Assembly: GCA_000004985.1 (NCBI GenBank)
Contig: GG738895.1
Reading direction: 5' to 3' (one strand)
DNA from: Naegleria gruberi
Taxonomy: Eukaryota
Length of the DNA: 64,000 nt
In this document: in pieces, positions 1-64,000 of the stretch
Position numbering within the stretch: the first letter of the stretch is position 1
Layout: each line of letters starts with the position of its first letter
Notes under the pieces: model-generated
The model's input: the letters and a program-made list of their open reading frames with translations, nothing else
Told to the model about the DNA's origin: nothing
The model's database searches: none
Position numbers and translations under genes: made by a program

Positions 1-1398
1 GAGAATCAACTTATTAATGAAGTGAATGAAAGAGATGATATGATCAAGGAACTTAAGTTGCAATTAGCAACTGACTCTTCCCTCAGAATGGAGTTGGATC
101 AAGTTAAAGAATTATCTCACAAATCATTAACATTGTTGGATGAACAAAATGAAGAAGTTAAAAAACTTCAAATTGAAATTATTCAGTACACAAACATAAT
201 TGATCAGTTGAAACAAGATAACGATACCAAACTTTCAGAAATGAGTGTAAATAATCAATCGCAGATAGAGGAGCTGGAAAATAGAAATAGAGAATTAGCT
301 GAAATGAAGCTGAACTATCAAAAGCTTGAATCCATGTTCTTCCAAATGGAGAGAGACTACAGAACTTTGCAGAGTCAAGATAGCGTAATTAACAGACAAT
401 TGGAAGAAAAATGTATCCAATTACAAACCAAACTTGAGGAGACAATTGAACCTATTACAAATAAGGAAGAAGAGCTTAAGAGATTAACTAAAGAAAATTC
501 AGACATGAAAGATCAACTTGTTGAAAATAAGCAAATTACCGAAAAGATGGAACAAGAAATAGAAAGACTGTTAGAGCAGTTAACAACATCGAGTACAGGA
601 GGGGGCAGCTATATGGGAGGAGACTCCAGCTTACTTTCTTCCACATCTAACACACAAAATGTTAAATCCAATAGAACAACCCAATCACCTCTCAAAACTA
701 GCCATCTTATGCAATCAGCTACAATCGACCTCAAATATTTATGGAAGCAGCTGAGATCTGAAATTGTTAGATTGAAGCAAAAGAATGTTGAACTTGCACA
801 ACAAATAATGCAAGTAACTAGAGCTAGAGAAGATATAATTGTTAAGTATGAAAAACAACTCAAATCTACAATGGTTGATTTGATGCACTATAAGAAAGTT
901 GCAGAAGAAGTTGAGCAATTGAGATTAGATAATACCAGGCTAACATTAACAAAGAAAGACTCTGAGGAACAAATGAATAACCTGTCCATAAAGCTTTCGA
1001 CACTTGAGGCTGAAAAGCAAAATTTGTGGAGACTACAAGACCAAACAAGAAAGGAACTCATTAACCTTAAGGAAAATGTCATTAAACTGTCAGAAGAAAA
1101 TGAAAGACTTTCCAGAATTGAATCAAAAGCTTCAAATATTGCAAATTTGGAATTGGAAAAACTAAAAAAAGAAAAGAGGATTCTAGAAGAAAAACTCTTG
1201 TTAGCCAATGATACAAACAAAACTCAAAAAGAAACATCTCAATTAATGAACAAAATTAAGGAAGCTAGAATTACAAGAGAAAAGCTTGAAAAACTGATCC
1301 GTGACCAAAGACATCAAATTGATGAAATGGATTCTACCAATAGAGAGCTTAAACTGAAATTGCAAAATTATGAAAAGGCTGTTTCTGCACAAAATTAG
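1..1398 (+). CDS. C-terminal part of a long coiled-coil protein; the 5' end lies upstream of the window and the stop codon is at 1396-1398
   Basis: The frame is open from base 1 (the ORF track starts at an internal Met, 22). It has a heptad-rich, charged composition of the type ...LKLQLATDSSLRMELDQVKEL... with no globular domain recognised. Confidence 0.6.
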   Translation, partial: ENQLINEVNERDDMIKELKLQLATDSSLRMELDQVKELSHKSLTLLDEQNEEVKKLQIEIIQYTNIIDQLKQDNDTKLSEMSVNNQSQIEELENRNRELAEMKLNYQKLESMFFQMERDYRTLQSQDSVINRQLEEKCIQLQTKLEETIEPITNKEEELKRLTKENSDMKDQLVENKQITEKMEQEIERLLEQLTTSSTGGGSYMGGDSSLLSSTSNTQNVKSNRTTQSPLKTSHLMQSATIDLKYLWKQLRSEIVRLKQKNVELAQQIMQVTRAREDIIVKYEKQLKSTMVDLMHYKKVAEEVEQLRLDNTRLTLTKKDSEEQMNNLSIKLSTLEAEKQNLWRLQDQTRKELINLKENVIKLSEENERLSRIESKASNIANLELEKLKKEKRILEEKLLLANDTNKTQKETSQLMNKIKEARITREKLEKLIRDQRHQIDEMDSTNRELKLKLQNYEKAVSAQN

Positions 1399-1475
1399 TG
1401 CACTTGTTGAATAATAATAAACAAATAATTTGAAATTTAATTTAGATTGAAACATTAATTGAATGAAGTAAAAAA

Positions 1476-4400
1476 ATGTTGAAACTAAGACAACAACTCA
1501 TCAACACTGTCTTAAATTCACATTCTCCGACAGTGGGATTCAATACCTTGTTGTTTAATCATCAAACAACATCATTGGTAGGATCCACTACAACCTCATA
1601 TCGTGCTATTCATAATAATCGTGGTGGTAATAATAACTTTAGAAACAATGATAATGACAATAACAATAGAGGAGAATTTAAACCAAGATTCAACAAGCAA
1701 TATCGATCATCCGATGATGCTACTTCATCTTCAACAACTAACTTTAACAAGAATAGTGAAAATAGACGAGCACCATCTTCATCAAATAATTATTCATCTA
1801 ACAACAGGGCTTCGGATGGTACCAATGGATTCAAACAAAACCGTTTTGAAAAATCCAACAATAACTACCAAAGATCATCATACGACAATAATACTAGATA
1901 CGAAAACAAGTTTAAAAAGTACGATACTAATAATAACAATAGATTTAAACAACAAGGTGAAAGTCGCTTTGAAAAGTCTGATAATAAGTTTAAAAAGTAT
2001 GATGATAATAATGGTGATAACAACAGATTTAAACAACAAGGTGAAAATAGGGTTGAAAAGTCTGGCACTAACTACCAAAGACCTTCATACAATGGTGATA
2101 ACAACACAAGATATGAAAATAAGTTTAAAAAGTATGATGATAATGGTGATAACAACAGATTTAAACAACAAGGTGAAAATACAAGGTTTGAAAAGTATCA
2201 AAGATCATCCAATGAAGATAGAAATAACAACAATAGCTTTAGAAAGTATGACAGAGAAGAAAGGAGAGAAAGAGAGGAATTTAAGCCAAAATTCAAATCC
2301 ACAGTAGTTCCTTTTGATCAATACAAGAAACAAAACAAGACACAATCAAGTGACAAATTTTCAAGTGAATCATCACGTACTAGATCCAAGTCTCCTTATG
2401 GAACACAATCAAGGAATCAACCAAAATATGAAAGAAAGGAAAGATCCAATCCAATCTATGAATATGATGAAGAGATTGATACCCTTTTTGAAGATAATTT
2501 AACACAAAAATCTAGTAAGGGAAGAGAAAACACTCGATTCAAATCATCTATTGAGAATCATGTTGATTCATATATTAGTGGAAAAGAACAAAAACAACCA
2601 AGAAAACAAACCAAGATGGCCTATATTCCTGCAAATGAAAATGTTAGAAATATGATGAAAAAGGAAATGGACAATGATGATTTTGAAGATGATTTCCAAG
2701 ACCTTACAAGTGTTAAAAAGATTGATATGAAGAACGTCGATAAGGATACCAAGAAGAAACCAAGACAAAGAGAAATTAAAGATCCAATGAGTGATGATTT
2801 GAAATGGATTGATGAAGATGAATACATGGCCATTCGTCAAAAGGGAATGAAAAAGATCATGAACAGTAGAAATGATTCACTTTCTAAAGCCTCTTCTCAC
2901 ATCTTATCCCAATCTAGAAATAATGTCACAAAACCACTAAATGTTCCAAGCAATGTCACCTTTGTTATGGATGATTCCAGAAGTTTAACAAGAAACCAAC
3001 CAACAGAAGAAGAAATTGAGGATGATGATGAAGATGTAGTTTTCTATGGAGATGAAGACTTTGAAGAAGATGAAGATTTTGATTTTGAAGAGGATATGGA
3101 AGAAGAGGAAGAAGAAAAACCAAAAAAGAAGGGTTCAAAAAAAGTGAAAAAGGAGCAGGAAGAAGCTCCAAAAATTGATATTCTTCCAGATGCCATGGTT
3201 GGCAAGTATTTGAAACAAATACAAAAAGAAAAGATGTCAAAGAATAGAGAATTTAAGTCTTTGCCTGTTGTGAATGGAGTTGTAAAGGAAATTTTCTCTT
3301 GTGGGTTAGCATCGAAAAGAAGTTTGAAACAAGCTGAGTATCTTCAATACTTTACCAGTGATGAAGTTTCTAAAACTGATGAGGAAGCTCAATCTAGAAA
3401 TGCAATGGCTAACATGTTGGGCGGAAATAGGGTGATTGAAGCACAATTGAAGCGTCAACAAGTTGCCAGAAAGACAAACAAAACTAGTCTTGTCTACAAT
3501 CAACCAGAACTCAGAGCTGACTTGCAAGTGAAAGATGATGTTGTCAATTGGGTATTTAAAAATTACAAGATGAAATATATTGGTTCGATTGGACTTTCTA
3601 AGAAGGATGAAGAATTGCTTGCTAAGGAACTAGAACAAGAAATGCAAGAAGAAAATGAAGAAGAAAATGAAAAAGAAATTCAAGAAAAACAAGAAGAAAA
3701 CCAAGAAGAAAATGAGAATCAACGTCTAGATATTGACAAATTATCAAAGGAAGAGCTGGATGAAATTTTGGAGAAGGAAGAAAATCTCTATGACTTCTAC
3801 CGAAGAAATTTTGAGGATCAAGAAGAAGAGGAAGAAACCCAAGTAGAAAAGAAAGAAAAGAATGAAAAAGAAGAGCCTGAAACCTTGGTTAGAAAGCTCT
3901 ATGATATTTCTAGAATGCTTGAGAAATGCAAAGGAATTCCACAAGTGGCATTTGCAGGAAGATCAAATGTTGGTAAATCATCAATTATCAATGCAATTAC
4001 TGGTAGAAATAACCTCAAAGCATCTGAAAAACCTGGTCAAACAAAGGATTTGAATTTCCACAGATTTGGAAAACACTTTTGTCTGGTAGACATGCCTGGT
4101 TATGGTTTTGCCTTCACCAAGGACAGTTCTGTTACTCAAAAATGGTTGGATCTCATCAGAAATTATTTTGTACAAAGTAGTACTGATCTTAAGGTTGTCT
4201 TTTTATTGATTGATTCGCGTCTAGGACTTAAGAGAAAAGATATGGACATGATTTCATTCTTGGAAGAGAATAATGTTCCATACCAAATTGTTTTCACAAA
4301 ATGTGATTTGATGTATGTTGACGATTTGGCAAGAATGGCATTCAAAACATTCAAGATTGATCCACTCACAAAAGGCATGACATTCAAAAATCATATCAAG

Positions 4401-4556
4401 GATGAGGAAACAGGCGACTTTAGAATGGTTTTCGTGAGTTCCAGATCCAAGACAGGAGTTGCAAGATTAAAGGAGGATATCGTGCTAAGACATGCTAAAT
4501 TCGATGTTGAATCATGGAAAAAGAATGTTAAGAAGAATGTTGTACTATTTGTGTAG
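1476..4556 (+). CDS. EngB/YihA-family ribosome-biogenesis GTPase (GTPBP8-like) with a mitochondrial-presequence-like N-terminus and an ~850-aa low-complexity N-terminal extension
   Basis: The C-terminal domain carries G1 GRSNVGKSS, G3 DMPGYG and G4 TKCD, and aligns along its length with bacterial YihA (AFAGRSNAGKSS...DLPGYGYA...TKADK). The N-terminus (MLKLRQQLINTVLN...) looks like a mitochondrial presequence. It is a single exon. Confidence 0.8.
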   Translation: MLKLRQQLINTVLNSHSPTVGFNTLLFNHQTTSLVGSTTTSYRAIHNNRGGNNNFRNNDNDNNNRGEFKPRFNKQYRSSDDATSSSTTNFNKNSENRRAPSSSNNYSSNNRASDGTNGFKQNRFEKSNNNYQRSSYDNNTRYENKFKKYDTNNNNRFKQQGESRFEKSDNKFKKYDDNNGDNNRFKQQGENRVEKSGTNYQRPSYNGDNNTRYENKFKKYDDNGDNNRFKQQGENTRFEKYQRSSNEDRNNNNSFRKYDREERREREEFKPKFKSTVVPFDQYKKQNKTQSSDKFSSESSRTRSKSPYGTQSRNQPKYERKERSNPIYEYDEEIDTLFEDNLTQKSSKGRENTRFKSSIENHVDSYISGKEQKQPRKQTKMAYIPANENVRNMMKKEMDNDDFEDDFQDLTSVKKIDMKNVDKDTKKKPRQREIKDPMSDDLKWIDEDEYMAIRQKGMKKIMNSRNDSLSKASSHILSQSRNNVTKPLNVPSNVTFVMDDSRSLTRNQPTEEEIEDDDEDVVFYGDEDFEEDEDFDFEEDMEEEEEEKPKKKGSKKVKKEQEEAPKIDILPDAMVGKYLKQIQKEKMSKNREFKSLPVVNGVVKEIFSCGLASKRSLKQAEYLQYFTSDEVSKTDEEAQSRNAMANMLGGNRVIEAQLKRQQVARKTNKTSLVYNQPELRADLQVKDDVVNWVFKNYKMKYIGSIGLSKKDEELLAKELEQEMQEENEEENEKEIQEKQEENQEENENQRLDIDKLSKEELDEILEKEENLYDFYRRNFEDQEEEEETQVEKKEKNEKEEPETLVRKLYDISRMLEKCKGIPQVAFAGRSNVGKSSIINAITGRNNLKASEKPGQTKDLNFHRFGKHFCLVDMPGYGFAFTKDSSVTQKWLDLIRNYFVQSSTDLKVVFLLIDSRLGLKRKDMDMISFLEENNVPYQIVFTKCDLMYVDDLARMAFKTFKIDPLTKGMTFKNHIKDEETGDFRMVFVSSRSKTGVARLKEDIVLRHAKFDVESWKKNVKKNVVLFV
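1860..2230 (+). repeat. Tandem in-frame coding repeats of ~40 aa (~120 nt) in the GTPase N-terminal extension
   Basis: The unit YENKFKKYD(D/T)N(N)GDNNRFKQQGE(N/S)R(F/V)EKS occurs at least 3 times; the nucleotide copies differ only slightly. Confidence 0.6.
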
Positions 4557-4580
4557 ATAAACAACGTATATTCTATATAT

Positions 4581-5417
4581 TTGATTCCAATAAAATTGAA
4601 AAAAATGGAAACAAGTGTAATTTATTGTGAAAGTCATGATGAAAATGTTATAGTTTCTCTCATTGATTTCCGAATAATATTGGAAGATCAAACAGTTGAA
4701 GAGAATTTGATCAACATGTGTAAGAAGCAAATGCAATCTCCACGACCAAAATATAATATGAAACAAATAGAAAAGTATGAAGATTTAGAGTTGGCAAGTT
4801 TGGAATTATTGAGAGGAATTTATGAGTATGGATTTACAAAATTACCAGACCTTCACAAAAAATGTATCATGCCAATTATTTCATCAGAACCTCCAATTGA
4901 TGTTGTAGTTAATGCTTACTGTGGTACTTCTAAAACTGCTGCCTATGCTATTTCTATTTTAAATAGAATCTATCCAATAGATGATTCTACTTATTCGAAA
5001 GGATGTCCACAAGCACTCATTTTAGTTTCAACCAGAGAGTTGGCAAAAAGTGTGTCTTATTTAATTAAGAGTATAGGTCGAGGTTTGAATGTAAGTGCCT
5101 TTCCATTAATTGGAGGCACAAAGACTACAGAAATGATTGAAAATTTAAATGAAATTCATCATGTCATTGTTGGAACACCTGGTACAACATGGAATGCAAT
5201 TGTGAGGGGCTATCTGAATGTTAAATATTTAAAAATACTAATTATCGATGAATTTGAATATATTTTGGATGGAGGATTCAAGGATTGTGTTGAGGAAATA
5301 TTGAACTCGGTTAGAAAAATTAATCTTCAAATATGTTTATTTTCTCAAGATTTTAAGGAAGAACGGGTAATGAATTTCATTGAAAAAGAATTGAGAAATC
5401 CTGTAAAAATAGTCTAA
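4581..5417 (+). CDS. Degenerate eIF4A-like DEAD-box helicase N-terminal (RecA-1) domain only; motif II is DEFE rather than DEAD, motif III is FSQ rather than SAT, and there is no helicase C domain
   Basis: Motif I-like AYCGTSKTAAY, Ia-like STRELA, GG, Ib-like VIVGTPGT, II DEFE and III LFSQ are present. The track start at 4581 is a TTG; the first ATG is at 4605. It lies in the same frame as the upstream GTPase, separated by one TAG (see findings). Confidence 0.6.
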   Translation: MIPIKLKKMETSVIYCESHDENVIVSLIDFRIILEDQTVEENLINMCKKQMQSPRPKYNMKQIEKYEDLELASLELLRGIYEYGFTKLPDLHKKCIMPIISSEPPIDVVVNAYCGTSKTAAYAISILNRIYPIDDSTYSKGCPQALILVSTRELAKSVSYLIKSIGRGLNVSAFPLIGGTKTTEMIENLNEIHHVIVGTPGTTWNAIVRGYLNVKYLKILIIDEFEYILDGGFKDCVEEILNSVRKINLQICLFSQDFKEERVMNFIEKELRNPVKIV

Positions 5418-5730
5418 TGTGTGGACTAATACGAAATAATTGCATGAAAATTCCGTAATTTTAATCATTGTAATAAAGTTAAAACTCAATACTGTTTTTG
5501 TTGATTTAATATTTAATTTAGTATTGTTGTAAACAATATTCGAATCTCTCTATTCAACAATGAGTGTTACTTTGTGATAGTTCAAATAGCACTTCAAAGG
5601 CAATACGAAACAATAGTTTACAAGATTTCCATAACTAATAATTGGCTTCCAGTGTGGAATATATAATATTTGGTCTCTTCATCTTGTGTCAAGTCGAAAC
5701 TTGTGAAAAAAAAACGAAACATATCACACA

Positions 5731-7461
5731 ATGGTTCTCTTAACCATTTCACTTCTTCTCATCATTCTTGCACCACTCTCTTGGTTCATCTATGATAAGC
5801 TCTACAAACCATACTTGGACTGTCAAGTGCCAATCGAACAAATTGACAGCGTACTAAATGGAAACCAGAAGAAAATTGGAGAAACTGCCATCATTATTGG
5901 TGGATCATTCTCTGGTCTCACAACAGCCATGGTACTAAGTAAATACTATGAAAAAGTCCTCATCATTGATCGTTCCAAAATTATTCCAGACGAATCTATT
6001 GCCAAAAATAGACAAGGTGAACAAGCTCACGTAATTGCCTATCGTTCAATGCTTGTCTGGGAGAAATTATTACCTGGATTCCTAGATGAATTGAAAGAGT
6101 ATCTGAAAAGAAACAAATTAAATCAAATAGTTTATCCTGCAAGTCAAATTAAATATAATTATAAGAATGGTTTGGGAGTTTCGGATCATTTGGATATGAG
6201 AAAGAATCCAATGATTATGGCATCTAGAGGTCAGATTGAAACTATTTTGAGAGATAAAGTTAAGAGAGAATTGAAAAATGTAGAGTTTATTGATGGTTAT
6301 GCAGTTTCGTCTAGTGGAATTAAAGTTGAAACTGTTTCGGATAATTTAAATGGAAAGGTGACTCGTGTTAAATCTGTTACCATTACAAAGGTAGATTCTA
6401 ATGAACAAGATCAAGCCGGCAATTCCAAAACAATTGAATGTAATTTATTGGTCAATTGTGCAGGAGCTAATTCAAGTAATTTGATGAAAAATTTAGAAAA
6501 TGAAATTTCACCAAAAAAGAAAATTCTCACCAAATCATTTATTGATTGCAAGATTGGATATCAAACTATTTTCATGGAACCAAAAGATTCATCCTATGAT
6601 AGTGAAGGTAAAGTTGCCATTTATAGAGAAGAAAAAGAAAGTGAACAGGAAAATAGAAAATTGAATGATCCTTACTATATTGTCTATTATTTATTGTGTT
6701 ATCCAAGTAGAAAGGGTATTCTATTCATGCCATACAGTGATAATACCTTCCTCATCTTGTTAACAACTTACAATGAAAAGATTAACTCAGTTGAGTATGA
6801 AAATGCTAAAGAACAAATTATGGAATTCTGTTCAAGTAATCCAAAGATGGAAAGAGATGCTAAGAATATGCTTGAAAAATTCAAAGATATTCCAACAAAA
6901 ATTGTTCCATTCTTTGAAAAGAGTGGAAGTGAATATATTCACTATGAAGATTTGAAGGGAGTGAGAGATTTCATTGCAGTTGGAGATTCGTGTGGAAGTT
7001 TAAATCCTATTTATGGACAGGGAGTTACAATGGCTGTTGATTCTGCTGTGCTTTTAGATGAAATGATTAAGAATGAATTGAGTAAGAATGATTCATCCCC
7101 ACAACAAGTTTTCAAAGCATCATTCTGCCAGGAATTCCAATCAAGAATTTGTAAATCCTATCTCGTTCCATGGTTGTTGTGTTCAAGTACTGATATGAGG
7201 TTTGATTTTGCCAAGTACACTGATAATCTTTCAATGCAAAAGTTGATTGCTCCAATTTTGGGATGGGCCACAGATAAGATGTTCATGTCTGCCAATGTGT
7301 CATCAGTTTCTAGTTTCCACTTGATGAAACTCTTATTGATGGAAGATGGATTTAGAAAAGAACTTCTCAATTTGCGTTGGCTCTTTGGTTATGTTTTGAG
7401 AAAGGAAGCTATGATTGCAACTTTCTTATCACTTTCTGTCTATATTGCAACATTGTTTTAG
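5731..7461 (+). CDS. FAD-dependent monooxygenase/oxidoreductase with an N-terminal transmembrane segment
   Basis: It has an N-terminal hydrophobic helix, a Rossmann dinucleotide motif IIIGGSFSGLTTA...LIIDRS and a C-terminal VGDSCGSLNPIYGQGVTMA motif of the GD...P.xGQG flavoprotein-monooxygenase type. Confidence 0.65.
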   Translation: MVLLTISLLLIILAPLSWFIYDKLYKPYLDCQVPIEQIDSVLNGNQKKIGETAIIIGGSFSGLTTAMVLSKYYEKVLIIDRSKIIPDESIAKNRQGEQAHVIAYRSMLVWEKLLPGFLDELKEYLKRNKLNQIVYPASQIKYNYKNGLGVSDHLDMRKNPMIMASRGQIETILRDKVKRELKNVEFIDGYAVSSSGIKVETVSDNLNGKVTRVKSVTITKVDSNEQDQAGNSKTIECNLLVNCAGANSSNLMKNLENEISPKKKILTKSFIDCKIGYQTIFMEPKDSSYDSEGKVAIYREEKESEQENRKLNDPYYIVYYLLCYPSRKGILFMPYSDNTFLILLTTYNEKINSVEYENAKEQIMEFCSSNPKMERDAKNMLEKFKDIPTKIVPFFEKSGSEYIHYEDLKGVRDFIAVGDSCGSLNPIYGQGVTMAVDSAVLLDEMIKNELSKNDSSPQQVFKASFCQEFQSRICKSYLVPWLLCSSTDMRFDFAKYTDNLSMQKLIAPILGWATDKMFMSANVSSVSSFHLMKLLLMEDGFRKELLNLRWLFGYVLRKEAMIATFLSLSVYIATLF

Positions 7462-7524
7462 ATAAAATCAAATTCATTTAATTTCTGAAGTTCAAATCTG
7501 GATTTGTTTTAGAATCTTATTAAT

Positions 7525-10500
7525 TTATTTCAAAAATTGTAACTCTGATTCATAAGCCTTTGGTTTGAATCGTTTTGGTAGTTCATTGGTTTTGGTATCC
7601 AATAACTTGGCATTTCCATCAAGTAACATGTTATCAAAGTGGAAAACGTTATCTTCCTTTGTCTTCTTGTTTACAATATCTGTGAATCGGTTAAATTCAA
7701 TCAATGGTTTGGCAATAACAGTTTCCAATCTTGGGGCTTCACCTAGAGCATCAATAATTTCAGAGGCAGAAATACCATTTGAGAAATCTTCAGATAAATG
7801 GCTCAAAACAAATCCAACTTGGTGTTTGGTCATTTCAGGACATACCAAAGTTCTCATTTCTTCTTGCAACAAGCCTTTTTGAACAATACATACGTCAGCA
7901 ACTTGTCTGCACATGACGAAAGCTTCTTCAGAGCTAGAGGTAGATTGTCTCAAACTGTGAATAATACCTTTAGAGTTGAACCAGTTCTCAATGAATGGCA
8001 ATCTCATCTTGATTTGAATAGCAGCATTTGTGTTCATCTTGTTTTGCAAGAAGTGGTTAAAGCATACAGCGTCAAGACCAGCAGCCAAATATTCAAAGAA
8101 ATGGTTGGAAATTCTCAAATCCACGTTATTGTTATCAAATTTGGATTTAAGTTCTGATAAACTTGCAAGAACAAATTTGATATCAGCTCCAGATTCTATT
8201 TCATATTGCTTTTCAGCAAAGAGAGCTCTAATCAACTTTTCTCTAACTCTACGAATGTGTTTCATAAGTAAATATGTGTAAGCCTTTCCTAATGTATTAG
8301 CCATTGATGTGAACAAGCTCTCCCAATTGGTAATAATTTCTTCGTTTTCTTCTCCTTCTTCAAGAGGTCTACTGAAAAGTTGTGGCATGTGTGGAGGATC
8401 GAATAGTGTTTCTTCTCCAGAAGCAGTGGTCTCTCTTGGACTTCTTAATGGACTTCTATTTCTTTGCTTCTCAAAAATAACAGCAGCATCACCAGTAGAA
8501 GTAGGTTTAAGTTGTTTGAGTGCCTTTTCAACAAGAGAGGCATTCTCCTTATCGAGTCCATGGAACATGGCAAGTAATCTACAAATTGCATTAATCCAAT
8601 AAATTAATTGATCATCATTGTGGGCATTCTTGTCTACAACATAATCAAGTGCATGAGAAACATTGGTAGCGAAAAGCTTATTTACACTCTTATTCTTTTC
8701 ATCGTTAATCTTCCACTTGTTAAGACATAGGAACAAAATTTTAACAGGAGTTGGAATTCTGCTATTCAAAACTTCAAAGGTTTGCACGTGTAAAATAGCT
8801 GACTCGACAACAAATCTTTGAACATCTAAAAGTTTGGATTGTTGAATGTAGGTGTCCATCTTTTCTTTAAGAACCTTTGCTTCTTCTTCCATCTTGGCCA
8901 TAGCTTCCTTGAGTACTGTTTCATTTTCACTCTTTTCATTAACTCCATTTTGCAAGTTATTAATTTCTTGGTTGCGCTTTTCAATAATCGAATCCAATTC
9001 ATTCATTGTAGTAACTTTTTGTTCCAGTTCTTGAGATTTTTCTGATAACTCTTGCTCCTTGGATTGAATGTTGTTAACAAGATTTTGTAAATCTTTTTCT
9101 CTAGTTTCAAGTTCTGTCTTTAGAGTTTGAATTTGCTCCTCTTGTTCAGTGACAGCTTGTGATTTTTGTACAAGTTCTTCATCAAGTTTGCTGAGTTTTT
9201 GTTCAAGTAATTCTGCTTCGGCTTGCTTTTCTTGAATCTTGTTATGAGCGTCTTGGAGTTGATTATTGAGATCAGATATTTCCTTTCCTTGTTGTTCAGT
9301 ACTTTCCAAAAGAGTACCTCTTTCTTGTTCGAGATCTCTCTTTTCTTTTTCAAGCTTTTCTAACTTTTCATCCATTTCATATTTCAATCTATTGAGAGCA
9401 TCTTCACTATTGACTTGAAGTCCCAAAAGTTCTCTGAGTTCATCTTGCTTGTTCTTCAACTCTTCGTCCTTTGATGAAATGATTCTGTCTTTTTCAGAAA
9501 TAGTTTTTTCGAAATCAGCAAGTTTTTCATGCAAACTCTCAAATTGCTTATTGAGGAATGATTGTTTGGCTTCTTCAGCGCTAGATGATTCTTCATTATT
9601 ATTGACTAAAGTACCGATCTTTGAGATGATATCTGCAATATTCTTGTTGTACTGTTCTTCTTTTTCTTCAATAACTTTGTTAAGACCTTGGGCCTTTTCG
9701 TCTTGCTCCTTTACTTGTTGTTGCAATTTTTCAACCACTAAATTGCTAGCATCCAACTCAGTGGTTACTCTTTCTTGCTTTTCTTTCAGGGTTTCAATTC
9801 TATTTTCCAGAGAAAGAACAATCTCCTTTGATTTAAATAGATCATTGATAGCTTCATCACGTTCTTGGATGGTTGTGGCCAATTGATTAGATTGTTCTGC
9901 GGAGGCATTCTTGAGTTTAGAAATTTCCTCTTCCAGTTGTTCAATACTTGCTTCTCTTTCGCTCAAAGATGCTTCAGCTCTATACTTGTCTTGGGTTACT
10001 TCGTTGAGTTGAGCTTTAGTAGTGTTGAGGTCATTATTGAGAGAATCAATTTGTTCATTCAAAGACTTAATATCCTTTTCTAAGGAGTCCGATTCTTCTT
10101 TTGCGGATACAAGTTTAGTCTCCAGAGATTCTTTTTCTTGAGTAAGACTTGAAATAATCTCTTCCTTGTGAGAGACTGACTTTGACAACAACATATTTTG
10201 GTGTTGATTGTCAGTAACATCATCTTCAAGTTTGGAGATTGATTCTCTGAGTTGAGCAATAATGATACCGAGATCCTTCTTCTCAACTTCAGCATTTTGA
10301 AGAATTTCAATCTTTTCTGATTCTAATTTTTCAAGTTTTTCAAGAGTTGAATCTTTTTCTTTGGTGATATCTTCAGCCAATTTTTTACTGGTGGCCAGTT
10401 GTTCACCAATTTCCTCCTTTGCTCTTCTTGTTTGTTTCAACTGTTCAGCAATTTCATCTTTCTCTTGATTGGCAATTTTGAGTGATTCTTGTGCCTTGTT

Positions 10501-13500
10501 CAATTCTTGGAGGAGCTTGTTGCCCATTTCTTCCTTTTCATTGATACTGGCCTCAAGAAGAGATTGTTTTTCTTTTTCTAAACTTTCAATCTTTGATTCA
10601 AGATCGATGATTTGACCCTTGTATTGTTCTCCATCTTCATTGGCATTCTTTAACTCTTGTTGAAGACTCTTGATGGTTTCTTCAAGTTGAGATTTTTGAC
10701 TTTCCAATTGGGTAACCTTGTTGCCCATAACTTCCTTTTCATTAAAGCTAGTTTCAAGAAGAGATTGTTTTTCCTTTTCCAAATTTTCAATCTTTGATTG
10801 AAGTTCAGTGATTTGACCCTTGTATTGTTCTCCATCTTCTTTGGCATTCTTGAGTTCTTGTTGGAGACTCTTGATAGTTTCTTCAAGTTGAGATTTTTGG
10901 GTATGAAGATCTGAATTGTCTTTCTCTATTCTAGAGATATTTTCATCCTTTAGGGAAATAATGTGCAACATTTCATCCTTTTGAGAGAGGGTAGAGTCAA
11001 GAAGTGATTGTTTTTCTTTTTCTAAGACTGCAATCTTCTTGTTAAGATCTGAAATTTGGCCTTTGTATTCCTCTCCATCTTCCTTGACTTTGTTAAGCTC
11101 GTCTTGAAGATTTTCAATCAATGTTTCAAGTTGAGCCTTTTGCTCATCTACTTGTTCTTTGTCTTTTTGGACCCTTTCGACCACTTGTTGTATGGTTTCA
11201 ACTTTTTGGTTTAATTCTTGAACCTTATTTTCAGCCAATAAGTGTTTCTTTTGGAGTTCTTCCAATTCTGAGGAGCTTGTTCTTAATTTCTTGGTAAATT
11301 CAAGAATTTCTAAGTCAGCTTTTTCTTTCTCTTGTTCCAATGATTCAAGCTCTTGTTCGAGCTCGTTACGTTCAGTCTTAATACCCTCTAGTTCCTTACC
11401 AAGTGATTCATACTTTTCGGAGAGTTCTGAATGTCTTGTTTGCAAAGATTCGAACCTGGACACTTGTGATGCAATTTCTTCAACTTTTTCCTTAATTTGA
11501 TTCAACAGGTCTTCCTTTTCTTCTGAATGAGCAGTTTCAAGATTCTTCTTTTCGGTCTCCAAGCTTTCTAATTGAATAATGACACCAGATAGTTTTTCGA
11601 CAGTGACATCCTTTTCTTCTCTCTCGGTAGCCAATGCAGACTTTGTAACTGATATTTCAGCCTTTAAACGCTCAATCTCTTTTTCTAATTCATCCTTAGC
11701 TGAAGCTTGTATTTCTATTTCTCTCTTCAAGCTTTTGATTTCCTCCTCATTTTGTTGGAGAAGTTTCAAAAGCTCTTCTTGTTTGCTCTTGAGTTCAATT
11801 TCCTTGTCATGTATGGCTGAGTCCTTTTCAGTAAGGAATGATTGGATAGCGATCAGTTGTTCTTTGAGATTGATGATTTCATTAGTGAGGCCATCCTTTT
11901 GATTAATTAAAAGTTCAATAACACTATCAGCAGAGTCACTATCTGTGCCAACAATCTTTGAAAGCTTACTGACCAAAGAGGTAATTTCATTCTTGTACTT
12001 AGCTTCTTGTTCAGAAAGGTTGGTGTTGAGTGTATCGATATTCTCCTCCTTGTTTTGAAGTTCAGACTTGAGGGCTTCAATTTGCTTCTTGCTTGCCTCA
12101 ACATCTCCATTCAATTCTGCAACTGATGACTCGAGCTTGGCAATAGAAGATTCCATTTCCACTATCTTGTCTTGCTTTTCTCTAATGCTTTGGACTTGCT
12201 CTTCAACTTGAGATTCTAATCCTTGTATGAGTTCTTGTTTGGCATTGATGTCAGATAAATGTTTTTCAATGGCGTCTTGCTTTTCTCTGAGAGTATTCAG
12301 GTAAGAATCATTGCTTTGATCAGTTTCGGATCTGAGCAAAGTAATTTGCTCCAACAATCCTTCCTTTTCCCTTTGGAGGGAACCAATATCTTCCTTTGAT
12401 TTTTCTAAATTGGAAATAACTTCGGTAAGCTCCACCTTGATGGAAGCCAATGATTCATCTAGTGTTTTCTTTTCCTCAACCAACTTATCAATAGAATCTT
12501 GTTTTTCATTGACAGATTTAGACAAAATAAGGGATTGATGTTGATTTTCAGTAACATCATCTTCAAGTTTGGAGATTGATTCTCTGAGTTGAGCAATAAT
12601 GATACCGAGATCCTTCTTCTCAACTTCAGCATTTTGAAGAATTTCAATCTTTTCTGATTCTAATTTTTCAAGTTTTTCAAGGGTTTCAGTCTTCTCCTTG
12701 AGTAAACCTTCATTTTCAGTGGAAATTTGGGAAATTTCTTGTTCAAGATCCTCCTTTGCTCTTCTTGTTTGTTTCAACTGTTCAGCAATTTCATCTTTCT
12801 CTTGATTGGCAATTTTGAGTGATTCTTGTGCCTTGTTCAATTCTTGCAAAAGTCTGTTACCAGCTTCTTCCTTTTCATTGATACTGGCCTCAAGAAGAGA
12901 TTGTTTTTCTTTTTCTAAACTTTCAATCTTTGATTCAAGATCGATGATTTGACCCTTGTATTGTTCTCCATCTTCATTGGCATTCTTTAACTCTTGTTGA
13001 AGACTCTTGATAGTTTCTTCAAGTTGAGATTTGTGACTTTCCAATTGCTCCTTGTCTTGTTCAATTCTATTGATACTATCATCCTTTGAGTTGATGATGC
13101 TATTCAATTCTTGAATCTTATTTTCAGCCAATAAGTGTTTCTTTTGGAGTTCTTCCAATTCTGAGGAGCTTGTTCTTAATTTCTTGGTAAATTCAAGAAT
13201 TTCCAAGTCAGCTTTTTCTTTTTCTTGCTCCAAGGATTCAAGCTCTTGTTCGAGCTCGCTACGAGCATTCTTGATATTCTCCAATTCCGTTTCAAGAGCA
13301 CTATTTGAAGTTCTAAGCTCATTAATCTCAGTATCTTTGTTTTGCATTTGTTCTAGCATGTTATTGAGCTTGTCTACAGTTGTATCTTTCTCTTCTCTTA
13401 TGGTTCCAAGTTGCTCTCTGAGTTCTGAAATTTCTTGTTTCAACTTTTCAATTTGGTCATCCAGGGTAGTATGGTGGTCGAGGGCTTGGGCGAGTTTTTC

Positions 13501-16500
13501 TTGATTGATCTTGAGATCCTTTTCTATTTCGTTCATTCTTTCCTCACGTTGAGCGATACTATTAGATAAAGATTCCTTTTCTTGTGAGGAAGATTCTCTT
13601 AGTAACTTTAAGGACTCTTCTAATTCTTCAATCTTAGTCTCTAGTAAAACTATCGTTTCTTGTTTCTTGGTATTTTCTTGTTCAACGATAATAATCTTCT
13701 CTCCAAGAGTTTGCTTGTCGGATTTTGTTTGAGAAAGCTCTTCGGAAAGAGTATTGTTTTCTTCCTTTACGTGTTTCAATTTCTCTTTGGTTTCTTCCAA
13801 CTCTTTCAACAAGGAACCTTCCTTAAGATCAGAGCTAGAAAGAAGACTGTTCTTCTCTTGAGTAAGGGTTTCAACTTGTTTGTTTAGTGAAATAATTTCC
13901 ACTTCATTCTCCTTAATTTTCTCTGAAAGCTTGGACTTCTCAGAGATATGTTTTTCTAGTTCTCTAGTCTTTTCTTCAATAAGGTTTGTCAGGTCTGTCA
14001 ACTTCTTGTCTGCATCACTTGAGAGAGATTCGAGTTCTGAAATTCTACCTGCTGAGGTTTGCAATTGTGAAGTAGACTCAGCGAGTTGATCTTCTAGCTG
14101 CTTCTTTGCTTCCTCCAATTGTTGCAGTTTGTCAGCAAGTTGATTCTTTTCGGAAAGTAATTCACTAATTTGACTAGAAAGAGTATCAGAGCCTTGACCC
14201 AATCTTTCCAATTCATCCTTAGTTCTTTCTAAACTTTGGCTTGTTTCTTCCAACTTTTGTTTGTATTCTAATACTTGTTTATCCAATTGTTCATGAGCAC
14301 TAATTTCTTTAGAAAGTTCTTGTTCCTTTTGTTGAATAGTTGCAGAAAGTTCTTTTCTCTCCTTTGTCAATAAATCTTCAATGTCGTTCTTTTCTTTTTG
14401 AATCTTTTCAATTCTTTGCAGCAATCCTGAAACCTCTGATGATGTATTTTCTTTATCACTTGTAATAAGTTTTAATTGCTCTTCTAAATTGGAAATATTG
14501 GACAAGGCTCTTTCGAGATCAACCTTGAAAGTATCTCTTTCTTGGACAGTACCTTCGAGTTCTTGTTCCTTGTCCTGTAGCGATTTGGAAACTTGTGCAG
14601 ATTTTTCTTGTTCACTCTTCAGAGATTCTTCAAGGGTAGTAACTCTGGATTTGATTTCTACCAATTCCGTTGCTAGGTTTTTCTTTTCATCGTTAAGTTC
14701 AGAGACCTTTTGTTGTGATTCGGTGAGATTTTGTTTTAGTTCCTCGATAGTGGAATTGAGAGAAGTTATTGTTTTCTCGAGGTCATCTGATTTTTGCTTG
14801 AAATCCTCAATTTGAGATTCAAGCTCTTCATTTTGTTTTCTAACAGATTCGACTTCCTGACTGACTTTGGAAAGTTTCTCATCTAATGACCCATTTTGCA
14901 CCTTCAATGATTCATATTCTTGCAACAAGTTATTCAGCTTTTCCTTATGTTCTGACAATTCTTTGAAGAATGTTTCTTTCTCCTTTTCGGTTTGAGAAAG
15001 AACTTCCTTAGTTCTATTCATTTCATTTTGAAGGTTAATATACAGCGAATCCTTTGTTTCAGAATCATTAAGATTTTGATCTTGCAAATCTTTAAGTTGC
15101 TTCTTAATCGATTCAATCTCATTAAGAGATTTTTCTTTTTCATCACGAGTTTGTTCCAATGTCTTATTAATATTTACAAGTTCTTGTTGTGTATCTTGTA
15201 ATTGCTTTTCTAAAGATAGCTTCTCGGTGGAATGCTGTTCAATAGTTGTATTGTTCTGATTAACAAGATCTTCATATTTTTGGGAAAGGGTGTTATACTC
15301 CTTTTCTTGATTGTCTTTGTTTTCATTTAGACTGGAAATAGTAGCTTCTAACGATGAAATTTGTTGAGTTAAAGAAGAAACCTTATCTTGCAAATCAACT
15401 TTTGCTTTAGTTTCGGCTTCAATCTCGCTCTCTCTGGTCTTTAACTCCTTTCTAAGATTGGATTCCTTTTCAGAAACGTCAGAAAGGTTTGATTCAAGAC
15501 TTGAAATCTTTTCAGACATTTGCTTAACCTCATTGTTGAGTCTTTCCTTCTCTCTATTTGCCTCATCAAGTTGTTGCTCTTTTTGCTTAATATTGTTCAT
15601 CAGTTCTTGTGATAAACTTTCTTGACTTGCCAAGGAAGTAGTAATAAGTTGATTCTTTTCATTCTCGAGTTGAGTAACTTTTTCATTCAGTAACTTGATT
15701 TCACTTTCAAGTTCAACCTTATCCTTTTTGACTTGATCTAATTCTGAATCAATTCTACTGTTAAACTCAACTAACTCCAAATTGGTTTGCTTGATTGCAT
15801 TTAACTTTAGAAGAAGAAGATCTGTCATTTTATGCAACTCTTCTTGAATTTGATCCGGATGAATCTTTTCAAACTCGTTACTCTTGCTATGGTTAATAAA
15901 TTCGTCACTTAATTTGGTGGCTTCTTTAATCTTCTTCTTGAAGTCATTGTCTTCAGTCACTTGAGTCATAGCTTCTTCCAGTTTCTTCTTCAGCTTGTTG
16001 AATTCTTGAATACATGACAACAAAATTTCATGTTCCTTGTTGGTCTTTTGGAGATTATGATTAGTCTTCTCAAGTTGAGTAGTAATTTCTGATTTTTCCT
16101 TCAAAATCTTTTGAATAGATTCGTGATTCTCGTTATCTTCTTTTTCTTTCAACTTCTTCAAGCTTTCAAGTTCAGATCTGATAATCTCAATATCTTTTTC
16201 TTTTGAAGATGCTTCACTTTCATAATGCTTCTTCAAGAATTATAGTGTTTCCATATTTTTTAAAACTTACCTTAAGTCTTGTGAGCTCTGAATTTAACTC
16301 TTCATTTGTATGCTTGAGTTGTTTAACATTTTCTTCGAGATTATGAGATTTATCCTCTGATGCCTTCAACTTTAGAGAAACTGATGAAACCTCCTCTTGT
16401 ATTTCCTCAATACGACCTTCATACTCACGACTAGATTTTTCCTTCTCTGCATTATTTTCCTGAATAATGTCATCCTTTCTGGAAGATTCCTGTTTCAAGT

Positions 16501-17701
16501 TTTCAATACTTTCCTCCAAGGATTTAATTTGTTTTTGAAGTGTTTCCTTTTGTTCTTGCAAGGTATCAGATTCTGCTTCCATCTTTTAACATTATTAGAA
16601 ACATTGTTAAAATGTTGAAACCTACCTCTTCAAGCTTATCTTTTGTTTGCTTGATTTGTTGTTCATACTTTTGTTGGGCTTGTTTCGATTTGAGTTGAAT
16701 CTCAAACAATTTGCTGTCTGCCTCTTGTTGGGCTTCTTGGGCACGATCATATTCTTCCCTAAGATTTTTAGCTTCCTCCTGAATAATTCTCAACTTTTCC
16801 TCGAGTTCATCTCTTTCCTTTGCAATTTGAGATACTATGGATGTCTTGTCATCCCCTTCAAGCTCTTTAATACGTTTCTGAAGGGATTCTATTTGTTCAC
16901 GTAACTCTCCAACAATATTTTCCTCAGCAAGTGATCCTCTGCTGAGTATGAAGGAACCTCCATTTCTAGGTGTTCCATAATCCTGTTAATAATAAACAAA
17001 TATTATAATTTCCAAAATCTATATGTAAACATACATTGTGAGTGGCTTCATCTTCCTCTTCTCCATTATCTCCTCCTGTATATGTACTAACTCCATCAAA
17101 ATCATCATCACTATCAACCAATATATTGATCATCATTTGTTCAATTTAAAAACTTACAGTCCGGGAACATTTTTCAAGCATCTTGAATTGATGACAATTT
17201 TAAGTTTAGCTTTTCCGACAGGTTTTGGGATAACCAAGCTGAGTTCCTTTGTTTGTGTAACTTCCTCACTTTCATTAACAAATTGACCAAGATCAAGTTC
17301 CTCCTTTACCAAAACAGTATCTTTTGATTGGTGTGTTTTGTTATTTGTAACTCTTTCCTCAAGAGTAAGTACTAAATCCTTCTTTTGAAAAACACCCTTC
17401 TTTTTGACAAGTGTACCATTAAACTTGAAAGTAGTATTCCAAGTCACTCTTTCTCTGTCAATTTTGGTGTATGGTGTTTCACCTTTACGTTTCTTACCTC
17501 TCTTCCAATGAACCTATAAACAAATATAAGAAATTCCATTTGATTATTTAAAAAACATACTGCATAAAACACATCTTCATCAGGTGTTGGTTGACGAGAT
17601 AAACTTGAATTTTTAAAATCAAAGAGGTGATCAACAGACAAATTAAATTGGAATTTAACATTTTCCTTTCCACCTCCAAGGAAAGATTTCTTTTTCAACA
17701 T
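7525..17701 (-). CDS. Giant (~3315 aa) coiled-coil protein with an N-terminal NT-C2-like domain and a C-terminal DIL (myosin V/afadin-type) domain; six exons
   Basis: Exons on the minus strand are 17561-17701, 17158-17513, 17036-17110, 16626-16983, 16271-16582 and 7525-16230. Introns are 40-52 nt with GTATGT/GTAAGT/GTAGGT donors, and all phases are consistent. The N-terminus (VKFQFNLSV...VHWKRGKKRKGETPYTKIDRERVTWNTTFKFNGTL...) matches the NT-C2 pattern. The C-terminus (FNHFLQNKMNTNAAIQIKMRLPFIENWF...CRQVADVCIVQKGLL) matches the DIL domain. About 2700 aa of heptad-repeat coiled coil lie between. Confidence 0.8.
10200..11350 (-). repeat. Intragenic near-identical duplicated blocks (copy set 1) within the giant coiled-coil gene
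   Basis: 10206-10703 is nearly identical to 12543-13040 (offset 2337 nt). 11205-11350 is nearly identical to 13105-13262. Units of ~210 nt encoding SQLEETIKSLQQELKNANEDGEQYKGQI..LESKIESLEKEKQSLL recur at least 4 times. Confidence 0.75.
12540..13270 (-). repeat. Intragenic near-identical duplicated blocks (copy set 2) within the giant coiled-coil gene
   Basis: This is the partner of 10200-11350. The antisense ORFs 10080..10310 and 12459..12647 share an identical N-terminus, reflecting the duplication. Confidence 0.75.
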
Positions 17702-18133
17702 GTTGTTGTTATTGGTGGTGATTGTACTAGTAGTGTATATAAATTAATAATAAATAAATTAAAACGCCTAAATTCTCTCCAAAAATTTCCAATAGTAATT
17801 AATTCTAACTATCAACACTCCAAATGTAAAACAGAAGCGTTCTCCAGTTTCCTAAATACTCTTGATGATGATACTTAATCAAAAAGCCTACTGATGCTTC
17901 CCGATGAGGATGATGAAAATTTTTTTTAAAAAGGCTTGAAGGATTAATTTGCTTGTTGATAGCTGTTGTGATCCAAAGTTTATTTTCTGCCACTCCGACA
18001 CCTGCTATTTGGAACTCAAATAGATTTTAAAAATAAATTTAAATTTTTTTAAAATATCAAATTGGATATTTGTTTTTGGTAAAATTGCCCCTTGTCAAAG
18101 GCAAGTGACATTTTAATAGAAAATTGAAATTCT

Positions 18134-19965
18134 TTAATGTTTGTCAACAACCATAGTCTTGGCATTACACCATTCAAGAATACCTTCAGAACCACATTCT
18201 CTACCATAACCACTTTCCTTAACACCACCGAATGGCATTTCTGGGCTTGATCTAACAACACCATTAACAAAGGCCATACCACATTCAAGTTTTTCAGCAA
18301 TCTTGGAAGCTTTCTTGACATCCTTACTATAAACACTACCACCAAGACCATAGATGCTTTCATTAGCCAATTGAACAGCATGATCAGCATTTTCAGCAGC
18401 AACAACAACGAAAACTGGTCCAAAGAGTTCATTATGGAATGCAAAATTATCAGTTGTAACATTTGACAAAACAGTTGGTTGATAGAAGAAACCATTGCTC
18501 AATTCACCTGACAAACTAGCCTTAGAACCACCAGCCAAAACCTTAGCACCTTGACTAACACAGAGTTTAACTTGATCATCCAATTTGTCCATCAAATCTT
18601 TTCTGGCCATTGGACCAACATCATTACCTCTAACAAGTGGATCACCCAATTTTAAGCTCTTAACCTTTTCAGCGAGCATTTTTTCAAATTGTGGAAGAAC
18701 TTCCTTTTCAACAATTAATCTCTTAGCAGCAATACAAGTTTGTCCACAATTGTTAATTCTTGAAACAACAGCATTCTTGACAGCAAGTTCCAAATCGGCA
18801 TCCTTAAGAACAATGAAAGCATCAGCACCTCCCAATTCCAAAACGTGCTTCTTAAGATTGGAAGCAGCTTGGCTGGCAATAATTTTACCAACTTGAGTAC
18901 TACCAGTGAATGCAACACCACGAATCTTATTGTGACTAATAGTAGTACTAACTTGTTGATTTTCAAGGAAGACATTTTGATAAATCTTGTTCAATTCAGA
19001 TGGAGCACCACTTTAAGAATGATGTTAACATTTTTTGTAAAATTATAATGAACTACATACGCTTTAGCAAGAGCTTCTTCAAATAAATCTTGAATTGATT
19101 TAGCACAAGTGGGAACTTGGTGATTGTGTCTAATCATAACAGTGTTACCAGCCATCATTGCAGGAACACAGAATCTAATAACTTGCCAGTATGGGAAATT
19201 GCTAATTAAATTGAAAATAAACACATTCACATTACAGAGTACAACTACTTACAATGGGGCACATTGAAGAACTGGTCCAAGTGGTTGGTAGACAACTCTA
19301 CTGAACATCTTTTCATTATCAAAAACAACCTTATCACGCAAAACACTTTCAGAAGTCTTGACATAATATCTGATGAGAGATGCACACTTTTCAGCTTCAG
19401 CAACACCTTGAGCAACTGGTTTACCCATATCCAAAGCCATCATTTTAGCTAATTCTTCCTTGTGAGCTTCGAATGCATCAGCAAGTGGATTCATGATTTG
19501 AGAACGCCATTGAATTAATTCAGCAATTTCCTTTGGATTTTCTATTTTGTTAATTCCACAATAATTTCGTTATTATTAATTATTATTATTTGTTGTTTGT
19601 CGTTGATGATAATTTAAATTATTCACATCACAAATTCCACATCAATTTAAAATCCAAAATTCCATCATCGTCATCACAAAATAATTCCGAAACCTCTAGT
19701 ATATAAAAACGTCCTCCATCTAAAACAACCTACCTGAGTATAATTGTGGATTCCAAGCTTGGAATGACTTCCAACTTTCTTGAATAGCTTGTTCCAATTG
19801 TTGATCAGAAAGACATTCAAATTGTTTGGTCAACTTTCCGTTAGTTGGATTGATAGAATTATAGTGAGTGTTCAACTTGGAGCTAGTGGAAAAACACTTG
19901 TCATTGCTTGAAGCAACTTTTCTCAATTGATTTAATGCTGAAGAAGCCTTCTTTGATTGATTCAT
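18134..19965 (-). CDS. Aldehyde dehydrogenase superfamily protein, probably a succinate-semialdehyde-dehydrogenase-like enzyme of the NFPYWQ subtype; four exons, with a mitochondrial-presequence-like N-terminus
   Basis: Exons are 19734-19965, 19253-19541, 19061-19201 and 18134-19010, with introns of 192, 51 and 50 nt. It carries ELGG, catalytic CGQTC, FTGST and the motif APFNFPYWQVIRFCVPAMMAGNTVMIRH. The ATG at 19965 starts MNQSKKASSALNQLRKV. Confidence 0.85.
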
Positions 19966-20142
19966 TTTTTTAATTGCAATTTTTGTGGGGAGTTTTTGCA
20001 ATTCAATTTCAATTATTGCTCAATAGTTAATTGAGAAATGAGGTTGAAGATCATGTTCAAATTGAATTGTTGTAAAAAGTAACAATTTCAACACTGTAAA
20101 TTACAACCCAAATACAGCCCCAATTTTCCAACAATTTAAAAA
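19966..20142. promoter_or_regulatory. Putative bidirectional promoter region between the divergently transcribed ALDH and CPQ-like genes
   Basis: It is a 177-nt AT-rich spacer between two start codons on opposite strands; no specific motif was identified. Confidence 0.3.
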
Positions 20143-21635
20143 ATGTCTCGACAATTACTTAGCAGTGGTGGTTTGTTGATTGGAGTTGTGTTGTTTGTGG
20201 CTACAATGTTACAATCATTTACTACTGATCAATATCATCATTCAATGGTTGAAGCCACTAAAATATCAACCAATGCATTTCCGAATAATTACAAGGAGAA
20301 AGTTGATCAAATTTGCCAACACATCATCAAAGGAGAAGAAAAGGGAAAGCTCTATGATTTATTGGCCTTCTTAACAGATACTTATGGCAGTAGATTGGTT
20401 GGAACTGAAGGTTTTGATTTGACTTGCAAACATTTTGCCAAACTAATGCAAGCCAATGGTTTTGATAATGTTCATACTGAACCTGTTTATAATATTACAC
20501 ATTGGAGAAGAGGAGAACCTGAATCATTAATCATGCATGAACCTAGATACATTCCACGTATGGAAGTATTGGCATTAGGTACAAGTCCTCCTGGTTCAGT
20601 AAAATCAGAAGTTATTGTGCTGAAGAGTTATGAAGAATTGGATCAATATGATGTTAGAGGAAAGATTGTACTTTTCAATCTTCCTTGGCAAGGTACTTAT
20701 GGTAAATCAGTAATTTTTAGAACTAGAGGACCTGCAGAAGCTGCTAAAAGAGGAGCTGCTGCATGTTTAGTGAGAAGTGTGACCCCATTCTCAATTTATT
20801 CAGCTCACACTGGTGGAACTAATTTCCAAGACGATGAAAAGAGGATTCCAGCTGCCACTATTACTGTAGAAGATGCTGACATGATTGAAAGAATGATTAA
20901 GAGAGGTCAACGAGTTGTCCTGTCATTGAAACTCAATTGTGAAAATCTTCCACCTCTAACCTCTTACAATACACTTGGTGAAATTACTGGAAGTACCTAT
21001 CCAAATGAAGTTATTGTTGTGGGAGGACATATGGACTCTTGGGATTTGAATTCTTGTCCTATGGATGACATTGGAGGAATTTTGACATTCTATGAAGGTA
21101 TGAAAACACTTATCAAACTTGGATTGAGACCAAAGAGAACTATTCGATTGGTTGCCTTCACTGCTGTAAGTAATCTGAAATTTAATTAAGATTAAATAAT
21201 TTAAAATAGGAAGAATTTGGTGGTGGTCGTTTTGGTGGTATGAGTTATGTCAAAGAGCATGAAAAGGAACTCAAAGATCATATTCTTGCAATTGAATCAG
21301 ATGCAGGACCATTTAAACCTCTTGGATTCGAATTTACTGGAGGAGAGGAAGGTAGAAAACTTGTTGAACTAATTGCCAGTACATTATTCACAAATATCAA
21401 CACAACACAAGTTACAGATAATGGTGGTGGAGCTGATGTTGATCCTCTTTATCAAGTAGCTGGTATTCCAGTAATGTCACCTAAAGTAGAAGGAAGTAAA
21501 TACTTTTGGTTCCATCACTCTAAGGCTGACACAATGACAGTTCTTAACACTGATGATTTAGATTTGGCAGCTGCTCAAATGGGTGCTTTCTTATATGTAG
21601 TTGCTGATATGGATGTAAGATTCCCAAGAAATTAA
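20143..21635 (+). CDS. CPQ: Carboxypeptidase Q-like M28-family metallopeptidase (plasma glutamate carboxypeptidase type) with a signal peptide; two exons
   Basis: Exons are 20143-21165 and 21210-21635, with a 44-nt intron (GTAAGT...AG). It has HMDSWD, NSCPMDDIGG, EEFGGGRFGG, ESDAGPF and an N-terminal hydrophobic signal (LLIGVVLFVATMLQS). Confidence 0.8.
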
Positions 21636-21753
21636 AAGTCTTCTTTTCGGCTCTCAAAATTTCAATACTTGTAAATTAAACTTTTTAGTGCTTCAATGTT
21701 TGTTGTATTGTTCTTTTATGGAATATGGAAAATATTTTTAGAATTAAAAAAAA

Positions 21754-22458
21754 ATGTCAGGAGACGATCATCACCAACACCATCATCATCACAGTGGAGG
21801 ATGTTGTTCCGAAGCCCATAGTGGAGATTTTCATGAACACGATCATCATTGCGAACATGATCACGGAGCACATGATAAGAATGAATTAGAAGGATTTCAA
21901 CAAACACTCTATCCATATATTGATAAAATTCATGTCCGTTGTTTGAATGAACATAAACTAAATGCTTGCCAATCAATTATTAGACCATACGATCAAAGAA
22001 AATCAAAAGATGGATATTTGGAAAGTGCTGTTGATGAGGAATTATTACTTGTTGTTCCTTTTACAGTTTCAACAAATTTAAAATCTTTTCAAATTATTGG
22101 AGGAGACAATGAGTCATGTCCAAGCAAAGTCAAAATATTCAAGAATAATGAATTATTAGATATTGAAACTGCTACACAAAAGAAGGCTGATCAAGAGCTT
22201 GATTTAACTTTTGATATTGAAGGAACTTATGACTTTTTGTTAAAGCAAAGCAAGTTCAATAACTGCCAATCTATTACTCTCTTCTTCCCTTCAAATTTTG
22301 GAGCTGAAAATACAAGGATTTCATATATTGGATTTAAGGGAGATTACTCTGATTTTAAGAGAAGAGCTGTAGAAGCAATTTATGAATCTGCTCCTCAAAT
22401 GAAGGATCATAAAGTAGATTGTGAATGGACCAATTCCAAGACAATTGGTGGACAATAA
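21754..22458 (+). CDS. PITHD1: PITH-domain protein (PITHD1/TXNL1 C-terminal-domain family) with a His/Cys-rich N-terminal extension
   Basis: PITH-type residues include LYPYIDKIHVRCLNE...SCPSKVKIFKN...ISYIGFKGD. The N-terminus reads MSGDDHHQHHHHHSGGCCSEAHSGDFHEHDHHCEHDHGAHD. Confidence 0.8.
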   Translation: MSGDDHHQHHHHHSGGCCSEAHSGDFHEHDHHCEHDHGAHDKNELEGFQQTLYPYIDKIHVRCLNEHKLNACQSIIRPYDQRKSKDGYLESAVDEELLLVVPFTVSTNLKSFQIIGGDNESCPSKVKIFKNNELLDIETATQKKADQELDLTFDIEGTYDFLLKQSKFNNCQSITLFFPSNFGAENTRISYIGFKGDYSDFKRRAVEAIYESAPQMKDHKVDCEWTNSKTIGGQ

Positions 22459-22571
22459 TTTTTTAACATCTAAATCTATTAATTTATTAGCTACTACTCA
22501 TTTCACAATGTTAAAAAATATTCTACCACACTCACTATATAAAATTTGTAAATAAAGAAATAAGTATGGAA

Positions 22572-24929
22572 TTATTCTCTCAATAAGGCTTCGAATTGTG
22601 GAGCAATCTTGTTAATTCTTTGTTCGAATAATTCGTTTGCCTTATCAAGTCTTTGACTTAGCGCTTTGAATTCATTTCCAGTAGTTGTAAGTTTCTTAAG
22701 AACTGCATAACTTTGTTGCCAGAATGGGATTGCAACTTCTCTGAATTCTTTATATGGATTTTGACAACAGAGGAACATGGATTTAAAGTTCTTTGGACTG
22801 AGTTTGTCTTCTGGGGTTGACAAAAGGTAATAAGCCAAAATACCCATAATATTGTTATGGTCAACAGAAAAACCAGTGATATCTCTCATAGTAGACATGA
22901 CACCTGATAAACTTTCAGATGAAATACTACGAGACATGTATACTGCTGTCAATAATGATTCATACAAGTGAGCAATATTTGTTTGCAATAATTTAACAAT
23001 GGAATAGTAAATAGCGAGATCTAACTTGATTAATCCTGTCCAACCACTCTTAGACAATGATGTACGTCTAAATGTTAATGGAACAAGACTCAAAATTCTA
23101 GTGATCAACAATATTTCATCTTCATTTTCAATCTTTTCCTCAACTGCGTATGGTTTTTCGTAAGTCCAAGAAGCAGTAAGAATGTTCATCTTGGCTAATT
23201 CAACGAGCACAAGTGTTTGTTCTATATGAGTCTTGGCATTAGATAAAACCTTTCCTTTAGAGGACAAGATGTCTAATGATCCTTGTTGTGGTTTCTTAAT
23301 ATATCCCAAAGTTTCCAAAACTTTCAAGTGAATAAATGTTTTAACTTCATTTGGTGTGGTAAAGTTTTGCATTTGATTCTTCTTGAGAAGTGTTGGTTTC
23401 AAATTCAATACCAAGCCCAATGACATAGAGTTATTGGTATATGTAATTTTCTGTTGTTGAAGATATTTGGTGATGTTTGCTTCATTAATTTGGAATTGAA
23501 GGCCATCCATAAATACATTTACAGGTTTTCTTTCTATATAAATTGTGTCGTTAGAATTTTCATCTGAAGAGTTATATCTAACAAGCATAACATTTTTGTG
23601 TTTAAAGTAGTCATTCATTTCACTAGTCAAATAGTTCAATGATGATGTATAAATAGGTTTCCAAGTGTTGATAAATTCCTTATATTCCAAAGAATCAAAA
23701 AGAGGATTTGGTTCATAAAATACTCCATTCACTAAATTTCCGACCAATTGTGGTGATAAAATACCATGACAAATTAAAAAGTAAATTTCTTCAGGTAATC
23801 TTTCTCCAACAATTTCTTCAAAGTCTCTAGGAAGAGCATCTCTATTCATTACAACAACTGTATTTCCAATAAAATCCAAAACTGGATGATGCATAATCAA
23901 ATACTTATTTAACAAGAAAGGCACTGTAAGATCCTCACGAGAATTCATTGTAAGAATACTTTTAGCTGAACCAATTCCTTTGATATTATCAATTTCTGTT
24001 TTGAAACGATCCTCTTTCTTTACAGTATTTTGGAATGGTGAAGGAGAAGAAAATCCTTTGAAAAAATAGCTTCCTGAAAGAAGAGCTGCATCCAAAAATT
24101 GATTGCTACTAATTCTTTCTTGTGTAAGAATTGTCTTCTTTTCCACATATTGGAATGTCTTTTCATCAAAATTAAGTGAGAAAATAACTTTAGGAATATC
24201 AAACATTAATAATTCTTCATCTCCCATAACACCATTAACCAATTTAGCATCAGACATGTATGACAGTTGTCCCCAAGCTAAATATGGTGCTCTCAAAAAT
24301 TCGATATCATTTTCATTAAACAATTCAAATAATGCATTAAGAGTGTCAATTGATGCCAAAAATTGATTTCCTTGTGCTGTTTACAAAGTGTGTAATTTTA
24401 AATATTAATTAATATTAATACAAACCTCTAGAGAATAACATAAGGGCTTCTCTCTTTTGATCCTTTTCATAAGAACCCCAAGCAGATTTCAAAGAAACTG
24501 TTCTAGCTTGATATATACTTGTTGAGCGTTCCTTCTTTACGCAATTAATACCATTAAATACAAAAACTGGTGTAATTCCAGCATCCCTAAATATATTTGA
24601 AAACTATTTCTTCATCAAATACTTACTTGAATTGTTTTAAATTAGTTTGAACCAATAAAGCTAATGAAATAGGAGTACCTCCTGTAGCCATTTGGAAAGG
24701 TTCATGTTTTTCATCATATAAAACTTTCAACCAATGAAATCCATCAATTCCTATTTTACATCCACGAAGAGCATCAAGAGATTCCTTTTTAATAAAGTTT
24801 TTTTCAGATAAATAACCTATACAATCATGATGATAATAATAATATTAAAAATTCCGTAATGAAATTAATCCACAATTAATTCACTTGATGATTAATAAAA
24901 AACATACTAGACAATCCTTGAATCGTCAT
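22572..24929 (-). CDS. MKT1: MKT1-like protein with an inactive XPG-N (FEN1-fold) nuclease-like domain; four exons
   Basis: Exons are 24908-24929, 24627-24816, 24426-24586 and 22572-24376, with introns of 91, 40 and 49 nt and consistent phases. The N-terminus MTIQGLSSYLSEK...KIGIDGFHWLK...DAGITPVFVFNGINCVKKE parallels FEN1 MGIQGL...KVAIDAS...GIKPVYVFDGK and yeast Mkt1 NITPIFVFNGG. Confidence 0.6.
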
Positions 24930-25370
24930 TTTGATCAAATAAATGTAATACTATTAACAAAATTTATTACAACAACAATGTTCTTGTTATTGTATTTTTT
25001 TTAATTTAAATTTAGGAAATTTTTGCTTGCCAGTTCTTCTTGCAATTTTGGCGCCAAATTATATTACTTTTCTATGTGATAGTGATGAACATAATCTTTT
25101 CATGATTTATAACTTTTAACTTTCTTGTTGTGAAAGGAAAGGGGGTTTGTGTGATTCTTATTAAATAAAATTAAAAAATAAAAAAAATTAAATTCGGAAC
25201 GGACATTGATGATTTAAGACTTACGCTATGATTAGATTAATAATTCATTTCAGTGCTAGTAAATAGATAGGACATTGAAAAACTCAAGTCCTCGGTTGTC
25301 CTTCATCCTATAGCCATTTGATCGGTAAACGAAATTACATTCAAAAGATAACCTTTGAAAAAAAACAACA

Positions 25371-26222
25371 ATGTCATCGAAGCCTTCATCATCATCGTCA
25401 TCACCATCAACAACAAGTGAAGGAGGTATCCGACTCTTCTCTCAAAATGAGAGTAAAGCTTGGGCTGAAAAGTTCTTTTTAATTTACGGACCAATTTGGA
25501 TGTCATACTTTTTCTATTTAATTTACTTTGAAATTTATGATAATGCATCAAGAATGGAATGGACAATGTATGGTGTAATTATGGCTACTCCATGTTTCTT
25601 ATATCCATTATTATTCCCTGGTAAGGCTGATCGTAATCTTCCGATTACTGAAAGATATTGGTTCAAGGCTAATATTTGGGTTTTCATCTTTAATTTTGTT
25701 GGAAATTACTTTTGGACTCATTACTTTTATAATCTTTTAGGTGCAACATATACTATGGATACTCATCGTATTAATGATGTTCCATATTTGATGTTTTTAT
25801 GTACTCAAGCTTATTTCACTTTCTATTTCTCATTGAGTAATGTTCTTTTGAGAATTATTTATACTGCATGGAGAAATCCATCAACTTCTAGAAGCATTTT
25901 CATTTGTCTTTTCATTTTGGCTTTCTCTTACTTTACTGCTTTTATGGAAACTTATACCATTCAATATTTCAAGTATTACACTTTCAAGAATAGAGATATG
26001 ATGTACAAAGTTGGTTCAATTGTCTATGGTATTTACTTTATTGTTGGTTTCCCAATGTATTATAGAATGGATGAAGAGGAAACAAAGAAAAAGTTCTCAA
26101 CTTTCAAATGTTGTGTTGAAAGTTTGGGCGCATGCATGTTAGTTACAATTTTGCTTGATTTTTGGAGATTGTTTGTTGGTGGTATTGTTGAAAATGTTCC
26201 TCAATGCGTTCCATGGATGTAA
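25371..26222 (+). CDS. CPI1: Cycloeucalenol cycloisomerase (CPI1-type sterol biosynthesis membrane enzyme)
   Basis: It aligns along its length with plant CPI1, e.g. GKADRNLPITERYWFKANIWVFIFNFVGNYFWTHYF, RMDEEE and LGACMLVTILLDFWRLF. It is a single exon. Confidence 0.85.
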   Translation: MSSKPSSSSSSPSTTSEGGIRLFSQNESKAWAEKFFLIYGPIWMSYFFYLIYFEIYDNASRMEWTMYGVIMATPCFLYPLLFPGKADRNLPITERYWFKANIWVFIFNFVGNYFWTHYFYNLLGATYTMDTHRINDVPYLMFLCTQAYFTFYFSLSNVLLRIIYTAWRNPSTSRSIFICLFILAFSYFTAFMETYTIQYFKYYTFKNRDMMYKVGSIVYGIYFIVGFPMYYRMDEEETKKKFSTFKCCVESLGACMLVTILLDFWRLFVGGIVENVPQCVPWM

Positions 26223-27071
26223 AATTAGTGTGGAATTAAATCAATTTATTTATTAATTTAATATTTGAAATTATCCTAAATTTAGAACCTCATTTCACTA
26301 ACATTCCTTCAATTTATATCGTTTTTCATCATCAATTCTTCTTTGAAATAGGATATCACCATTCAGTAATTTCTCTTCTAATGGAACATTAGAGCAGGAG
26401 AGGAATTGTTTCATTGGTGATTTGAAACATAATCCCTAACTTCACTACAGCTTAATAACACAACATTGGAAATTGTTCAATTCGAAATACTCAATATTTA
26501 ATTTGAATATAGACTCAGTATTATTTAACATATATTGAAAAAAGATTCTCTGTGAAGATGCAAATCTGTTAATGGTAATATCTAAAAATCTTTTATTGGA
26601 TACCAACGCCAAATTCCTTTAGAGCGTTGCAACAGTTCATTCCCATAACTGCAACTGCAATTTTCATATTAATTTCCCAATTCAAATTCTTCAACTTTTC
26701 AAAATCGAAGAGAAAGTAAACTAAACAGCTAAACTAAGGCTATTGTACAATCATTTAAACAATGAAAACACAAACATATCAAAGCTCAAGCTTTCGCCAA
26801 TTAATATGAATCGCCAAGTATGCTTAATACCCTTTCCTTTCGTATATTCTTTCTTTGTTTCGTACAAACAAATATCATCACTATCATTTTCAGATAAGAG
26901 CTCCAAATCCACAACATTATTACTCAAAGGGCCATGGACAACCAATTTTACATAATTGGTCCTTGAGTAATTGCAACTGTTCCTGTCATTTGTCATCTTC
27001 ACAAATAAAGGTGGAAAACTCCTATCAATCTCAATACAAAAAAACATCACAAGAGCGAGTACTACTATTCA

Positions 27072-29155
27072 ATGCCAGTCTTTTCTTTCTTCAAGAAGAA
27101 GGAATCTTCTTCATCAAACACTAAACCAAATTCTGACTTGGCTAAGAAACTTCAACAAAAAGGTTAGTTTTCTATTCGAAACCAACATTAGAATAATTTT
27201 ATTGTTTTAATAGATGCTGGTTCTTGGACAGTCAATGAAGTTGGTATTTGGTTAGATTTAGTTGGTTTAGGAGAATATAAAGTAAGTTGTTGTAGTTTCT
27301 AATAACATTAAACTAAACTATTTAGCCAATATTTATTAACAATTCAATTAGTGGTCAAGAATTACTCGAATTAGGAGAAGAAGGTTTGTTGATATTATTA
27401 TTATTTCCATTAGTTTCTAATAGATATGTTGTGATGATCATTAATTGATGTTTTTATTCGAATCTTTCTAAATTGAACTAAATATCCGTAATATTATCCG
27501 TTACTGTCATCACCCATTGTTAATTCCCATCTCTTTGAATACAATCATTATACATTCATTTATAATACTTTTTACAAATATATATTTAATATTACAATAA
27601 TAACACTATTTATAATAATACTAATACATACAATAATAATACAATAACATGTACATACAATTATATAAAAATAGATATGAATCAACTTCAAGTGACAAAA
27701 CTTGGTCATCGTAAAAAGTTTAAAAAACTTGTTGAAGCACTTAAAAAGAATTCAAATATTACAAATTTCCTTGAAACACTTTCAGAAAATGATTCCGATA
27801 TGATTCCACCAACAAGTAGTAGTAGCAGTTCTAATAATATTAATAATAATAATAATGGTACTGCTAGTAATAGTACAGGTGGAGGTGGAAATTTCACACA
27901 AACAGCTCAACCATCTAATTTCCAAAATAGTAACTTGTCTGAATTGAGTGCAGGTAGTTCAGGAGGTGGTGTTTCAGCTGATTTAGTTTTTAAATGTTAT
28001 CATGCTGAAGATGTTCATTTAATTGCATTGAAAAGAGATAGAGCTACTTTTAGTGAATTGAAATTAAAGATTATTGAAGAATATAATTGTTTAAAACCAA
28101 TTATTAAATACCGTGATACAGAAGGTGATTTTATTAATATTAGAAAGGAAGAAGATTTTAATATTTGTAAACAAAATGTTCCAGTTGACTCTGCTATTAG
28201 ATTATATATTACAACTGAAAATGATGCAGATGACACTTCAAGTCAAACAAGTGGAAGTGAAATGTCATCATCAAATACTGCACAACTTCATGCTCAACGT
28301 CATACAGATCAATTTCCATCAATTTATGCCTCAGATGAAGAACCAGAAATGGATGATGGAGCTGTTTTCTTTGATGACTTTGTTGATTCTGTAATTATTA
28401 TTACAGATGATAAGATTGTTCAATATATGAACAAATCTGCTGAAAAGGCATTTGGTTATACAAAGAAGGAAGTTATTGGAAGAAATGTCAAGATTTTAAT
28501 GAGTAATACTCATAGAATTCAACATGATAATTATGTTGATAATTATTTAAGAACTGGTCAAGCTAAAATTATTGGATCTGGAAGGTAAGTTTTTATACTA
28601 TGAATAATTTCTCTCTAATACACAACTTTACATCTAATTAGAATGGTTGAAGCTCGTGCTAAGGATGGTTTAATTTTCCCAATTTGGTTGAGTGTTGCTG
28701 AATCTGCTTGGTTAGGAAGACATGCTTTCACTGCTACAATTCAAGATTTAAGAAAGGATAAGAGTAAGCATAGTAATTCTTCTGTTACTTCTCTTTTGGA
28801 AAACCTTGTTGATGCTGTCATTATTATTGATCTAAAATGTAATATTTGTTTCTTAAACAAGTCATCTGAAAAGATGTTTGGTTATAATAGAGATGAACTT
28901 ATTGGAAAGAATATTAAACAACTCATGCCTGAGAAGTATTCCATTAATCACGATTCATATGTTTCTCACTATTTGGAAACTGGAGAAAAGAAAGTTATTG
29001 GAAGAGGTAGAAAAGTTACTGCTAAAGATAAGAGTGGATCAATGTTCCCAATTTGGTTGAGCGTCAGTGAAACTAAATTCTCAGGAGAACGATCATTTGT
29101 TGGTACTATTCAGGATCTAAGAAAGGAAAACTCTTTGGACAAGATGTTGCACTAA
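27072..29155 (+). CDS. Signalling protein with SAM, PB1-like and two PAS (LOV-like, no photoactive Cys) domains; five exons. The ORF track shows only the last two exons
   Basis: Exons are 27072-27162, 27214-27281, 27326-27383, 27675-28584 and 28642-29155, with introns of 51, 44, 291 and 57 nt; the total CDS of 1641 nt is in frame. The SAM domain is reconstructed across exons 2-4: WTVNEVGIWLDLVGLGEYKPIFINNSISGQELLELGEEDMNQLQVTKLGHRKKFKKLVEALKK. The PB1-like stretch is KCYHAEDVHLIALK...IKYRDTEGDFINI. PAS1 reads GRNVKILM...IIGSGR|MVEARAKDGLIFPIWLSV, and PAS2 reads GKNIKQLM...GRGRKVTAKDKSGSMFPIWLSV. Confidence 0.7.
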
Positions 29156-29277
29156 ACTTGTTAACACCAAACTAATGTACATTAATAAATATCTAGCTTA
29201 TTTCTATGTTGTAATCTGATTTGATGTAATGAATTAAGGAATAGTTACTTTTAATTTACTAGGTTAATTTATTCAGA

Positions 29278-32200
29278 TTATTTTTTCTTCTTCAACATGT
29301 ATGAAATAATTTCATTCAATGTATCAAAATTATGTTGTTGAGAAATGGAATGGATAAGGTGAATTGTGTCTGCTACCTTTTCACTCTTATTTTCTACTTG
29401 GGCAGAAATCCATTTACCTGAACAGTGGCAACGTTCAAGTACGTTATTGGCATTAATTTGGGAGCATCTAGAACATTGTAAATCTTGCAATTGATATCCA
29501 ACCATCTTATTTTGAACATAGTCAATTAATCTTCCCTCAATTAGAGATTTGTCAAAGTCATTCGAGCAGTGTTTACATTTAAAGATGTTTTCTGTTGTTG
29601 GTTTACCAAGCTCAAGATCACAACAAGAACTACAGAATGAACAAATCATATCAGGAACCTTGAAAATATTCTGGGATCTCTTGAACATTGATTCGGAAGA
29701 GAATTCCTTTACACCCAATAATTTCAGTAAAGATCTCTTGAGCACATTAACTTCATCTCTAATAAAAAGATCAATTGAAAGCATATGGCAAATTGCATTA
29801 ACAAACTCTAATCTAATATCTTTTTCTGATTCTAATTGTAGGGAGAGCTCTTTGAGTTGATTACTCATCACTTCCATCAAACCTTCTGAGAATTTAGTTG
29901 TCAAATATTCTTGGGCATGTTCTTCTTGGATCTTTTGAACTTCTTCTGCCTTCATTGTTGAAATTTTTTCATCCAATGATCTTCTATACTTGAGACATTC
30001 ATACATGTAAGTAGAAAGATAGAATACTAAATGTACTCTAACTGATTCTGGAAGTTCACTCAATAAATCAATGTGTGGATCAGAAGAAAGTCCAGTCTCT
30101 GTTTCTTGGTCTTCCTTAAAGCCCAAGAAGTTATCTTGATTAAACCACAACAAATTACTCCAAGTGTTTTTAACTTCAATATCAACCCAAGTGAATAACT
30201 TTTGTTGTTGAATGCTTGACTTAAGGTAGTCAGTGTAAACCTTAGCTTCATCTGTAGTATTCTTGCCAGTATCTACAATAATCTTAGTGAAGTTGGCATA
30301 GATGATTCTACATCCACACTTCTTAAAGTGAGCACAGAGTTGGAGGAAGACTTTCTTTTGAAGTCTGTAGATGAATGCTAAAATTTCAGGATGGAAAAGC
30401 TTAGCATGAGTATTACAACACCATCTATAAAGATTTGATAACAACAAATCTGGAACATCAGGACAGGTATTGTCATCATTGTGAACATCTGCGAACATTT
30501 TGGAAACAACTTGCTTGAATATTTTGAAAATTTCAGTAACAGTGGAGAATTTAGATGAATTACTAATCTTGTCATCAATTGTTTCTTCAATAAAACTACT
30601 TTGCAAAATGGCATTAATGTCCAAGTGAGAAATATCAAACTCAACACAAACTGAGTGATAGCAAGCAGAGTGATTAATAAAAGTACCACTTCTGGAATAC
30701 AATTGGTCATCACTCAACAATGCTTGTTGTTGTAGTGCATCATTTTCGCAACCTCCTAAATCTGGTTTGTTGGCCTTGCTTAACCACAATACATAGTCAT
30801 TTTGTAAACTTCTTCCAAACATCATGTCAATTAAATGCATAACAAAGTCATTTGATTCAATATTACCAATAGGAATACCACAATAGTTACTGTAGTTAGT
30901 CATATCCTTATACCATTTTTCAATAGCACAATATCTGATAAACATTTGCTTGATACAATTATTAGTCCAGTATGCTGAGAGAGCATGTTGATATTTGTTG
31001 TCTTCTTCACTGAAAGGAATGGCTACAATAGGTATTTCTTCTAACATTGGAGCGATTTCAGAGGCTGAATGAGTTTGGTATGAGAATGGAGACTGAACTA
31101 AAAGCAGAGATGATGCCTTTCTTTCCTTCGCCAAAATGTTGTTAATTTCTTTAAGTACATCAACTCTATTCTTGAAAACATCCAATTCAAATTCTTCAAT
31201 TTCTGTAATATTCAAGTTAGATTGCTCAATAATTTGATCTAATACTTCATCGAATAATCTATCAGGATGCAAACCTGTAGTTTGGAGATCAATTGAATGA
31301 ATCAAATAAATATATGCTTTCTTGTTTGCAAAAGAGAACAAACCAATAACACCTCTGACATCACAACAACTTTCAAAAAGATATAATTTTTGCAAGTTTG
31401 TTACATCTTTGAGATAAGATACACCAGGATTCTTCTTAGAATGACTTCCGTCAACTTGAACAAGATCTGAAACAGTAAGCGTATTGGCAGAGTCAATCTT
31501 TTCTCTTGACTTTGGATGTACTTGACAAAGTGAACCAATTGAAAGAACAGCTCTAAGAACAGGATCAATTTGTGTCTCATAAACACCTTGAATATGAGGA
31601 TTAGAGAATTCAGAGTAAATAGTTTGCAAGTTCTTTTGGTAGTACGACTCTAGCAACTCTTTTCTATAGAGGAATGTATCTCTCTTATTAGCTACTGAAG
31701 TTTCAACAAGCTGACTTGAGAGAATTGGTAATTTCTTATGAGGCTCCTCTGATTCACCTTGCTTTTGATAAAAATTGAGATAGACAACTCTTGGTACTTC
31801 TATCTTGAATGTTCTCATTTTACCTCCAACACTAATAAAAAGCTTGAGAAGACCTGGTGTTTCGGATTCTCTAACTTCAATAACATGCCACACGAGGTCT
31901 TTAAGTTGGTTAGAATAAAATTGAACATATGAAGCCATAGTACCATCATTGACAAGAGTGTTACCATCTGAGGATTTAGATTTCTTGGTCTTGTTCTTCT
32001 TCTTTTTCTTCTTTCTCTTTTGCCCTACCTCTTCACCTAATGAATCATCATCAACATCGTCAATCTTTCTCTTTGTAGATTTAGATTTTGGTTTTTCATC
32101 ACCTGAAGCGTCTTCCATTTCTTCATCACTATCAGAGGAAGAATCTTCTGTTACGGGTATCTTCTTAAGCATATCCATCAAGGATCTTTGTTTGCTTTGA

Positions 32201-35200
32201 CTTGCATTTTCTCTCAACTTTTTGAGCAACCAATCTGGGTGCTTAACTCTAGGTACTGGATTATCAATAGCTTGTAAAGCTGCAGGAATAGTAATAATTT
32301 TTTGAATAGCACTACCCAATCTTTCAATATAATAATCCCAATCAACAATTTCCTTGAGATCGATTTCTGTCATTGATGTATCCTTTGTCCACTTCTTCAA
32401 GAATGACAAGCATACAGATTCCTCCTTTTGGAAAACAACTGTTGGAATAACACGTTCTGTAACACTAGCATTTTCAGGTTTCTTTGCCACAATGTAACTA
32501 CAAACTAAACCCTTATCTCTAACCATTTGTTCACCAAAAAGATCAACCAATCTTTTAGCTGCTGTAATTCTTGCTGCCTTTTGATTACCATATTCTTCTA
32601 ACCTCTTACTCATGTTAGAACTTTCAGTAATATAATCAAAGAGTTGCTTAGTTTCAATTCCTTCACCTTTAGTGTAAAGAATATCCAGCCATCTATTTGC
32701 AATTTCAGCAACATGTTGATAACATTCAGAGAGAGAATATCCTTTTAAGAATTGTTCGAAAACTTGAGATTGGAAAATCTTAATAAGCTTAAGTTCACCT
32801 CTTCTTTTAATTTCGAAACCCTTCAATTCAGCCAAAGTACCATCATGATTGAAAACTGCATATCTCTTCTTAATAGATTTACCTTCTTCCTTTGAGGCTG
32901 GCAAAATCATAGCACGATAAGGACCGTCAACTTCGAAGAAAATGGAACATTCAGCTCTCTTGTCCCATTTTCCAGTTTCTGGATTGAAATTTTGATATTG
33001 ATCGTTACTGAAATTTTGAGCAACATCTGCGTTCAACATCAAACAAGGATAGGAGATTGTTCTCTTCTTACCATTAGTAAGCTTGAGTGTATAATTTTCA
33101 GGGAATGAACCAGGGAGCATGCACCAAATACCATCAGTATCCAATTCCAATGAAATACCAATATCATCGATAAGCTCTCTGGCCATTCTAATAATTTGAG
33201 CACCATTGTAAGTAACAACACCAGCCATTTCCATACTGTACCATCTGGCAGCTTTTCTCATAACGTAACCGTAGAAAGAGTTCAAAATACACTTGTGGGC
33301 AAGTTGAAGAGAATCGTACAAAACTAACATGACTTTGGACTTTTCTTCAAATTCTGGATCTTTAGACTTGTCCTTCCATTCTTTGGATTTATCTTTAAGT
33401 ACATATCTTCTGTCACGAAATTCTCTAACTGTATTTACATAGAATGGATTTTCTCTTTGACAAATAGTAGCATCCTTGACCATACTTTCCTTATTATATT
33501 TCTTCTTGTGGGCCTTTTGACTGATTTCACCCACTCTCTTTCTTAATTCTTCATTGGTAAAGTTTGGATTATCGTTCATTAAAGAATTCTTGGCAATATT
33601 AAATTCAGATCTAGATGCTGTAAAATATTCAGCTCTAAAGTGCCACTTCATTATTCTCTTACAATCATTCTCTGGCTTATTGTAAATGCATTGAGCACAG
33701 GTGTCCTCGTTAACAATAGCAGATGGTTGAAGTCTGTGTGTAAGAATAATGTTAGGATACATAGCACCAACATCCAAGTGATATAATTTTGGACATTCTT
33801 CTCTTTCTGGTTTTTCTTTGAGTTTAAGTAAACCATCAATAATTTCTTGTTTCAATTCCTCAAAGTTGGCAACATCTTCAACTTTCAATTGTTGTTCAAC
33901 TTCAATTGCAAATCTAATGACTCTATCTACATTATCAACTAATTGTTGATATCTGTCTGGATTTAATTTGAATTTGTATGGTATATCTGATCTATAAACA
34001 CCAGACTTTAAACCTTCTACACGACCACCGATATATGTTTCACTTGCTAACAAGTGACCCTTATACATCTTTTCAGGATCTGATTGATATCTATTTGGGA
34101 AAATAATATTACCCTTGAATGCTTGTACCATGAGAAGTGTTTCACAGAGTGTACCTGATCCTTTTCTCAAAACTTCATCTGGTGGCATTGGAATAATGTT
34201 ACAAAGTGAGAAGATAAAAGGATTGATATACTTCATATATAAATAGTATGTTGAAACTGCATCAGAAACAGAATAAGAAGCCAATTTTTGAGGTTGACTT
34301 GTTGCAAAAGGTAACATATCTTCAGGATCTACTTCAATAGGATCATACTTTAACTTGGCTTTAGTGACAGCTTTCAAACCATGAGAACCTTGAGGTAAAT
34401 AACTGTCTCTGATAACCCAATACAGACAATCGATATGGAGACCAAAACTACTGCCATAAAGCGTGTCAGATCCAAGCTTTTTGCAATCTCCTGACATTCT
34501 ATAGTAACCTACATGGTCTCTAAGATTCAGTGAATATACACTAGCTCTTTGTTCTATGAAAGGCCAATCGAAAAAGTCACCGTTATACGTCACATATACA
34601 CATGGTTTTTCTTCTTGCATATGTGAAAACCATTTAAGTAATAACTCTTTTTCATTTTCTACGTTGAAAACTTCAAAATATCCAGGGAATTCATCTTTTG
34701 GAGTATAATCAAAATTTTCGATATCTTCAGCGACGATTTCACGATTCACAATTAAGTAACCGTGGCCGTCAATCATATAAGATATCATCATAATTCTATC
34801 TGATTGTGGATCAGGGAACATGAGAGGAGGTTTTGTGGTTTCAATATCGAAAGCACAAACTTTAGGAACAGCTCTTTCTTCGATATCTTCTCTCTTTGAA
34901 ATCAAAACATTTCCTTCCTCAACAGAAATATCATACCAATAACCAACTCTTAAATCTGTATCAATGGCACAACGAATATGATATTTAATATCATATTCTC
35001 TAATATCAACTATCTTGTCAACACAATCAATAGTCGAAAGTTTAGCTTTCCTTTTACGTCTAATTCCTCTTTCGTAGTCATCAAGATCATCTAAGAACTG
35101 ATCCTCCATTTCTTCGTTCAATAACTCTTCTTCTAATAGCTCAAACGAATCTTGACTCTTTTTCTTATTTTTTTCAATTATTGGTAATAACTTAGATCTC

Positions 35201-35760
35201 ATTTCCATCAATTGTTGAACGTTTTTAAATCTCAATTTCAAGTACTTTGCCTTTATACCGGAAAGGTGATTAACCTTGTCAAGATCTTCTTTATCTACTA
35301 TATCCAATGATACTATTGGGTCCATTGATGTTAAATAATTGCAAACTTCTGTAAATGAATTGTCATCCTTCACAGCAATATAGAAATATGGTTCGAATAC
35401 TTTGGTGACAGAAAAAGAGTCACCTTCATCACTCATAAAATATAACACAACTGCAGCAAGATCCATATCCGAAGAATTGGCATCATCTTCACCTCCGGAC
35501 CCACCCATAGTCAATTTTTCTGGTACACTCGTTGCTCTAAAGTTTACCAACCAACCCAGATTCTTTGTACCCTCCATCTGTGGTCCAAAGAATCGTTTGT
35601 CAATTTCAATTTCCTCTAGTTTTTTCTTTTCTCTATATTCTTTTAATTGTTGAGCTTTTTCATCGTCATCCAATCTTTCTTGTTGACTGCCATGGTCTCC
35701 TTTCTTCTTTGTGGGCTTGTTTAGCAGCCGAGGTTTATTGTTGGATTTGTTTGTGTACAT
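29278..35760 (-). CDS. POLE: DNA polymerase epsilon catalytic subunit A
   Basis: The 2160-aa single exon has the exonuclease motifs FDIETTK and YNGDFFDWPF, the polymerase motif DVGAMYPNIILTHRLQP, and C-terminal Cys clusters CSFCSSCCD...CKHCSN and CSRCSQ...CHCSGKW. Confidence 0.95.
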   Translation of the reverse strand: MYTNKSNNKPRLLNKPTKKKGDHGSQQERLDDDEKAQQLKEYREKKKLEEIEIDKRFFGPQMEGTKNLGWLVNFRATSVPEKLTMGGSGGEDDANSSDMDLAAVVLYFMSDEGDSFSVTKVFEPYFYIAVKDDNSFTEVCNYLTSMDPIVSLDIVDKEDLDKVNHLSGIKAKYLKLRFKNVQQLMEMRSKLLPIIEKNKKKSQDSFELLEEELLNEEMEDQFLDDLDDYERGIRRKRKAKLSTIDCVDKIVDIREYDIKYHIRCAIDTDLRVGYWYDISVEEGNVLISKREDIEERAVPKVCAFDIETTKPPLMFPDPQSDRIMMISYMIDGHGYLIVNREIVAEDIENFDYTPKDEFPGYFEVFNVENEKELLLKWFSHMQEEKPCVYVTYNGDFFDWPFIEQRASVYSLNLRDHVGYYRMSGDCKKLGSDTLYGSSFGLHIDCLYWVIRDSYLPQGSHGLKAVTKAKLKYDPIEVDPEDMLPFATSQPQKLASYSVSDAVSTYYLYMKYINPFIFSLCNIIPMPPDEVLRKGSGTLCETLLMVQAFKGNIIFPNRYQSDPEKMYKGHLLASETYIGGRVEGLKSGVYRSDIPYKFKLNPDRYQQLVDNVDRVIRFAIEVEQQLKVEDVANFEELKQEIIDGLLKLKEKPEREECPKLYHLDVGAMYPNIILTHRLQPSAIVNEDTCAQCIYNKPENDCKRIMKWHFRAEYFTASRSEFNIAKNSLMNDNPNFTNEELRKRVGEISQKAHKKKYNKESMVKDATICQRENPFYVNTVREFRDRRYVLKDKSKEWKDKSKDPEFEEKSKVMLVLYDSLQLAHKCILNSFYGYVMRKAARWYSMEMAGVVTYNGAQIIRMARELIDDIGISLELDTDGIWCMLPGSFPENYTLKLTNGKKRTISYPCLMLNADVAQNFSNDQYQNFNPETGKWDKRAECSIFFEVDGPYRAMILPASKEEGKSIKKRYAVFNHDGTLAELKGFEIKRRGELKLIKIFQSQVFEQFLKGYSLSECYQHVAEIANRWLDILYTKGEGIETKQLFDYITESSNMSKRLEEYGNQKAARITAAKRLVDLFGEQMVRDKGLVCSYIVAKKPENASVTERVIPTVVFQKEESVCLSFLKKWTKDTSMTEIDLKEIVDWDYYIERLGSAIQKIITIPAALQAIDNPVPRVKHPDWLLKKLRENASQSKQRSLMDMLKKIPVTEDSSSDSDEEMEDASGDEKPKSKSTKRKIDDVDDDSLGEEVGQKRKKKKKKNKTKKSKSSDGNTLVNDGTMASYVQFYSNQLKDLVWHVIEVRESETPGLLKLFISVGGKMRTFKIEVPRVVYLNFYQKQGESEEPHKKLPILSSQLVETSVANKRDTFLYRKELLESYYQKNLQTIYSEFSNPHIQGVYETQIDPVLRAVLSIGSLCQVHPKSREKIDSANTLTVSDLVQVDGSHSKKNPGVSYLKDVTNLQKLYLFESCCDVRGVIGLFSFANKKAYIYLIHSIDLQTTGLHPDRLFDEVLDQIIEQSNLNITEIEEFELDVFKNRVDVLKEINNILAKERKASSLLLVQSPFSYQTHSASEIAPMLEEIPIVAIPFSEEDNKYQHALSAYWTNNCIKQMFIRYCAIEKWYKDMTNYSNYCGIPIGNIESNDFVMHLIDMMFGRSLQNDYVLWLSKANKPDLGGCENDALQQQALLSDDQLYSRSGTFINHSACYHSVCVEFDISHLDINAILQSSFIEETIDDKISNSSKFSTVTEIFKIFKQVVSKMFADVHNDDNTCPDVPDLLLSNLYRWCCNTHAKLFHPEILAFIYRLQKKVFLQLCAHFKKCGCRIIYANFTKIIVDTGKNTTDEAKVYTDYLKSSIQQQKLFTWVDIEVKNTWSNLLWFNQDNFLGFKEDQETETGLSSDPHIDLLSELPESVRVHLVFYLSTYMYECLKYRRSLDEKISTMKAEEVQKIQEEHAQEYLTTKFSEGLMEVMSNQLKELSLQLESEKDIRLEFVNAICHMLSIDLFIRDEVNVLKRSLLKLLGVKEFSSESMFKRSQNIFKVPDMICSFCSSCCDLELGKPTTENIFKCKHCSNDFDKSLIEGRLIDYVQNKMVGYQLQDLQCSRCSQINANNVLERCHCSGKWISAQVENKSEKVADTIHLIHSISQQHNFDTLNEIISYMLKKKK

Positions 35761-35983
35761 TTTTTTTGATTTAATTTAAAATTTTAATTTGGGCGGGAGA
35801 GAAAAATAGCGCGCAAATTTTGACAACACAACCAGCATGATGAGAGTCATTCATTATTGATAAAAACTTGATCGTACACTTATTGTTGTCCATTCATTTT
35901 ACGATGACAATCGCAATAACATAACACAATAGTTAATAGCAACTCAATACCATCAAATATTTTTAAAATAAAAATTTAAAAAA
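35761..35983. promoter_or_regulatory. Putative bidirectional promoter region between the divergent POLE and NDUFA6-like genes
   Basis: It is a 223-nt spacer between opposite-strand start codons; no motif was defined. Confidence 0.3.
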
Positions 35984-36526
35984 ATGTTTAAAAAGGCTTC
36001 TTCATCATCAATCATACAACTCAACAAGGCCGTATCAACCAAATCATCTCCTTTGGTTGCTAATTTATCATCAATTCAAAGTGCTAATTTCACTGATTAT
36101 GCCTACATTAGAAGTAAATCATTAGAAGAAGCCAACGCTAACGTTTTGTTTCTCTACCGTAGAATGTTGAAGATTTTGCCTTGGATGAAGGAAACTTATC
36201 ACGTACCAACAAATCTTGATGTTATGAGAAAAACAATCCACAAGGAATTCAAGAGCTTCCAAGGTTTATCCGATACAGAACTTATTGACGCTTTAGTTAT
36301 TCGTGGTTACATTGAATATAATGAAGCCACAATGCACCACAAACAAAGAGGACACATTATCAAATTCTTCATTGAATCCGATGTTACAAATGTTGCTCCA
36401 CATTTACAAGAATACAAGAGAATTATGAAAGAAAAAGTCGATACTCAATCACTCTGTGCTTCCGTGGAAGGCAAGGGTATGGGTAGAAACATTGGAAAAT
36501 ATCTTAAAAACACTAAAGACTTGTAA
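35984..36526 (+). CDS. NDUFA6: LYR-motif protein; NADH dehydrogenase 1 alpha subcomplex subunit 6 (B14)-like
   Basis: It has the LYR motif LFLYRRMLKILP, and DALVIRGYIEYNEATMHHKQRGHIIKFF parallels NDUFA6 [28 protein letters not shown]. Confidence 0.65.
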   Translation: MFKKASSSSIIQLNKAVSTKSSPLVANLSSIQSANFTDYAYIRSKSLEEANANVLFLYRRMLKILPWMKETYHVPTNLDVMRKTIHKEFKSFQGLSDTELIDALVIRGYIEYNEATMHHKQRGHIIKFFIESDVTNVAPHLQEYKRIMKEKVDTQSLCASVEGKGMGRNIGKYLKNTKDL

Positions 36527-36675
36527 ACTTTTTAACAGAGATTATTATCCTTCTCGAATGGGATTATAATATGAAGGCGAAAATCTTAACACATAAAAAA
36601 CAATAATTATTTATATTGGTAATGTTTTTTATTTAATATGAGGATTCTAGTAGTAAATTGTCATCATAGACTCTA

Positions 36676-37962
36676 TTATGAACTGGTGAATCTATCCAAA
36701 CAAATTTCAAATCCAGTTTCATCATATTCTTCCTTCTTTACTGTACTATTGTCCAATAATTGTTTTTCATAAAAGGAAAATGCTGAGGCTCCTCTCCAAC
36801 ATAAAGTCATTGGATTCTTACTTTCATGAACAGTGACTGATTTGAATTCTTGTGGAGCAAAACCTCTCAGATCGTTTTGAAGCCTAGATTTAAAGTTTTT
36901 AAACTTGGTACTACCACCTGTTAAAAGGATTGTATCAAAAAGGATTGACTGTTCTACACTCGATTTGAATTCTGTTAAAATAGTTCTAGCAGCTGTTTCA
37001 GAAACTCCAGCCTGATTAATTCCAATATCAGAAGGTCTAAATAAAATTTCAGGTATTGCCATTCTTTCTTGATTCAAGGTAAGAATTTGTAAATCTTCAT
37101 TTGATGGTCTATCAGTTTTCAACACATAACCAGTCTTACTGTTCTTGTAATCTGGTAAAACATAATCAACTAAAAATGGTGAATCTATATACGAGCACAA
37201 ATTCAAATCTTCTTCAAAATTGTTAGAAACTAAACATAATCTCTCTTTCACTATATTCATTAAATAAGTTTCATCCATCATATCGTAGTGTCTTCCTGAA
37301 ACAACTTCTTTGAAATAATTGGTCAATAGTTTTCCACCAATATCTATTCTTTTAATTGCCTGTTTGACTGGGAGAGAATTTACAATGGGATAAATATGTG
37401 AAAATGAAAATCCAGAATCTATTACAAGAGCACTCTTTGATTGTACAATTGAATTATTTGAAGTTTGGGAATTGAGTGGAGTTTTTTCATCTCTAATTTC
37501 ATTTAAATATCCAAAAAAACTTAAATATTGGCTTGAAATTGATGAATATTCTTTAAATCCATAATATTCAAAGACAAGTTGGCATATATCTCTTTGGAGT
37601 GTTTTAGGAGTGAAAGGTTGATGAGGCAAAAAGAGTCTAGTTTCGTTAGTTTGTAAAGTTGGAAAGTGATTCTTTAAAATATGGTCCATAATTATTGATT
37701 GAGTTTCACAATCCACTATATATCCCTTTTCAATTGGTCTCCTAAATAAAAGTGATGCAAAACATTCACAATCATTTTCCAATTCATCACCAATAAAAAC
37801 TGATCCAGGAGCTCCCGATGTAGATCTATGTTTAGCAATATAATTAGGAATGATCAGAGGATTTTTATCAAGTCTACAATGTTCCAACACTTCTGATTCC
37901 GATGTTGCTCCATATCCAATTTTGATGGAAGAACCTCCACAGTCAGCTATGAGTGTTTTCAT
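36676..37962 (-). CDS. ARP6: Actin-related protein 6 (Arp6, SWR1/SRCAP complex subunit)
   Basis: It aligns with Arp6 at IKRIDIGGKLLTNYFKEVVSGRHYDMMDETYLMNIVKERLCLVS, VDYVLPDY, QERMAIPEILFRPSDIGI, ILLTGGSTKFKNFKSR and KEEYDETG. It is a single exon. Confidence 0.8.
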   Translation of the reverse strand: MKTLIADCGGSSIKIGYGATSESEVLEHCRLDKNPLIIPNYIAKHRSTSGAPGSVFIGDELENDCECFASLLFRRPIEKGYIVDCETQSIIMDHILKNHFPTLQTNETRLFLPHQPFTPKTLQRDICQLVFEYYGFKEYSSISSQYLSFFGYLNEIRDEKTPLNSQTSNNSIVQSKSALVIDSGFSFSHIYPIVNSLPVKQAIKRIDIGGKLLTNYFKEVVSGRHYDMMDETYLMNIVKERLCLVSNNFEEDLNLCSYIDSPFLVDYVLPDYKNSKTGYVLKTDRPSNEDLQILTLNQERMAIPEILFRPSDIGINQAGVSETAARTILTEFKSSVEQSILFDTILLTGGSTKFKNFKSRLQNDLRGFAPQEFKSVTVHESKNPMTLCWRGASAFSFYEKQLLDNSTVKKEEYDETGFEICLDRFTSS

Positions 37963-38435
37963 TTTTTTTTAAAAGAAAATTTGTTTTCCCTCCATTATTT
38001 TGTTTTTTCAAGATGAGAAACAACCACAAGCATGAAGAACTTATCTAAAGTTATCTCAACTTGTTATCATGAAAACAACTGAATATTCAAACCAATATTG
38101 ATTCTGTAGTGTCCATATTTTAAAAAGGTTTCAGTGATACTCATCAAATTAAAACTCGTCATGTTGATATCATCACTTGTTAGTCAAATAACAACAAACT
38201 CGTTAAAAAATATTCGCAAGCCAATTCAACACTTTTTTTGTTAGTGGGCATCATCATCAATTGTGCCTTTGTTTAAAACAACAACAATAACAACAACAAG
38301 TATAACGATTTCGAATCATCTCTTGTGTGCGTGATAGAGGGTGTTGATGAATAGTGTTTTATAATAATTATTGGATAAATTAATTGTTTTTTGGAGTGAT
38401 TATTTAGTTAAACAACAACCCGAAGAAACAACAAC

Positions 38436-41400
38436 ATGGGATCCAATGTTAGTAGTGTAAAGTTACCGGCAAATGATAATTTGCCTTTAGAGGATGAAAA
38501 ATCATCAAGAGTGGAAATACCAAATATGCCACCAACAAGAAGGAAAACAATAACAACATTTGATAATCAGATGAGTAGAGTATCAATAGTTTCTATACGG
38601 TATGATTCACCAATTAATGTTGGAGAGGATATTAAATCGGATATTACATTTGAAATGTTTGATCTCGCCATGGCTAGAGTTTTTACATTTCTTGATATAA
38701 CTTCTCTTCTAATGTGTTCGAGGTAAGAGGGTTATTTGAATTATTATTAATTAACATTTTCAAAAAGTGCTTGTAAAAAGTTTAGAGAATTAGAAAACAA
38801 ATATCAAGATGTTTTGTGGCAAAACTTGTATAAATTTCATAAAACCAACATGATGTACATTTGTACAAATCCTTCACAAGCTCTTCAAATGATGGAGGAA
38901 ACAAAGAAAAAACACCAAGCATCTGATAGTATTAGGAAAGGAATGGAAAGAAATGAGCTTGGTCTTTTGGTAAATGATCCAATTTTGTTGGAATTGAAAA
39001 AGGATGTAAAAAATTGGAAAGAAGAATGCTTGAACTATTGTAAGTTTGAATTGGAATATTTACTGTAAATAACCATATTTAGATTTTGTAAAAAGGAAAT
39101 TCATATCTTCTCAACAAGAATATTTACTTTTGGCAAAACTTAAAGAATTACTTTTAACTCAACCTGAAAATCCAACAAGGAGGAAATCTTCAGTAGTTGG
39201 ACATCTTTCCAATATTGGTAATACTGATTCACCTATTGCACAGAACGATATTCATACAGCCAGAAATAGTGATAGCAGCGATAGTAGTGACGATTTTAAA
39301 TTTGATAGTATCGACGATGATTTCTTAAAGAAAAAGAGCATGGAATTCATGATGTATAATAATGTAAAATCTTCATTGATTGATGACAATCCCTTTGGAA
39401 GTGATGATGATGAGGATAACGACACTCAAAAACACAACGAGGAAGCTTTAAATCCAAATCTTAATAGGTGGAAAGAAGCAGAATCAGATTCCGATGATGA
39501 TAATTGGTTGGAAGATGAAAAAGATGATGAGAAATTAGAAGTAGATTTAAAGAGTCCAAATCAAATTTTACAAGAAAAGATTGGAATGACAAACAGTGAA
39601 TCTGAAGAAAACTTTTCGACTCCTTTAGTACTTAGAGGAGAGCCAATTAATAATAGTAGTATAAAACATTTTGAGGAAAACTCAGATGAGGATGAAGACT
39701 GGTTCAATGACGATGATGAAAAATCAAAAGATAGCTCGATAATTGAGCCTATTGTCAAGAAGGGTGAAAGAGCATCCGAAATTGAAAGTCAAACTAAGCT
39801 TCATGTTAAAAATGACTTTTCCGCACTTGATATCAGTGAAGTCAAGATAGAAATAAGTTCCGAGAATGATAATAACAAATCATTTAGAAATTCCTCTTCC
39901 TCCAATCATGTAACCTTAAAACTTCCTTCCATTGATGATAGTGATGATGAACATATTCTAGGCCGTGAAGCATCTGCTTCAGAGATCAAGCTGGTATTCT
40001 CAGATGATTTAGATTCTGATAAGAAGAAGATATCTACACCAAAGACTAAAGATGAAAGTGAAAGATCTGCAAGATCTTCATTCGAAGAAGATATTGATGA
40101 TTCTAGAGGTTCACACAAAAAGTCTTCATTCCTAATTTCTAAATCATCCAATGATGATGACTCTGATCCTTGGTATTCAGATGAAGAGAGTACAAAAAAG
40201 ACTGTTCTTCATGTTGAATCTGAAAATTTAAATATTAAGAAAGAAGAAACTGACTCGGACACAGATGATTGGTACAGTGAAAGCGAAGATGACAAGAAGA
40301 GTAGTCATTTTGGATTAATGCTAAGAGATAATGAAGAATCACAAAAGGATTCCTCATCATGCTACTCTGTTTCAAAACTTGGATTTGGTAGTAATTTACC
40401 AAGTTTTATTGGCAGTCAATCTGATACTGCTAGAAGAATCAAAGAGGCAGAGAATCTTACATTGGATGAACTCATCACGGATCTTACTGATGTAACAAAA
40501 CTGAAAGAAACTTATCTGAATAGATCAAATGCTGAAACCCAACAATTTTACAGCAAGTTATTATCTTTCCATCAGAGAACACAGGTATTCTGTGGAGATG
40601 AACCAGTTGAGGATACAATGCCTGATGCTATGGTATGTTCAAATTAATTTTAAATTCTAACTTTAATTTAGATGGCACCAAATGATTGGCCAACAACCTT
40701 ATCTTTCTTCCAACAAAAGAAAGGTCAAGGTATTGTTATAAAATTGATTTACATTGAAGAGATTCAGACACCTTACCCAGCAAAACTCTGTAACCCTGTA
40801 CTTAAATTCTTTGGATCAAAATCAAAAGAGATGAGAGGTGTTTGTTCTGGATTGATTATTGGACCATTTTTACTTCAGTGGAATAAGACTCACTCATTAA
40901 TTATACCAAGAAAATTAGTTTCAGACTCCTACTTGTATCAAACAAGAACTCATCGTATTGCAGAGCTTTTTAATGTTACTTTGGATTCAATTATCGATAC
41001 CATTGCTAAAATTATTGTAGAGTGGAATCTCACAAAACTGTATCATGATCAATTACAAAATTGTCAACATTTTGTTGAGAAAATAATTGATTCTCTTGGT
41101 ATCAAGAAGGTTTTGGAAACTGAAAGAATAGGAAAAACGATTTGTAAGTTTTATTCGAGTTATCTTGATAATTTTTACACCAACAGTCAACTATAATACT
41201 ATCTTGAATAGAGAAGGAAAAGGGTCAATAGAATTCAATTTTGCTGACCAAGCTAAACATGACAAGTTATATGCATGCTTGGAAAAGAAGTATGGATCTG
41301 GAAAGGTTACCTTTGAAACTCACAAACAATTAGATGAATTTATGAGATCAGTTATTGCTGAAGATCCAAACTTTACAATTACTCACCACCAAGATTATTC

Positions 41401-41539
41401 CTTACTTGTATTCTTTGATCAACTTTTCTGGGCTAAACATTCTTTACTTCCAAATGAGGACCAATACAAACCTCTATCAGATGAAAAATCATCAACTCTG
41501 TGTCCATTCGGTTCACTGGCTTTTGGTACAACCAAATGA
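38436..41539 (+). CDS. F-box-like protein with a long acidic Ser/Asp-rich region and a C-terminal PPPDE/DeSI-like (NCQHF) domain; five-exon model, which could alternatively be two genes split at 40632/40672
   Basis: Exons are 38436-38722, 38768-39039, 39083-40632, 40672-41143 and 41187-41539, with introns of 45, 43, 39 and 43 nt; the total of 2934 nt is in frame. The F-box-like stretch is FDLAMARVFTFLDITSLLMCSSACKKFRELENKYQDVLW. The C-terminus (VIKLIYIEE...GVCSGLIIG...LYHDQLQNCQHFVEKIIDSLGIKKV) resembles the PPPDE motif Y.L...NCNHFS. Confidence 0.5.
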
Positions 41540-41909
41540 AGCACAAAAGATTAATTTGAATCATCAATTTGCTTCAAATCTGTTTCACCTTCAAACCTGT
41601 TTATCTGAGAATGAAATCTCAATAATTACCCCCACTCAACTCCTTATTGTACAATTTTGCCAAAGAGTTTTACCTTTAACACCTCGGAAATACTCTAATA
41701 TGATATTAAATAAAAATCCGTCTGATAATAATAATAATAATAACAACTATGGAATAACATCAATGTAAATAACAACACATTATCCAAACAATAACACCCC
41801 ACACATCTCTCTTCATCACTCTAACAATTTGATGAATGGAGTTGAAGAGAGAATGTTGGTGATAAAATTCAACAAGAAATTTGACTCGAATAAAAAAAAA
41901 TAACACAAA

Positions 41910-44081
41910 ATGCCAAACACTAAAAGAGCAGCATCAAAAAACAAGGCATTTGCTCAACAGAGAAAGGATATTAAAAAACATCAATCCGAAAAGCCAGTTC
42001 TTGAGGATGCTATAATAGACGCCGAGAGTTTCCAATCAGAAACTGATAAATTCCAATCTAAAAAACTTGCGCAAATAAGACAAAAAACAGGTTTATTAGA
42101 AAAGGACAAGGATAGAGATATTATTCAACCACTTATACAAACAAATGATCAAGATGATGACGATGATAATGATGGATATGCTGATGAAACATCAATTGAT
42201 AGAAAATTAGTAAAACAAACAGTTGCAAAAGTTACTAAAAAACAAAAAGATGAAAGTGATGATGAATCTGAAGATGATGAAACTCAACTAACAACAACAG
42301 TCTCTTCTGATGAGGATGATGAAGAAGAATATAAAGGAGCATATAGTGATGAAGATGAATCCGATGAAGATATTAGCAAATTAAGAAAGAAGGCTTTGGC
42401 TGGTTCATCACAAACAACAAGATGGAAGAGAAATGAATTCTATGAAGGACAAACTAATATTTCTCAAAAGACACATACAAATAGAGAAAGAAAACAATTT
42501 GATGAAGAAGAAGAGGAAGTTAAAAGAATGCAAGAAGAAAGAGCAAAGAGATTATCTACAAGTGATTATTTGGATGATTTCATGTTAGATAGTAAAACAA
42601 CAACAAAAAAGAAGATTCAAGAAAGTTCAAAGAAGGAACAAGTTTCAATTGAAGAAAAACTTGCAATTATACAAAAAGATGCTCCTGAATTTATGAATTT
42701 ACTTGTAGATTTAAAGAACAAACTTGTTACAGTTAAGGAACAATTACATCCAATTTTATCTAAAGTTGAAATGGGTAATTTAGCAACAAGTGAAGGTTTA
42801 AGTTATTTAGAAACCAAGTATCATTTAATGTTGACTTATTGTACAAATATTTTGTTTTATGTCTTGTTGAAATCAAGTGGAAAATCTGTTAAAGATCATC
42901 CAGTTTTGGAAAATTTGGTTGAACTCCGATTACTTTTAGAAAAGATTAAACCAATAGATGAAAGAATGAAATATCAAGTTGATAAACTTGTTAAATTGGC
43001 AAATAATATTCAAGATTCAACAATGACATTTGATTTCAAACCAAATCCAGATAGATTATTAAAGAATGATGAAGAAGGTGCTTCTTTTAATTCAGATGAA
43101 GATGGTTCTGATATGGGTGAAAGTGATGAAGATCTTATGGAAATGAAGACTGGTTCCAGAAAATTAAAGACATCATTTGATTCTGACAGTGATGATAATG
43201 TTGATGAAGATGATGAACAAGATACCTATGTTGCTCCAAAGATGATGGCTGTTTCTTATGACGATTCTGCTTTGAAAAAGTCAGAAAAGACAAGAAAAAA
43301 GGCCATGGAAAGAATTGAAAAGGGTGGGCTCTTGAAAGAACTTAAGAATGAATTTGGTGATGCTCCAGAAGAATCATACTCTATTGGTACTGAAGGAAGA
43401 AGTAAACATTTGGAAGCTATTGAAAAGGCAGAACTTGAATCTCGTCAAAGACTTATGCTTACAAAGAAAGATAAAAAGAAGATTGCTGAGGAATTGAAGA
43501 TTAAGGATCCATTGACAGAAATGGATTCATTCCACGAATTTACTGCTCTTCAAAGATATGCTAAATCAAAGAATGCCACAAACAGCAAATTGGCTTTGGC
43601 TCAATATCTTGGAGATGCTGATGAAGCTATGAAGGAAATTACAAAGGGACCAAAGCGTGATGCTATGGATGATGAAGAAAAGGCCATGTTAGAAAGTGGT
43701 GCTTTGACTTATGATTCTAATTCTGATTTTGATGAAGATGAAGATGATTACTATGAAGAAGAGGATGACTCAAAGAAGAGAAAACGTGGAGGTTCTGATT
43801 TTTCATCAAAGAAACAAAAGAGAGATTTTGAAGATGAAAACTTGGAATATGAAGGTAGAGATGAAAGTGGTAAGAGAAGGGCTGATCACACAATTATTAA
43901 GAATAGAGGTTTAGCAGCACACAAGAAGGAAGATCAAAGAAATCCAAGACTCAGACTGAAAAACAAGTATAAGGCAAAGACTGGAGGTTATAGATTCGGT
44001 AAAGTTAAATCTCAAGCAGGTTATAGTGGTGAAAGCAAAATTTCAACTGGTGTTGTCAAATCTAGGAAGATTAAGTCATAA
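41910..44081 (+). CDS. UTP3: SAS10/UTP3 (U3 snoRNP, small-subunit processome component)
   Basis: It has the Sas10/Utp3/C1D domain (LVDLKNKLVTVKEQLHPILSKVEMGNL...YHLMLTYCTNILFYVLLK), acidic linkers, and a Sas10 C-terminal domain (GLAAHKKEDQRNPRLRLKNKYKAKTGGYRFGKVKS...VVKSRKIK). Confidence 0.8.
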   Translation: MPNTKRAASKNKAFAQQRKDIKKHQSEKPVLEDAIIDAESFQSETDKFQSKKLAQIRQKTGLLEKDKDRDIIQPLIQTNDQDDDDDNDGYADETSIDRKLVKQTVAKVTKKQKDESDDESEDDETQLTTTVSSDEDDEEEYKGAYSDEDESDEDISKLRKKALAGSSQTTRWKRNEFYEGQTNISQKTHTNRERKQFDEEEEEVKRMQEERAKRLSTSDYLDDFMLDSKTTTKKKIQESSKKEQVSIEEKLAIIQKDAPEFMNLLVDLKNKLVTVKEQLHPILSKVEMGNLATSEGLSYLETKYHLMLTYCTNILFYVLLKSSGKSVKDHPVLENLVELRLLLEKIKPIDERMKYQVDKLVKLANNIQDSTMTFDFKPNPDRLLKNDEEGASFNSDEDGSDMGESDEDLMEMKTGSRKLKTSFDSDSDDNVDEDDEQDTYVAPKMMAVSYDDSALKKSEKTRKKAMERIEKGGLLKELKNEFGDAPEESYSIGTEGRSKHLEAIEKAELESRQRLMLTKKDKKKIAEELKIKDPLTEMDSFHEFTALQRYAKSKNATNSKLALAQYLGDADEAMKEITKGPKRDAMDDEEKAMLESGALTYDSNSDFDEDEDDYYEEEDDSKKRKRGGSDFSSKKQKRDFEDENLEYEGRDESGKRRADHTIIKNRGLAAHKKEDQRNPRLRLKNKYKAKTGGYRFGKVKSQAGYSGESKISTGVVKSRKIKS

Positions 44082-44094
44082 ATTTACATTTGTT

Positions 44095-46374
44095 TTATTG
44101 ATAGGTTCTTAATAATTCTTCCCACATTGATAAGAGTGCATCAATTTTCATTGTTCCAACTAGAGTACCATCTCTCTTTCTGACACTCACTGTCTTTTCT
44201 TGCATTTCCTTTTCTCCCAAAACCAAGATAAAGTTATATTGAAGAACTTGGGCATCTCTAATCTTTTTCTTCATTGTCTTATCAGAAAGATCAACATCAA
44301 TGAAATAGTTGGAGAAAACTCCTCTCTCTTCAGCAGTCTTGAAAATTTGATCCTTAACCTCTTTACAGTAATCAACAAGGGAAGCATTTTCAGCTGAGAC
44401 TGGACAAATAAAACATTGACGAGGATTAAGCCAGAATGGCCATCTTCCTGATAAATGTTCAGTCAAGAGAGCAATAAATCTTTCAATACTTCCCAAAATA
44501 GCTCTGTGAATAATGACTGGTGTAATGAGTTGGTCATTTTGACTTTGATACTTGAGATTAAATCTACGAGGAAGTTGGAAATCTAATTGAATAGTAGCAC
44601 ATTGATGGAATCTTTGTAAGCTGTCTTCAATTTGAATATCAATCTTTGGACCGTAGAAAGCACCATCACCTTCGTTGAGTTTCCAATTGTATCCATCCAA
44701 GCATTCCTTAAGAGATTGTTCAGCTTTATCCCACATTTCAATATCACCAACAAACTTTTCTGGTCTTGTTGATAAATTGAATCTCAAATTAAATCCAAAT
44801 ATTTCACTATAAACAAATTTAACAAATTGTAAACAATTTTCAATTTCACTCTTAACTTGGTCATGAGTACAGAAAATGTGAGAATCATCTTGATGGAATC
44901 TTCTGACACGAGTGAGACCTGTCAAGGAACCACGTGGTTCATTTCTATGGAGTGGACTGAAATCAGCCAATCTTACAGGTAATTCTCTATATGATCTAAT
45001 CTTACTATCAAACATGAGACAGTGGGCTGGACAATTCATTGGTTTGATTCCAATAGTTTCTTCCTTGTGTTGAGTTCCTTCAATTACAGTGAACATATCG
45101 TCCTTGTAATGTTGCCAATGGCCAGACGTTTCCCATAATTCTTTTTGGAACATTTGTGGAGTAATAACTTCATCATAACCTCTCTTTCTATATTCTTTTC
45201 TGATAAATTCAACCAATTTGTTAAACAGTCTAGTACCATGAGGTAAGAAGAATGGTGTTCCAGGACTGTATTCATGGAAGAAGAATAAATCTTGCTTTTT
45301 AGCAATAAGTCTGTGATCCCTCTTGAGAGCTTCTTCAATAAGTGTTTGCCAATCCTCCAACTGTTTAGCTTTAGGGAAAGAAATACCATAAACACGTTGT
45401 AAAAGTGGAGATTTTTCATCACCCTTCCAATAGGCTCCACTCAATTTTGTAAGTTTTACAGCTTTGATCATTGAAGTATTTGGAATATGAGGACCTCTAC
45501 ATAAATCTACAAGATTACCACATTTATACATGGTAATTGGTTCACCAGATGGAATTTTCTCTATTATATCCAATTTAAATTGATTATATTTGAAAATTTC
45601 TCTTGCCAATTCCTTTGTAATGTGAATTTTTTGGAATGAATGTTTTTCTTTCACAACTTGTTGCATGAATTTTTCTAATTCTTCCAATTGTTCAGTTGTA
45701 ATTCTTTCATTATTTTCAAGGAAACCCTCATAAAAGAAACCACCATTTAAAACTTGAGAAGCTTCTTTTGAAACCAAAGGTGGACCATCACATAATTTAA
45801 GTGATGAACCAAACTTTTGTTCCAAAGCACAACCAAGAATGTGAGCTGTTGAATGCCAAAATACTTCCTTTCCTTCAACACTTTCAAATGTAAAGAATTC
45901 AATATTATTATTATTTGATTCTTGATTATTCAAAATTTCAGAAAATGTATCATTCATATCAGTGAGCTTTCCATTAATTTTACAAACTAAAAACTCGCTT
46001 ACTTCATTCTTATAAAAGACTTCATTAGCTAATTGAAGTGGTGTCTTTTTCAAGAATTCCGAGTCTACAACAATTGATAAAGGTTTACTCTTTTCTCCAA
46101 ATTTCAATACTAAATTTAAATTGCTAATATTAATATTATTAGGCTTGATATTTTCTTGTTGTTTTAATTCATTCCAATGTTTTGATCGTTCTTCAAAGGC
46201 TTGTTGTTGCTTGTTGGAGAGTGAAAAGTATCTTTGAGTGGAAATTGAATTGGTCATTTTCATCATCTTGATTGCATTACTAACAGAGGCTGTTGTTGTT
46301 GTTGTTGCAGCACTGCTAACAAGAGAATTGGTACAACTCTTCAATACTCTTCTTCTCATCACGGCGTTTAACAT
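44095..46374 (-). CDS. Threonyl-tRNA synthetase (class II) with an N-terminal presequence-like extension, possibly the mitochondrial or a dual-targeted form
   Basis: It has a TGS-like region, the editing-domain motif FWHSTAHILGCA, class II motifs (FFHEYSPGTPFFLPHGTRL, HRNEPRGSLTGLTRVRRFHQDDSHIF, GPKIDIQ) and a C-terminal anticodon-binding domain. It is a single exon. Confidence 0.95.
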   Translation of the reverse strand: MLNAVMRRRVLKSCTNSLVSSAATTTTTASVSNAIKMMKMTNSISTQRYFSLSNKQQQAFEERSKHWNELKQQENIKPNNINISNLNLVLKFGEKSKPLSIVVDSEFLKKTPLQLANEVFYKNEVSEFLVCKINGKLTDMNDTFSEILNNQESNNNNIEFFTFESVEGKEVFWHSTAHILGCALEQKFGSSLKLCDGPPLVSKEASQVLNGGFFYEGFLENNERITTEQLEELEKFMQQVVKEKHSFQKIHITKELAREIFKYNQFKLDIIEKIPSGEPITMYKCGNLVDLCRGPHIPNTSMIKAVKLTKLSGAYWKGDEKSPLLQRVYGISFPKAKQLEDWQTLIEEALKRDHRLIAKKQDLFFFHEYSPGTPFFLPHGTRLFNKLVEFIRKEYRKRGYDEVITPQMFQKELWETSGHWQHYKDDMFTVIEGTQHKEETIGIKPMNCPAHCLMFDSKIRSYRELPVRLADFSPLHRNEPRGSLTGLTRVRRFHQDDSHIFCTHDQVKSEIENCLQFVKFVYSEIFGFNLRFNLSTRPEKFVGDIEMWDKAEQSLKECLDGYNWKLNEGDGAFYGPKIDIQIEDSLQRFHQCATIQLDFQLPRRFNLKYQSQNDQLITPVIIHRAILGSIERFIALLTEHLSGRWPFWLNPRQCFICPVSAENASLVDYCKEVKDQIFKTAEERGVFSNYFIDVDLSDKTMKKKIRDAQVLQYNFILVLGEKEMQEKTVSVRKRDGTLVGTMKIDALLSMWEELLRTYQ

Positions 46375-46579
46375 TTTTTTTAATAATTATAATTATTAAA
46401 TTCATGTGATGGTGATAATAATAATCGGACCTATTAAATCCATTTCCAACCATCCTATTAAACTGTATATTACTGAAATTTTTAATAGTATTCAATTGAT
46501 ATTCATCAAAACGTGTCCTCCTAACATGACCTCATATACATCATCATCATCATCGAATTTAAAATTAAATTAAAAAAAA

Positions 46580-46915
46580 ATGGCACTGTGGACTTTAATT
46601 AAAATCATTGTCTTGTTGGTGAATGCTGTGGCAATTTTGAATGAAGAACGATTTTTGAGAAGGAGTATGTGTTTATAGTAGTGTATACATAGTACTAATA
46701 TAAAATTGATCAATTGTTCAAAAATTAGTCGGATTTGGATACAGACCAGAAGTAGTGGCGGAAGAAAGTATAAAGGCTAGAATTATTAATTTATTACATG
46801 CTGTTAGGACACTGCTGAGAAGTAAGTCTATTTATATTAATTGGATCTTATCAGAATAGTTCCTCTGATATTTATTAATGCTTTTGTTATTCTGATTTCA
46901 ATGATTGTTGGATAA
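46580..46915 (+). CDS. IER3IP1: IER3IP1/Yos1-family small ER membrane protein (77 aa); three exons, absent from the ORF track
   Basis: Exons are 46580-46664, 46729-46821 and 46860-46915, with introns of 64 and 38 nt. The protein MALWTLIKIIVLLVNAVAILNEERFLRRIGFGYRPEVVAEESIKARIINLLHAVRTLLRIPLIFINAFVILISMIVG parallels human IER3IP1 (LLCVNAIAVLHEERFLKNIGWG...NLIRSVRTVMRVPLIIVN...). Confidence 0.65.
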
Positions 46916-47050
46916 ATATATTTTGGAAATGTAAATTATTAAACAAATATTTTGTATAATCGATCGAGTTTTATATTATTGATTCATAAATTAATGGATT
47001 TGGAATGTAAATTATTTTGACAATTTTTCAATGTTTGGAAATATTCTTTT

Positions 47051-48443
47051 TTAATTAAAGAATGGATACTTTTTTTTGTGGATGATATTATAAATATAAT
47101 CTCTATCTAATTCTTTATAGTCATCAATGTAGCTTTCTAAATTTTCCCTTGCTTGTTCAAATTCCCCATCTGCTAGACCTTCGAGGACATATTTTTGAAT
47201 ATAAGTATATTTCTCTAAATGGTATAAAGTTAATTATTTTGGATATTCAAACTTACTGAAATTGGTGTCAAACAATTTCAAATACTGTTCAAGATTATTC
47301 CTAACACCAGTGGAATTATTTGCTATATGAACAATATTATTGGAATTAAATAATTTACAAGCATTTCCAATATTTCTTTGAGAATTGAATACGTTTTGGT
47401 AAATTAACTTTCTATGATTCAAATAATTAGCAATACTATCCTTATTAATATTGTAAAAATCAGTTCCTCTCATTGATATACATGTTGAAATGGATTTTGC
47501 ATTATCAATTCCATCGATTGTCAATGAATATTGATTGGAAAATAACTCTTTACAATCCAAATTGTTTCTTATACTCATTAAACTATTAGAAATAATATTC
47601 ATTGATGGGTAGGGAACTAGTTTTGATGAAATTTGTGAAAAACTTTCATTTGAAAATAGACATGGTTCTAAAAATGTTGAAATCATTTGTGAAATTACTT
47701 GATTAATAGTATTATACTCAATATTTTCTATTTTCAATTCATATTTACAATAATCATATATCAAATCATTTCGGATTGAAGATATATTGGACAGATATTC
47801 TCTCATAGTCTCCATTGATAAAACCATATTATACAATTCAAAAGTTGTGGAACTAGCCATTTCACTTAAACTTGGAAACACACTAAATGATGACTAATTT
47901 AAAATACTCACACAATATGTGCTGCTATTCGAAACTTACTATTGTAACTCCTTTTAACCATGACTTGGATCTCAATTGTTCCAATATTCTACAAATCATT
48001 CCACTACCTGTTCCTCCTCCAATGGAATGAGTGAAAATAATTCCATCCAAATGATCACAATTTTCAACCATTTTACGAATTCTCTCTTCAATATAATTAA
48101 TATAATTATTTCCAAAAGAAAATTGAGATCTTAAAGAGGTAATTGAAGATTCATAATCATTAATTATATTTTCTTGTTTACAACAATATTTTAACTTATT
48201 TTCACAATGCGTTAATCGAATTTGTTGTGTAAAAGTGTTATGATCAATAATATTAGAATCGGAATCAATGAATAAACTTCGGGATGTGAATGTATTTTCC
48301 TTTCTAATACTTTCTTCAAATAATTGATAAGTATTAGATTTAAATTCTGTGTTACAAAATAAATCCCATATGGATTTTCCTATCTGACATCCACATTCTC
48401 CTAAGTGAATGAAAATTAATTCACCACTGTTGTTATTTGACAT
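47051..48443 (-). CDS. Highly divergent tubulin-superfamily protein (delta/epsilon/zeta-like), ~435 aa; three exons
   Basis: Exons are 47940-48443, 47257-47893 and 47051-47214, with introns of 46 and 42 nt. The N-terminus ELIFIHLGECGCQIGKSIWDL matches tubulin REI..IQ.GQCGNQIG..FW, the glycine loop HSIGGGTGSGM is present, and the C-terminal helix KYVLEGLADGEFEQARENLESYIDDYKEL matches tubulin HWY.GEGMEE.EF.EARE.L..L..DY. Confidence 0.7.
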
Positions 48444-48529
48444 TTTTTCAATTTTTTATTATGATAATTTATTTAAACATTCAATTTTTGGAACTAGTTC
48501 AGAAATTCTATGAGATTTGAAAGAGTATT

Positions 48530-50602
48530 TTAAGGTTTCCAATAACTTGACATCCATCGAGACCAATAGGACCAAATAGTTTCCTTCTTACCGTATAAAA
48601 CTTTCATGGAATTTTCATCAGAAACTGTAAATGGAATACCTAATAATTTTGCATATTTCAATTTCATTTCGTATCTTTTAACATTTAAGGAATCTTCTTC
48701 AAGGAGAAAGCAACAATCATCATAGATCATTTTTAACTGTTCCTGATCAGTTATGTTCAATTGGTTGGCTATCATTACTCTACGCTCTTTCAATTGAAAA
48801 TATAAACTAAGCATACTTTTTGAATACCTTTGATCAGTTTTTTCAAGTTCTTCTAAATTGTTCAACATTGAAGTTGCTTCTTTAAATTTACTCTCCAAAT
48901 CATCATGTTTTTTGTTGAAATGAAAAGAATTAAGTGCCTGAGCTTCCAAAGAGAGAATTTTTCTTGTTTTCTTGTCATTTAAAGTTTGTTTCGAAATATC
49001 CTTATCCACTCTAAGTTGTAAGGCTTCTGAAAAGAGTTTTTCTGAGAATTGAGGATTATCTTTCAATACAAATTGACCAAATTTCAATAGTGATTCAACA
49101 TTGTCTGGTCTATAACATGAATATTTTGAAAAGTAGGAAAACGCATTGTCCTTATCTCCCAAATGTTGATAAATGAGGCAGAGTTGATGATATACTTGAT
49201 CAATATTCCAAAATCCTAACCTCTCACATTCTTTGAAATCATTGATTGATTCATCAGTCATGCCTAATTTGAGATATATGCACCCTCTTCTATAATAGGC
49301 ACAAGAGTATTTAGGATCTAAATTAATGCACGTTGTTATTACTTTTTCTGCCTTTTGTAATAGATTTTTTCTCAGTTCCTCATAATTGTCCTCTTTAGAA
49401 TCAATTTTTCGACTTTGGTCAAAATAACATTTTGCCAATTTTTCATATGATAATTGGAAGTAAGGAAATATTTCAATAGATTTCTCAAAGAAAATGATTG
49501 CCTTTTTAAATTGCCTATTTTTCTGATAGTAACATCCTTGAATAACACACTTAATTAGAGATGAATCATCAAGTTGACTAATAGAGTCTAGAAATTCATT
49601 CTCTGTTTTGTTGGCATGAGGACTAGCTAATATGTCAACTTTAGTATCAGAAGATCGATCACTTAAACCTAAAACATATGCGAAGAATGAAACTGCTTCA
49701 CTCATTGTTGCTGCTGTAATTCTTTCATGCTCTTCAATCTTAATACATGATAGAATCAATAATTGTAACCCTGAAGATTCCAATCTTTGCTTAATTTCTT
49801 CTTTACCGTTTTGAAGTATGTGATTATCAATATCTTGTTGGTTTTTAAATTCTGATTTCTTGTTAAAACAAGTTTCAGTATCTTTGGTAATTAATCTGTA
49901 CAATGTTACCCCAAAACACCACACATCCCCGCTAGAACCAACCTCATATGCTTCCTTTCCATTTTTCATATGTAATGGTGGCCTATGTGCTGGTTTACCA
50001 ACACGCATACTACTCTCAATTGTTCGATAACTAAGGTCCTGGTCCATTTGAATGCTAAACTCAAAGTCACCCAATCTAACTTTAATGATACCAGTAGTTC
50101 TATTAAAAGACTCAATGAATATATTATCCTCTGAGATATCTCTGTGAATAATTTTACCTTCTGCTGAGTGAATAGAAACAAGTGCTCTTGATATTTGGAA
50201 AGCAATTAAAATACAAGTTTCTCTACTGAGATCTTCTGTTAAAAGTTTATCCAAACTACCTCCCTCATAAAATTTCATTAATGTGTAACAATAATAAACA
50301 CCTTTAAAGAATTCAAACATTTCACATGAATACTCTTTGGATTGAGAATTGTAAAAAGCACTCTTTTCTCTTTCAACAATTTCATTTTCCGAACCGTAAT
50401 CTTCTCCAGGTTCATTCTCATAATTGACAATTTTAACAACAGCCCTTATTTCTGGGGATTGTCCTTTTACCATTTTGCATTGTAACAAGTTGCATTTGTC
50501 TCTTTGTTCCATGAATGAATAATCCATCAACTTGATATCTCTAAGAGAGAGGTACTCTTCAAATTCAGCAAGACGCCATTTTGATCTTTGGTAGTTTGAC
50601 AT
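48530..50602 (-). CDS. Kinase-like (probable pseudokinase) domain fused to C-terminal TPR repeats
   Basis: The catalytic loop is IHRDISEDNIF rather than HRDLKPEN, the DFG triplet reads DFE, no glycine-rich loop is visible, the VAIK-like lysine is retained (AVVKIV), and the activation segment ends SSGDVWCFGVTLY. The C-terminal half is TPR-like (YYRRGCIYLKLGMTDESINDFKE...). Confidence 0.7.
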   Translation of the reverse strand: MSNYQRSKWRLAEFEEYLSLRDIKLMDYSFMEQRDKCNLLQCKMVKGQSPEIRAVVKIVNYENEPGEDYGSENEIVEREKSAFYNSQSKEYSCEMFEFFKGVYYCYTLMKFYEGGSLDKLLTEDLSRETCILIAFQISRALVSIHSAEGKIIHRDISEDNIFIESFNRTTGIIKVRLGDFEFSIQMDQDLSYRTIESSMRVGKPAHRPPLHMKNGKEAYEVGSSGDVWCFGVTLYRLITKDTETCFNKKSEFKNQQDIDNHILQNGKEEIKQRLESSGLQLLILSCIKIEEHERITAATMSEAVSFFAYVLGLSDRSSDTKVDILASPHANKTENEFLDSISQLDDSSLIKCVIQGCYYQKNRQFKKAIIFFEKSIEIFPYFQLSYEKLAKCYFDQSRKIDSKEDNYEELRKNLLQKAEKVITTCINLDPKYSCAYYRRGCIYLKLGMTDESINDFKECERLGFWNIDQVYHQLCLIYQHLGDKDNAFSYFSKYSCYRPDNVESLLKFGQFVLKDNPQFSEKLFSEALQLRVDKDISKQTLNDKKTRKILSLEAQALNSFHFNKKHDDLESKFKEATSMLNNLEELEKTDQRYSKSMLSLYFQLKERRVMIANQLNITDQEQLKMIYDDCCFLLEEDSLNVKRYEMKLKYAKLLGIPFTVSDENSMKVLYGKKETIWSYWSRWMSSYWKP

Positions 50603-50748
50603 TGTTTTTTTTTGTAAAACTTATTGAAGAAAATAACGTTTATTTTAGCAGCAACACACGCTTTCCTTTTCGCGAAACGTGACATCACGTTTGGTCTTTA
50701 TCCAGAATATTATTGCCTGTATTTTACTTGCTGTAAACTTCAACATAT

Positions 50749-53058
50749 TCAGTAGTCATCATCAAAAAAGTCAAATGTTTTCTCTTTTGTTGTGTTTTCT
50801 GTGAATAGGTCATCAGCAAAATCAATAGATAATAGGGGTTGAGACATTGGTTCGATAACAATTGGCTTTGGTTTTGGTTTTCTGGCACTTTCCTCTGCAT
50901 CTGTTCCATTTTCTATTCTTGTTTGCCATTCATCAATCTCAGTATCCAATTCTTGCAATACTTTGGCATATCTGTCTTCCAACTCTTTCAATCTTTGTTC
51001 TCTTTCTTGTCTCTTATTGGCATTCTTTTGAGATTCCTTCTCCAACTGGTACAATGTACAATAATATTAAATAATATTATATTATTAACCTACCTCTTGT
51101 TGGTAATGAGCTGACATTTCTTCATAGAATTTTTCAAGTTGTTCGTTCATTTCTTCTTGCAGTCTTTCATATTCCTTTTCAAAGTCAAACCCTAAATCAA
51201 TCTTTGCATCTTTTCCAACTAGCTTTTGGATCTTTTTCCAATTCAGTGAGCAATTAGTTCTATAGAAACAAAACTTACCATAATTTGCTTTTCACTGAGA
51301 ATGGAATTTTGTCTTCTTTCTTGATCTCTCAATAAATCTAATTGTTCTTGTAGCAAGGAAAGTGATGACTTTTTCTTTTCTAGCTCTTCTTTCTTCTCGT
51401 CTCTTTGGGTTTCATGTGACTTTAAATCCAACAAACTCTTACTCAAATCCAGTTCAACCTTTTCCAAGTTCTTCATCTCATCTTGCTCTCTTTGTTCCAA
51501 TTCTTGAAGCTTCTTTGTGAGATTACTCATTTCTTCATTCTTGAGCTCTAGTTGGTATCTTAGTTCTGATAATGCAAAAGTATTTTGCTCACTTTTTTGG
51601 TTGCTATTGGTGACAATCTTGAAAATCTCATTATTGACATTCTGCAATGAAATGCTCTTTTCTTCAATTTCTTGCTTTAAAGAGGTGGCTTGTTCCTTCA
51701 AGTCTTTGATGGTAGTATCTGATGCTGAAAATTCTTCCCTCTTAGCCTCAATACTTGATTCAACAGTGGTCAACTCCTCTTCGCAAGACTTGAATTTAGT
51801 TTCAATTTCACTCAAGTTGTTGTCAATTTCCTTTTTCTTTTTTTCAAGTTGCTCACATTTAAACTTGAGATCGTTCAAACACTTTTGCTTTAATTGCTTT
51901 TTCTGAGCAAGGTATGATATCTTTGAAGTGTCAATACCTTCGAATTGAAGTCCATTCTTTTTCATAATTGTTTCAAACTTGTCCTTAAACTTCATTTCAT
52001 CCCTTGAGGATCTATACTCTAACATGGATGTCTCTAAATCAGCCTTTGTTGATTGATATTATGTATATATGGATTAAACAATAACACTTACCATAATATC
52101 ATTCAATTTCTTGAATTCACCTTGATTCTTGATGAGTTCTTCCTCTTTATCTTTAATTTGAGTCTCAATTTGTTGGTTTTCTCTCATCAACTCCTCTTGT
52201 TGCTTTCTAATTGTTGCAATTTGCTTTGAAACTTGATTGGAAATCATTAAGATTTCATTAATTTCACTCTGCTTCTTTGTAATAATCTCCATGACCTCTT
52301 GCATCTTGACATTAACTCCATTGATTTGTTCTTGTTTCAACTTGAGTTCTGATTCAACTTCATTCTTTCTTTTCTCTCTTTCCTCTCTTTGTTGGTTGAC
52401 TATTATGATATAATTAAAATAATCAATAGGTTAGACTTACCTCTTGTCAAATGATCTTCTTGATTTCTATTCTCTTCTTCAATATTTTGTAAAGTGTCCA
52501 TGTAGATTTCATAACATCTTTGATCGTGAGAAATCTTCTCTCTAAGATTAGCAATAACTTCCTTTGCATGCTTGTTTCTTTCAGATAACTCATTAAGATC
52601 TGTTACTAGCCCTTCCATTTTCTTCTCCACTTGTTGATGTCTTTCCTTTAATCTTTCAAGTCTTCCTTCCTCTGATTGACTGATAGCCTCAAGTCTAATT
52701 TTCGTCTTGGATAGATCGGCAACAAGTTCCTCAACCATTGTTAAACTCTCCTCAGTTTTGTGAAGGATTTTAGTCTAAAGATGACGAGTGAATGTTATTG
52801 GTAATAATAATAAATGTGTGTTGGGTGTTCAGAAGAAAGGCTTTGTAGTATTCTTAAACTTACCTTTGATTCAATATTCTGCTTGTTTTGAGAACGAGCA
52901 CTCAATAACTTTTCAACAGAGTTCTTCAAGTTATCAAACTTTGATCTAGCCTTCAAAGCTTCCTTGGTAGAAAACTCTCTAGTTGACCCATTCAAAGCCT
53001 TGTTTTCCAATGAGGCTGCTTGAAATTTAGTCTTGATAGCAAAGCTTTGCTTTTGCAT
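50749..53058 (-). CDS. Coiled-coil protein (~678 aa) of unknown function; six exons
   Basis: Exons are 52864-53058, 52441-52774, 52092-52399, 51279-52043, 51094-51231 and 50749-51045, with introns of 89, 41, 48, 47 and 48 nt, all in phase. Heptad-rich sequence runs throughout, and the C-terminus is acidic (...FDFFDDDY). Confidence 0.65.
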
Positions 53059-53326
53059 CTTGGTTGTTTTTTTTTGAGTTTGTTTTTGTGTTGAGACAAA
53101 TCCCGATTTAGTCAATTATAACAATTTTCCCTCCAAAAAACTTAGCCTTTATTCCAATAGATTATTAAAATTGAATCAATGAAAAATCTCAAGTGAATTC
53201 ATTGTGCTCTTTATAAAGCAAATTTCAATGTAAAACTCTGTCATGTCTTTTCATCATTCAATACTAATAACTATTAAAATATAATAATAATAATAATCAT
53301 TACTATTAATATTACAATCAAAGAAT

Positions 53327-53600
53327 TTAAACACTCTCCGAAGAGTATGTACTTCTATTATTAATAATGTTATTAGAATTATTTGTTGTTGTTGATAGAG
53401 TAGGTGCCATTTCCATTGAATCAACATGTGCTAAATCTGAATTGTTGTTACTTCTTTTCATTCTTCTGAAAAATCCTCTTCTCCACAATAAATATAAACC
53501 GACAATCACCAATAGTGCTATGAAAGTAAATATACCATATCCAATTAAACTCTTATACTTGGTTACTTGAGCAGCAGAGTCTATTATTTGAACATTGGTT
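53327..53600 (-). CDS. Terminal exon of a putative single-pass membrane protein (extracellular stalk, TM helix, basic cytoplasmic tail); the 5' exons are not resolved
   Basis: The open frame reads ...SPASPARIQIPTNVQIIDSAAQVTKYKSLIGYGIFTFIALLVIVGLYLLWRRGFFRRMKRSNNNS...ESV* and is preceded by a candidate acceptor near 53603. The frame stays open for >100 codons upstream with no ATG. Confidence 0.3.
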
Positions 53601-54047
53601 GGTATTTGAATTCTAGCTGGTGATGCCGGTGACCTAATTTTAATATTATTATTATAAATATATTTTAATATTAAATATATTATATCATCAGATAAATGTT
53701 GAAAATTATAATTATGACAGGAAGAAACAATGTACTGTACATACCCTCCTCATCCCATGTTGTTGTTTGATTGTATTTTTTTTTTAAATGGCTTGTTTGA
53801 AGAGTGAAATGTGATGCATTGTAAATGGAATAATATTAAATATTGACATTATTGTAAAATATGTTGTATTTATTAAATATATTGATAAATACTAATTGTT
53901 ATTTTCACTTTGTGATGATTCTGATAATGAACTTTTCTTGTTCTTTGTAACACAATGTTTGAAATGGAAATCAATTTCATAATTGACCAAAATGTAATTT
54001 GAAATTTAATCAAATTCTATTTCTGAAAAACAATTATTTAAAAAAAA

Positions 54048-54815
54048 ATGGGAGTTTTAGGTAAAAGAGTTTATAGAAAATACAAACAAAAATACATTAA
54101 CAAGTATTTTAAATATTCCTATCAATGTGATTTTCCAAATAGAAAACAAATATTTCAAATACAATCACCTTATCTAACATTTAATGAACAATATTCACCA
54201 TCATCTAAATATCCACAACTATTGACACCTGTCACTAAAACAAGTATTTCAAATTTAAAGTTAACATGTATGAAGAAACCACTCATTCAAATACCTACAT
54301 TTAAAAGAATTATCAATAGATCAATGGAATTATCAGCTCCAGATATAATGCCATTAAAAGAAGAATATAATTATAATATTGTAAAGTTGAATATTAGCAC
54401 AATAGATGATCAACAGTGTGCACAAACAGAATTTAATGGATTTCGTTTAACGAGAGATAAATTAACATCACTAACTTGTAGAAAATGGCATTCAATAATA
54501 ACATTTAATAATACATTTAAAAGTATGGATGGATATCATGTTAGAATTTTCATGACATCATGTACAAGAATGAAATTATTACAAATTAAAAAGACATCAT
54601 ATGCTAACAAGTCACAAATTAAAAAGATTAGAACTATAATGTATCAAGTAATATTAAAATATTTAAGTAAAATGACAATATTAGAATTTGTTAATAGAAT
54701 GGCAATTAAATGTGAAATGAGCAGTGAAATTAGAATGAAATGTGAAAATATTTATCCATTAGAGGATGAAATTTTAATTACAAAGATTAAATTATTAGAA
54801 AAACCTCAACTTTAA
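54048..54815 (+). CDS. Highly divergent ribosomal protein eS1 (RPS3A)-like ORF of 255 aa, either a diverged paralogue or a decaying copy
   Basis: The C-terminal two-thirds aligns with eS1: FNGFRLTRDKLTSLTCRKW...DGYHVRIF...LQIKKTSYANKSQIKKIR...CENIYPLEDEILITKIKLLEKPQ versus human FHGMDLTRDKMCSMVKKW...DGYLLRLF...NQIRKTSYAQHQQVRQIR...[22 protein letters not shown]. The N-terminal third is not recognisable, and the region is extremely AT-rich. Confidence 0.6.
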   Translation: MGVLGKRVYRKYKQKYINKYFKYSYQCDFPNRKQIFQIQSPYLTFNEQYSPSSKYPQLLTPVTKTSISNLKLTCMKKPLIQIPTFKRIINRSMELSAPDIMPLKEEYNYNIVKLNISTIDDQQCAQTEFNGFRLTRDKLTSLTCRKWHSIITFNNTFKSMDGYHVRIFMTSCTRMKLLQIKKTSYANKSQIKKIRTIMYQVILKYLSKMTILEFVNRMAIKCEMSSEIRMKCENIYPLEDEILITKIKLLEKPQL

Positions 54816-54915
54816 CAATTTTTCTATTAATATTTATGTAAATATTAAATAAATAGATAAAAATGTAAAAATTAAAAAATCAATTAAATTAAAAAATTAA
54901 ATAAAAAAATAAAAT

Positions 54916-56067
54916 TTAATTTTCATTTTCTTTTTTATCCTTATTTCCTCCTAAACCAATATATGCAATTGCAACAATACCAACAGTTAATGCAAATAAA
55001 ATTGCAACAAATTTTTTAAATTTTTTAGAATTTTTAGTTTTTTCTTCTCTTCCAACAATGATATCAAGTTGCCAATTATGAAATTCTCTTGTTCTATCAA
55101 TAATTTCTTGATCTTTTGAACCTAAACGATGATACCATTCTTCTAAAGATAATCTATATTGTAACCAATGTAATAAATAATTATTTTCAAAATATTTTGT
55201 AATAACTTCATATTGAGCTCTTGCTATAATTGGTTTTGTTAATTCATTTCTTTGATATAAATCATTTGGTCCACTTTGTCCAATTGCTTTTAATTCTTGA
55301 TAATAAATTGAATTATTTAATTCATCATCATTTATTGTTAAAAATGTATTTTTATAAATTTCTTTAATATTTTCATCTGATAATTTTTCAATATTATTTA
55401 ATTGTAATGAAGGAGATGATTCTATTGTTGATTTTATATTATTAAATTCATTCAATCCAAAATTAATTAAAATTCTTTTAATAAAATTAAAAATATTTAA
55501 ATCTTGATATTTATATAATTCATTTTTAAATAAAACTACTTTTAAAGTAATTTGATTAGAAATTTCACCTTCATCTTGAAGTTTTTCATCAATTGAATAA
55601 ATTTGTGGATATTTTTGTTTTAATACTTTATAATAACTTTGATTTACTATTTGAGTAATTGAATTCCATTTTAAAAATAAATTTTCTTCAGGTTGATTTG
55701 GAAGATTTAAAACTTGATTAAATAATTTATGAGAATATACTTGTTCTTCTACTTGATTTAATATTTCTTGTAATTCATCTCTTGAAAATTTATTTTCATC
55801 ATTATTTAAATTATTATTTAAATTATTTTCATCATTATTTAAATTATTATTATTCAAATTATTATTAGAATGATATAATGATTGATGATAATTAAATGAT
55901 GATAATGTTATTAATTTGAATAATTGATGTTGATTATTCATACTACATGATGTTATTGTTGTTGGAAGAAGAAAATTATTCATTCCGATAGAATTATTCA
56001 TCTTTATAATAGAAGATGAACAATTTCTACTATTACTCTTTGATAATTGTATTACTGCTCTTCTCAT
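54916..56067 (-). CDS. Hypothetical protein with a presequence-like N-terminus, Asn/Leu-rich repeats (LNNNNLNNDEN x2) and a C-terminal transmembrane anchor
   Basis: It is a 383-aa ORF with a C-terminal hydrophobic segment FVAILFALTVGIVAIAYIGL and no recognised domain; the sequence is very AT-rich. Confidence 0.5.
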   Translation of the reverse strand: MRRAVIQLSKSNSRNCSSSIIKMNNSIGMNNFLLPTTITSCSMNNQHQLFKLITLSSFNYHQSLYHSNNNLNNNNLNNDENNLNNNLNNDENKFSRDELQEILNQVEEQVYSHKLFNQVLNLPNQPEENLFLKWNSITQIVNQSYYKVLKQKYPQIYSIDEKLQDEGEISNQITLKVVLFKNELYKYQDLNIFNFIKRILINFGLNEFNNIKSTIESSPSLQLNNIEKLSDENIKEIYKNTFLTINDDELNNSIYYQELKAIGQSGPNDLYQRNELTKPIIARAQYEVITKYFENNYLLHWLQYRLSLEEWYHRLGSKDQEIIDRTREFHNWQLDIIVGREEKTKNSKKFKKFVAILFALTVGIVAIAYIGLGGNKDKKENEN

Positions 56068-56161
56068 TTTTTTTAAATTGTTGTTAATTTTTATAATATC
56101 TTTATTTTAATATTTTATTACAATTAATTGATGAAAATAGTTGAACATTCTTAATAACAAT

Positions 56162-58390
56162 TTATTCATGTTTTTGTTTCTTTGTTTGTGGAGAGAGTGA
56201 TTCTTCATTTGTATTAGTTGTGTTTGTTTCTTCATCTTCATTATTAGAAGATGATGCATTAATAGATTGATGAATTGTCTTTCTTCTACCTGGTCCCCAA
56301 TTTTCTTCTGGATTTGGTAAATAAGTTGGAATACCTGTATGTTTGCTTGAAATTAAAGCTTTTTGATTAATTTCCAAACTAACTTGAGATTTTTGAGGTC
56401 TGGAAAGAATGACTTGACCTGGTGTTAATTTCTTATCACTATGAATAGGAGTACTATTAGTAGTAGTGGTAGCAGTAGTGGCAGTGGTAGTGGCAGTAGT
56501 GGTAGCAGTAGTGGAAGTGGTAGATTCTTGTTGTTGAACTGATTGTGGTTGAACTGATTGTTTAACAGGATGAGTCTTTATCCATTCCTTCATCATATCA
56601 TAAATGAAACTCATTGGAGCATCAGTTTTGATTGCATTTGGTTTAATGTGAGTACCTGAAACTCTATAACCAGCATTTAAAATAGCAGATCTAGCAACAT
56701 TCATTGGAATATTATTACATTTCAAAACACTTGCAACATGATCAAGATAATAATAGAGTGGAATATCAGATAATTCATTCTTTGCAGCAGTTAATAAACC
56801 AATAATTCTCTTATGAGTTGTAAATAAATGAGTATTCTTTTGAACGTGATCTAAACATTTAGAAATGAAATCAGCGTCATGAATTGGACCTAACCACATT
56901 GGACCAGATAATTTAAGTCTCCATCCACATTCAGGACAATTATCTTTTGGAATTGAATGATCATGAATATATTCCTTTCTAGATGCACTTGATCCACCTC
57001 CTAAATTTTCATAATAATATGATTCACATCCAGAACAAACAAAAACATTTCCAAATTGTTTGTAAATTGTTTTAACCTTTTCAGGTGAAGTATAAACTCT
57101 AACAAAAATTCTAACATAAAAATCAATTGAAAGTGAAAGTACAGGTACAACATATCTCTTATACTTTGATGCACATGTTTGAATTGATGAAATTAACATT
57201 CTCAATCCTTGTTCATGACATGATTTCAATTTTTGTGGATATGATCCATATTTAGCAAAACAAGTACCTGGTTGTTGTCCACATAAAACTGCCATATCTG
57301 TACATGTTACACATAATAATCCTCCATTTCCATCAACTGATTGAATTGCTCCATCAATAAATGGTGCTGCTGTACCATATGGATCTAAATCAACAACATC
57401 AAAAGCTTTATCTGTATTTGATGCCATATATACAATTGCATCAGCTTGATTAGCAATAATACTATTATCTGAAATATTATTAAATTCTACATTTCTCTTA
57501 ATCACTTCAACTGCTTCAGGTAATAAATCATTAGCAATAATTTGTTTAACATTTGGAATTTCATGCCAATAACGAATTGAACGTAAGCCTGTTGCAGACA
57601 AGGCTTCTAAAATTCTAATACCTTCATAAGTTGGTTTTTTATCATCACTTGTATCCATTTGATCATTTGATTGTTGTTTTGGTTGTGGTGGTTGTGTTTG
57701 TTGTTCGGATGCTTGTTGTTCACTAGTATTAGTGGCAGTAGTGGTAGTGGATTCTTGTTGTTGTTGCTTAGCTTGTTGTTTTTGTTGTCTCTTCTTTTGT
57801 GGTGGATTTAATTTTTCTTCCTTTCTAATATCATTGAACATTTTAATCACCAAAGTTGATGTATCTCTATTAAAGACTTGAACCTTATTATAAAAGGCTT
57901 CAGTATCTTTAGAATAAATAACTGTAGCTGTTCCTTCTTTAATACATTTAAATTCGGATGGTATTTCTCTTTCAGTATTATGATGACTACCTGATGGATA
58001 ATACTTTCCATCAATTAATTCAATAATTGGAGTTTGTACAGAAGAGGCAGCACCATTGGTTGCAGAAGAAGATTGAACGTCCATTTTTTTTAATTCGAAA
58101 TTTTCATGAATTATTTCTTCTTCCTCTTCTTCTATTGGTTCATTCTTATCAATAAAAGAACCAGCAACATTTGACAGTTGTGGTGCAATTCTAGAATGAT
58201 GATAGAATGATGAAGAAGGTGCATTCTTGTTATTGATGATTAATAGTGATGATGATGATTTTTTATCGGAAGATGACAATGTATTGAGTAGTACTGGAGA
58301 TTGTTTTATTGAATATTTCCCACTTCTCACTAATGATGTTGTATTATTAAAGATGATATGGTTTTTAGAGAGGATGAAAAGCCTTTTCAT
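56162..58390 (-). CDS. TRM1: tRNA (guanine26-N2)-dimethyltransferase TRM1 with Gln/Thr-rich low-complexity inserts
   Basis: It has the TRM1 SAM-MTase core (ILEALSATGLRSIRYW, VVDLDPYGTAAPFIDGAIQSVDGNGGLLCVTCTDMAVLCG, CFAKYGSYP) and a C-terminal zinc-finger region (CSGCESYYYENLG...CPECGWRLK). Confidence 0.85.
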   Translation of the reverse strand: MKRLFILSKNHIIFNNTTSLVRSGKYSIKQSPVLLNTLSSSDKKSSSSLLIINNKNAPSSSFYHHSRIAPQLSNVAGSFIDKNEPIEEEEEEIIHENFELKKMDVQSSSATNGAASSVQTPIIELIDGKYYPSGSHHNTEREIPSEFKCIKEGTATVIYSKDTEAFYNKVQVFNRDTSTLVIKMFNDIRKEEKLNPPQKKRQQKQQAKQQQQESTTTTATNTSEQQASEQQTQPPQPKQQSNDQMDTSDDKKPTYEGIRILEALSATGLRSIRYWHEIPNVKQIIANDLLPEAVEVIKRNVEFNNISDNSIIANQADAIVYMASNTDKAFDVVDLDPYGTAAPFIDGAIQSVDGNGGLLCVTCTDMAVLCGQQPGTCFAKYGSYPQKLKSCHEQGLRMLISSIQTCASKYKRYVVPVLSLSIDFYVRIFVRVYTSPEKVKTIYKQFGNVFVCSGCESYYYENLGGGSSASRKEYIHDHSIPKDNCPECGWRLKLSGPMWLGPIHDADFISKCLDHVQKNTHLFTTHKRIIGLLTAAKNELSDIPLYYYLDHVASVLKCNNIPMNVARSAILNAGYRVSGTHIKPNAIKTDAPMSFIYDMMKEWIKTHPVKQSVQPQSVQQQESTTSTTATTTATTTATTATTTTNSTPIHSDKKLTPGQVILSRPQKSQVSLEINQKALISSKHTGIPTYLPNPEENWGPGRRKTIHQSINASSSNNEDEETNTTNTNEESLSPQTKKQKHE

Positions 58391-58549
58391 TCTTTTGAAG
58401 CAAATTTAAAACAATTTTTTAATTTAATAATAATAACAAGTAAAAGCTTAACATGAGATTCCTATCATCAAGAGAGAAAACAAAGAAGTGGGGAGGCTTG
58501 ATGATCAAAAATTTCAAATTAATAATAATTTAATATTAGGAATTAAAAA
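58391..58549. promoter_or_regulatory. Putative bidirectional promoter region between the divergent TRM1 and KRTCAP2-like genes
   Basis: It is a 159-nt AT-rich spacer between opposite-strand start codons. Confidence 0.3.
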
Positions 58550-58954
58550 ATGGCTCCTTCATCTTCTTCATCTTCACTTGTATTGAGTGCCACTCTTGCT
58601 GGTATTACATTCTTTGGATTAAACTTTTTCAAGGATACATTATTGTCATCAGAGAAGGGAAAAGTTTTTACTGGATTTATGTGTAGTATAATTTACATGT
58701 TGCTTCTTACAGCCTATGGCAATATTAAATCAAATATTAAATGGTTCGATATGTTATTATGTTTATTCCCAGCAGAGATCATTGCATCAAGTTTCCATGG
58801 TGTTTGTGTTACCACTTGTTTCCTATTCTCGATGGTTATTTCCTTTGAATTACACAAAGTAGCCCAACATATCTACGGAGGTGCAGAACAAGGCACTACT
58901 ACACAAGCCAGTAGTACATCATCTACCCAAGCTAACGATAAGAAGAGAAGATAA
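58550..58954 (+). CDS. KRTCAP2: KRTCAP2/KCP2-family small membrane protein (oligosaccharyltransferase complex accessory subunit)
   Basis: It has three predicted TM helices. HGVCVTTCFLFSMVISF matches human KRTCAP2 HRVCVTTCFIFSMVGLY, and it ends in a basic KKRR tail. Confidence 0.6.
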   Translation: MAPSSSSSSLVLSATLAGITFFGLNFFKDTLLSSEKGKVFTGFMCSIIYMLLLTAYGNIKSNIKWFDMLLCLFPAEIIASSFHGVCVTTCFLFSMVISFELHKVAQHIYGGAEQGTTTQASSTSSTQANDKKRR

Positions 58955-59795
58955 AAACATTTTATATAAAGATATATTGTTAAGAGTAATATCTGTTTAA
59001 TAATCAAATTGACATTACTAAAATAGTTGTAATCCTTTTTATTAGGGTTGAGTTGTTTTACTGCATTTATAGATTAATCTTTTAAATGTAATAATTATCA
59101 TGTTATGTGAATCAAATTTGGTATTAATGTTAATTGATGGTTTTATTATTCATGAAATTTAACAAAATGGCTGTCTAATATAAATTGTTACTAAATTGAA
59201 TAATTAAGGTATTGCCAACCAGTTTTTTATGATTAAGGGTGATGAATAATCCAAAAATTCGCACATTTCTTTTAAAATGTACATGGTTCTATTTTCCCCA
59301 ACATAAGTCTTTAAACTAATTGTTCTGTCATTTTTAAATGGTGTGAAACTATTGCTGGAATTGGAAGGTTATACTTATGACAATGAACAAGTACATGATT
59401 TCAGATAATTTCAACAATAGAATTCGAAAACCAGATATTTATGGATGTTTCAAAACCGTTGTTGGTGGTGGATTGAATTCATCCCATATACTGGAAATAA
59501 TATTTAATTTAATAATTCAGATTTAACTATCCGTGTTATTAATTTACAATTAAAGTGTCCTAATAGTGTATTTGAAATTAGTTGTTAAAACTGTGACCTT
59601 AATAAATATTGTAACATGTTGGCTTACATTCATTTTATTTCAATCCATTTCCCTAAATATATAAAGTTCAACCACATCTAGGACATCATCCTTGTTGTCT
59701 CATTATTCTGATAATAACTAGATCCACTACCAACAATTAGCTTCCCCGCCAAATTTTAAAAAATTTCGGATTATTAAGCAAAAAAATATTCTAAT

Positions 59796-60914
59796 ATGAA
59801 ACAAGTGTACTCATATGCTCCTTCAACAGATTCAACAGAGAAGGAAAAGGCAGATCAAGAAGAAGAAAACAATGTCGAAATCGGATTGGTGGAGAGTTTC
59901 AACTCTTGTGATATTAGAATTGGATTTTTAAAAGATTTTCCAATTCAAGATGATTGTTATGAAGGATGGCTTGAAAAGATGAAACAACATCCAAATTATA
60001 AAAAGAGATTTACTGTTTCTGGTGTTTTAGAACATTCTGAACCATCATTAACCTATCAACAGGAAAGGACTGCAATTTTGAACTATATTGCTGATGAGAA
60101 TGGTTTCACAGGAATGGAAAGTTTTGGTGATGCAGATTATGAACGTATTTTTCAAAGAGAATTTGTTGAAATAATGAGATTGAATGATTTGGAATTTTCA
60201 CAATTATCTAAATTAGTCAGACCAGCATTTAAAAGAATTGGAATGTACTTGAGAGATTGTTTATTCAATTTTAAAAGTTCACATCAGTTAATTAATAGAG
60301 ATGATATATTCAGACATAGACTGAAATGGATTATACCATTATCAGAAAGTACTTCCATACGAAATTTATTACATTTTGATCCTTCTTATGAGTTTGATGA
60401 TGGTTTAAAAATTAATAGTGATATTTGTTTGGAGGATTTAACTAAAAAGCATAAATTATTCATCATGTTTTCACATTCAAATTTAAATGATGCATTCAAT
60501 TCAGAGGAATTTTATAAAATGATTTCCCTCCTACTATTAACTATAACCTATCACAAGTCAAATGATCCACATTATAAGTATTTTGAACCTTCTGGATTGA
60601 TTTGTTGTAGAACACATGCTTATTATTTGAACTGTTATTATTCTTCAATCAATATTAATATTTGTAAAATAGATTTACAGACAGTGAATGGCATGTTTGT
60701 ACTATTTTTTATAATTTCAAATTTTTTTGGACACAGAGATTGTGAAAGAGCCTATTGTAGGGAATTAAAAGAATTAAAAAATCCAACTATTAAGAAAAAT
60801 ATTAAGGGAATTGAAAAGAGTAAAAGAATGATTTTGAATAGAAAAATAGAGAACAAACCCTGTATTCCACTTCTAAACATTACAAATTTAATGATGAAAA
60901 ATAACTATAAATAA
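59796..60914 (+). CDS. Hypothetical protein of 372 aa with no recognised domain
   Basis: It is a long ORF with ordinary, non-low-complexity composition, Cys/His scattered in the C-terminal part (CCRTHAYYLNCYY...HRDCERAYC) and a flanking AT-rich intergenic region. Its product cannot be assigned from sequence. Confidence 0.5.
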   Translation: MKQVYSYAPSTDSTEKEKADQEEENNVEIGLVESFNSCDIRIGFLKDFPIQDDCYEGWLEKMKQHPNYKKRFTVSGVLEHSEPSLTYQQERTAILNYIADENGFTGMESFGDADYERIFQREFVEIMRLNDLEFSQLSKLVRPAFKRIGMYLRDCLFNFKSSHQLINRDDIFRHRLKWIIPLSESTSIRNLLHFDPSYEFDDGLKINSDICLEDLTKKHKLFIMFSHSNLNDAFNSEEFYKMISLLLLTITYHKSNDPHYKYFEPSGLICCRTHAYYLNCYYSSININICKIDLQTVNGMFVLFFIISNFFGHRDCERAYCRELKELKNPTIKKNIKGIEKSKRMILNRKIENKPCIPLLNITNLMMKNNYK

Positions 60915-61475
60915 AGCTAAAACCAGATTATTACTTCATTAATCTCAAATAATAAATATACAAAAGGATGATAATGAACTTGCCAAGATGGATCTAGATT
61001 TCATTCATAGAGTCATTGTATCCAAACAAATGAATACCATTTCTATGAACAAATGCATTGGTTAATAACTCAAAATGGAACATCTGGCATGATTACAGGA
61101 TATGAGTTTTTACTGAATAAGTAATTAACCATTGATGATTGAGAATAGTTCCTTTAGTCATTAAGATGATTAATCTCATCAGTATCACATTGATCAGTAA
61201 AATGAATATGATTGGCAGTAATGATTGTTCAATGTATTGAAATGTGTAATAATCGTAAAGACATCTCCTTCTCTAAAATAGTTATAATTCCTTTTTATTT
61301 GAGTTTAAGTTTTACCGTATTTCTGTAAGGAGTTAGAGAATATTCGGTTTTCCTGTTTTGTCGTTTATTGTTTTTTATTTGGTCTCGATCACCATATTCG
61401 CCTTAATTGTTCGAAAATCATTGCAGAACGAACTTGACTCTACCTTAATATACCACAACAAGAATATCATTAAAA

Positions 61476-64000
61476 ATGAATAGGAATAAACCCACTTTTA
61501 ATTCTAGTAGTGGTGGTAGTAGCAGCCCGCCAAATATTAATAACAAACAACAAATTCCACTTTTAATGAAGGAGGCCTCAATAACATTGTTTCCTTCAGC
61601 ATCAACTTCATCATCATCACTACATAATAACAATGATATTAATAATAATAACAATAATAATCAAAAGTCATCCACTTCGACTACTGCTAAGGATCAACAA
61701 GTAACATCATCTTCATTGGCTATTAATAATACTAATAACAATCGAGAACCAATCAACAAACATCTCCAACTACAAATAAATATCAACAATAACAGTATTG
61801 GTGGAAGTGGAGGTGGTGGTCCTAAAACATTCTCTCCCAAACCAAAGATTAATTCATCACCATCATTTCAATATATGATGTCAAAGAGACCTTCATCGGT
61901 TGGAAGTAATAAGAGAACACCCTCATTCAAATCAACAAATTCATCCTCTTCTCTTCTCTCTCCAAGAACAAAGCCTTCATCATTTCCTTCTTCATCTTCT
62001 ACTACAAATACTAATAACTCTTCTACTAGTAATAGTAATAGTAACAGTTATGGATCATCACCCTCATTAAAAACTACTAATATTATTCTAAATACAAGTA
62101 ATAATAATACTACTCCAAATAATCATAATAATTCATCATCATCACTCAATAATTTATTTTCCAATACAAGTAAGCAACAACAACAACAATCAAATGATAA
62201 TACTACTACTAATAATCATCATCATCATTCTAATACACCTAAAAGAGTGTGGTCTAGTTCACAACGTCCACAATTACCTAAAATGTCAAGTATTAATTCT
62301 TCATTATCAACACCAGTTACACCTTCACCTGATTCTCAAATGTTTAAATCTCATTCAAATAGTGGAAGTAATTTATTAAGTAATTCTAATTCAACATCAA
62401 ATTTAAGAAGAGAATTAATTAATAATAGTGGAAGTAGAAGAAATACATTTAGTAGTTATTCATTAAATCCATCTCCAATACCTAAATTAGGACAATTAAA
62501 TACTATAATTGGTGTATCAAGTGCAACTAATAATTCGAGCCAAAGTTCATTAACAAGTGTTACTTCTACATATAGTATTAATATTGCTTTAAATAATTCA
62601 TCATCTACTACAAGTTTATTATCAAATGGATATAATGGAGCATCTACATCTTCTTTAAATAATACAGTTACAAATAATAATAATAATATAAATATTAAAT
62701 CTGATAATATTATAGTCAATAATAATAATAATAATTCTAATACAGGAAATACAATTACTAATAATAATACAGTTAATATTAATAATAATTCAACTAAATC
62801 TGATAATAATCATCCAATATTAACAGTTACTAATAATAATAATAATAATAATCAAATTATTTTAAATAATTCAAATAATTCAACAATTCCATTTAATAGA
62901 AAAAATGCAATTACACAAAATCCAGTATTTAGTACAACATCATTAAGTATTAATAATAATACAAGTAATACAAATAATACTAATAATACTAATAATACTA
63001 ATAATATTTCCAATAATAATGGAAATAATCAATCGACAAGCACAGTAACAAATAATATAAATAATAACATAAATAATTCTTCTAAATCTAATAATACTTC
63101 AAAATCAATAACATCAAATAATAATTCTACTTTTAATTCTACTTCCAATAATATAAATAATTCCAATAATAGTAATAACTCATCCAGTAACTCATCTAAT
63201 AATTCTTCTAATAATTCTAATAATAATAATAACAAATTAATTTCAACATTAAATTTAAACAATTTAAATTTATCTATTAGTAGTGTACCATCATCAGCAA
63301 GATCATTTGCATCACCACCACCCTCTAGTCATATTTCACCTAAATCTAGAATTGGACAAAATTATACAATTTATGATCATAAAAATAATTCATTATCATT
63401 AACTTGTAGTAGTAATAGATCAAGTATAGAAAATGATTCATTAGAAATACAAAAAGGACCAATTCCATCAAACAAATTTCCACATCAAATTTCACCACCT
63501 CAATCACCTACTCTAAGTAATAATACAAGTTTATTATCTTTAAATTCTTCAATAGATTCTTTTAAACCTAAAAAGGGTGGAAATACTCCAAATATAGTAA
63601 ATCAATTTAATGAAAATATATTTAAATCAAATCATTCTATTAACACTCCAATGAAAGGTAAAAATAAAATGGATCAAAATTTACTTTCAACAAGTACACA
63701 ATCAGATAAAGAAGAAGAAAGAGCTAAAATTCAAGAAGAAATTAAACAAATTTCAGATGAATTAAAAAAACAAGACGCCATTACTTTATTAGATCAAAAT
63801 GATAAACAAATTATAACAAGTATAATATCAAAATCTAATACTACTTCTACTAATAATAATATAAATGGTAATATAAATGGTAATATGAATATAAATGGTA
63901 ATAATAATGAAAATGAAGATGTACTTAAATATAATTTTTATAAAATGTTAAAATTAAATCTTCAAGAAGAAGAAGAAGAAGATTTATTTAATGAAATTAT
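61476..64000 (+). CDS. Large Asn/Ser/Thr-rich low-complexity protein; 5' complete, 3' end beyond the window (not in the ORF track because no stop is reached)
   Basis: The ATG at 61476 is followed by >840 codons read open by eye to the window end, with homopolymeric N/S/T runs. The C-terminal portion in view turns charged and helical (DKEEERAKIQEEIKQISDELKKQDAITLLDQ). Confidence 0.55.
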   Translation, partial: MNRNKPTFNSSSGGSSSPPNINNKQQIPLLMKEASITLFPSASTSSSSLHNNNDINNNNNNNQKSSTSTTAKDQQVTSSSLAINNTNNNREPINKHLQLQININNNSIGGSGGGGPKTFSPKPKINSSPSFQYMMSKRPSSVGSNKRTPSFKSTNSSSSLLSPRTKPSSFPSSSSTTNTNNSSTSNSNSNSYGSSPSLKTTNIILNTSNNNTTPNNHNNSSSSLNNLFSNTSKQQQQQSNDNTTTNNHHHHSNTPKRVWSSSQRPQLPKMSSINSSLSTPVTPSPDSQMFKSHSNSGSNLLSNSNSTSNLRRELINNSGSRRNTFSSYSLNPSPIPKLGQLNTIIGVSSATNNSSQSSLTSVTSTYSINIALNNSSSTTSLLSNGYNGASTSSLNNTVTNNNNNINIKSDNIIVNNNNNNSNTGNTITNNNTVNINNNSTKSDNNHPILTVTNNNNNNNQIILNNSNNSTIPFNRKNAITQNPVFSTTSLSINNNTSNTNNTNNTNNTNNISNNNGNNQSTSTVTNNINNNINNSSKSNNTSKSITSNNNSTFNSTSNNINNSNNSNNSSSNSSNNSSNNSNNNNNKLISTLNLNNLNLSISSVPSSARSFASPPPSSHISPKSRIGQNYTIYDHKNNSLSLTCSSNRSSIENDSLEIQKGPIPSNKFPHQISPPQSPTLSNNTSLLSLNSSIDSFKPKKGGNTPNIVNQFNENIFKSNHSINTPMKGKNKMDQNLLSTSTQSDKEEERAKIQEEIKQISDELKKQDAITLLDQNDKQIITSIISKSNTTSTNNNINGNINGNMNINGNNNENEDVLKYNFYKMLKLNLQEEEEEDLFNEI

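What the first reader, a model, noticed from the sequence alone, without database searches (positions are those of the whole stretch)
4581..5417. Stand-alone, catalytically degenerate DEAD-box RecA-1 domain (pseudo-helicase)
The ORF carries the ordered eIF4A-like motifs Q/I/Ia/Ib/II/III, but with DEFE in place of DEAD and FSQ in place of SAT. It ends exactly at the inter-domain linker, so there is no helicase C domain, and the next 300 nt are non-coding. A truncated, ATPase-compromised DEAD-box module could act as an RNA-binding or regulatory pseudoenzyme, especially if fused to the upstream GTPase.
Basis: partly seen in the sequence, partly recalled or inferred. Interest (0 to 1): 0.55.

Follow-up and report, generated by a model that had tools for sequence, protein, structure and literature searches.

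The report
Half-helicase copy of eIF4A in Naegleria
This is a real Naegleria gruberi gene for a protein that is only the first half of the translation helicase eIF4A, with most ATP-using motifs damaged; it belongs to a small, fast-evolving family that probably acts by binding rather than catalysis, and its role is untested.

Summary
Window 4605..5417 (+) encodes a 270-aa protein, N. gruberi XP_002672773 / NAEGRDRAFT_72190, annotated from M38. It is a complete, confidently folded eIF4A-type RecA1 domain. It stops two residues after the last strand of domain 1. No helicase-C domain lies in the 64-kb window.

Motif Ia and the GG pair survive.

It is not a lone oddity. N. gruberi has three such domain-1-only paralogues on one scaffold (43-50% identical), and Willaertia magna has three more. 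All carry the 'S-E-P-P' insertion also found in canonical W. magna eIF4A, so they derive from the lineage's own eIF4A.

The ORFs stayed open across saturated synonymous divergence (pN 0.36 against pS 0.61), so long-term decay is rejected. A 98%-identical strain gives omega about 0.9 (7 non-synonymous, 2 synonymous), against about 0.09 for the neighbouring GTPase. Constraint is therefore weak or recently relaxed.

Fusion to the GTPase is not supported. Function is inferred only: a non-catalytic eIF4A-NTD mimic. I rate it a new variant of a known kind, of moderate interest.

The parts
4605..5417 (+). Coding sequence of the stand-alone eIF4A-like RecA1 protein (270 aa plus TAA stop). It is N. gruberi NAEGRDRAFT_72190 / XP_002672773 / D2VT65, whose public model starts at M38 (nt 4716).
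   Evidence: The 270-aa reading is the form called in a second strain (P0268). Its N-terminal tail is homologous to that of paralogue P0269 and to the canonical eIF4A tail.
4605..4757 (+). N-terminal tail, residues 1-51. Residues 1-26 are disordered, followed by a predicted helix at 29-43.
   Evidence: AlphaFold pLDDT is below 50 for residues 1-26, with a helix at 29-43. '...LINMCKKQMQSPRPKYNMKQIE' aligns with '...LIKLFKKQITIPRSKFNMKKIE' of P0269.
4758..5414 (+). RecA1 (DEAD, domain 1) core, residues 52-270.
   Evidence: Pfam PF00270 E=9.6e-23. Block-mean pLDDT is above 90 over residues 51-270 except for one block at 121-130. Foldseek target-normalised TM-score is 0.89-0.95 to eIF4A N-terminal domain structures 5ZBZ, 2G9N, 7DDX and 3BOR.
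4854..4856 (+). Q-motif position: His84 in place of the invariant adenine-reading Gln.
   Evidence: Gln is present in 100% of the 55 full-length sequences compared.
4881..4895 (+). 'S-S-E-P-P' segment, which carries a three-residue insertion relative to human and yeast eIF4A. It is shared with canonical heterolobosean eIF4A.
   Evidence: One search shows the gap against human eIF4A-I. W. magna full-length eIF4A P0294 has 'TTSEPPAD'.
4914..4937 (+). Motif I (Walker A): AYCGTSKT in place of AQSGTGKT. The Gly before the Lys is replaced by Ser109.
5028..5045 (+). Motif Ia: STRELA in place of PTRELA. T-R-E is kept in all three N. gruberi paralogues and one W. magna copy; Glu145 is kept in all five truncated proteins compared.
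5112..5117 (+). The GG doublet, retained.
5175..5186 (+). Motif Ib: TPGT in place of TPGR (Arg lost).
5247..5258 (+). Motif II (Walker B): DEFE in place of DEAD.
   Evidence: Read directly from the sequence; alignments.
5343..5351 (+). Motif III: SQD in place of SAT.
4557..4604 (.). 48-nt spacer between the TAG stop of the upstream EngB-like GTPase gene (1476..4556) and the ATG.
   Evidence: It carries two substitutions and a 2-nt indel against strain contig L001.
5418..5730 (.). Non-coding stretch between this gene and the next one, a FAD-binding oxidoreductase-like gene at 5731..7461.
   Evidence: Stops in all six frames. A 1-nt and a 16-nt indel plus about 8 substitutions in the first 110 nt against L001. 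No Rfam family reaches its threshold.

Best explanation
The ORF is a genuine protein-coding gene of Naegleria gruberi. It arose by duplication of the lineage's own eIF4A and kept only the N-terminal tail and the first RecA domain.

Shown:
- It folds as a complete eIF4A domain 1.
- It has no second RecA domain.
- It has lesions in the Q motif, Walker A, motif II and motif III.
- It is one of three such paralogues in N. gruberi, with similar domain-1-only proteins in Willaertia magna.
- Their reading frames have been kept open over a divergence at which neutral DNA could not stay open.

From established DEAD-box knowledge: ATP hydrolysis and tight RNA binding need the cleft between RecA1 and RecA2 (motifs V and VI). 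This protein therefore cannot be an ATPase or helicase on its own.

Inferred: it works by binding. It most likely acts as a non-catalytic mimic of the eIF4A N-terminal domain, which occupies or titrates partners of that domain. Candidates are MIF4G/MA3-type HEAT domains of eIF4G-like or PDCD4-like proteins, with at most weak RNA contact through Ia/GG. In that way it would modulate translation initiation.

Constraint on the sequence is weak, and the family evolves fast.
For: Identity and fold: Pfam DEAD only. eIF4A-I domain 1 is the best solved relative, and the alignment ends at the domain boundary. AlphaFold mean pLDDT is 87.1 and Foldseek target-normalised TM-score is 0.89-0.95 to eIF4A N-terminal domains.

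No RecA2: tblastn with full-length eIF4A proteins matches only residues about 20-237, in the window and in loci L001, L002 and L005.

Family: P0001, P0010 and P0156 are all N. gruberi, all lie on a 333,733-bp contig, and all have PF00270 only. W. magna has P0044, P0271 and P0318.

Origin: the SEPP insertion is shared with W. magna canonical eIF4A P0294.

Selection:
- Window gene against the paralogue in L002: pN 0.36 against pS 0.61, NG86 omega about 0.4.
- Codon-position identities are 0.58, 0.71 and 0.48 for positions 1, 2 and 3.
- Simulated neutral change leaves the ORF open in under 1% of runs at 0.1 substitutions per site and in none at 0.3 or more.
- There are no indels in 813 coding nt, against 3 indels in about 158 flanking nt between strains.

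Motif decay concentrates in the ATP motifs. Fold-core residues, Glu145 of motif Ia and the second Gly of GG are kept in all five truncated proteins.
Against: - Between two 98%-identical strains the gene has 7 non-synonymous and 2 synonymous changes (omega about 0.9). The adjacent GTPase gene has 2 and 5 (omega about 0.09). The counts are tiny (Fisher p=0.13) but fit relaxed constraint.
- One of those changes hits Gln136, a residue nearly invariant in eIF4A.
- The other strain's copy of paralogue 72146 has lost the GG doublet.
- No expression data, binding data or partner were available.
- The eIF4G and PDCD4 contact residues could not be mapped, because the structure paper is not held.
- No homologue was recovered from N. 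fowleri or other heteroloboseans.
- Most of eIF4G's affinity for eIF4A is for the C-terminal domain, which this protein lacks.
Confidence: 0.6

Rival explanations
1. It is a functionless relic. On this view the family is a set of truncated eIF4A duplicates that were once constrained but are now drifting toward pseudogenes. The ORF is open only because too little time has passed since constraint was lost.
For: Strain-pair omega is about 0.9, and dN is 11 times that of the neighbouring gene at equal dS. Changes hit canonical residues: Q136H in this gene and GG to GA in the paralogue. At the strain-level divergence of 0.012 substitutions per site, a neutral ORF stays open about half the time, so the open frame says nothing about the recent past. 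No expression evidence was found.
Against: Six independent copies in two genera all keep open frames of 214-270 codons ending at the same point. Paralogue pN is well below pS. A neutral ORF cannot survive beyond about 0.1 substitutions per site. There are no indels in the ORF while the flanks have them. Very close strains are known to give inflated dN/dS (established knowledge).
Confidence: 0.2
2. It is one half of a split helicase. The protein pairs in trans with a separately encoded RecA2 (helicase-C) protein, or with the C-terminal domain of eIF4A, to rebuild an ATP- or RNA-binding cleft.
For: Several family members keep an intact GTGKT P-loop and the Q-motif Gln (P0156, W. magna P0044). 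Motif Ia and GG are mostly kept.
Against: Motif II is damaged in every copy at one or more positions, and Ala217 is lost in all five. Motif III has lost A248 and T249 in all five. The window copy also lacks the Q-motif Gln and the P-loop Gly. No helicase-C ORF lies in the window or in the related loci. I could not search the N. gruberi proteome for stand-alone RecA2 proteins.
Confidence: 0.05
3. It is a C-terminal module of the upstream GTPase, joined by stop-codon readthrough or splicing.
For: In the window the two ORFs are in the same frame and are separated by a single TAG and 48 nt.
Against: In strain contig L001 a 2-nt deletion in the spacer puts the ORFs in different frames, and the stop is kept. 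The EngB-like GTPase domain is complete before its stop. The W. magna homologue follows a PARP_regulatory-domain gene instead. Equally short same-strand spacers occur between other gene pairs: 77 nt at 1399-1475, and 80 nt in L005.
Confidence: 0.02
4. It is an assembly or annotation artefact: the first exon of a normal full-length eIF4A-like gene whose 3' part was missed.
For: N. gruberi genes can have introns. Prokaryote-style gene callers on metagenome contigs cut eukaryotic genes at introns, so metagenome 'truncated' proteins such as P0035 or P0076 cannot be trusted.
Against: Two independent assemblies give the same stop and the same downstream sequence. The next gene starts 313 nt later. 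No helicase-C coding potential exists in 58 kb downstream or 4.6 kb upstream. All paralogues, and the W. magna genes from a eukaryotic annotation, end at the same residue.
Confidence: 0.02

Closest known systems
eIF4A-I (DDX2A), domain 1, including canonical heterolobosean eIF4A (W. magna ABK040_000708, P0294)
   Same: Same fold and motif order. It is 35-37% identical across the whole of domain 1. It shares the SEPP insertion with the W. magna protein. Its N-terminal tail is homologous.
   Different: There is no RecA2 domain (motifs IV-VI). Q motif, Walker A, DEAD and SAT are altered. It therefore cannot be the eIF4F helicase.
Utp25/Def, described as the first fully validated DEAD-box pseudohelicase (PMC9539457)
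   Same: A DEAD-box-derived protein whose catalytic motifs are degenerate or dispensable and which is thought to act structurally.
   Different: Utp25 keeps both RecA domains, is universally conserved and is essential. This protein has one domain, is lineage-restricted, evolves fast, and descends directly from eIF4A rather than from an ancient separate branch.
Domain-1-only or tandem-domain-1 eIF4A-like predicted proteins in other eukaryotes
   Same: Examples are Entamoeba marina KAL7719283 (228 aa), a Paramoeba atlantica MMETSP transcript (235 aa), Coemansia guatemalensis KAJ2809372 (230 aa), Stomoxys calcitrans LOC106083760 (six or more degenerate domain-1 repeats) and Calicophoron daubneyi CAL8078821. 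All are eIF4A-like RecA1 modules without a matching RecA2, many with degenerate motifs.
   Different: They are independent lineages. They lack the heterolobosean SEPP insertion and none is characterised. Their grouping with the Naegleria proteins in the NJ tree has 53% support or less and looks like long-branch attraction.
Processed or duplicated pseudogene of eIF4A
   Same: A truncated copy of a housekeeping gene, with loss of catalytic residues and a high recent dN/dS.
   Different: The frame is open in six copies. pN is below pS across paralogues. The truncation point is conserved. There are no frameshifts while the flanks carry indels.

Membership tests
DEAD-box RNA helicase (SF2, DDX) | RecA1 domain with the DEAD-family fold (Pfam PF00270) | tested here: met
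   PF00270 E=9.6e-23, 81 bits against a cut-off of 26. AlphaFold model with target-normalised TM-score 0.89-0.95 to eIF4A domain 1.
DEAD-box RNA helicase (SF2, DDX) | Second RecA domain (Helicase_C, PF00271) with motifs IV, V and VI | tested here: not met
   No PF00271 hit. The protein ends 2 residues after the last strand of domain 1. No helicase-C coding potential anywhere in the 64-kb window.
DEAD-box RNA helicase (SF2, DDX) | Motif II Asp-Glu-Ala-Asp | tested here: not met
   D-E-F-E at residues 215-218.
DEAD-box RNA helicase (SF2, DDX) | Walker A A-x-x-G-x-G-K-T, and the Q-motif Gln | tested here: not met
   AYCGTSKT (Gly109Ser) and His84 in place of Gln.
DEAD-box RNA helicase (SF2, DDX) | Motif III S-A-T | tested here: not met
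   S-Q-D at residues 247-249.
DEAD-box RNA helicase (SF2, DDX) | RNA-contact motifs of domain 1 (Ia PTRELA, GG, Ib TPGR) | tested here: inconclusive
   STRELA and GG are present; TPGT has lost the Arg. RNA binding itself was not measured.
DEAD-box RNA helicase (SF2, DDX) | RNA-stimulated ATPase and unwinding activity | not testable with these tools
   This needs biochemistry. It is predicted absent because RecA2 and key residues are missing (inference from established DEAD-box mechanism).
eIF4A subfamily (descent from eIF4A) | Closest relatives are eIF4A-I, and lineage-specific eIF4A markers are shared | tested here: met
   eIF4A-I scores 122 bits, against 91 for eIF4A-III, 87 for Dhh1 and 71-77 for Dbp5/DDX19. 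The SEPP insertion is shared with W. magna eIF4A P0294.
eIF4A subfamily (functional eIF4F subunit) | C-terminal domain that carries the main eIF4G-binding surface | tested here: not met
   The domain is absent. That the C-terminal domain is the primary eIF4G site is established knowledge; both domains contact eIF4G according to PMC3074137.
Pseudogene | Disrupted reading frame (stop codons or frameshifts) | tested here: not met
   The frame is open for 270 codons in two strains and in all paralogues.
Pseudogene | Neutral evolution (dN/dS about 1) | tested here: inconclusive
   Omega is about 0.9 between strains, from 9 substitutions. It is about 0.4 or lower between paralogues, with saturated dS.
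Pseudohelicase in the sense of Utp25 | Two-RecA helicase fold whose catalytic motifs are dispensable, with an essential structural role | tested here: not met
   Only one RecA domain is present. Essentiality was not tested.

The most novel reading that the evidence does not exclude
The Naegleria/Willaertia domain-1-only eIF4A copies may be a fast-evolving decoy family. On this reading they are stand-alone mimics of the eIF4A N-terminal domain that soak up factors targeting eIF4A. Those factors could be endogenous MA3/MIF4G-type repressors, or effectors of the viruses and bacteria that infect these amoebae. Their high dN/dS, repeated duplication and motif turnover would then reflect an arms race rather than decay. 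The scattered domain-1-only eIF4A copies in Entamoeba, Paramoeba, fungi and flies would be convergent examples of the same strategy.
Probability: 0.1. Interest if true: 0.7.

Novelty: new variant of a known kind. Interest (0 to 1): 0.42.

Why it matters
DEAD-box proteins are treated as obligate two-domain enzymes, and the one well-validated DEAD-box pseudohelicase, Utp25, keeps both domains. A family of single-domain, motif-degenerate eIF4A copies has been kept as open genes in two amoeboflagellate genera. That suggests the eIF4A N-terminal domain can have a selectable job of its own, most simply as a competitor or adaptor for proteins that dock on it.

If so, it would be a natural reagent for dissecting what binds eIF4A domain 1. 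It would also be a possible translational regulator in Naegleria, a genus that includes the human pathogen N. fowleri.

On a practical level, the public names ('ATP-dependent RNA helicase') and the start codon of the N. gruberi model are probably wrong.

Tried and rejected
- Fusion with the GTPase was rejected.
- A hidden helicase-C exon was rejected by tblastn with full-length eIF4A proteins against the window and loci L001-L005.
- No paralogue lies inside the window: none of P0010, P0156 or P0157 hits anywhere but 4743-5414.
- Exact-sequence look-ups of the N. gruberi reference proteins found no contigs. Strain variants P0268 and P0269 did.
- Two JGI-metagenome scans, one with the single protein and one with the family profile, found no relatives.
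- An NJ tree with 200 bootstraps gave 100% support for the N. gruberi trio and for the W. magna pair. Support for joining them was only 46%, and all long-branch truncated proteins were pulled together, so a single origin versus two origins is unresolved.
- Shared derived states hint at one origin but could be convergent under relaxed constraint. Examples are Pro80 to Leu/Met in 5 of 5 and Ala104 to Ser in 4 of 5.
- P0035, a less degenerate domain-1-only ORF, ends 10 nt from its contig end, so it is uninformative.
- The intergenic region has no Rfam match that reaches its family's threshold, and the window has no tRNA genes.
- Literature searches for the gene identifiers, Naegleria with eIF4A, DEAD-box pseudohelicases, and truncated or dominant-negative eIF4A paralogues found no description of this family.
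- I could not map eIF4G or PDCD4 contact residues, because the structure papers were not found or are not held.
Full report
**What the window is**

The window is Naegleria gruberi nuclear DNA. The ORF's product is 100% identical to 'predicted protein [Naegleria gruberi]', XP_002672773.1 / EFC40029.1 / NAEGRDRAFT_72190 / UniProt D2VT65, on a 333,733-bp scaffold. GC content is about 32%, and genes are tightly packed, mostly as single long ORFs.

**Checking the observation**

The ORF listing reports 4581..5417 (+), 278 codons from a TTG. The first ATG is at 4605, which gives 270 aa and a TAA stop at 5415-5417. Pfam finds DEAD (PF00270, E=9.6e-23) and no Helicase_C.

phmmer against PDB sequences puts human eIF4A-I domain 1 first (1.7e-34, 122 bits). 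It ranks ahead of eIF4A-III (91 bits), Dhh1/DDX6 (87) and Dbp5/DDX19 (71-77). The alignment runs from query 55 to 269 of 270, ending at '...RDPIRI', the last strand of domain 1.

An AlphaFold model built on a 60-sequence alignment has mean pLDDT 87.1. Block-mean pLDDT is above 90 over residues 51-270, apart from one block at 121-130. The model has the full alternating strand-helix order of a RecA domain. Foldseek against the PDB gives target-normalised TM-scores of 0.89-0.95 to isolated eIF4A N-terminal domains (5ZBZ, 2G9N, 7DDX, 3BOR, 1QVA).

Read from the alignments, the motifs are:
- Q motif: Gln to His84.
- Motif I: AYCGTSKT (Gly109Ser).
- Motif Ia: STRELA.
- GG: kept.
- Motif Ib: TPGT.
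- Motif II: DEFE.
- Motif III: SQD.

The rest of the description is right.

The 313 nt after the stop have stops in all six frames. Between two strains they carry a 1-nt and a 16-nt indel, and no Rfam family reaches its threshold there. tblastn with three full-length eIF4A-type proteins finds only domain 1 (query residues about 20-237), at 4743-5414, and nothing else in 64 kb.

**Start codon**

The public model begins at M38 (nt 4716). A metagenome-derived strain (contig L001, 98.1% identical in DNA) was called with the 270-aa form, P0268. The strain copy of a paralogue, P0269 (264 aa), has an N-terminal tail that aligns with window residues about 9-52. For example, 'LIKLFKKQITIPRSKFNMKKIE' aligns with 'LINMCKKQMQSPRPKYNMKQIE'. 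The tail also resembles that of canonical W. magna eIF4A, '...GKARYVQKEVKEFDDM'. Translation therefore most likely starts at 4605. This rests on sequence homology, with no transcript evidence.

**It is a family, not a one-off**

An exhaustive HMMER scan of 1.84 billion representatives and two word-indexed searches found two more N. gruberi proteins:
- P0010: NAEGRDRAFT_72139, 214 aa.
- P0156: NAEGRDRAFT_72146, 217 aa.

Both are PF00270-only, lie on a contig of the same length (333,733 bp), and end at the same point, '...[RK]DPI..'. Pairwise identities are 43-50%.

Willaertia magna, a related heterolobosean, has three more: P0044 and P0271 (235 aa) and P0318 (247 aa). A 12.7-kb W. magna locus (L005) shows a single-exon gene with no helicase-C nearby, and an unrelated PARP_regulatory-domain gene 80 nt upstream.

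Each copy is degenerate in its own way:

| Copy | Motif I | Motif II | Motif III |
|---|---|---|---|
| P0010 | SSSGTGKK | DRTG | G only (rest unaligned) |
| P0156 | SKIGTGKT | EEMS | GCA |
| W. magna P0044 | SLSGTGKT | DQLD | SLQ |

I compared 61 positions that are at least 90% conserved in 55 full-length relatives. The five truncated proteins keep 32-41 of them.
- Lost in 5 of 5: Pro80 (Q motif), Gln103 and Gln105 (motif I), Gln149, Ala217 (motif II), Met220, A248 and T249 (motif III), Pro251, Met263.
- Kept in 5 of 5: fold-core residues, Thr108 and Lys110 of the P-loop, Glu145 of motif Ia, Gly171 of the GG pair, Thr191 and Pro266.

**Origin**

Relative to human and yeast eIF4A, all these proteins have a three-residue insertion, '...IMPIISSEPPIDVV...'. 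The same insertion is present in canonical, fully intact W. magna eIF4A (P0294, 407 aa, '...ILPITTSEPPADVIGQAQSGTGKT...'). It also occurs in several intact environmental eIF4A proteins (P0157, P0292, P0293, P0295, P0296). The truncated genes therefore descend from the lineage's own eIF4A, not from Dbp5 or another DEAD-box branch.

An NJ tree gives 100% support to the N. gruberi trio and to the W. magna pair. Support for joining them is only 46%, and truncated proteins from unrelated taxa are drawn to the same place, a long-branch artefact. W. magna P0044 is 48% identical to W. magna eIF4A, whereas the window protein is 36-37% identical to it. One ancient truncation and two independent truncations both remain possible.

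**Selection**

*Deep comparison.* For the window gene against the paralogue in L002, pS is 0.61 and pN is 0.36, so NG86 omega is about 0.4. That is an upper bound, because dS is saturated. Identity by codon position is 0.58, 0.71 and 0.48. When I mutated the ORF neutrally with the window's base composition, it stayed open in 6% of runs at 0.05 substitutions per site, 0.7% at 0.1, 0.01% at 0.2, and none at 0.3 or more. Six copies open at this divergence exclude long-term neutrality.

*Recent comparison.* Against L001 the ORF has 9 substitutions, 7 non-synonymous and 2 synonymous, giving dN 0.011, dS 0.012 and omega about 0.9. The adjacent GTPase ORF has 2 and 5, giving dN 0.001, dS 0.011 and omega about 0.09. 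The difference is not significant (Fisher p=0.13). It does agree with the paralogue 72146, which differs at 3 of 217 residues between the same strains, including GG to GA. The ORF has no indels, while about 158 nt of flanking non-coding DNA have three.

My reading is that the gene has been maintained by selection for an intact product, but under weak or shifting constraint.

**The GTPase-fusion idea**

The upstream ORF (1476..4556, 1026 aa) ends with a complete MMR_HSR1/EngB-type GTPase domain. In the window it is in frame with the DEAD ORF across a single TAG. In L001 the stop is kept, and a 2-nt deletion in the spacer shifts the relative frame. The W. magna homologue has a different upstream neighbour. 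Short same-strand spacers are normal here: 77 nt at 1399-1475, and 80 nt in L005. Fusion is not supported.

**Mechanism**

The following comes from established DEAD-box knowledge, not from tests here. ATP is hydrolysed in the cleft between RecA1 and RecA2, using motif VI arginines and motif V. RNA is clamped by both domains. Isolated domain 1 of eIF4A is not an ATPase. This protein lacks RecA2, the adenine-reading Gln and the P-loop Gly, and has altered motifs II and III. It is therefore non-catalytic and, for this copy, probably a poor nucleotide binder.

What remains is an eIF4A-shaped surface. Domain 1 of eIF4A is a known docking site for HEAT-type domains. eIF4G contacts both eIF4A domains (PMC3074137). 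PDB entries with PDCD4, KANK1 and CWC22 appear among the structural matches.

The most economical model is a non-catalytic mimic that competes for or bridges such partners, with at most weak RNA contact through Ia/GG. This step is inference. I put about 0.3 on the specific mimic mechanism and about 0.85 on the description of what the gene is.

**Rivals**

I considered four rival readings: a relic now drifting (0.2), one half of a split helicase (0.05), a GTPase fusion (0.02) and an artefact (0.02).

**Comparison with what is known, and novelty**

The gene is in public databases, auto-named 'ATP-dependent RNA helicase', which is almost certainly wrong as a functional label. I found no paper on it or on a domain-1-only eIF4A family. 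The nearest concept is the DEAD-box pseudohelicase Utp25, described as the first fully validated pseudohelicase, but it keeps both RecA domains.

Similar uncharacterised domain-1-only or tandem-domain-1 eIF4A-like predictions exist in Entamoeba marina, Paramoeba atlantica (seen in a transcriptome), Coemansia, Leucocoprinus, Stomoxys calcitrans and Calicophoron daubneyi. The theme therefore recurs but is unstudied.

I class it as a new variant of a known kind, and score interest at 0.42. It is a clean and unusual architecture with evidence of retention. Against that, it has weak constraint, a narrow known distribution, and no functional data.

Noticed in passing
window 4605-4715: The public N. 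gruberi gene model (XP_002672773, 233 aa) starts at M38. Homology of the upstream 37 codons to the tail of a paralogue, and a 270-aa call in a second strain, suggest the true start is the ATG at 4605.
   Followed up: partly
window 1476-4556: The upstream gene encodes a 1026-aa protein. About 800 residues of Asn/Glu/Lys-rich, internally repetitive low-complexity sequence precede a complete EngB/MMR_HSR1-type GTPase domain. The alignment with strain contig L001 shows 72 gapped positions in the ORF and the ORF stays open in L001; some of these gaps may come from the repetitive 5' end of L001.
   Followed up: partly
window 1399-1475 and 4557-4604; L005 5921-6000: Same-strand neighbouring ORFs are separated by only 48-80 nt. 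That leaves almost no room for a 3' UTR plus promoter plus 5' UTR. How these genes are transcribed separately is not obvious.
   Followed up: no
window 7525-16236 (- strand): A single 2903-codon ORF encodes a huge Glu/Lys/Leu/Gln-rich protein of apparently coiled-coil type, with long internal repeats and a non-repetitive C-terminal region.
   Followed up: no
window 54001-56000 and 62001-64000: Two stretches fall to 20-22% GC, against about 32% elsewhere. The second also has a strong negative GC skew (-0.31).
   Followed up: no
P0012 (Stomoxys calcitrans LOC106083760) and P0009 (Calicophoron daubneyi CAL8078821): These are long predicted proteins made of four to six or more tandem eIF4A-like domain-1 repeats, many with degenerate motifs. 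The fly protein shows no obvious helicase-C; the fluke protein has one C-terminal helicase-C-like region. They could be real multi-domain-1 proteins or fused tandem-gene arrays.
   Followed up: no
P0095/P0407 (Paramoeba atlantica MMETSP transcript), P0138 (Entamoeba marina), P0144 (Coemansia guatemalensis), P0036 (Leucocoprinus leucothites): Domain-1-only eIF4A-like proteins of 228-249 aa with partly degenerate motifs occur in unrelated eukaryotes. One comes from a transcriptome, so at least that one is expressed.
   Followed up: partly
L002 158-952 (P0269) compared with P0156: In the second Naegleria strain, the orthologue of paralogue 72146 has GG changed to GA in the RNA-contact doublet. 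This is another sign of loose constraint on the helicase motifs in this family.
   Followed up: partly
L004 2175-2882 (P0035, ENA metagenome ERZ27315067): A 235-aa domain-1-only ORF has a heterolobosean-style N-terminus, intact DEAD and SAT, and a Walker A Lys-to-Arg change (TRFGSGRT). The contig ends 10 nt after the stop, so a following intron and exon cannot be excluded.
   Followed up: partly

What the first reader, a model, noticed from the sequence alone, without database searches (positions are those of the whole stretch)
7525..17701. Motor-less tether-like giant: NT-C2 membrane-binding-type domain, ~2700-aa coiled coil and a myosin-V-type DIL cargo-binding domain
NT-C2 occurs in the EHBP1/EEIG family, and DIL in myosin V tails and afadin. 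I do not know of a characterised protein that combines the two at the ends of a ~3300-aa coiled coil with no motor or CH domain. Such a molecule could be a long organelle or cortex tether (a golgin-like or spectrin-like role), carrying a C2-type lipid anchor at one end and a Rab/cargo-type DIL module at the other.
Basis: partly seen in the sequence, partly recalled or inferred. Interest (0 to 1): 0.6.

Follow-up and report, generated by a model that had tools for sequence, protein, structure and literature searches.

The report
Giant motor-less C2–coiled-coil–myosin-V-tail protein
This is a real six-exon Naegleria gruberi gene for a 3,315-residue protein with a lipid-binding-type C2 domain, a roughly 0.4-micrometre coiled-coil rod and a complete myosin-V-type cargo-binding tail but no motor; it is the longest member of an unstudied protein family found in heterolobosean and amoebozoan amoebae.

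Summary

Two corrections apply. The organism is Naegleria gruberi (Heterolobosea), not an amoebozoan. The NT-C2 plus GTD architecture is not unique. It recurs in uncharacterised proteins of Willaertia (1,730 aa, the closest known relative, sharing two intron positions), N. fowleri, Heterolobosea sp. BB2, Pharyngomonas, Entamoeba marina and Cavostelium, at 581-1,730 aa. The giant size partly reflects recent internal duplication.

The most likely function is a parallel dimeric tether or adaptor. A basic C2 head would sit on acidic membranes and the GTD would hold an unknown cargo receptor. The MyoVb Rab11-contact residues are not conserved. Function is inferred, not shown.

The parts
7525..17701 (-). 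Whole gene: six exons, five introns, 3,315-aa product (382 kDa, pI 4.85)
   Evidence: ORF list, translation and hand-built splice model. The 3' neighbour NAEGRDRAFT_81138 ends at 7461, convergent with a 63-nt gap. An ALDH gene lies upstream from 18134.
17561..17701 (-). Exon 1 (residues 1-47): start codon, N-terminal basic patch KKK (3-5), first strands of the C2 domain
   Evidence: The N-terminus aligns with Willaertia, N. fowleri, BB2, Entamoeba and Cavostelium homologues.
17172..17668 (-). NT-C2 domain (residues 12-161, interrupted by intron 1 at 17514-17560). Net charge of residues 1-165 is +13, with polybasic loop W-KRGKKRK (50-57).
16935..17159 (-). Acidic linker (residues 166-207; net -9) with motif D-D/E-D-F-x-x-V-S-T shared with Willaertia and P0005. 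Contains introns 2 and 3.
   Evidence: Intron 2 is phase 2, at the same codon as intron 1 of the Willaertia gene.
16523..16934 (-). Conserved coiled-coil 'neck' (residues 208-330), about 50% identical to Willaertia 319-440. The motif DRAxEAQQxADxKLFExQLK is also present in P0005.
   Evidence: Local alignments. The rest of the rod shows no similarity beyond composition.
8803..16943 (-). Coiled-coil rod (residues ~205-2890, ~2,686 aa, ~399 nm if continuous; net charge -225). The longest low-heptad segments are at residues 519-554 (holding the only proline, P539), 1943-1979 and 2352-2376.
   Evidence: Composition and heptad analysis with shuffled controls. No 28-residue charge period. Only sub-threshold coiled-coil Pfam matches.
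12373..13272 (-). Rod duplication, copy A (residues ~1401-1700)
   Evidence: Protein self-comparison gives 64-80% identity to copy B. DNA repeats are 85-96% identical.
10039..11379 (-). Rod duplication, copy B (residues ~2032-2478), with extra tandem 67-81-aa units (DNA spacing 201 and 243 nt)
7528..8802 (-). Complete myosin-V-type globular tail domain (residues ~2891-3315), ending in the conserved E-L-x-F-L motif
   Evidence: AF2 model pLDDT 80.9, pTM 0.82. The Foldseek PDB top 32 hits are all MyoVa/b/c, Myo2p or Myo4p GTDs over 380-444 alignment columns. The family profile hits MyoVb GTD at E 4.5e-40.
7795..8100 (-). DIL core (Pfam PF01843; residues 3125-3226), with FNxxL...QIKM...ENW followed by the VCPxxT motif
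   Evidence: Pfam 41.9 bits against a cut-off of 24. Family alignment columns.

Best explanation
This is a Naegleria gruberi gene for a motor-less, probably parallel-dimeric, rod-shaped tether or adaptor.

Shown here:
- An N-terminal NT-C2 domain with a C2 beta-sandwich fold, net charge +13 and two basic patches.
- A short acidic linker, then a 120-residue coiled-coil neck conserved with Willaertia.
- About 2,690 residues of heptad coiled coil, partly built by recent internal duplication.
- A complete two-subdomain myosin-V-type globular tail domain (GTD).

Inferred:
- The basic C2 head binds acidic phosphoinositide-rich membrane without calcium, as the NT-C2 of EHBP-1 does.
- The rod dimerises in register, so each end carries a pair of identical domains.
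- The GTD pair binds a receptor, a small GTPase or a short peptide motif on another organelle or vesicle.
- The protein thereby links or spaces two compartments, or captures cargo at a membrane, over distances up to about 0.4 micrometre.

In logic it resembles EHBP1 (a membrane-binding NT-C2 plus a C-terminal Rab-binding module) and long coiled-coil tethers such as golgins. It is a member of neither family. It belongs to an uncharacterised NT-C2-coil-GTD family of Heterolobosea and Amoebozoa, and it is the longest member found.
For: - Gene model and domains.
- C2 fold.
- Full GTD fold and profile homology to MyoVa/b/c, plant myosin XI and Myo2p.
- Coiled-coil rod.
- No other domain.
- Basic head on an acidic rod: +13 against -225.
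- EHBP-1 precedent: its NT-C2 binds PI(4,5)P2 membranes and needs two basic patches, one before strand 1 and one internal (PMC4894640). The giant has KKK (3-5) before strand 1 and KRGKKRK (51-57), and both are conserved across the family.
- GTD precedent: in myosin V the GTD follows a dimerising coiled coil and binds Rab11 on SD-2 and peptide motifs on SD-1 (PMC5021521).
- Same architecture elsewhere: Willaertia KAL9645710.1 (1,730 aa; 50% identity in the C2, 35-40% in the GTD), N. fowleri XP_044569341.1, Heterolobosea sp. BB2, Pharyngomonas, Entamoeba marina, Cavostelium, and one Logan contig. The BB2, Pharyngomonas and Cavostelium sequences come from transcript assemblies.
- Two intron positions and phases are shared with the Willaertia gene.
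Against: - No experiment or expression data for this gene could be reached.
- Lipid binding, dimerisation, register and any GTD ligand are all inferred.
- The two MyoVb residues whose mutation abolishes Rab11 binding (Y1714, Q1748) correspond to M3156 and I3196 here. They are Met and Ile/Val/Met in nearly the whole family, so a Rab11-type contact cannot be assumed.
- Outside the neck, the rod is not conserved even with the closest relative, and relatives make do with rods of 300-1,000 residues. The extreme length may not be functionally required.
- My heptad measure is crude. Breaks at residues 519-554, 1943-1979 and 2352-2376 could let the rod fold.
Confidence: 0.5

Rival explanations
1. The protein works like its 600-1,700-aa relatives, as a short-range NT-C2/GTD adaptor. 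The giant rod is a recently inflated, largely neutral spacer produced by duplication-prone repetitive coding sequence. The 0.4-micrometre length then has no specific role.
For: Rod segments of about 300 aa are duplicated at 64-80% protein identity and up to 96% DNA identity, with tandem 67-81-aa units. Outside the neck the rod is not conserved with Willaertia, whose ortholog-like protein is only 1,730 aa. Other family members are 581-1,001 aa.
Against: The reading frame stays open over 8.7 kb and heptad periodicity is maintained throughout, which argues for selection on a continuous coil. The older parts of the rod are unique sequence, not recent repeats.
Confidence: 0.25
2. It is a structural, self-assembling cytoskeletal protein, either filament- or bundle-forming or a component of a fibrous structure such as a rootlet or cortex lattice. 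The end domains would serve only as attachment points.
For: The rod is a very long, uninterrupted, highly acidic coiled coil. Weak sub-threshold similarity to tropomyosin, crescentin-rod and CALCOCO profiles appears in the rod.
Against: There is no 28-residue (or 28/3) charge periodicity of the kind that drives myosin-II rod packing. Charge spectra do not exceed shuffled controls. The conserved parts are the two globular ends and the neck, not the rod. The Pfam rod matches are all far below their cut-offs.
Confidence: 0.15
3. The gene model is wrong. The NT-C2 exons are a separate small gene, and the coiled-coil/GTD ORF starts at an internal methionine (first Met in exon 6 is residue 502).
For: No transcript data for this locus could be accessed. 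My exact 3,315-aa model is not in the protein collection.
Against: All five introns are canonical, 40-52 nt and frame-restoring, and intron retention would introduce stops. Exons 4-5 encode the neck, which is contiguous with both the C2 and the rod in Willaertia and P0005. Two intron positions and phases match the Willaertia gene. Transcript-derived family members carry both domains on one ORF. The gap between exons 5 and 6 is only 40 nt.
Confidence: 0.03

Closest known systems
Uncharacterised NT-C2-coiled-coil-GTD proteins of Heterolobosea and Amoebozoa (Willaertia magna KAL9645710.1, 1,730 aa; N. fowleri XP_044569341.1, 834 aa; Heterolobosea sp. BB2 683-749 aa; Pharyngomonas kirbyi 704 aa; Entamoeba marina KAL7717993.1, 581 aa; Cavostelium apophysatum 828 aa)
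   Same: They have the same order of NT-C2 at the N-terminus and DIL/GTD at the C-terminus, the shared W-K/R-R-G-K-K-x-x-G-E-T loop, and the shared C-terminal E/D-L/F-x-F-L end. With Willaertia the giant also shares the neck and two intron positions.
   Different: The giant is 2-6 times longer and its rod carries recent internal duplications. In a crude NJ tree of GTDs it groups with Willaertia 1730 and other long heterolobosean proteins, apart from the short NT-C2-DIL proteins.
EHBP1 / C. elegans EHBP-1 (NT-C2 - CH - bMERB/coiled-coil Rab-binding domain)
   Same: Both have an N-terminal NT-C2 with two basic patches. In EHBP-1 these patches are needed for PI(4,5)P2-membrane binding (PMC4894640). 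The overall logic is the same: a membrane-binding head plus a C-terminal module that recognises a vesicle-bound partner.
   Different: The giant has no CH domain, no bMERB/DUF3585 and no prenylation box. A GTD stands in place of the Rab-binding domain, and a 2,690-aa rod in place of a short linker.
Class V / XI myosin tails (coiled coil + globular tail domain)
   Same: It has the whole two-subdomain GTD, preceded by a dimer-type coiled coil, with the DIL core and C-terminal LEFL-type motif retained.
   Different: It has no motor and no IQ neck. The positions equivalent to MyoVb Y1714 and Q1748 (Rab11 binding) are Met and Ile.
Plant RPG and relatives (NT-C2 - disordered region - long coiled coil, 1,255 aa)
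   Same: [quoted passage not shown]
   Different: RPG has no GTD and is plant-specific. I did not test homology of the two 'neck' regions.
Long coiled-coil tethers (golgins, giantin, EEA1); comparison from general knowledge
   Same: These are rods of hundreds of nanometres with a membrane anchor at one end and a capture module at the other.
   Different: They use different end domains (GRIP/GRAB/TM, FYVE, Rab-binding coils). No sequence relationship was found.

Membership tests
NT-C2 (PF10358; EEIG1/EHBP1-type N-terminal C2) | Profile match above Pfam's gathering score, located at the extreme N-terminus | tested here: met
   52.2 bits against 25.2, residues 12-161, profile positions 2-138 of 143.
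NT-C2 (PF10358; EEIG1/EHBP1-type N-terminal C2) | C2 beta-sandwich fold | tested here: met
NT-C2 (PF10358; EEIG1/EHBP1-type N-terminal C2) | Basic patches before strand 1 and inside the domain, required for membrane binding in EHBP-1 | tested here: met
   KKK (3-5) and KRGKKRK (51-57) are present and conserved in the family. Positional equivalence to RRLRR and HRRRK is judged by eye, not by structure.
NT-C2 (PF10358; EEIG1/EHBP1-type N-terminal C2) | Binding to acidic phospholipid membranes | not testable with these tools
   Needs liposome co-sedimentation with recombinant residues 1-200.
Myosin-V-type globular tail domain (DIL, PF01843) | DIL profile match above the gathering score | tested here: met
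   41.9 bits against 24. The match is lost when the 2,901-aa exon-6 product is scanned whole.
Myosin-V-type globular tail domain (DIL, PF01843) | Complete two-subdomain helical GTD fold, not only the 105-residue DIL core | tested here: met
   The Foldseek top 32 hits are MyoV, Myo2p or Myo4p GTDs, 380-444 columns, TM (target) up to 0.69. The family profile matches MyoVb GTD residues 19-393 of 394, E 4.5e-40.
Myosin-V-type globular tail domain (DIL, PF01843) | Rab11-contact residues of MyoVb (Y1714, Q1748) | tested here: not met
   The equivalents are M3156 and I3196. The family consensus is Met and Ile/Val/Met.
Class V/XI myosin | Myosin motor domain and IQ neck | tested here: not met
   No Myosin_head or IQ hit in residues 1-255 or in the exon-6 product. 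The upstream gene is an aldehyde dehydrogenase.
EHBP1 family | Central CH domain and C-terminal bMERB (DUF3585) Rab-binding domain | tested here: not met
   No CH or bMERB match.
Uncharacterised NT-C2-coil-GTD family (Heterolobosea/Amoebozoa) | NT-C2 at the N-terminus and GTD at the C-terminus of one polypeptide, with family-specific motifs (WKRGKKxxGET loop; ELxFL end) | tested here: met
   With Willaertia there is also a shared neck and two shared intron positions.
Golgin-type tethers | Golgi-targeting module (GRIP, GRAB or C-terminal transmembrane anchor) | tested here: not met
   No such Pfam match. The C-terminus is the GTD.

The most novel reading that the evidence does not exclude
The globular tail domain may be an old cargo-recognition module that works without a motor. 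Heteroloboseans keep a whole set of motor-less GTD proteins (NT-C2-GTD short and long forms, and CH-coil-GTD). The N. gruberi giant would then be a roughly 0.4-micrometre molecular spacer that positions or captures organelles relative to phosphoinositide-rich membrane, in a cell reported to lack interphase microtubules. In that case the family would bear on whether the GTD predates its fusion to myosin. It would also bear on whether the family moved between Amoebozoa and Heterolobosea by gene transfer, as has been proposed for class-2 myosin (PMC5583752, PMC3942036).
Probability: 0.12. Interest if true: 0.7.

Novelty: new variant of a known kind. Interest (0 to 1): 0.4.

Why it matters
The myosin-V cargo-binding tail is usually discussed as part of a motor. 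Here it sits on a passive rod anchored by a lipid-binding-type C2 domain, and the same pairing recurs in two distant groups of amoebae.

If the family is a tether or adaptor, it would be a motor-independent use of the GTD, parallel in logic to EHBP1. That would add a new class of long-range membrane linkers in protists.

There is also a practical point. Full-length profile scans of these coil-rich proteins failed to report the end domains, and the collection's precomputed Pfam field for the Willaertia gene is empty. The family is therefore probably under-annotated in databases.

The gene itself lies in a published genome and all function is inferred, so the finding is of moderate rather than high interest.

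Tried and rejected
- The search for homologous proteins with the C-terminal 460 aa and with the N-terminal 310 aa returned nothing, although the Willaertia homologue is in that collection. The exhaustive representative search found the family.
- phmmer of the single GTD sequence against PDB sequences found no myosin. The family profile did.
I could not recover the public accession of this gene or compare gene models.
- The AlphaFold-database fold library was unavailable, so GTD proteins of N. gruberi could not be listed.
- The Zhang and Aravind 2010 NT-C2 paper is not held. I could not check whether it already lists an NT-C2+DIL architecture.
- I could not establish whether Naegleria has any DIL-bearing myosin. 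The passages I retrieved from the myosin inventories mention class 1, class 2 (myosin II), class XIII and orphan myosins for Naegleria or Heterolobosea.
- There is no synteny around the Willaertia gene.
- Orthologs in N. fowleri and N. lovaniensis were not seen among the hits. They may be hidden behind a withheld cluster representative, so conservation of the giant length within Naegleria is untested.
- Rejected: a myosin-II-like filament-forming rod, because there is no 28-residue charge period.
- Rejected: a Rab11-type binding site, because the contact residues are not conserved.
- No tRNA or Rfam family lies in the window.
Full report
**What is in the sequence**

The minus strand between 7525 and 17701 carries one 2,903-codon open frame (7525-16236), preceded by shorter coding blocks. 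Reading the 5' region gives six exons: 17701-17561, 17513-17158, 17110-17035, 16982-16626, 16582-16271 and 16230-7525. They are joined by five introns of 47, 47, 52, 43 and 40 nt. All begin GTAAGT, GTATGT or GTAGGT and end AG, and each restores the frame.

The spliced CDS is 9,948 nt with no internal stop. It encodes 3,315 aa, 382 kDa, pI 4.85. The gene fills its slot. A convergent gene ends 63 nt beyond its stop, and an aldehyde dehydrogenase gene lies about 430 nt upstream.

**Organism**

The ARP6 gene in the window (36676-37962) is 100% identical to NCBI's N. gruberi ARP6 protein and 68% identical to the N. lovaniensis protein. The ORF at 5731-7461 is exactly NAEGRDRAFT_81138 / XP_002672774.1. 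The window is therefore Naegleria gruberi (Heterolobosea, Discoba), not an amoebozoan.

**The two end domains**

- Scanned in isolation, residues 1-255 match NT-C2 (PF10358) at 52.2 bits against a cut-off of 25.2. The last 460 residues match DIL (PF01843) at 41.9 bits against a cut-off of 24.
- A model of the last 460 residues, built on a 27-sequence alignment, has pLDDT 80.9 and pTM 0.82. The 32 best Foldseek matches in the PDB are all globular tail domains of MyoVa, Vb, Vc, Myo2p or Myo4p, aligned over 380-444 columns.
- A profile of the family alignment hits human MyoVb GTD at E 4.5e-40, MyoVa at 3e-38, plant myosin XI (Myosin-17) at 3.4e-38 and yeast Myo2p at about 1e-28. The alignment runs over the whole domain to the C-terminal LEFL-type motif, which the giant retains as ELQFLK.

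The C-terminal module is thus a complete myosin-V-type GTD, not just a DIL core.

**The rod**

Residues about 205-2890 contain one proline, no tryptophan and 53% E+K+Q+L. 95% of these residues fall in 28-residue windows with strong a/d hydrophobic periodicity, against 19-27% in shuffled rods. If continuous, 2,686 residues span about 399 nm.

Short low-heptad segments include 519-554 (with P539), 1943-1979 and 2352-2376. Pfam finds only sub-threshold coiled-coil families in the rod and no motor, IQ or CH domain. There is no 28-residue charge repeat of the myosin-II kind.

The NT-C2 region has net charge +13, the linker -9 and the rod -225.

**Rod growth by duplication**

Residues about 1401-1700 recur at about 2032-2131 and 2280-2478 with 64-80% identity. 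The second copy carries extra tandem 67-81-aa units. At the DNA level the repeats are 85-96% identical.

**Relatives**

An exhaustive HMMER search of 1.84 billion representative proteins with the GTD region found only 49 hits at E <= 1e-3. The best is Willaertia magna KAL9645710.1 at 1,730 aa. By BLASTP it is 50% identical to the giant over the C2 domain and about 35% over the GTD, or 40% over the GTD by phmmer. Its isolated N-terminus scores 58.8 bits for NT-C2.

NT-C2 and DIL both pass the cut-offs in these proteins:
- N. fowleri XP_044569341.1 (834 aa)
- Heterolobosea sp. BB2 transcripts (683-749 aa)
- Pharyngomonas kirbyi (704 aa)
- Entamoeba marina KAL7717993.1 (581 aa)
- Cavostelium apophysatum (828 aa)
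- One Logan contig (1,001 aa)

Other partners of this tail among the hits are a CH domain (Willaertia, 1,197 aa), RasGAP (three metagenomic proteins) and a myosin head (Clastostelium).

A crude NJ tree puts the giant with Willaertia 1730, next to an ENA contig protein and an N. lovaniensis 830-aa protein. The short NT-C2-DIL proteins form another group. I do not lean on this tree.

**Conservation pattern**

Against Willaertia, only the C2, the GTD and a 'neck' are conserved. The neck is giant 208-330 against Willaertia 319-440, about 50% identity. Its motif DRAxEAQQxADxKLFExQLK is also present in ENA protein P0005.

**Gene-model support**

Two N. gruberi introns sit at the same position and phase as introns of the Willaertia gene:
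- A phase-2 intron in the codon just before D-[D/E]-D-F, immediately after the C2 domain.
- A phase-0 intron at LK|xxYE (K414|K415 against K504|A505).

The BB2, Pharyngomonas and Cavostelium family members come from transcript assemblies and carry both domains on a single predicted ORF. I could not reach transcript data for this locus. My exact model is not in the protein collection.

**Mechanism**

Shown: the domain architecture, the folds, the charge layout and the conservation pattern.

Inferred from established knowledge:
- EHBP-1's NT-C2 binds PI(4,5)P2-rich membranes and needs two basic patches, RRLRR before strand 1 and HRRRK (PMC4894640). The giant has KKK at 3-5 and KRGKKRK at 51-57, both conserved in the family.
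- In myosin V the GTD binds Rab11 on subdomain 2 and short peptide motifs on subdomain 1 (PMC5021521).

I therefore favour a parallel dimer with two C2 heads on acidic membrane and two GTDs holding a receptor on another compartment, acting as a tether, spacer or capture device.

The cargo is unknown. MyoVb Y1714 and Q1748 are mutated as a pair in constructs (PMC4639860), and the single Q1748R/Q1753R mutation disrupts Rab11 binding (PMC5021521). These positions align to M3156 and I3196. They are Met and Ile/Val/Met in nearly the whole family, including the amoebozoan myosin in the alignment.

**Rivals**

- The length is neutral inflation of a short-range adaptor. The duplications, the unconserved rod and the shorter relatives support this.
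- It is a self-assembling structural protein. The missing charge periodicity and the fact that conservation lies in the end domains rather than the rod argue against it.
- The gene model is wrong and the locus is split. This is unlikely.

**Comparison and novelty**

The protein is not a myosin (no motor), not EHBP1 (no CH or bMERB) and not a golgin. It is a member of an NT-C2-coil-GTD family that is visible in databases. Some members carry automatic names such as 'C2 NT-type domain-containing protein' or 'Dilute domain-containing protein'. I found no literature on this family. No paper in the searchable library holds both 'NT-C2' and 'DIL domain', and none of the listed Naegleria, Dictyostelium or Entamoeba papers mentions NT-C2. 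The founding NT-C2 paper could not be read.

I rate it a new variant of a known kind, with moderate interest.

Noticed in passing
window 7528-16230 (-); L001 8001-13847: Scanning the coil-rich proteins whole hides their end domains. The 2,901-aa exon-6 product shows no DIL at E<=1e-3. Full-length Willaertia P0001 shows neither NT-C2 nor DIL, although the isolated ends score 42-59 bits. The precomputed Pfam field for the Willaertia gene is empty. Such proteins are probably under-annotated.
   Followed up: partly
P0019 (Willaertia magna KAL9645609.1); P0020, P0024, P0030 (metagenomic): The same type of globular tail is attached to other heads. One protein has a CH domain plus coil plus tail (1,197 aa). 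Three have a RasGAP domain plus the tail, of which only P0030 passed the Pfam DIL cut-off. This suggests a modular family of motor-less GTD adaptors.
   Followed up: partly
window 10039-11379 and 12373-13272: In-frame segmental duplication inside the rod, with DNA identity up to 96% (10407-10706 against 12744-13043), plus tandem 201/243-nt units. This is either recent expansion or a place where a short-read assembly could be wrong.
   Followed up: partly
window 16523-16934 (residues 208-330): The coiled-coil 'neck' just after the C2 domain is conserved far better than the rest of the rod. The motif DRAxEAQQxADxKLFExQLK occurs in three heterolobosean proteins. It could be a binding site or a dimerisation trigger, but this is untested.
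   Followed up: partly
window 7528-7560 (C-terminus): The extreme C-terminal motif (I/L)P-x-(R/K)F ... E/D-L/F-x-F-L is conserved from human MyoVb (IPACLNLEFLNE) to the giant (LPKRF...ELQFLK) and most family members.
   Followed up: partly
window 29278-35760 (-), 36676-37962 (-), 22572-24359 (-), 41910-44081 (+), 18134-18994 (-): The neighbours are ordinary nuclear housekeeping genes, mostly as long uninterrupted ORFs. They include the DNA polymerase epsilon catalytic subunit (2,160 aa in one ORF), ARP6, an MKT1-like protein, Sas10/Utp3 and an aldehyde dehydrogenase.
   Followed up: partly
window 1476-4556 (+) and 22-1398 (+): A 1,026-aa ORF has a GTPase domain (MMR_HSR1) only in its last 200 residues, and nothing is recognised in the first 780. 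A 458-aa ORF has no Pfam match at all.
   Followed up: no
tool behaviour, against 26, 30: The word-indexed protein search returned no hit for either end of the protein. Yet a 50%-identical Willaertia N-terminus sharing the 11-residue word WKRGKKRKGET is in that collection. Naegleria orthologs of the giant were also absent from the exhaustive search.
   Followed up: no

What the first reader, a model, noticed from the sequence alone, without database searches (positions are those of the whole stretch)
10200..13270. Near-identical ~0.5-kb segments duplicated 2337 nt apart inside the giant coding exon, plus 4 or more copies of a ~70-aa unit
Blocks 10206-10703 and 12543-13040 are almost base-identical, as are 11205-11350 and 13105-13262. 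The unit SQLEETIKSLQQELKNANEDGEQYKGQI..LESKIESLEKEKQSLL recurs several times. Identity at synonymous sites implies very recent duplication or ongoing gene conversion. Both are sources of length polymorphism, and assembly collapse or expansion is a real risk here.
Basis: seen in the sequence. Interest (0 to 1): 0.5.

Follow-up and report, generated by a model that had tools for sequence, protein, structure and literature searches.

The report
Repeat modules in giant coiled-coil gene
Two stretches of a very long rod-shaped Naegleria gruberi protein gene are near-copies of each other, most likely because an old internal duplication keeps being partly overwritten by gene conversion; this is real but ordinary.

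Summary
The window is Naegleria gruberi NEG-M. The repeats lie on the minus strand, in the 8.7-kb last exon of a six-exon gene (17701..7525, 3315 aa). The protein has an N-terminal NT-C2 domain, about 2,650 aa of coiled coil, and a myosin-V-type cargo-binding tail, but no motor.

Block 10198-10710 matches 12535-13047 at an offset of exactly 2337 nt, but the match is a mosaic. Runs of 134, 98 and 147 nt are perfectly identical. They are separated by a 67-nt patch (48% identity) and an 18-nt patch.

The second pair is really 11209-11367 versus 13102-13260 (offset 1893 nt, 95%). There are exactly four copies of a 67-aa unit, one of them an 81-aa variant.

The sequences flanking the identical blocks are still each other's best match in the whole rod, at about 25% amino-acid identity. 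In the 18-nt patch, unit U3 follows its tandem neighbour U2 rather than its near-twin in the other module (Fisher p = 3e-6). Block A is significantly older than block U-B.

I read this as an old tandem duplication of a ~600-aa module that is patchily homogenised by intragenic gene conversion, plus unit amplification by unequal exchange. It is a known kind of event and of low interest. Length polymorphism and assembly accuracy could not be tested.

The parts
7525..17701 (-). Whole gene: six exons (17701-17561, 17513-17158, 17110-17035, 16982-16626, 16582-16271, 16230-7525 including the stop codon) and five GT..AG introns of 40-52 nt. It encodes 3315 aa.
   Evidence: Manual splicing gives one open frame. 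The organism is Naegleria gruberi NEG-M, from exact matches of 7 neighbouring proteins.
17172..17668 (-). NT-C2 domain (full-protein aa 12-161, interrupted by intron 1).
   Evidence: Pfam PF10358 scores 50.9 bits against a cut-off of 25.2.
7528..8832 (-). C-terminal myosin-V-type globular tail (cargo-binding) domain containing the DIL motif.
   Evidence: Pfam DIL scores 41.7 bits against a cut-off of 24. The family profile matches myosin V/XI tail domains in the PDB at E ~1e-23. The AlphaFold model has pLDDT 82 and pTM 0.85. The 36 best Foldseek hits in the PDB are all myosin V/XI/Myo2/Myo4 tail domains.
11707..13581 (-). Ancient super-module I (ORF aa ~886-1510). Boundaries are approximate.
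   Evidence: Its flanks are the best match in the whole rod to the corresponding flanks of super-module II.
9367..11784 (-). Ancient super-module II (ORF aa ~1485-2290). Boundaries are approximate.
13102..13260 (-). Block A, copy I (ORF aa 993-1045).
   Evidence: 95.0% identical to 11209-11367; dS 0.25, dN 0.015.
11209..11367 (-). Block A, copy II (ORF aa 1624-1676).
12535..13047 (-). Block U-B, copy I: 6 codons, then unit U_I (12829-13029), then segment B (ORF aa 1064-1234).
   Evidence: Matches 10198-10710 at offset 2337 nt.
10198..10710 (-). Block U-B, copy II: the tail of U2, then unit U3 (10492-10692), then segment B (ORF aa 1843-2013).
   Evidence: The perfect runs are 10211-10344, 10412-10509 and 10528-10674.
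10345..10413 (-). Divergent 23-codon patch in copy II. Its partner in copy I is 12682-12750.
   Evidence: 47.8% nt identity and 5 of 23 aa identical, with equal length in both copies. No donor sequence exists elsewhere in the window.
10510..10527 (-). 18-nt mini-patch in U3. Its partner in copy I is 12847-12864.
   Evidence: There are 9 differences from U_I. U3 equals U2 at 7 of 9 informative sites here, whereas U3 equals U_I at 40 of 41 informative sites elsewhere (Fisher p = 2.8e-6; permutation p = 4e-5).
10693..10893 (-). Unit U2 (ORF aa 1782-1848), the tandem neighbour of U3.
   Evidence: TRF finds period 201, 1.9 copies, 88% matches. HMM domain score 117 bits.
10894..11136 (-). Unit U1' (ORF aa 1701-1781), a diverged 81-aa variant of the unit.
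   Evidence: HMM domain score 111.7 bits. It is 65-66% identical at nt level to the other units.

Best explanation
The near-identical segments belong to the coiled-coil rod of a giant motor-less tether protein of Naegleria gruberi. The protein has an NT-C2 membrane-binding head, about 0.4 um of coiled coil, and a myosin-V-type cargo-binding tail.

I propose four steps.

1. An old in-frame tandem duplication copied a module of about 600 aa (~1.8 kb). Most of the two copies have since diverged to about 25% amino-acid identity and about 45% nt identity.
2. In copy II, unequal exchange or replication slippage amplified a 67-aa unit to three copies. The unit lengths of 67 and 81 aa differ by exactly two heptads.
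3. Non-reciprocal homologous exchange between the two copies (intragenic ectopic gene conversion) then overwrote parts of one copy with the other. Block A was overwritten earlier and is now 95% identical, with mostly synonymous changes. Block U-B was overwritten very recently, with 4 differences in 428 nt.
4. Conversion tracts were short or interrupted. A 23-codon island kept its old divergence, and an 18-nt tract in U3 carries the sequence of its tandem neighbour U2.

Status of the steps: the mosaic, the age difference, the ancient flanking homology and the U2-like tract are shown here. The mechanism (conversion and unequal exchange), its direction and its timing are inferred. The functional consequence is also inferred: the rod lengthens by about 10 nm per unit, and any partner-binding segment within the modules is duplicated.
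For: - Repeat geometry and identities.
- The differences cluster: the longest perfect run has p ~1e-5, and the sum of the three longest runs was never reached in 1e5 permutations.
- Phylogenetic incongruence within the unit: Fisher p = 2.8e-6.
- Block A is older than block U-B: 8/159 vs 4/428 nt differences, p = 0.004; synonymous differences, p = 0.003.
- Block A shows purifying selection since its homogenisation: dN/dS ~0.06.
- Ancient collinear homology lies outside the identical blocks. Smith-Waterman z-scores are 10.5 and 12.3, against 0.9-7.0 for control rod segments. The partner flank ranks first among 85 and among 111 sliding windows across the rod. The diagonals at offsets 592 and 778 aa are among the best non-trivial diagonals in the protein.
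- Positional and sequence homologues disagree: U_I is collinear with U1' at offset 631 aa (65% nt) and with U3 at offset 779 aa.
- All offsets are multiples of 3 and the ORF is intact.
- The Willaertia magna homologue with the same architecture is only 1730 aa and has no recognisable unit. This fits rod expansion in the Naegleria lineage.
Against: - No second species or strain could be examined, so the classical test for concerted evolution was not done. That test asks whether paralogous blocks cluster by species rather than by position.
- With only two long copies, the direction and number of conversion events cannot be resolved.
- The ancient flanking homology rests on weak similarity (~25% identity) in low-complexity coiled coil. 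One control pair reached z = 7.
- The 23-codon patch could instead have been imported from a paralogue elsewhere in the genome, which I could not search.
- No raw reads were checked, so the assembly is taken at face value.
Confidence: 0.68

Rival explanations
1. One or two recent segmental duplications (copy-and-paste of A and of U-B) occurred within the exon, with no continuing conversion. The divergent patches arose later through local multi-nucleotide mutation or small replacement events.
For: Runs of 134, 98 and 147 nt are 100% identical, with only 4 scattered differences. No homologue containing these modules was found in any database searched. The Willaertia homologue lacks the units.
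Against: - The copies sit at collinear positions within anciently homologous flanks. A 'paste' into the homologous position is in effect a conversion.
- Block A and block U-B differ in age.
- Thirty-six changes in 67 nt with preserved length and heptad pattern are unlikely to be new mutations. The patch is about as diverged as the old flanks.
- The mini-patch matches U2.
Confidence: 0.17
2. The duplication is an assembly artefact. The repeat structure (copy number of modules or units) would be mis-built, for example by merging allelic haplotypes or mis-joining reads within repeats.
For: The repeats are 0.5 kb long at ~99% identity outside the patches. From my own knowledge, N. gruberi NEG-M is heterozygous. 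My 3315-aa gene model is not in the protein collection although the neighbouring proteins are.
Against: - One uninterrupted 2903-codon frame runs through both copies and through the 1.5 kb of unique sequence between them.
- The copies have different internal structure (1 vs 3 units) and diagnostic divergent patches.
- There are no Ns.
- The assembly is Sanger-based, and from my own knowledge Sanger reads are longer than any perfect run.
Confidence: 0.08
3. Selection alone keeps the blocks identical, acting on the protein, codon usage or an RNA feature, without any recombination.
For: Block A shows strong purifying selection (dN/dS ~0.06).
Against: Protein-level selection does not preserve synonymous sites. 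Only 2 synonymous differences occur at ~83 synonymous sites in U-B, whereas dS is 0.7 or more between the other unit pairs in the same gene, and the flanks are saturated. The boundaries between the 100% and ~48% identity stretches are abrupt.
Confidence: 0.03

Closest known systems
Intragenic repeats homogenised by gene conversion or unequal crossing-over (concerted evolution of internal repeats). From my own knowledge, examples include the repeat blocks of streptococcal M proteins (coiled coils that vary in size through intragenic recombination), the near-identical triplicated super-repeat region of human nebulin, and abalone VERL repeats. PMC2704960 turned up but I did not read it.
   Same: In-frame repeats inside one coding exon; identity at synonymous sites; mosaic tracts; variation in unit copy number between the paralogous modules.
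   Different: Here there are only two long modules, separated by 1.5 kb of unique rod sequence, plus a short array of 2-3 units. No population or cross-species data exist, so concerted evolution is inferred from a single sequence.
Myosin V / XI globular tail domain (DIL) proteins
   Same: The C-terminal ~435 aa have the myosin-V cargo-binding tail fold and the DIL motif, preceded by a dimerising coiled coil.
   Different: No myosin motor domain or IQ region was found in the gene. The N-terminus is an NT-C2 domain, and the coiled coil is about 2,650 aa, far longer than in myosin V.
NT-C2 family proteins (EHBP1, EEIG1, plant PMI1/RPG)
   Same: N-terminal NT-C2 domain followed by coiled coil. RPG and EHBP1 are described as coiled-coil or adaptor proteins with an NT-C2 domain (titles and abstracts).
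   Different: There is no CH or bMERB domain, and the C-terminus is a myosin-V-type tail. Homologues with the same architecture were seen only in Willaertia magna (KAL9645710.1) and in unnamed environmental sequences.

Membership tests
Tandem / segmental intragenic repeat | Two or more copies with significant nucleotide similarity, in frame, within one ORF. | tested here: met
   blastn E = 0 for the main pair. TRF finds period 201, 1.9 copies. All offsets are multiples of 3.
Gene conversion / concerted evolution of paralogous segments | Mosaic identity: tracts of near-identity with sharp borders inside otherwise diverged paralogous sequence. | tested here: met
   Perfect runs of 134, 98 and 147 nt lie between stretches at ~48% identity, and the flanks are 40-46% identical.
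Gene conversion / concerted evolution of paralogous segments | Phylogenetic incongruence along the alignment: different nearest relatives in adjacent tracts. | tested here: met
   U3 equals U_I at 40 of 41 informative sites outside the mini-patch, and equals U2 at 7 of 9 inside it (Fisher p = 2.8e-6).
Gene conversion / concerted evolution of paralogous segments | Paralogous copies within a species are more alike than orthologous copies between species. | not testable with these tools
   No orthologue carrying the modules could be retrieved. The Willaertia homologue lacks recognisable units.
NT-C2 domain proteins (Pfam PF10358) | The N-terminal domain scores above the Pfam gathering threshold. 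| tested here: met
   50.9 bits against 25.2, residues 12-161.
Myosin V-type globular tail / DIL (Pfam PF01843) | DIL motif above threshold, plus the full tail-domain fold. | tested here: met
   DIL scores 41.7 bits against 24. The profile matches PDB myosin V/XI tail domains at E ~1e-23 over ~285 positions. The 36 best Foldseek hits are all such tail domains, with TM-scores mostly 0.45-0.66 (0.36-0.49 for three Myo4p chains).
Class V / XI myosin | N-terminal myosin motor domain and IQ neck. | tested here: not met
   Pfam scans of the 2903-aa ORF and of the spliced N-terminus show no myosin head or IQ motif. The protein is therefore not a myosin.
Assembly artefact | Copies that are 100% identical, border gaps, or break the reading frame. 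| tested here: not met
   The copies carry diagnostic differences, the window has no Ns, and one continuous ORF runs through both. Read-level support was not testable.

The most novel reading that the evidence does not exclude
NT-C2 / giant coiled coil / myosin-V-tail proteins may be a heterolobosean family of motor-less tethers about 0.2-0.4 um long, whose rod length evolves quickly by module duplication. The N. gruberi protein has 3315 aa against 1730 aa in Willaertia magna. Under this reading, the blocks kept near-identical (A, U, B) are duplicated docking sites for a partner. Conversion would then be tolerated or favoured because both sites must stay compatible with the same ligand.
Probability: 0.12. 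Interest if true: 0.4.

Novelty: new member of a known kind. Interest (0 to 1): 0.22.

Why it matters
Mostly this is housekeeping. It flags a locus where gene models, read mapping and length estimates in Naegleria gruberi need care, and where alleles or strains may differ in length. It is also a compact, single-sequence example of patchy intragenic gene conversion in a coiled-coil rod. The host gene is mildly interesting in its own right. It is an apparently unstudied motor-less protein that joins a membrane-binding NT-C2 head to a myosin-V-type cargo-binding tail through about 0.4 um of coiled coil. My gene model is not present in the protein collection searched.

Tried and rejected
- Three word-index protein searches found nothing, not even the Willaertia homologue that shares an 11-residue word. 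The queries were the C-terminal domain, the N-terminal 310 aa and module II. That tool is evidently blind to this family here, so 'no hit' there is not evidence of absence.
- An exact look-up of my 3315-aa model found nothing in the collection.
- A contig look-up through the neighbouring protein P0001, meant to reach other assemblies or strains, found nothing on record.
- A metagenome scan with U3+B found no relative.
- A search for a donor of either version of the 23-codon patch within the 64-kb window found only chance matches of 16 nt or less, of which at most 13 nt were exact.
- I tried to map modules I and II one-to-one onto the Willaertia protein. The coiled-coil alignments are too loose to say which module is ancestral.
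- I checked whether the divergent patch is a compensated frameshift. It is not: the alternative frames do not match between copies and a gapped nt alignment stays poor.
- I initially considered a prokaryotic or ciliate origin. This was rejected by GT..AG introns of 40-52 nt, the standard genetic code, and exact matches to N. gruberi proteins.
Full report
**Origin and gene.** Seven proteins encoded elsewhere in the window are exact matches to Naegleria gruberi NEG-M proteins on a 333,733-bp contig. The finding lies in a 2903-codon ORF on the minus strand, 7525..16236. Reading upstream shows five GT..AG introns of 40-52 nt. Splicing them out gives one open frame of 3315 aa from the ATG at 17701.

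The N-terminus is an NT-C2 domain (Pfam 50.9 bits, cut-off 25.2). The C-terminal 435 aa carry a DIL motif (41.7 bits, cut-off 24). A profile of this domain family matches myosin V/XI globular tail domains in the PDB at E ~1e-23 over ~285 positions. An AlphaFold model (pLDDT 82, pTM 0.85) finds only myosin V/XI/Myo2/Myo4 tail domains among its 36 best PDB matches.

Between the two domains lie about 2,650 aa that Pfam matches only weakly, to coiled-coil families. No myosin motor is present. At 0.1485 nm per residue the rod would be about 0.4 um long, and each 67-aa unit would add about 10 nm (the rise per residue is established knowledge).

**Checking the observation.** Self-comparison confirms the repeats:
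- 10198-10710 vs 12535-13047, offset 2337 nt;
- 10997-11403 vs 12890-13296, offset 1893 nt;
- a 201-nt tandem repeat at 10516-10899.

In protein terms there are two modules (numbering is ORF aa; full-protein index = ORF index + 412):
- Module I is A (993-1045), linker, one unit U_I (1070-1136), then B (to 1234).
- Module II is A (1624-1676), spacer, U1' (1701-1781, an 81-aa variant), U2 (1782-1848), U3 (1849-1915), then B (to 2013).

An HMM of the unit finds exactly these four copies and nothing else. Those for the second pair are slightly off and of unequal length; the true pair is 11209-11367 vs 13102-13260 at 95.0%.

**The identity is a mosaic.** Of the 49 differences in the 513-nt pair:
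- 36 lie in a 67-nt patch at 10345-10411 (47.8% identity over the 69-nt codon block 10345-10413; 23 codons; equal length in both copies; 5 of 23 aa identical);
- 9 lie in an 18-nt mini-patch at 10510-10527;
- only 4 lie elsewhere.

This leaves perfect runs of 134, 98 and 147 nt. Random placement of 49 differences gives a run that long with p ~1e-5. The patch is not a compensated frameshift and has no donor within the window.

**Evidence on history.**

(a) Age heterogeneity. Block A has 8 differences in 159 nt (dS 0.25, dN 0.015). U-B outside the patches has 4 in 428 nt (p = 0.004). U2 versus U3 has dS ~0.7, and U1' versus the other units is 65-66% identical at nt level.

(b) Ancient flanking homology. 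The segments just upstream of A and just downstream of B in the two modules have Smith-Waterman z-scores of 10.5 and 12.3. Control pairs of rod segments score 0.9-7.0. When each module-I flank is slid against the whole rod, the corresponding module-II flank ranks first (of 85 and of 111 windows). Diagonals at offsets 592 and 778 aa are among the strongest non-trivial diagonals in the protein. The rod therefore contains an old tandem duplication of about 600 aa (roughly ORF aa 886-1510 and 1485-2290). Inside it, only the central blocks are near-identical.

(c) Conflicting collinearity. From the A side (offset 631 aa), U_I is collinear with the diverged U1'. From the B side (offset 779 aa), it is collinear with the near-identical U3.

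(d) Incongruence within the unit. U3 equals U_I at 40 of 41 informative sites outside the mini-patch, but equals its tandem neighbour U2 at 7 of 9 inside it (Fisher p = 2.8e-6; run-permutation p = 4e-5).

Together these results fit patchy, repeated, non-reciprocal exchange between old paralogous modules and between tandem units. That means gene conversion, plus unequal exchange for the unit copy number. They do not fit one recent duplication.

**Structural note (crude).** The unit lengths of 67 and 81 aa are both 4 modulo 7 and differ by exactly two heptads. A simple hydrophobic-position scan shows the heptad frame stepping by +4 at each unit (frames 4, 1, 5). Each unit may therefore carry one stutter-like discontinuity, perhaps at the glycine-containing motif EDGEQYKGQI. 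This is inference only.

**Comparison with relatives.** A full HMMER scan of 1.84 billion representative proteins gave 46 hits. The best is Willaertia magna KAL9645710.1 (1730 aa). It has the same NT-C2 / coiled coil / tail architecture (50% identity in the NT-C2 region) but no recognisable unit. The Naegleria lovaniensis and N. fowleri hits are shorter proteins at 28-31% identity, with different lengths and source names (one a calponin-homology protein). I take them to be paralogues, although their architecture was not examined.

Neither the N. gruberi protein itself nor any close orthologue was returned by any search. The cross-species test of concerted evolution could therefore not be done. 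The rod is about twice as long in N. gruberi as in Willaertia. This is consistent with expansion by internal duplication, but the coiled-coil alignments are too loose to assign modules.

**Assembly.** There are no Ns and one frame runs through everything. The copies differ in structure and carry diagnostic patches. The NEG-M assembly is Sanger-based (PMC9928731, Table 1). These points make an artefact unlikely, but no reads were examined.

**Verdict.** The claims about polymorphism and assembly risk remain untested. This is an ordinary evolutionary process in a new locus, of low interest. The host gene's domain architecture is a modest curiosity.

Noticed in passing
window 7525-17701 (minus strand): The host gene encodes an NT-C2 head, ~2,650 aa of coiled coil and a myosin-V-type cargo-binding tail, with no motor. 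My 3315-aa model is absent from the 15-billion-protein collection although seven neighbouring proteins are present. The gene may be unannotated or modelled differently in the NEG-M annotation.
   Followed up: partly
P0008 (Willaertia magna KAL9645710.1): This homologue has the same three-part architecture but is only 1730 aa long and has no 67-aa units. Rod length therefore differs about two-fold between the two vahlkampfiid genera.
   Followed up: partly
window 1908-2196 (plus strand): There is a second in-frame repeat in a different gene (ORF 1476..4556, 1026 aa, with a C-terminal MMR_HSR1 GTPase domain). TRF reports period 84 at 1908-2064, and 1979-2061 matches 2114-2196 at 90.7%.
   Followed up: no
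window 54001-56000 and 62001-64000: GC content drops sharply to 0.20-0.22, against ~0.32 elsewhere. A 9-nt microsatellite (TAATAATAC, 5.9 copies) lies at 62954-63006.
   Followed up: no
window 10492-11136 and 12829-13029: The unit lengths of 67 and 81 aa are both 4 modulo 7 and differ by two heptads. A crude scan shows the heptad frame stepping by +4 per unit, suggesting one stutter per unit.
   Followed up: partly
tool behaviour: The word-index protein search returned no hits for three queries from this gene. The full HMMER scan, in contrast, found a homologue sharing an 11-residue exact word. Negative results from the word-index tool are therefore not informative for this family.
   Followed up: yes

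What the first reader, a model, noticed from the sequence alone, without database searches (positions are those of the whole stretch)
27072..29155. SAM-PB1-PAS-PAS signalling protein; both LOV-like PAS domains have the flavin-adduct Cys position replaced by Val or Ile
Three short upstream exons, invisible in the ORF track, encode a canonical SAM domain whose last helix (DMNQLQVTKLGHRKKFKKLVEALKK) is completed by the large exon. They are followed by a poly-N/S linker, a PB1-like module and two PAS domains. The PAS domains have the LOV spacing: GRNVKILM and GKNIKQLM in place of GRNCRFLQ, each followed by ...DG..FP.WLSV. A scaffold of oligomerisation modules (SAM, PB1) with Cys-less LOV-like sensors is an unusual architecture, possibly a redox, ligand or dark-state sensor. 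The 291-nt intron 3 is by far the longest in the window.
Basis: partly seen in the sequence, partly recalled or inferred. Interest (0 to 1): 0.55.

Follow-up and report, generated by a model that had tools for sequence, protein, structure and literature searches.

The report
Amoeba protein with two heme sensors
This Naegleria gruberi gene joins two bacterial-type (FixL-like) heme-binding gas-sensor domains to two eukaryotic assembly modules (SAM and PB1); the sensor domains are not crippled light sensors as first thought, and the public gene model lacks the exons that encode most of the SAM domain.

Summary
Five GT..AG exons (27072-29155, +) encode a 546-aa protein with SAM, a disordered N/S-rich linker, PB1 and two PAS domains. 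The window is Naegleria gruberi NEG-M. The public model (XP_002672777.1, 473 aa) starts at Met74 and lacks exons 1-3. Those exons are conserved in size, phase and sequence in N. fowleri and Willaertia magna.

The PAS domains are not LOV-like. Each matches FixL heme domains at E about 1e-21 to 1e-23 (about 40% identity), while the best LOV match is E = 0.03 over 36 residues. GRNVKILM aligns with FixL GQNVNILM, so Val/Ile is the normal FixL residue. Both domains keep the proximal heme histidine (His356, His479), the distal arginine (Arg376, Arg499) and the hydrophobic pocket. These residues are near-invariant across about 15 eukaryotic relatives.

Most likely this is a cytosolic heme-based O2/gas sensor with no enzymatic output. 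It would signal through SAM and a type-AB PB1 domain (oligomerisation or partner recruitment). That output step is inferred.

A 2023 supplementary table already lists the protein as "PB1 PAS_c3 PAS_c3" and an Acanthamoeba homologue as SAM-PB1-PAS x3. No experimental work was found. I rate it a new variant of a known kind, of moderate interest.

The parts
27072..27162 (+). Exon 1 (start codon, residues 1-30 plus 1 nt). Encodes a conserved N-terminus MP.F.FF.KKK and the lead-in to the SAM domain.
   Evidence: model. (same exon end and phase in N. fowleri and W. magna). (alignment).
27163..27213 (+). Intron 1, 51 nt, GT..AG, phase 1.
27214..27281 (+). Exon 2 (68 nt), SAM helices 1-2.
   Evidence: 68 nt in all three species. 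(differences mostly at third codon positions).
27282..27325 (+). Intron 2, 44 nt, GT..AG, phase 0.
27326..27383 (+). Exon 3 (58 nt), SAM helices 3-4.
27384..27674 (+). Intron 3, 291 nt, GT..AG, phase 1. It is 160 nt in N. fowleri and 44 nt in W. magna. No RNA family or conserved element was found in it. The public 473-aa model begins just after it, at ATG 27677.
27675..28584 (+). Exon 4: last SAM helix, N/S-rich disordered linker, PB1, second linker, and PAS-A up to the first two bases of the Arg376 codon.
28585..28641 (+). Intron 4, 57 nt, GT..AG. It contains an in-frame stop and is specific to N. gruberi. It splits the codon of Arg376.
   Evidence: N. fowleri is uninterrupted here..
28642..29155 (+). 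Exon 5: rest of PAS-A, PAS-B, and stop codon TAA at 29153-29155.
27222..27745 (+). SAM domain, residues 34-96. It spans exons 2-4 across introns 2 and 3.
   Evidence: SAM_1 E = 7.7e-17, full profile length. SAM hits to Liprin-beta, Caskin, SHANK, DGK-delta and Eph; five helices between residues 37 and 97, pLDDT about 80-86.
27770..27976 (+). Poly-N/S/G linker, residues 105-173. Predicted disordered, and variable in length between species.
   Evidence: indels. (pLDDT below 50).
27983..28216 (+). PB1 domain, residues 176-253. It has both the beta-1 lysine (K179, codon 27992-27994) and an OPCA acidic motif YRDTEGDFINIRKEEDF (Y218-F234; invariant D220, G223, D224). This makes it type AB.
   Evidence: profile against the PDB returns only PB1 chains, Cdc24 at 1.4e-8, plus TFG, Bem1 and p62; pLDDT 90; the top 30 Foldseek hits are all PB1, TM about 0.8; invariant columns.
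28364..28762 (+). PAS-A, residues 303-416 (interrupted by intron 4). FixL-type heme-PAS. Proximal His356 is at codon 28523-28525. Distal Arg376 has a split codon (28583-28584 plus 28642). Val344 lies in GRNVKILM.
28784..29128 (+). PAS-B, residues 424-538. FixL-type heme-PAS. Proximal His479 is at codon 28949-28951 and distal Arg499 at codon 29009-29011. Ile467 lies in GKNIKQLM.

Best explanation
The locus is the Naegleria gruberi gene NAEGRDRAFT_52059. Correctly modelled, it encodes a 546-aa soluble protein with SAM, a disordered linker, PB1, and two tandem FixL/DosP-type heme-binding PAS domains.

Shown:
- the domain identities;
- conservation of the heme-ligating histidine and the ligand-contacting arginine in both PAS domains and throughout the eukaryotic family;
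- absence of any catalytic output domain.

Inferred:
- Each PAS domain binds one heme b through His356 or His479, five-coordinate as in FixL. There is no Met at the position of the DosP distal ligand Met95.
- O2 (or CO/NO) binds the ferrous heme. Arg376/Arg499 swing into the distal pocket and shift the FG loop, as in FixL.
- In FixL this change switches a histidine kinase. Here it would alter the association state or accessibility of the N-terminal modules.
- SAM is a head-to-tail or heterotypic SAM-SAM binder. The PB1 domain carries both the basic (Lys) and acidic (OPCA) faces, so it could self-polymerise or bind PB1-bearing partners.
- The protein would thus act as an oxygen-dependent scaffold or adaptor that assembles, releases or sequesters downstream signalling proteins.

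The PAS pair was probably acquired from bacteria, where the closest relatives are tandem heme-PAS histidine kinases, and then fused to eukaryotic SAM-PB1.
For: Sequence and fold of the PAS domains:
- FixL heme domains are the best PDB matches for both PAS domains (E = 1.7e-23 and 1.7e-21), followed by DosP.
- The AF2 model superposes on single FixL heme domains with TM 0.83-0.94 and rmsd 1.2-1.6 A at 40% identity. The tandem FixL PAS structure 8js5 is the top Foldseek hit at 2e-16.

Heme pocket:
- His200, Tyr203, Tyr207, Ile215/216, Arg220, Val222, Leu236, Ile/Val238 and Phe249 (BjFixL numbering) are conserved in both domains.
- The same residues are conserved in about 40 PAS domains of about 15 eukaryotic homologues. 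His356, Arg376, His479 and Arg499 are invariant in the 8-sequence alignment.
- Position 218, which corresponds to DosP Met95, is Ser or Arg.

Literature:
- Xing et al. [quoted passage not shown]
- Their Data S3 assigns both PAS domains of XP_002672777.1 to that cluster.

Output modules and family:
- SAM and PB1 are verified.
- K179 and the OPCA residues are invariant.
- The architecture is conserved in N. fowleri, Willaertia (two paralogues), Stenamoeba, Dermamoeba, Paradermamoeba and Acanthamoeba. At least 9 further 50%-identity clusters share it.

Bona fide eukaryotic gene:
- It has spliceosomal introns and shares its upstream neighbour with N. fowleri.

Closest non-eukaryotic relatives:
- Bacterial hybrid histidine kinases with two or three tandem PAS domains carrying the same signature, 38-42% identical.
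Against: - No biochemical evidence for heme binding or for any gas response exists for any member of this family.
- Arg206 of BjFixL, which contacts a heme propionate, is Asn362 in PAS-A and His485 in PAS-B. Details of the switch may therefore differ.
- The output step (ligand-controlled SAM/PB1 assembly) is pure inference. No partner is known, and the AF2 inter-domain geometry is unreliable (pTM 0.32).
- There is no transcript evidence from N. gruberi itself for exons 1-3.
- A Naegleria pangenome paper lists heme among the nutrients the amoebae obtain by feeding. That leaves room for a role in sensing heme supply instead of gas.
Confidence: 0.6

Rival explanations
1. A heme-availability or redox sensor instead of a gas sensor. 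The PAS domains would bind heme reversibly, or respond to the Fe(II)/Fe(III) state. The protein would then report labile heme supply or cellular redox state in an amoeba that takes up heme from prey.
For: The heme-binding signature is the same as for the best explanation. E. coli DosP, the second-best structural relative, has been described as a redox-controlled switch (title of reference 28 in PMC10468136). The Naegleria pangenome paper lists heme among nutrients obtained by feeding. Arg206 is not conserved.
Against: The distal Arg220 equivalent contacts the bound ligand in FixL (established FixL structural work). It is invariant in essentially all domains of the family, which argues for selection on ligand binding. 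There is no Met at the DosP Met95 position, so DosP-like hexacoordinate redox switching is unlikely. The pocket is the tight prosthetic-group pocket of FixL at 40% identity.
Confidence: 0.2
2. PAS domains that descend from heme-PAS but now bind another small ligand, or none, and serve mainly as dimerisation modules. The histidine would be retained by ancestry.
For: Xing et al. report that 40% of sequences in the FixL/DosP cluster lack the histidine, so the fold tolerates other functions. Some three- and four-PAS family members have lost His in an internal PAS domain: P0194, P0196 and P0211.
Against: In this protein and its close relatives, His, Arg and the hydrophobic pocket residues are invariant across Heterolobosea and Amoebozoa at only about 33% overall identity. 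That is hard to explain without selection for heme.
Confidence: 0.1
3. One reading: LOV-derived PAS domains that lost the adduct cysteine, acting as flavin-binding dark-state or redox sensors.
For: There is a superficial motif resemblance, GRNVKILM against GRNCRFLQ. Pfam PAS_9 also covers LOV domains.
Against: The best LOV structure scores E = 0.03 over 36 residues, against 1.7e-21 for FixL over the whole domain. The LOV residues after the Cys (R, F, Q of NCRFLQ) are K, I, M here, as in FixL. Xing et al. place the domains in cluster 3 (heme) and not cluster 11 (FMN).
Confidence: 0.02
4. A gene-model rival. The public 473-aa model is the real or major product: transcription starts inside 'intron 3' and the protein is PB1-PAS-PAS without a functional SAM domain.
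For: The deposited N. gruberi annotation starts at ATG 27677. Intron 3 is unusually long for this gene (291 nt against 160 and 44 nt in the relatives) and AT-rich, so it could hold a promoter.
Against: That model begins with only the fifth SAM helix, an incomplete fold. Exons 1-3 are under purifying selection and have conserved intron positions in three species. The annotated N. fowleri and W. magna models, and complete de novo transcripts from Stenamoeba and Paradermamoeba, carry the full SAM.
Confidence: 0.1

Closest known systems
FixL heme-PAS domain (Bradyrhizobium japonicum / Sinorhizobium meliloti; PDB 1dp6, 1d06, 8js5)
   Same: About 40% identity over the whole 110-residue domain, with no gaps between the proximal His and the distal Arg. 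Conserved residues (BjFixL numbering): His200, Tyr203, Tyr207, Ile215, Arg220, Val222, Leu236, Ile238 and Phe249. Predicted fold superposes at rmsd 1.2-1.6 A.
   Different: There is no histidine kinase or any other catalytic output. Both tandem PAS domains are of the heme type, whereas in BjFixL only PAS-B is. Arg206 is Asn or His. The gene is eukaryotic, contains introns, and is fused to SAM and PB1.
E. coli DosP (EcDos) heme-PAS phosphodiesterase (PDB 1v9y, 9cdr)
   Same: Same heme-PAS cluster and a tandem PAS arrangement (E about 1e-11 to 1e-13).
   Different: There is no distal Met95 equivalent (Ser or Arg here), and there are no GGDEF/EAL domains.
Bacterial hybrid histidine kinases with two or three tandem heme-type PAS domains (for example P0007, P0010-P0015)
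   Same: These are the closest non-eukaryotic relatives of the PAS pair, 38-42% identical over both domains. They share the same signature, including Asn at BjFixL position 206.
   Different: They carry HisKA/HATPase/receiver outputs and no SAM or PB1.
Acanthamoeba castellanii XP_004334674.1 and the SAM-PB1-PAS x3 transcripts of Stenamoeba, Dermamoeba and Paradermamoeba
   Same: Same family: SAM, PB1, then FixL-cluster PAS domains with the His/Arg signature.
   Different: They have three PAS domains instead of two and are about 33% identical. All are uncharacterised.
Type-AB PB1 scaffolds (p62/SQSTM1, TFG, atypical PKC) and polymerising SAM proteins (Caskin, SHANK, DGK-delta)
   Same: The PB1 has both the beta-1 Lys and the OPCA motif, like p62 and TFG. 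The SAM is most similar to SAM domains of scaffold proteins.
   Different: None of these carries a gas or cofactor sensor domain. Polymerisation of this protein has not been tested.
LOV domains (phototropin, YtvA, Brucella LOV-HK)
   Same: The generic PAS fold and the N-terminal PAS core.
   Different: No adduct Cys, no NCRFLQ flavin contacts, and only marginal partial sequence matches.

Membership tests
FixL/DosP-type heme-binding PAS (cluster 3 of Xing et al. 2023) | Full-domain sequence similarity to solved heme-PAS domains | tested here: met
   PAS-A hits FixL at 1.7e-21 and DosP at 2.6e-11. PAS-B hits FixL at 1.7e-23. Data S3 of PMC10468136 labels both domains PAS_c3.
FixL/DosP-type heme-binding PAS (cluster 3 of Xing et al. 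2023) | Proximal heme-ligating histidine on helix F-alpha (BjFixL His200) | tested here: met
   His356 and His479 are invariant in the family alignment and lie in long helices 350-366 and 473-489 of the model.
FixL/DosP-type heme-binding PAS (cluster 3 of Xing et al. 2023) | Distal arginine on G-beta that contacts the bound ligand (BjFixL Arg220), plus the hydrophobic distal residues Ile215, Leu236 and Ile238 | tested here: met
   Arg376 and Arg499 are invariant. Position 215 is Ile or Val, position 236 is Leu, and position 238 is Val.
FixL/DosP-type heme-binding PAS (cluster 3 of Xing et al. 2023) | Propionate-binding Arg206 (BjFixL) | tested here: not met
   It is Asn362 in PAS-A and His485 in PAS-B. 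The closest bacterial tandem-PAS kinases also have Asn here.
FixL/DosP-type heme-binding PAS (cluster 3 of Xing et al. 2023) | Actual heme b binding and reversible O2/CO/NO binding | not testable with these tools
   This needs recombinant protein and UV-visible spectroscopy.
FixL proper (oxygen-sensing histidine kinase of FixL/FixJ systems) | C-terminal HisKA/HATPase kinase regulated by the heme-PAS | tested here: not met
   The protein ends 8 residues after PAS-B. Pfam finds no kinase domain.
LOV domain | Conserved Cys in GXNCRFLQ that forms the flavin adduct | tested here: not met
   Val344 and Ile467 occupy this position. These are the residues FixL has at the same position.
LOV domain | Closest similarity to LOV structures, and flavin-contacting residues of NCRFLQ and downstream | tested here: not met
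   The best LOV chain scores E = 0.03 and aligns over query residues 17-52 only. R, F and Q of NCRFLQ are K, I and M here.
SAM domain (PF00536) | Full-length profile match above threshold and a five-helix bundle | tested here: met
   SAM_1 scores 61.9 bits against a cut-off of 23, covering profile positions 2-64 of 64. Five helices lie at 37-46, 50-58, 63-67, 71-76 and 82-97.
PB1 domain (PF00564) | Profile match and a ubiquitin-like beta-grasp fold | tested here: met
   Pfam scores 24.7 bits against a cut-off of 23.6. The family profile against the PDB returns only PB1 chains, best 1.4e-8. The AF2 model has pLDDT 90 and a bb-a-bb-a-b topology. The top 30 Foldseek hits are all PB1, TM about 0.8.
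PB1 domain, type AB (self-associating) | Both the beta-1 lysine and the OPCA acidic motif | tested here: met
   K179 sits in LVFKCYH and aligns with the TFG lysine. The OPCA motif is YRDTEGDFINIRKEEDF. K179, D220, G223 and D224 are invariant. Self-association itself was not tested.

The most novel reading that the evidence does not exclude
This would be the first eukaryotic FixL-type direct oxygen sensor. Its output would not be an enzyme but ligand-controlled polymerisation or partner capture through SAM and type-AB PB1 modules, an O2-switchable signalling scaffold. It would belong to a wider, unstudied set of bacterial-type heme-PAS proteins in amoebae. That set may include giant proteins with 13 tandem His/Arg-signature PAS domains and a TmcB-type N-terminal region.
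Probability: 0.25. Interest if true: 0.75.

Novelty: new variant of a known kind. Interest (0 to 1): 0.5.

Why it matters
How free-living and pathogenic amoebae such as Naegleria sense oxygen is largely unknown. They move between oxic and anoxic microhabitats, and the Naegleria literature searched here mentions only hemerythrins as possible oxygen sensors.

A conserved cytosolic protein with two intact FixL-type heme pockets is a concrete, cheaply testable candidate for a direct O2 sensor in eukaryotes. The 76%-identical orthologue in the human pathogen N. fowleri adds interest.

Its output modules are unusual for a gas sensor. If they are ligand-controlled, it would be a new way of coupling a bacterial sensor domain to eukaryotic scaffold assembly.

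Practically, the public N. gruberi gene model should be extended by 73 residues.

Tried and rejected
- LOV assignment: rejected.
- Functional RNA or conserved element in the long intron 3: Rfam at E <= 1 found nothing across 26200-29400. blastn against the N. fowleri and W. magna loci gave only low-complexity AT matches.
- A gene on the minus strand in the 850-bp upstream gap: the 99-aa ORF at 26751-27050 has no conserved counterpart in the N. fowleri or W. magna loci, and the six-frame view shows nothing coherent.
- Other heme-PAS genes in the window: none found by six-frame HMM scan.
- Literature on this protein by locus tags and accessions: no hits. Searches for Naegleria or amoeba with FixL or PAS turned up only the genome-wide PAS survey.
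- Intron identity by global alignment: not informative for AT-rich sequence, so it was disregarded.
- NJ tree of PAS domains: eukaryotic domains mostly cluster together, next to bacterial FixL-type domains. The tree has no support values, so I use it only as a hint of a single acquisition.
- 'tmcB' literature search: only unrelated acronyms.
Full report
**Where we are.** The window is from Naegleria gruberi strain NEG-M. The 2160-aa ORF at 29278-35760 (-) is identical to XP_002672840.1, the DNA polymerase epsilon catalytic subunit. The ORF at 25371-26222 (+) is identical to the CPI1-like protein XP_002672776.1. The finding lies between these two genes.

**The observation.**
- Reading the sequence and joining five exons gives an uninterrupted 1641-nt CDS of 546 aa. 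The exons are 27072-27162, 27214-27281, 27326-27383, 27675-28584 and 28642-29155.
- All four introns are GT..AG and have 20-23% GC.
- Pfam finds SAM_1 at residues 34-96 over the whole profile (E = 7.7e-17), PB1 at 178-237 (24.7 bits, just above the 23.6 cut-off) and two PAS domains.
- The deposited N. gruberi model (EFC40033.1 / XP_002672777.1 / D2VT71, NAEGRDRAFT_52059) is 473 aa. It is identical to my model from Met74 onward. It therefore includes intron 4 but misses exons 1-3 and four of the five SAM helices.

**Evidence that exons 1-3 are real.**
- The N. fowleri orthologue FDP41_012938 (76% identical, 525 aa) and the Willaertia magna orthologue (68%, 544 aa) are annotated with the full SAM domain.
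- In both genomes the three N-terminal introns sit at the same positions and phases. Exon 2 is 68 nt and exon 3 is 58 nt in all three species. Intron 3 is 291, 160 and 44 nt respectively.
- Differences across exons 2+3 fall mostly on third codon positions: 5/2/22 against N. fowleri and 4/2/18 against W. magna. Amino-acid identity is 36/42 and 39/42.
- Complete de novo transcripts from the amoebozoans Stenamoeba stenopodia and Paradermamoeba levis encode SAM, PB1 and PAS on one mRNA.
- Intron 4 (57 nt, with an in-frame stop) is specific to N. gruberi. Splicing it restores GSGRMVEARAKDG, which matches N. fowleri GTGRMVEARAKDG.
- I could not test N. gruberi transcripts directly.

**PB1 and SAM.**
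- The marginal Pfam PB1 score was checked in two ways. First, a profile of the eight family PB1 segments searched against all PDB sequences returned only PB1 domains: Cdc24 at 1.4e-8, then TFG, Bem1, p62, NBR1, p40phox, PKC-zeta and MEK5. Second, an AF2 model of the segment (pLDDT 90, b-b-a-b-b-a-b) gave Foldseek hits that are all PB1 for the top 30, with TM about 0.8.
- The domain carries both the beta-1 lysine (K179 in LVFKCYH, aligned to the TFG lysine) and an OPCA-type acidic motif (YRDTEGDFINIRKEEDF). K179, D220, G223 and D224 are invariant in the family.
- By the usual PB1 classification (my own knowledge) this is type AB, the kind that can self-associate head to tail, as in p62 and TFG.
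- In the full-length AF2 model the four domains fold with pLDDT about 75-90. Residues 105-173 and 255-276 are disordered, and there is no reliable inter-domain packing (pTM 0.32).

**The PAS domains are heme-PAS, not LOV.**
- The whole protein searched against every PDB sequence finds FixL heme domains first (1d06 at 1.7e-23, 1dp6 at 1.8e-21), then E. coli DosP (about 1e-13). Only after these come SAM-domain structures, and there are no LOV chains at E <= 0.01.
- PAS-A alone gives FixL at 1.7e-21 and DosP at 2.6e-11. The best LOV protein scores E = 0.03 and aligns only over query residues 17-52, the generic N-terminal PAS core that ends at the GRNVKILM motif.
- The printed alignments are gap-free from the motif to the end of the domain. 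GRNVKILM and GKNIKQLM align with FixL GQNVNILM and GQNLRILM. HDNYVDNYLRTGQAKIIGSGR aligns with HDSYISRYRTTSDPHIIGIGR. DGLIFPIWLSV aligns with DGTTFPMHLSI.
- The AF2 model superposes on single FixL heme domains with TM 0.83-0.94 and rmsd 1.2-1.6 A at about 40% identity. The tandem FixL PAS structure 8js5 and DosP are the top Foldseek hits.

**Heme-pocket residues.** I aligned all PAS domains of the family and of their bacterial relatives to a small HMM and read off the BjFixL positions.
- Both N. gruberi domains keep His200 (His356, His479), Tyr203, Tyr207, Ile215/Ile216 (Ile or Val), Arg220 (Arg376, Arg499), Val222, Phe232, Leu236, Ile238 (Val) and Phe249.
- The same signature is present in about 40 domains from about 15 eukaryotic homologues. 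The His and Arg columns are invariant in the 8-sequence alignment.
- Two differences from canonical FixL stand out. Arg206 is Asn (PAS-A) or His (PAS-B), as in the closest bacterial tandem-PAS kinases. The position of the DosP distal ligand Met95 is Ser or Arg, so a five-coordinate FixL-like heme is more likely than a DosP-like six-coordinate one.
- Xing et al. [quoted passage not shown]

**What is already known.**
- The supplementary Data S3 of that paper lists 'XP_002672777.1 ... NAEGRDRAFT_52059: PB1 PAS_c3 PAS_c3'. It also lists Acanthamoeba castellanii XP_004334674.1 as 'SAM_1 PB1 PAS_c3 PAS_9_c3 PAS_9_c3', where c3 is the FixL/DosP cluster.
- The same table shows that most of the roughly 74 N. 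gruberi PAS proteins found by HMMER are 'PAS_9_c3 + Guanylate_cyc'.
- The cluster assignment therefore exists in a table. I found no text in the searchable library that discusses this protein, its architecture or its function.

**Distribution and origin.**
- Word-indexed and exhaustive searches find the SAM-PB1-PAS(2-4) architecture in several lineages: Naegleria, Willaertia (two paralogues), the discosean amoebozoans Stenamoeba, Dermamoeba and Paradermamoeba, and several metagenome or read-archive contigs. At least nine further 50%-identity clusters share it.
- The nearest non-eukaryotic relatives are bacterial hybrid histidine kinases with two or three tandem PAS domains of the same signature, 38-42% identical over the pair.
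- A crude NJ tree puts most eukaryotic domains in one group, next to the bacterial FixL-type group. It has no support values.
- The gene is a resident eukaryotic gene. It has spliceosomal introns and AT-rich composition like its neighbours, and it shares the upstream CPI1-like neighbour with N. fowleri.
- The simplest reading is an old bacterial acquisition of a tandem heme-PAS cassette, fused to eukaryotic SAM-PB1. This is an inference.

**Mechanism.**
- Shown: two intact FixL-type heme pockets, no catalytic domain, a complete SAM, a type-AB PB1, and long disordered linkers.
- Inferred: each PAS binds heme b through His356 or His479. O2 (or CO/NO) binding recruits Arg376 or Arg499 into the distal pocket and moves the FG loop, as established for FixL.
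- Inferred: this conformational or dimerisation change is read out through SAM- and PB1-mediated self-assembly or recruitment of SAM/PB1-bearing partners, and not through a kinase.
- I put about 0.8 on heme binding. I put about 0.6 on the overall statement that this is a heme-based gas sensor acting as a scaffold.
- Rivals: a heme-supply or redox sensor (0.2), a non-heme ligand or dimerisation module (0.1), and the LOV reading (0.02). An orthogonal rival is that the SAM-less public model is the real product (0.1).

**Verdict.** This is a new variant of a known kind, a bacterial-type heme-PAS sensor coupled to eukaryotic oligomerisation modules. It is already catalogued at domain level but uncharacterised. 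Interest is 0.5.

Noticed in passing
Not in the window. Proteins P0095, P0097 and P0104; locus L003 1001-11248.: The strongest matches to the family profile among 1.84 billion representatives are giant proteins of 2,400-3,600 aa. They have an N-terminal Pfam TPR_TmcB region and 13 tandem FixL-type PAS domains. Nearly all of those domains carry the His200/Tyr203/Tyr207/Arg220 signature. P0097 is a single intron-less ORF on a read-archive contig (SRR7085473), and the organism is unknown.
   Followed up: partly
Proteins P0194, P0196, P0211 and P0227 (family members from the exhaustive search).: In several three- or four-PAS members of the SAM-PB1-PAS family, an internal PAS domain has lost the heme histidine (Gly, Lys or Ser), while the flanking domains keep it. 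This suggests subfunctionalisation within the array.
   Followed up: no
Window 27072-27110 (residues 1-13).: The N-terminal motif MP.F.FF.KKK (hydrophobic, then polybasic) is conserved in Naegleria and Willaertia but not in the amoebozoan members. It may be a membrane-binding or targeting element.
   Followed up: no
Window 28583-28642.: The N. gruberi-specific intron 4 splits the codon of Arg376, the equivalent of the FixL ligand-contacting Arg220. N. fowleri and W. magna have no intron here.
   Followed up: yes
Window 25371-26222 (+) and 29278-35760 (-).: The neighbours are a CPI1-like cycloeucalenol cycloisomerase and an intron-less 2160-aa DNA polymerase epsilon catalytic subunit. The latter converges on the gene with only 122 bp between the two stop codons. 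The upstream neighbour is syntenic in N. fowleri; the downstream one is not.
   Followed up: partly
Window 54001-56000 and 62001-64000.: GC content drops to about 0.19-0.22, against about 0.30-0.35 elsewhere in the window. I did not examine these regions.
   Followed up: no
Supplementary Data S3 of PMC10468136.: About 60 N. gruberi proteins combine a FixL/DosP-cluster PAS domain with an adenylate/guanylate cyclase domain. I did not check whether those PAS domains keep the heme histidine, or whether they could pair with this protein's PAS domains.
   Followed up: no
Proteins P0076-P0084.: Short SAM-only proteins (96-183 aa) from various assemblies are 34-58% identical to this protein's SAM domain. 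They could be truncated gene calls of family members or genuine SAM-only paralogues and partners.
   Followed up: no
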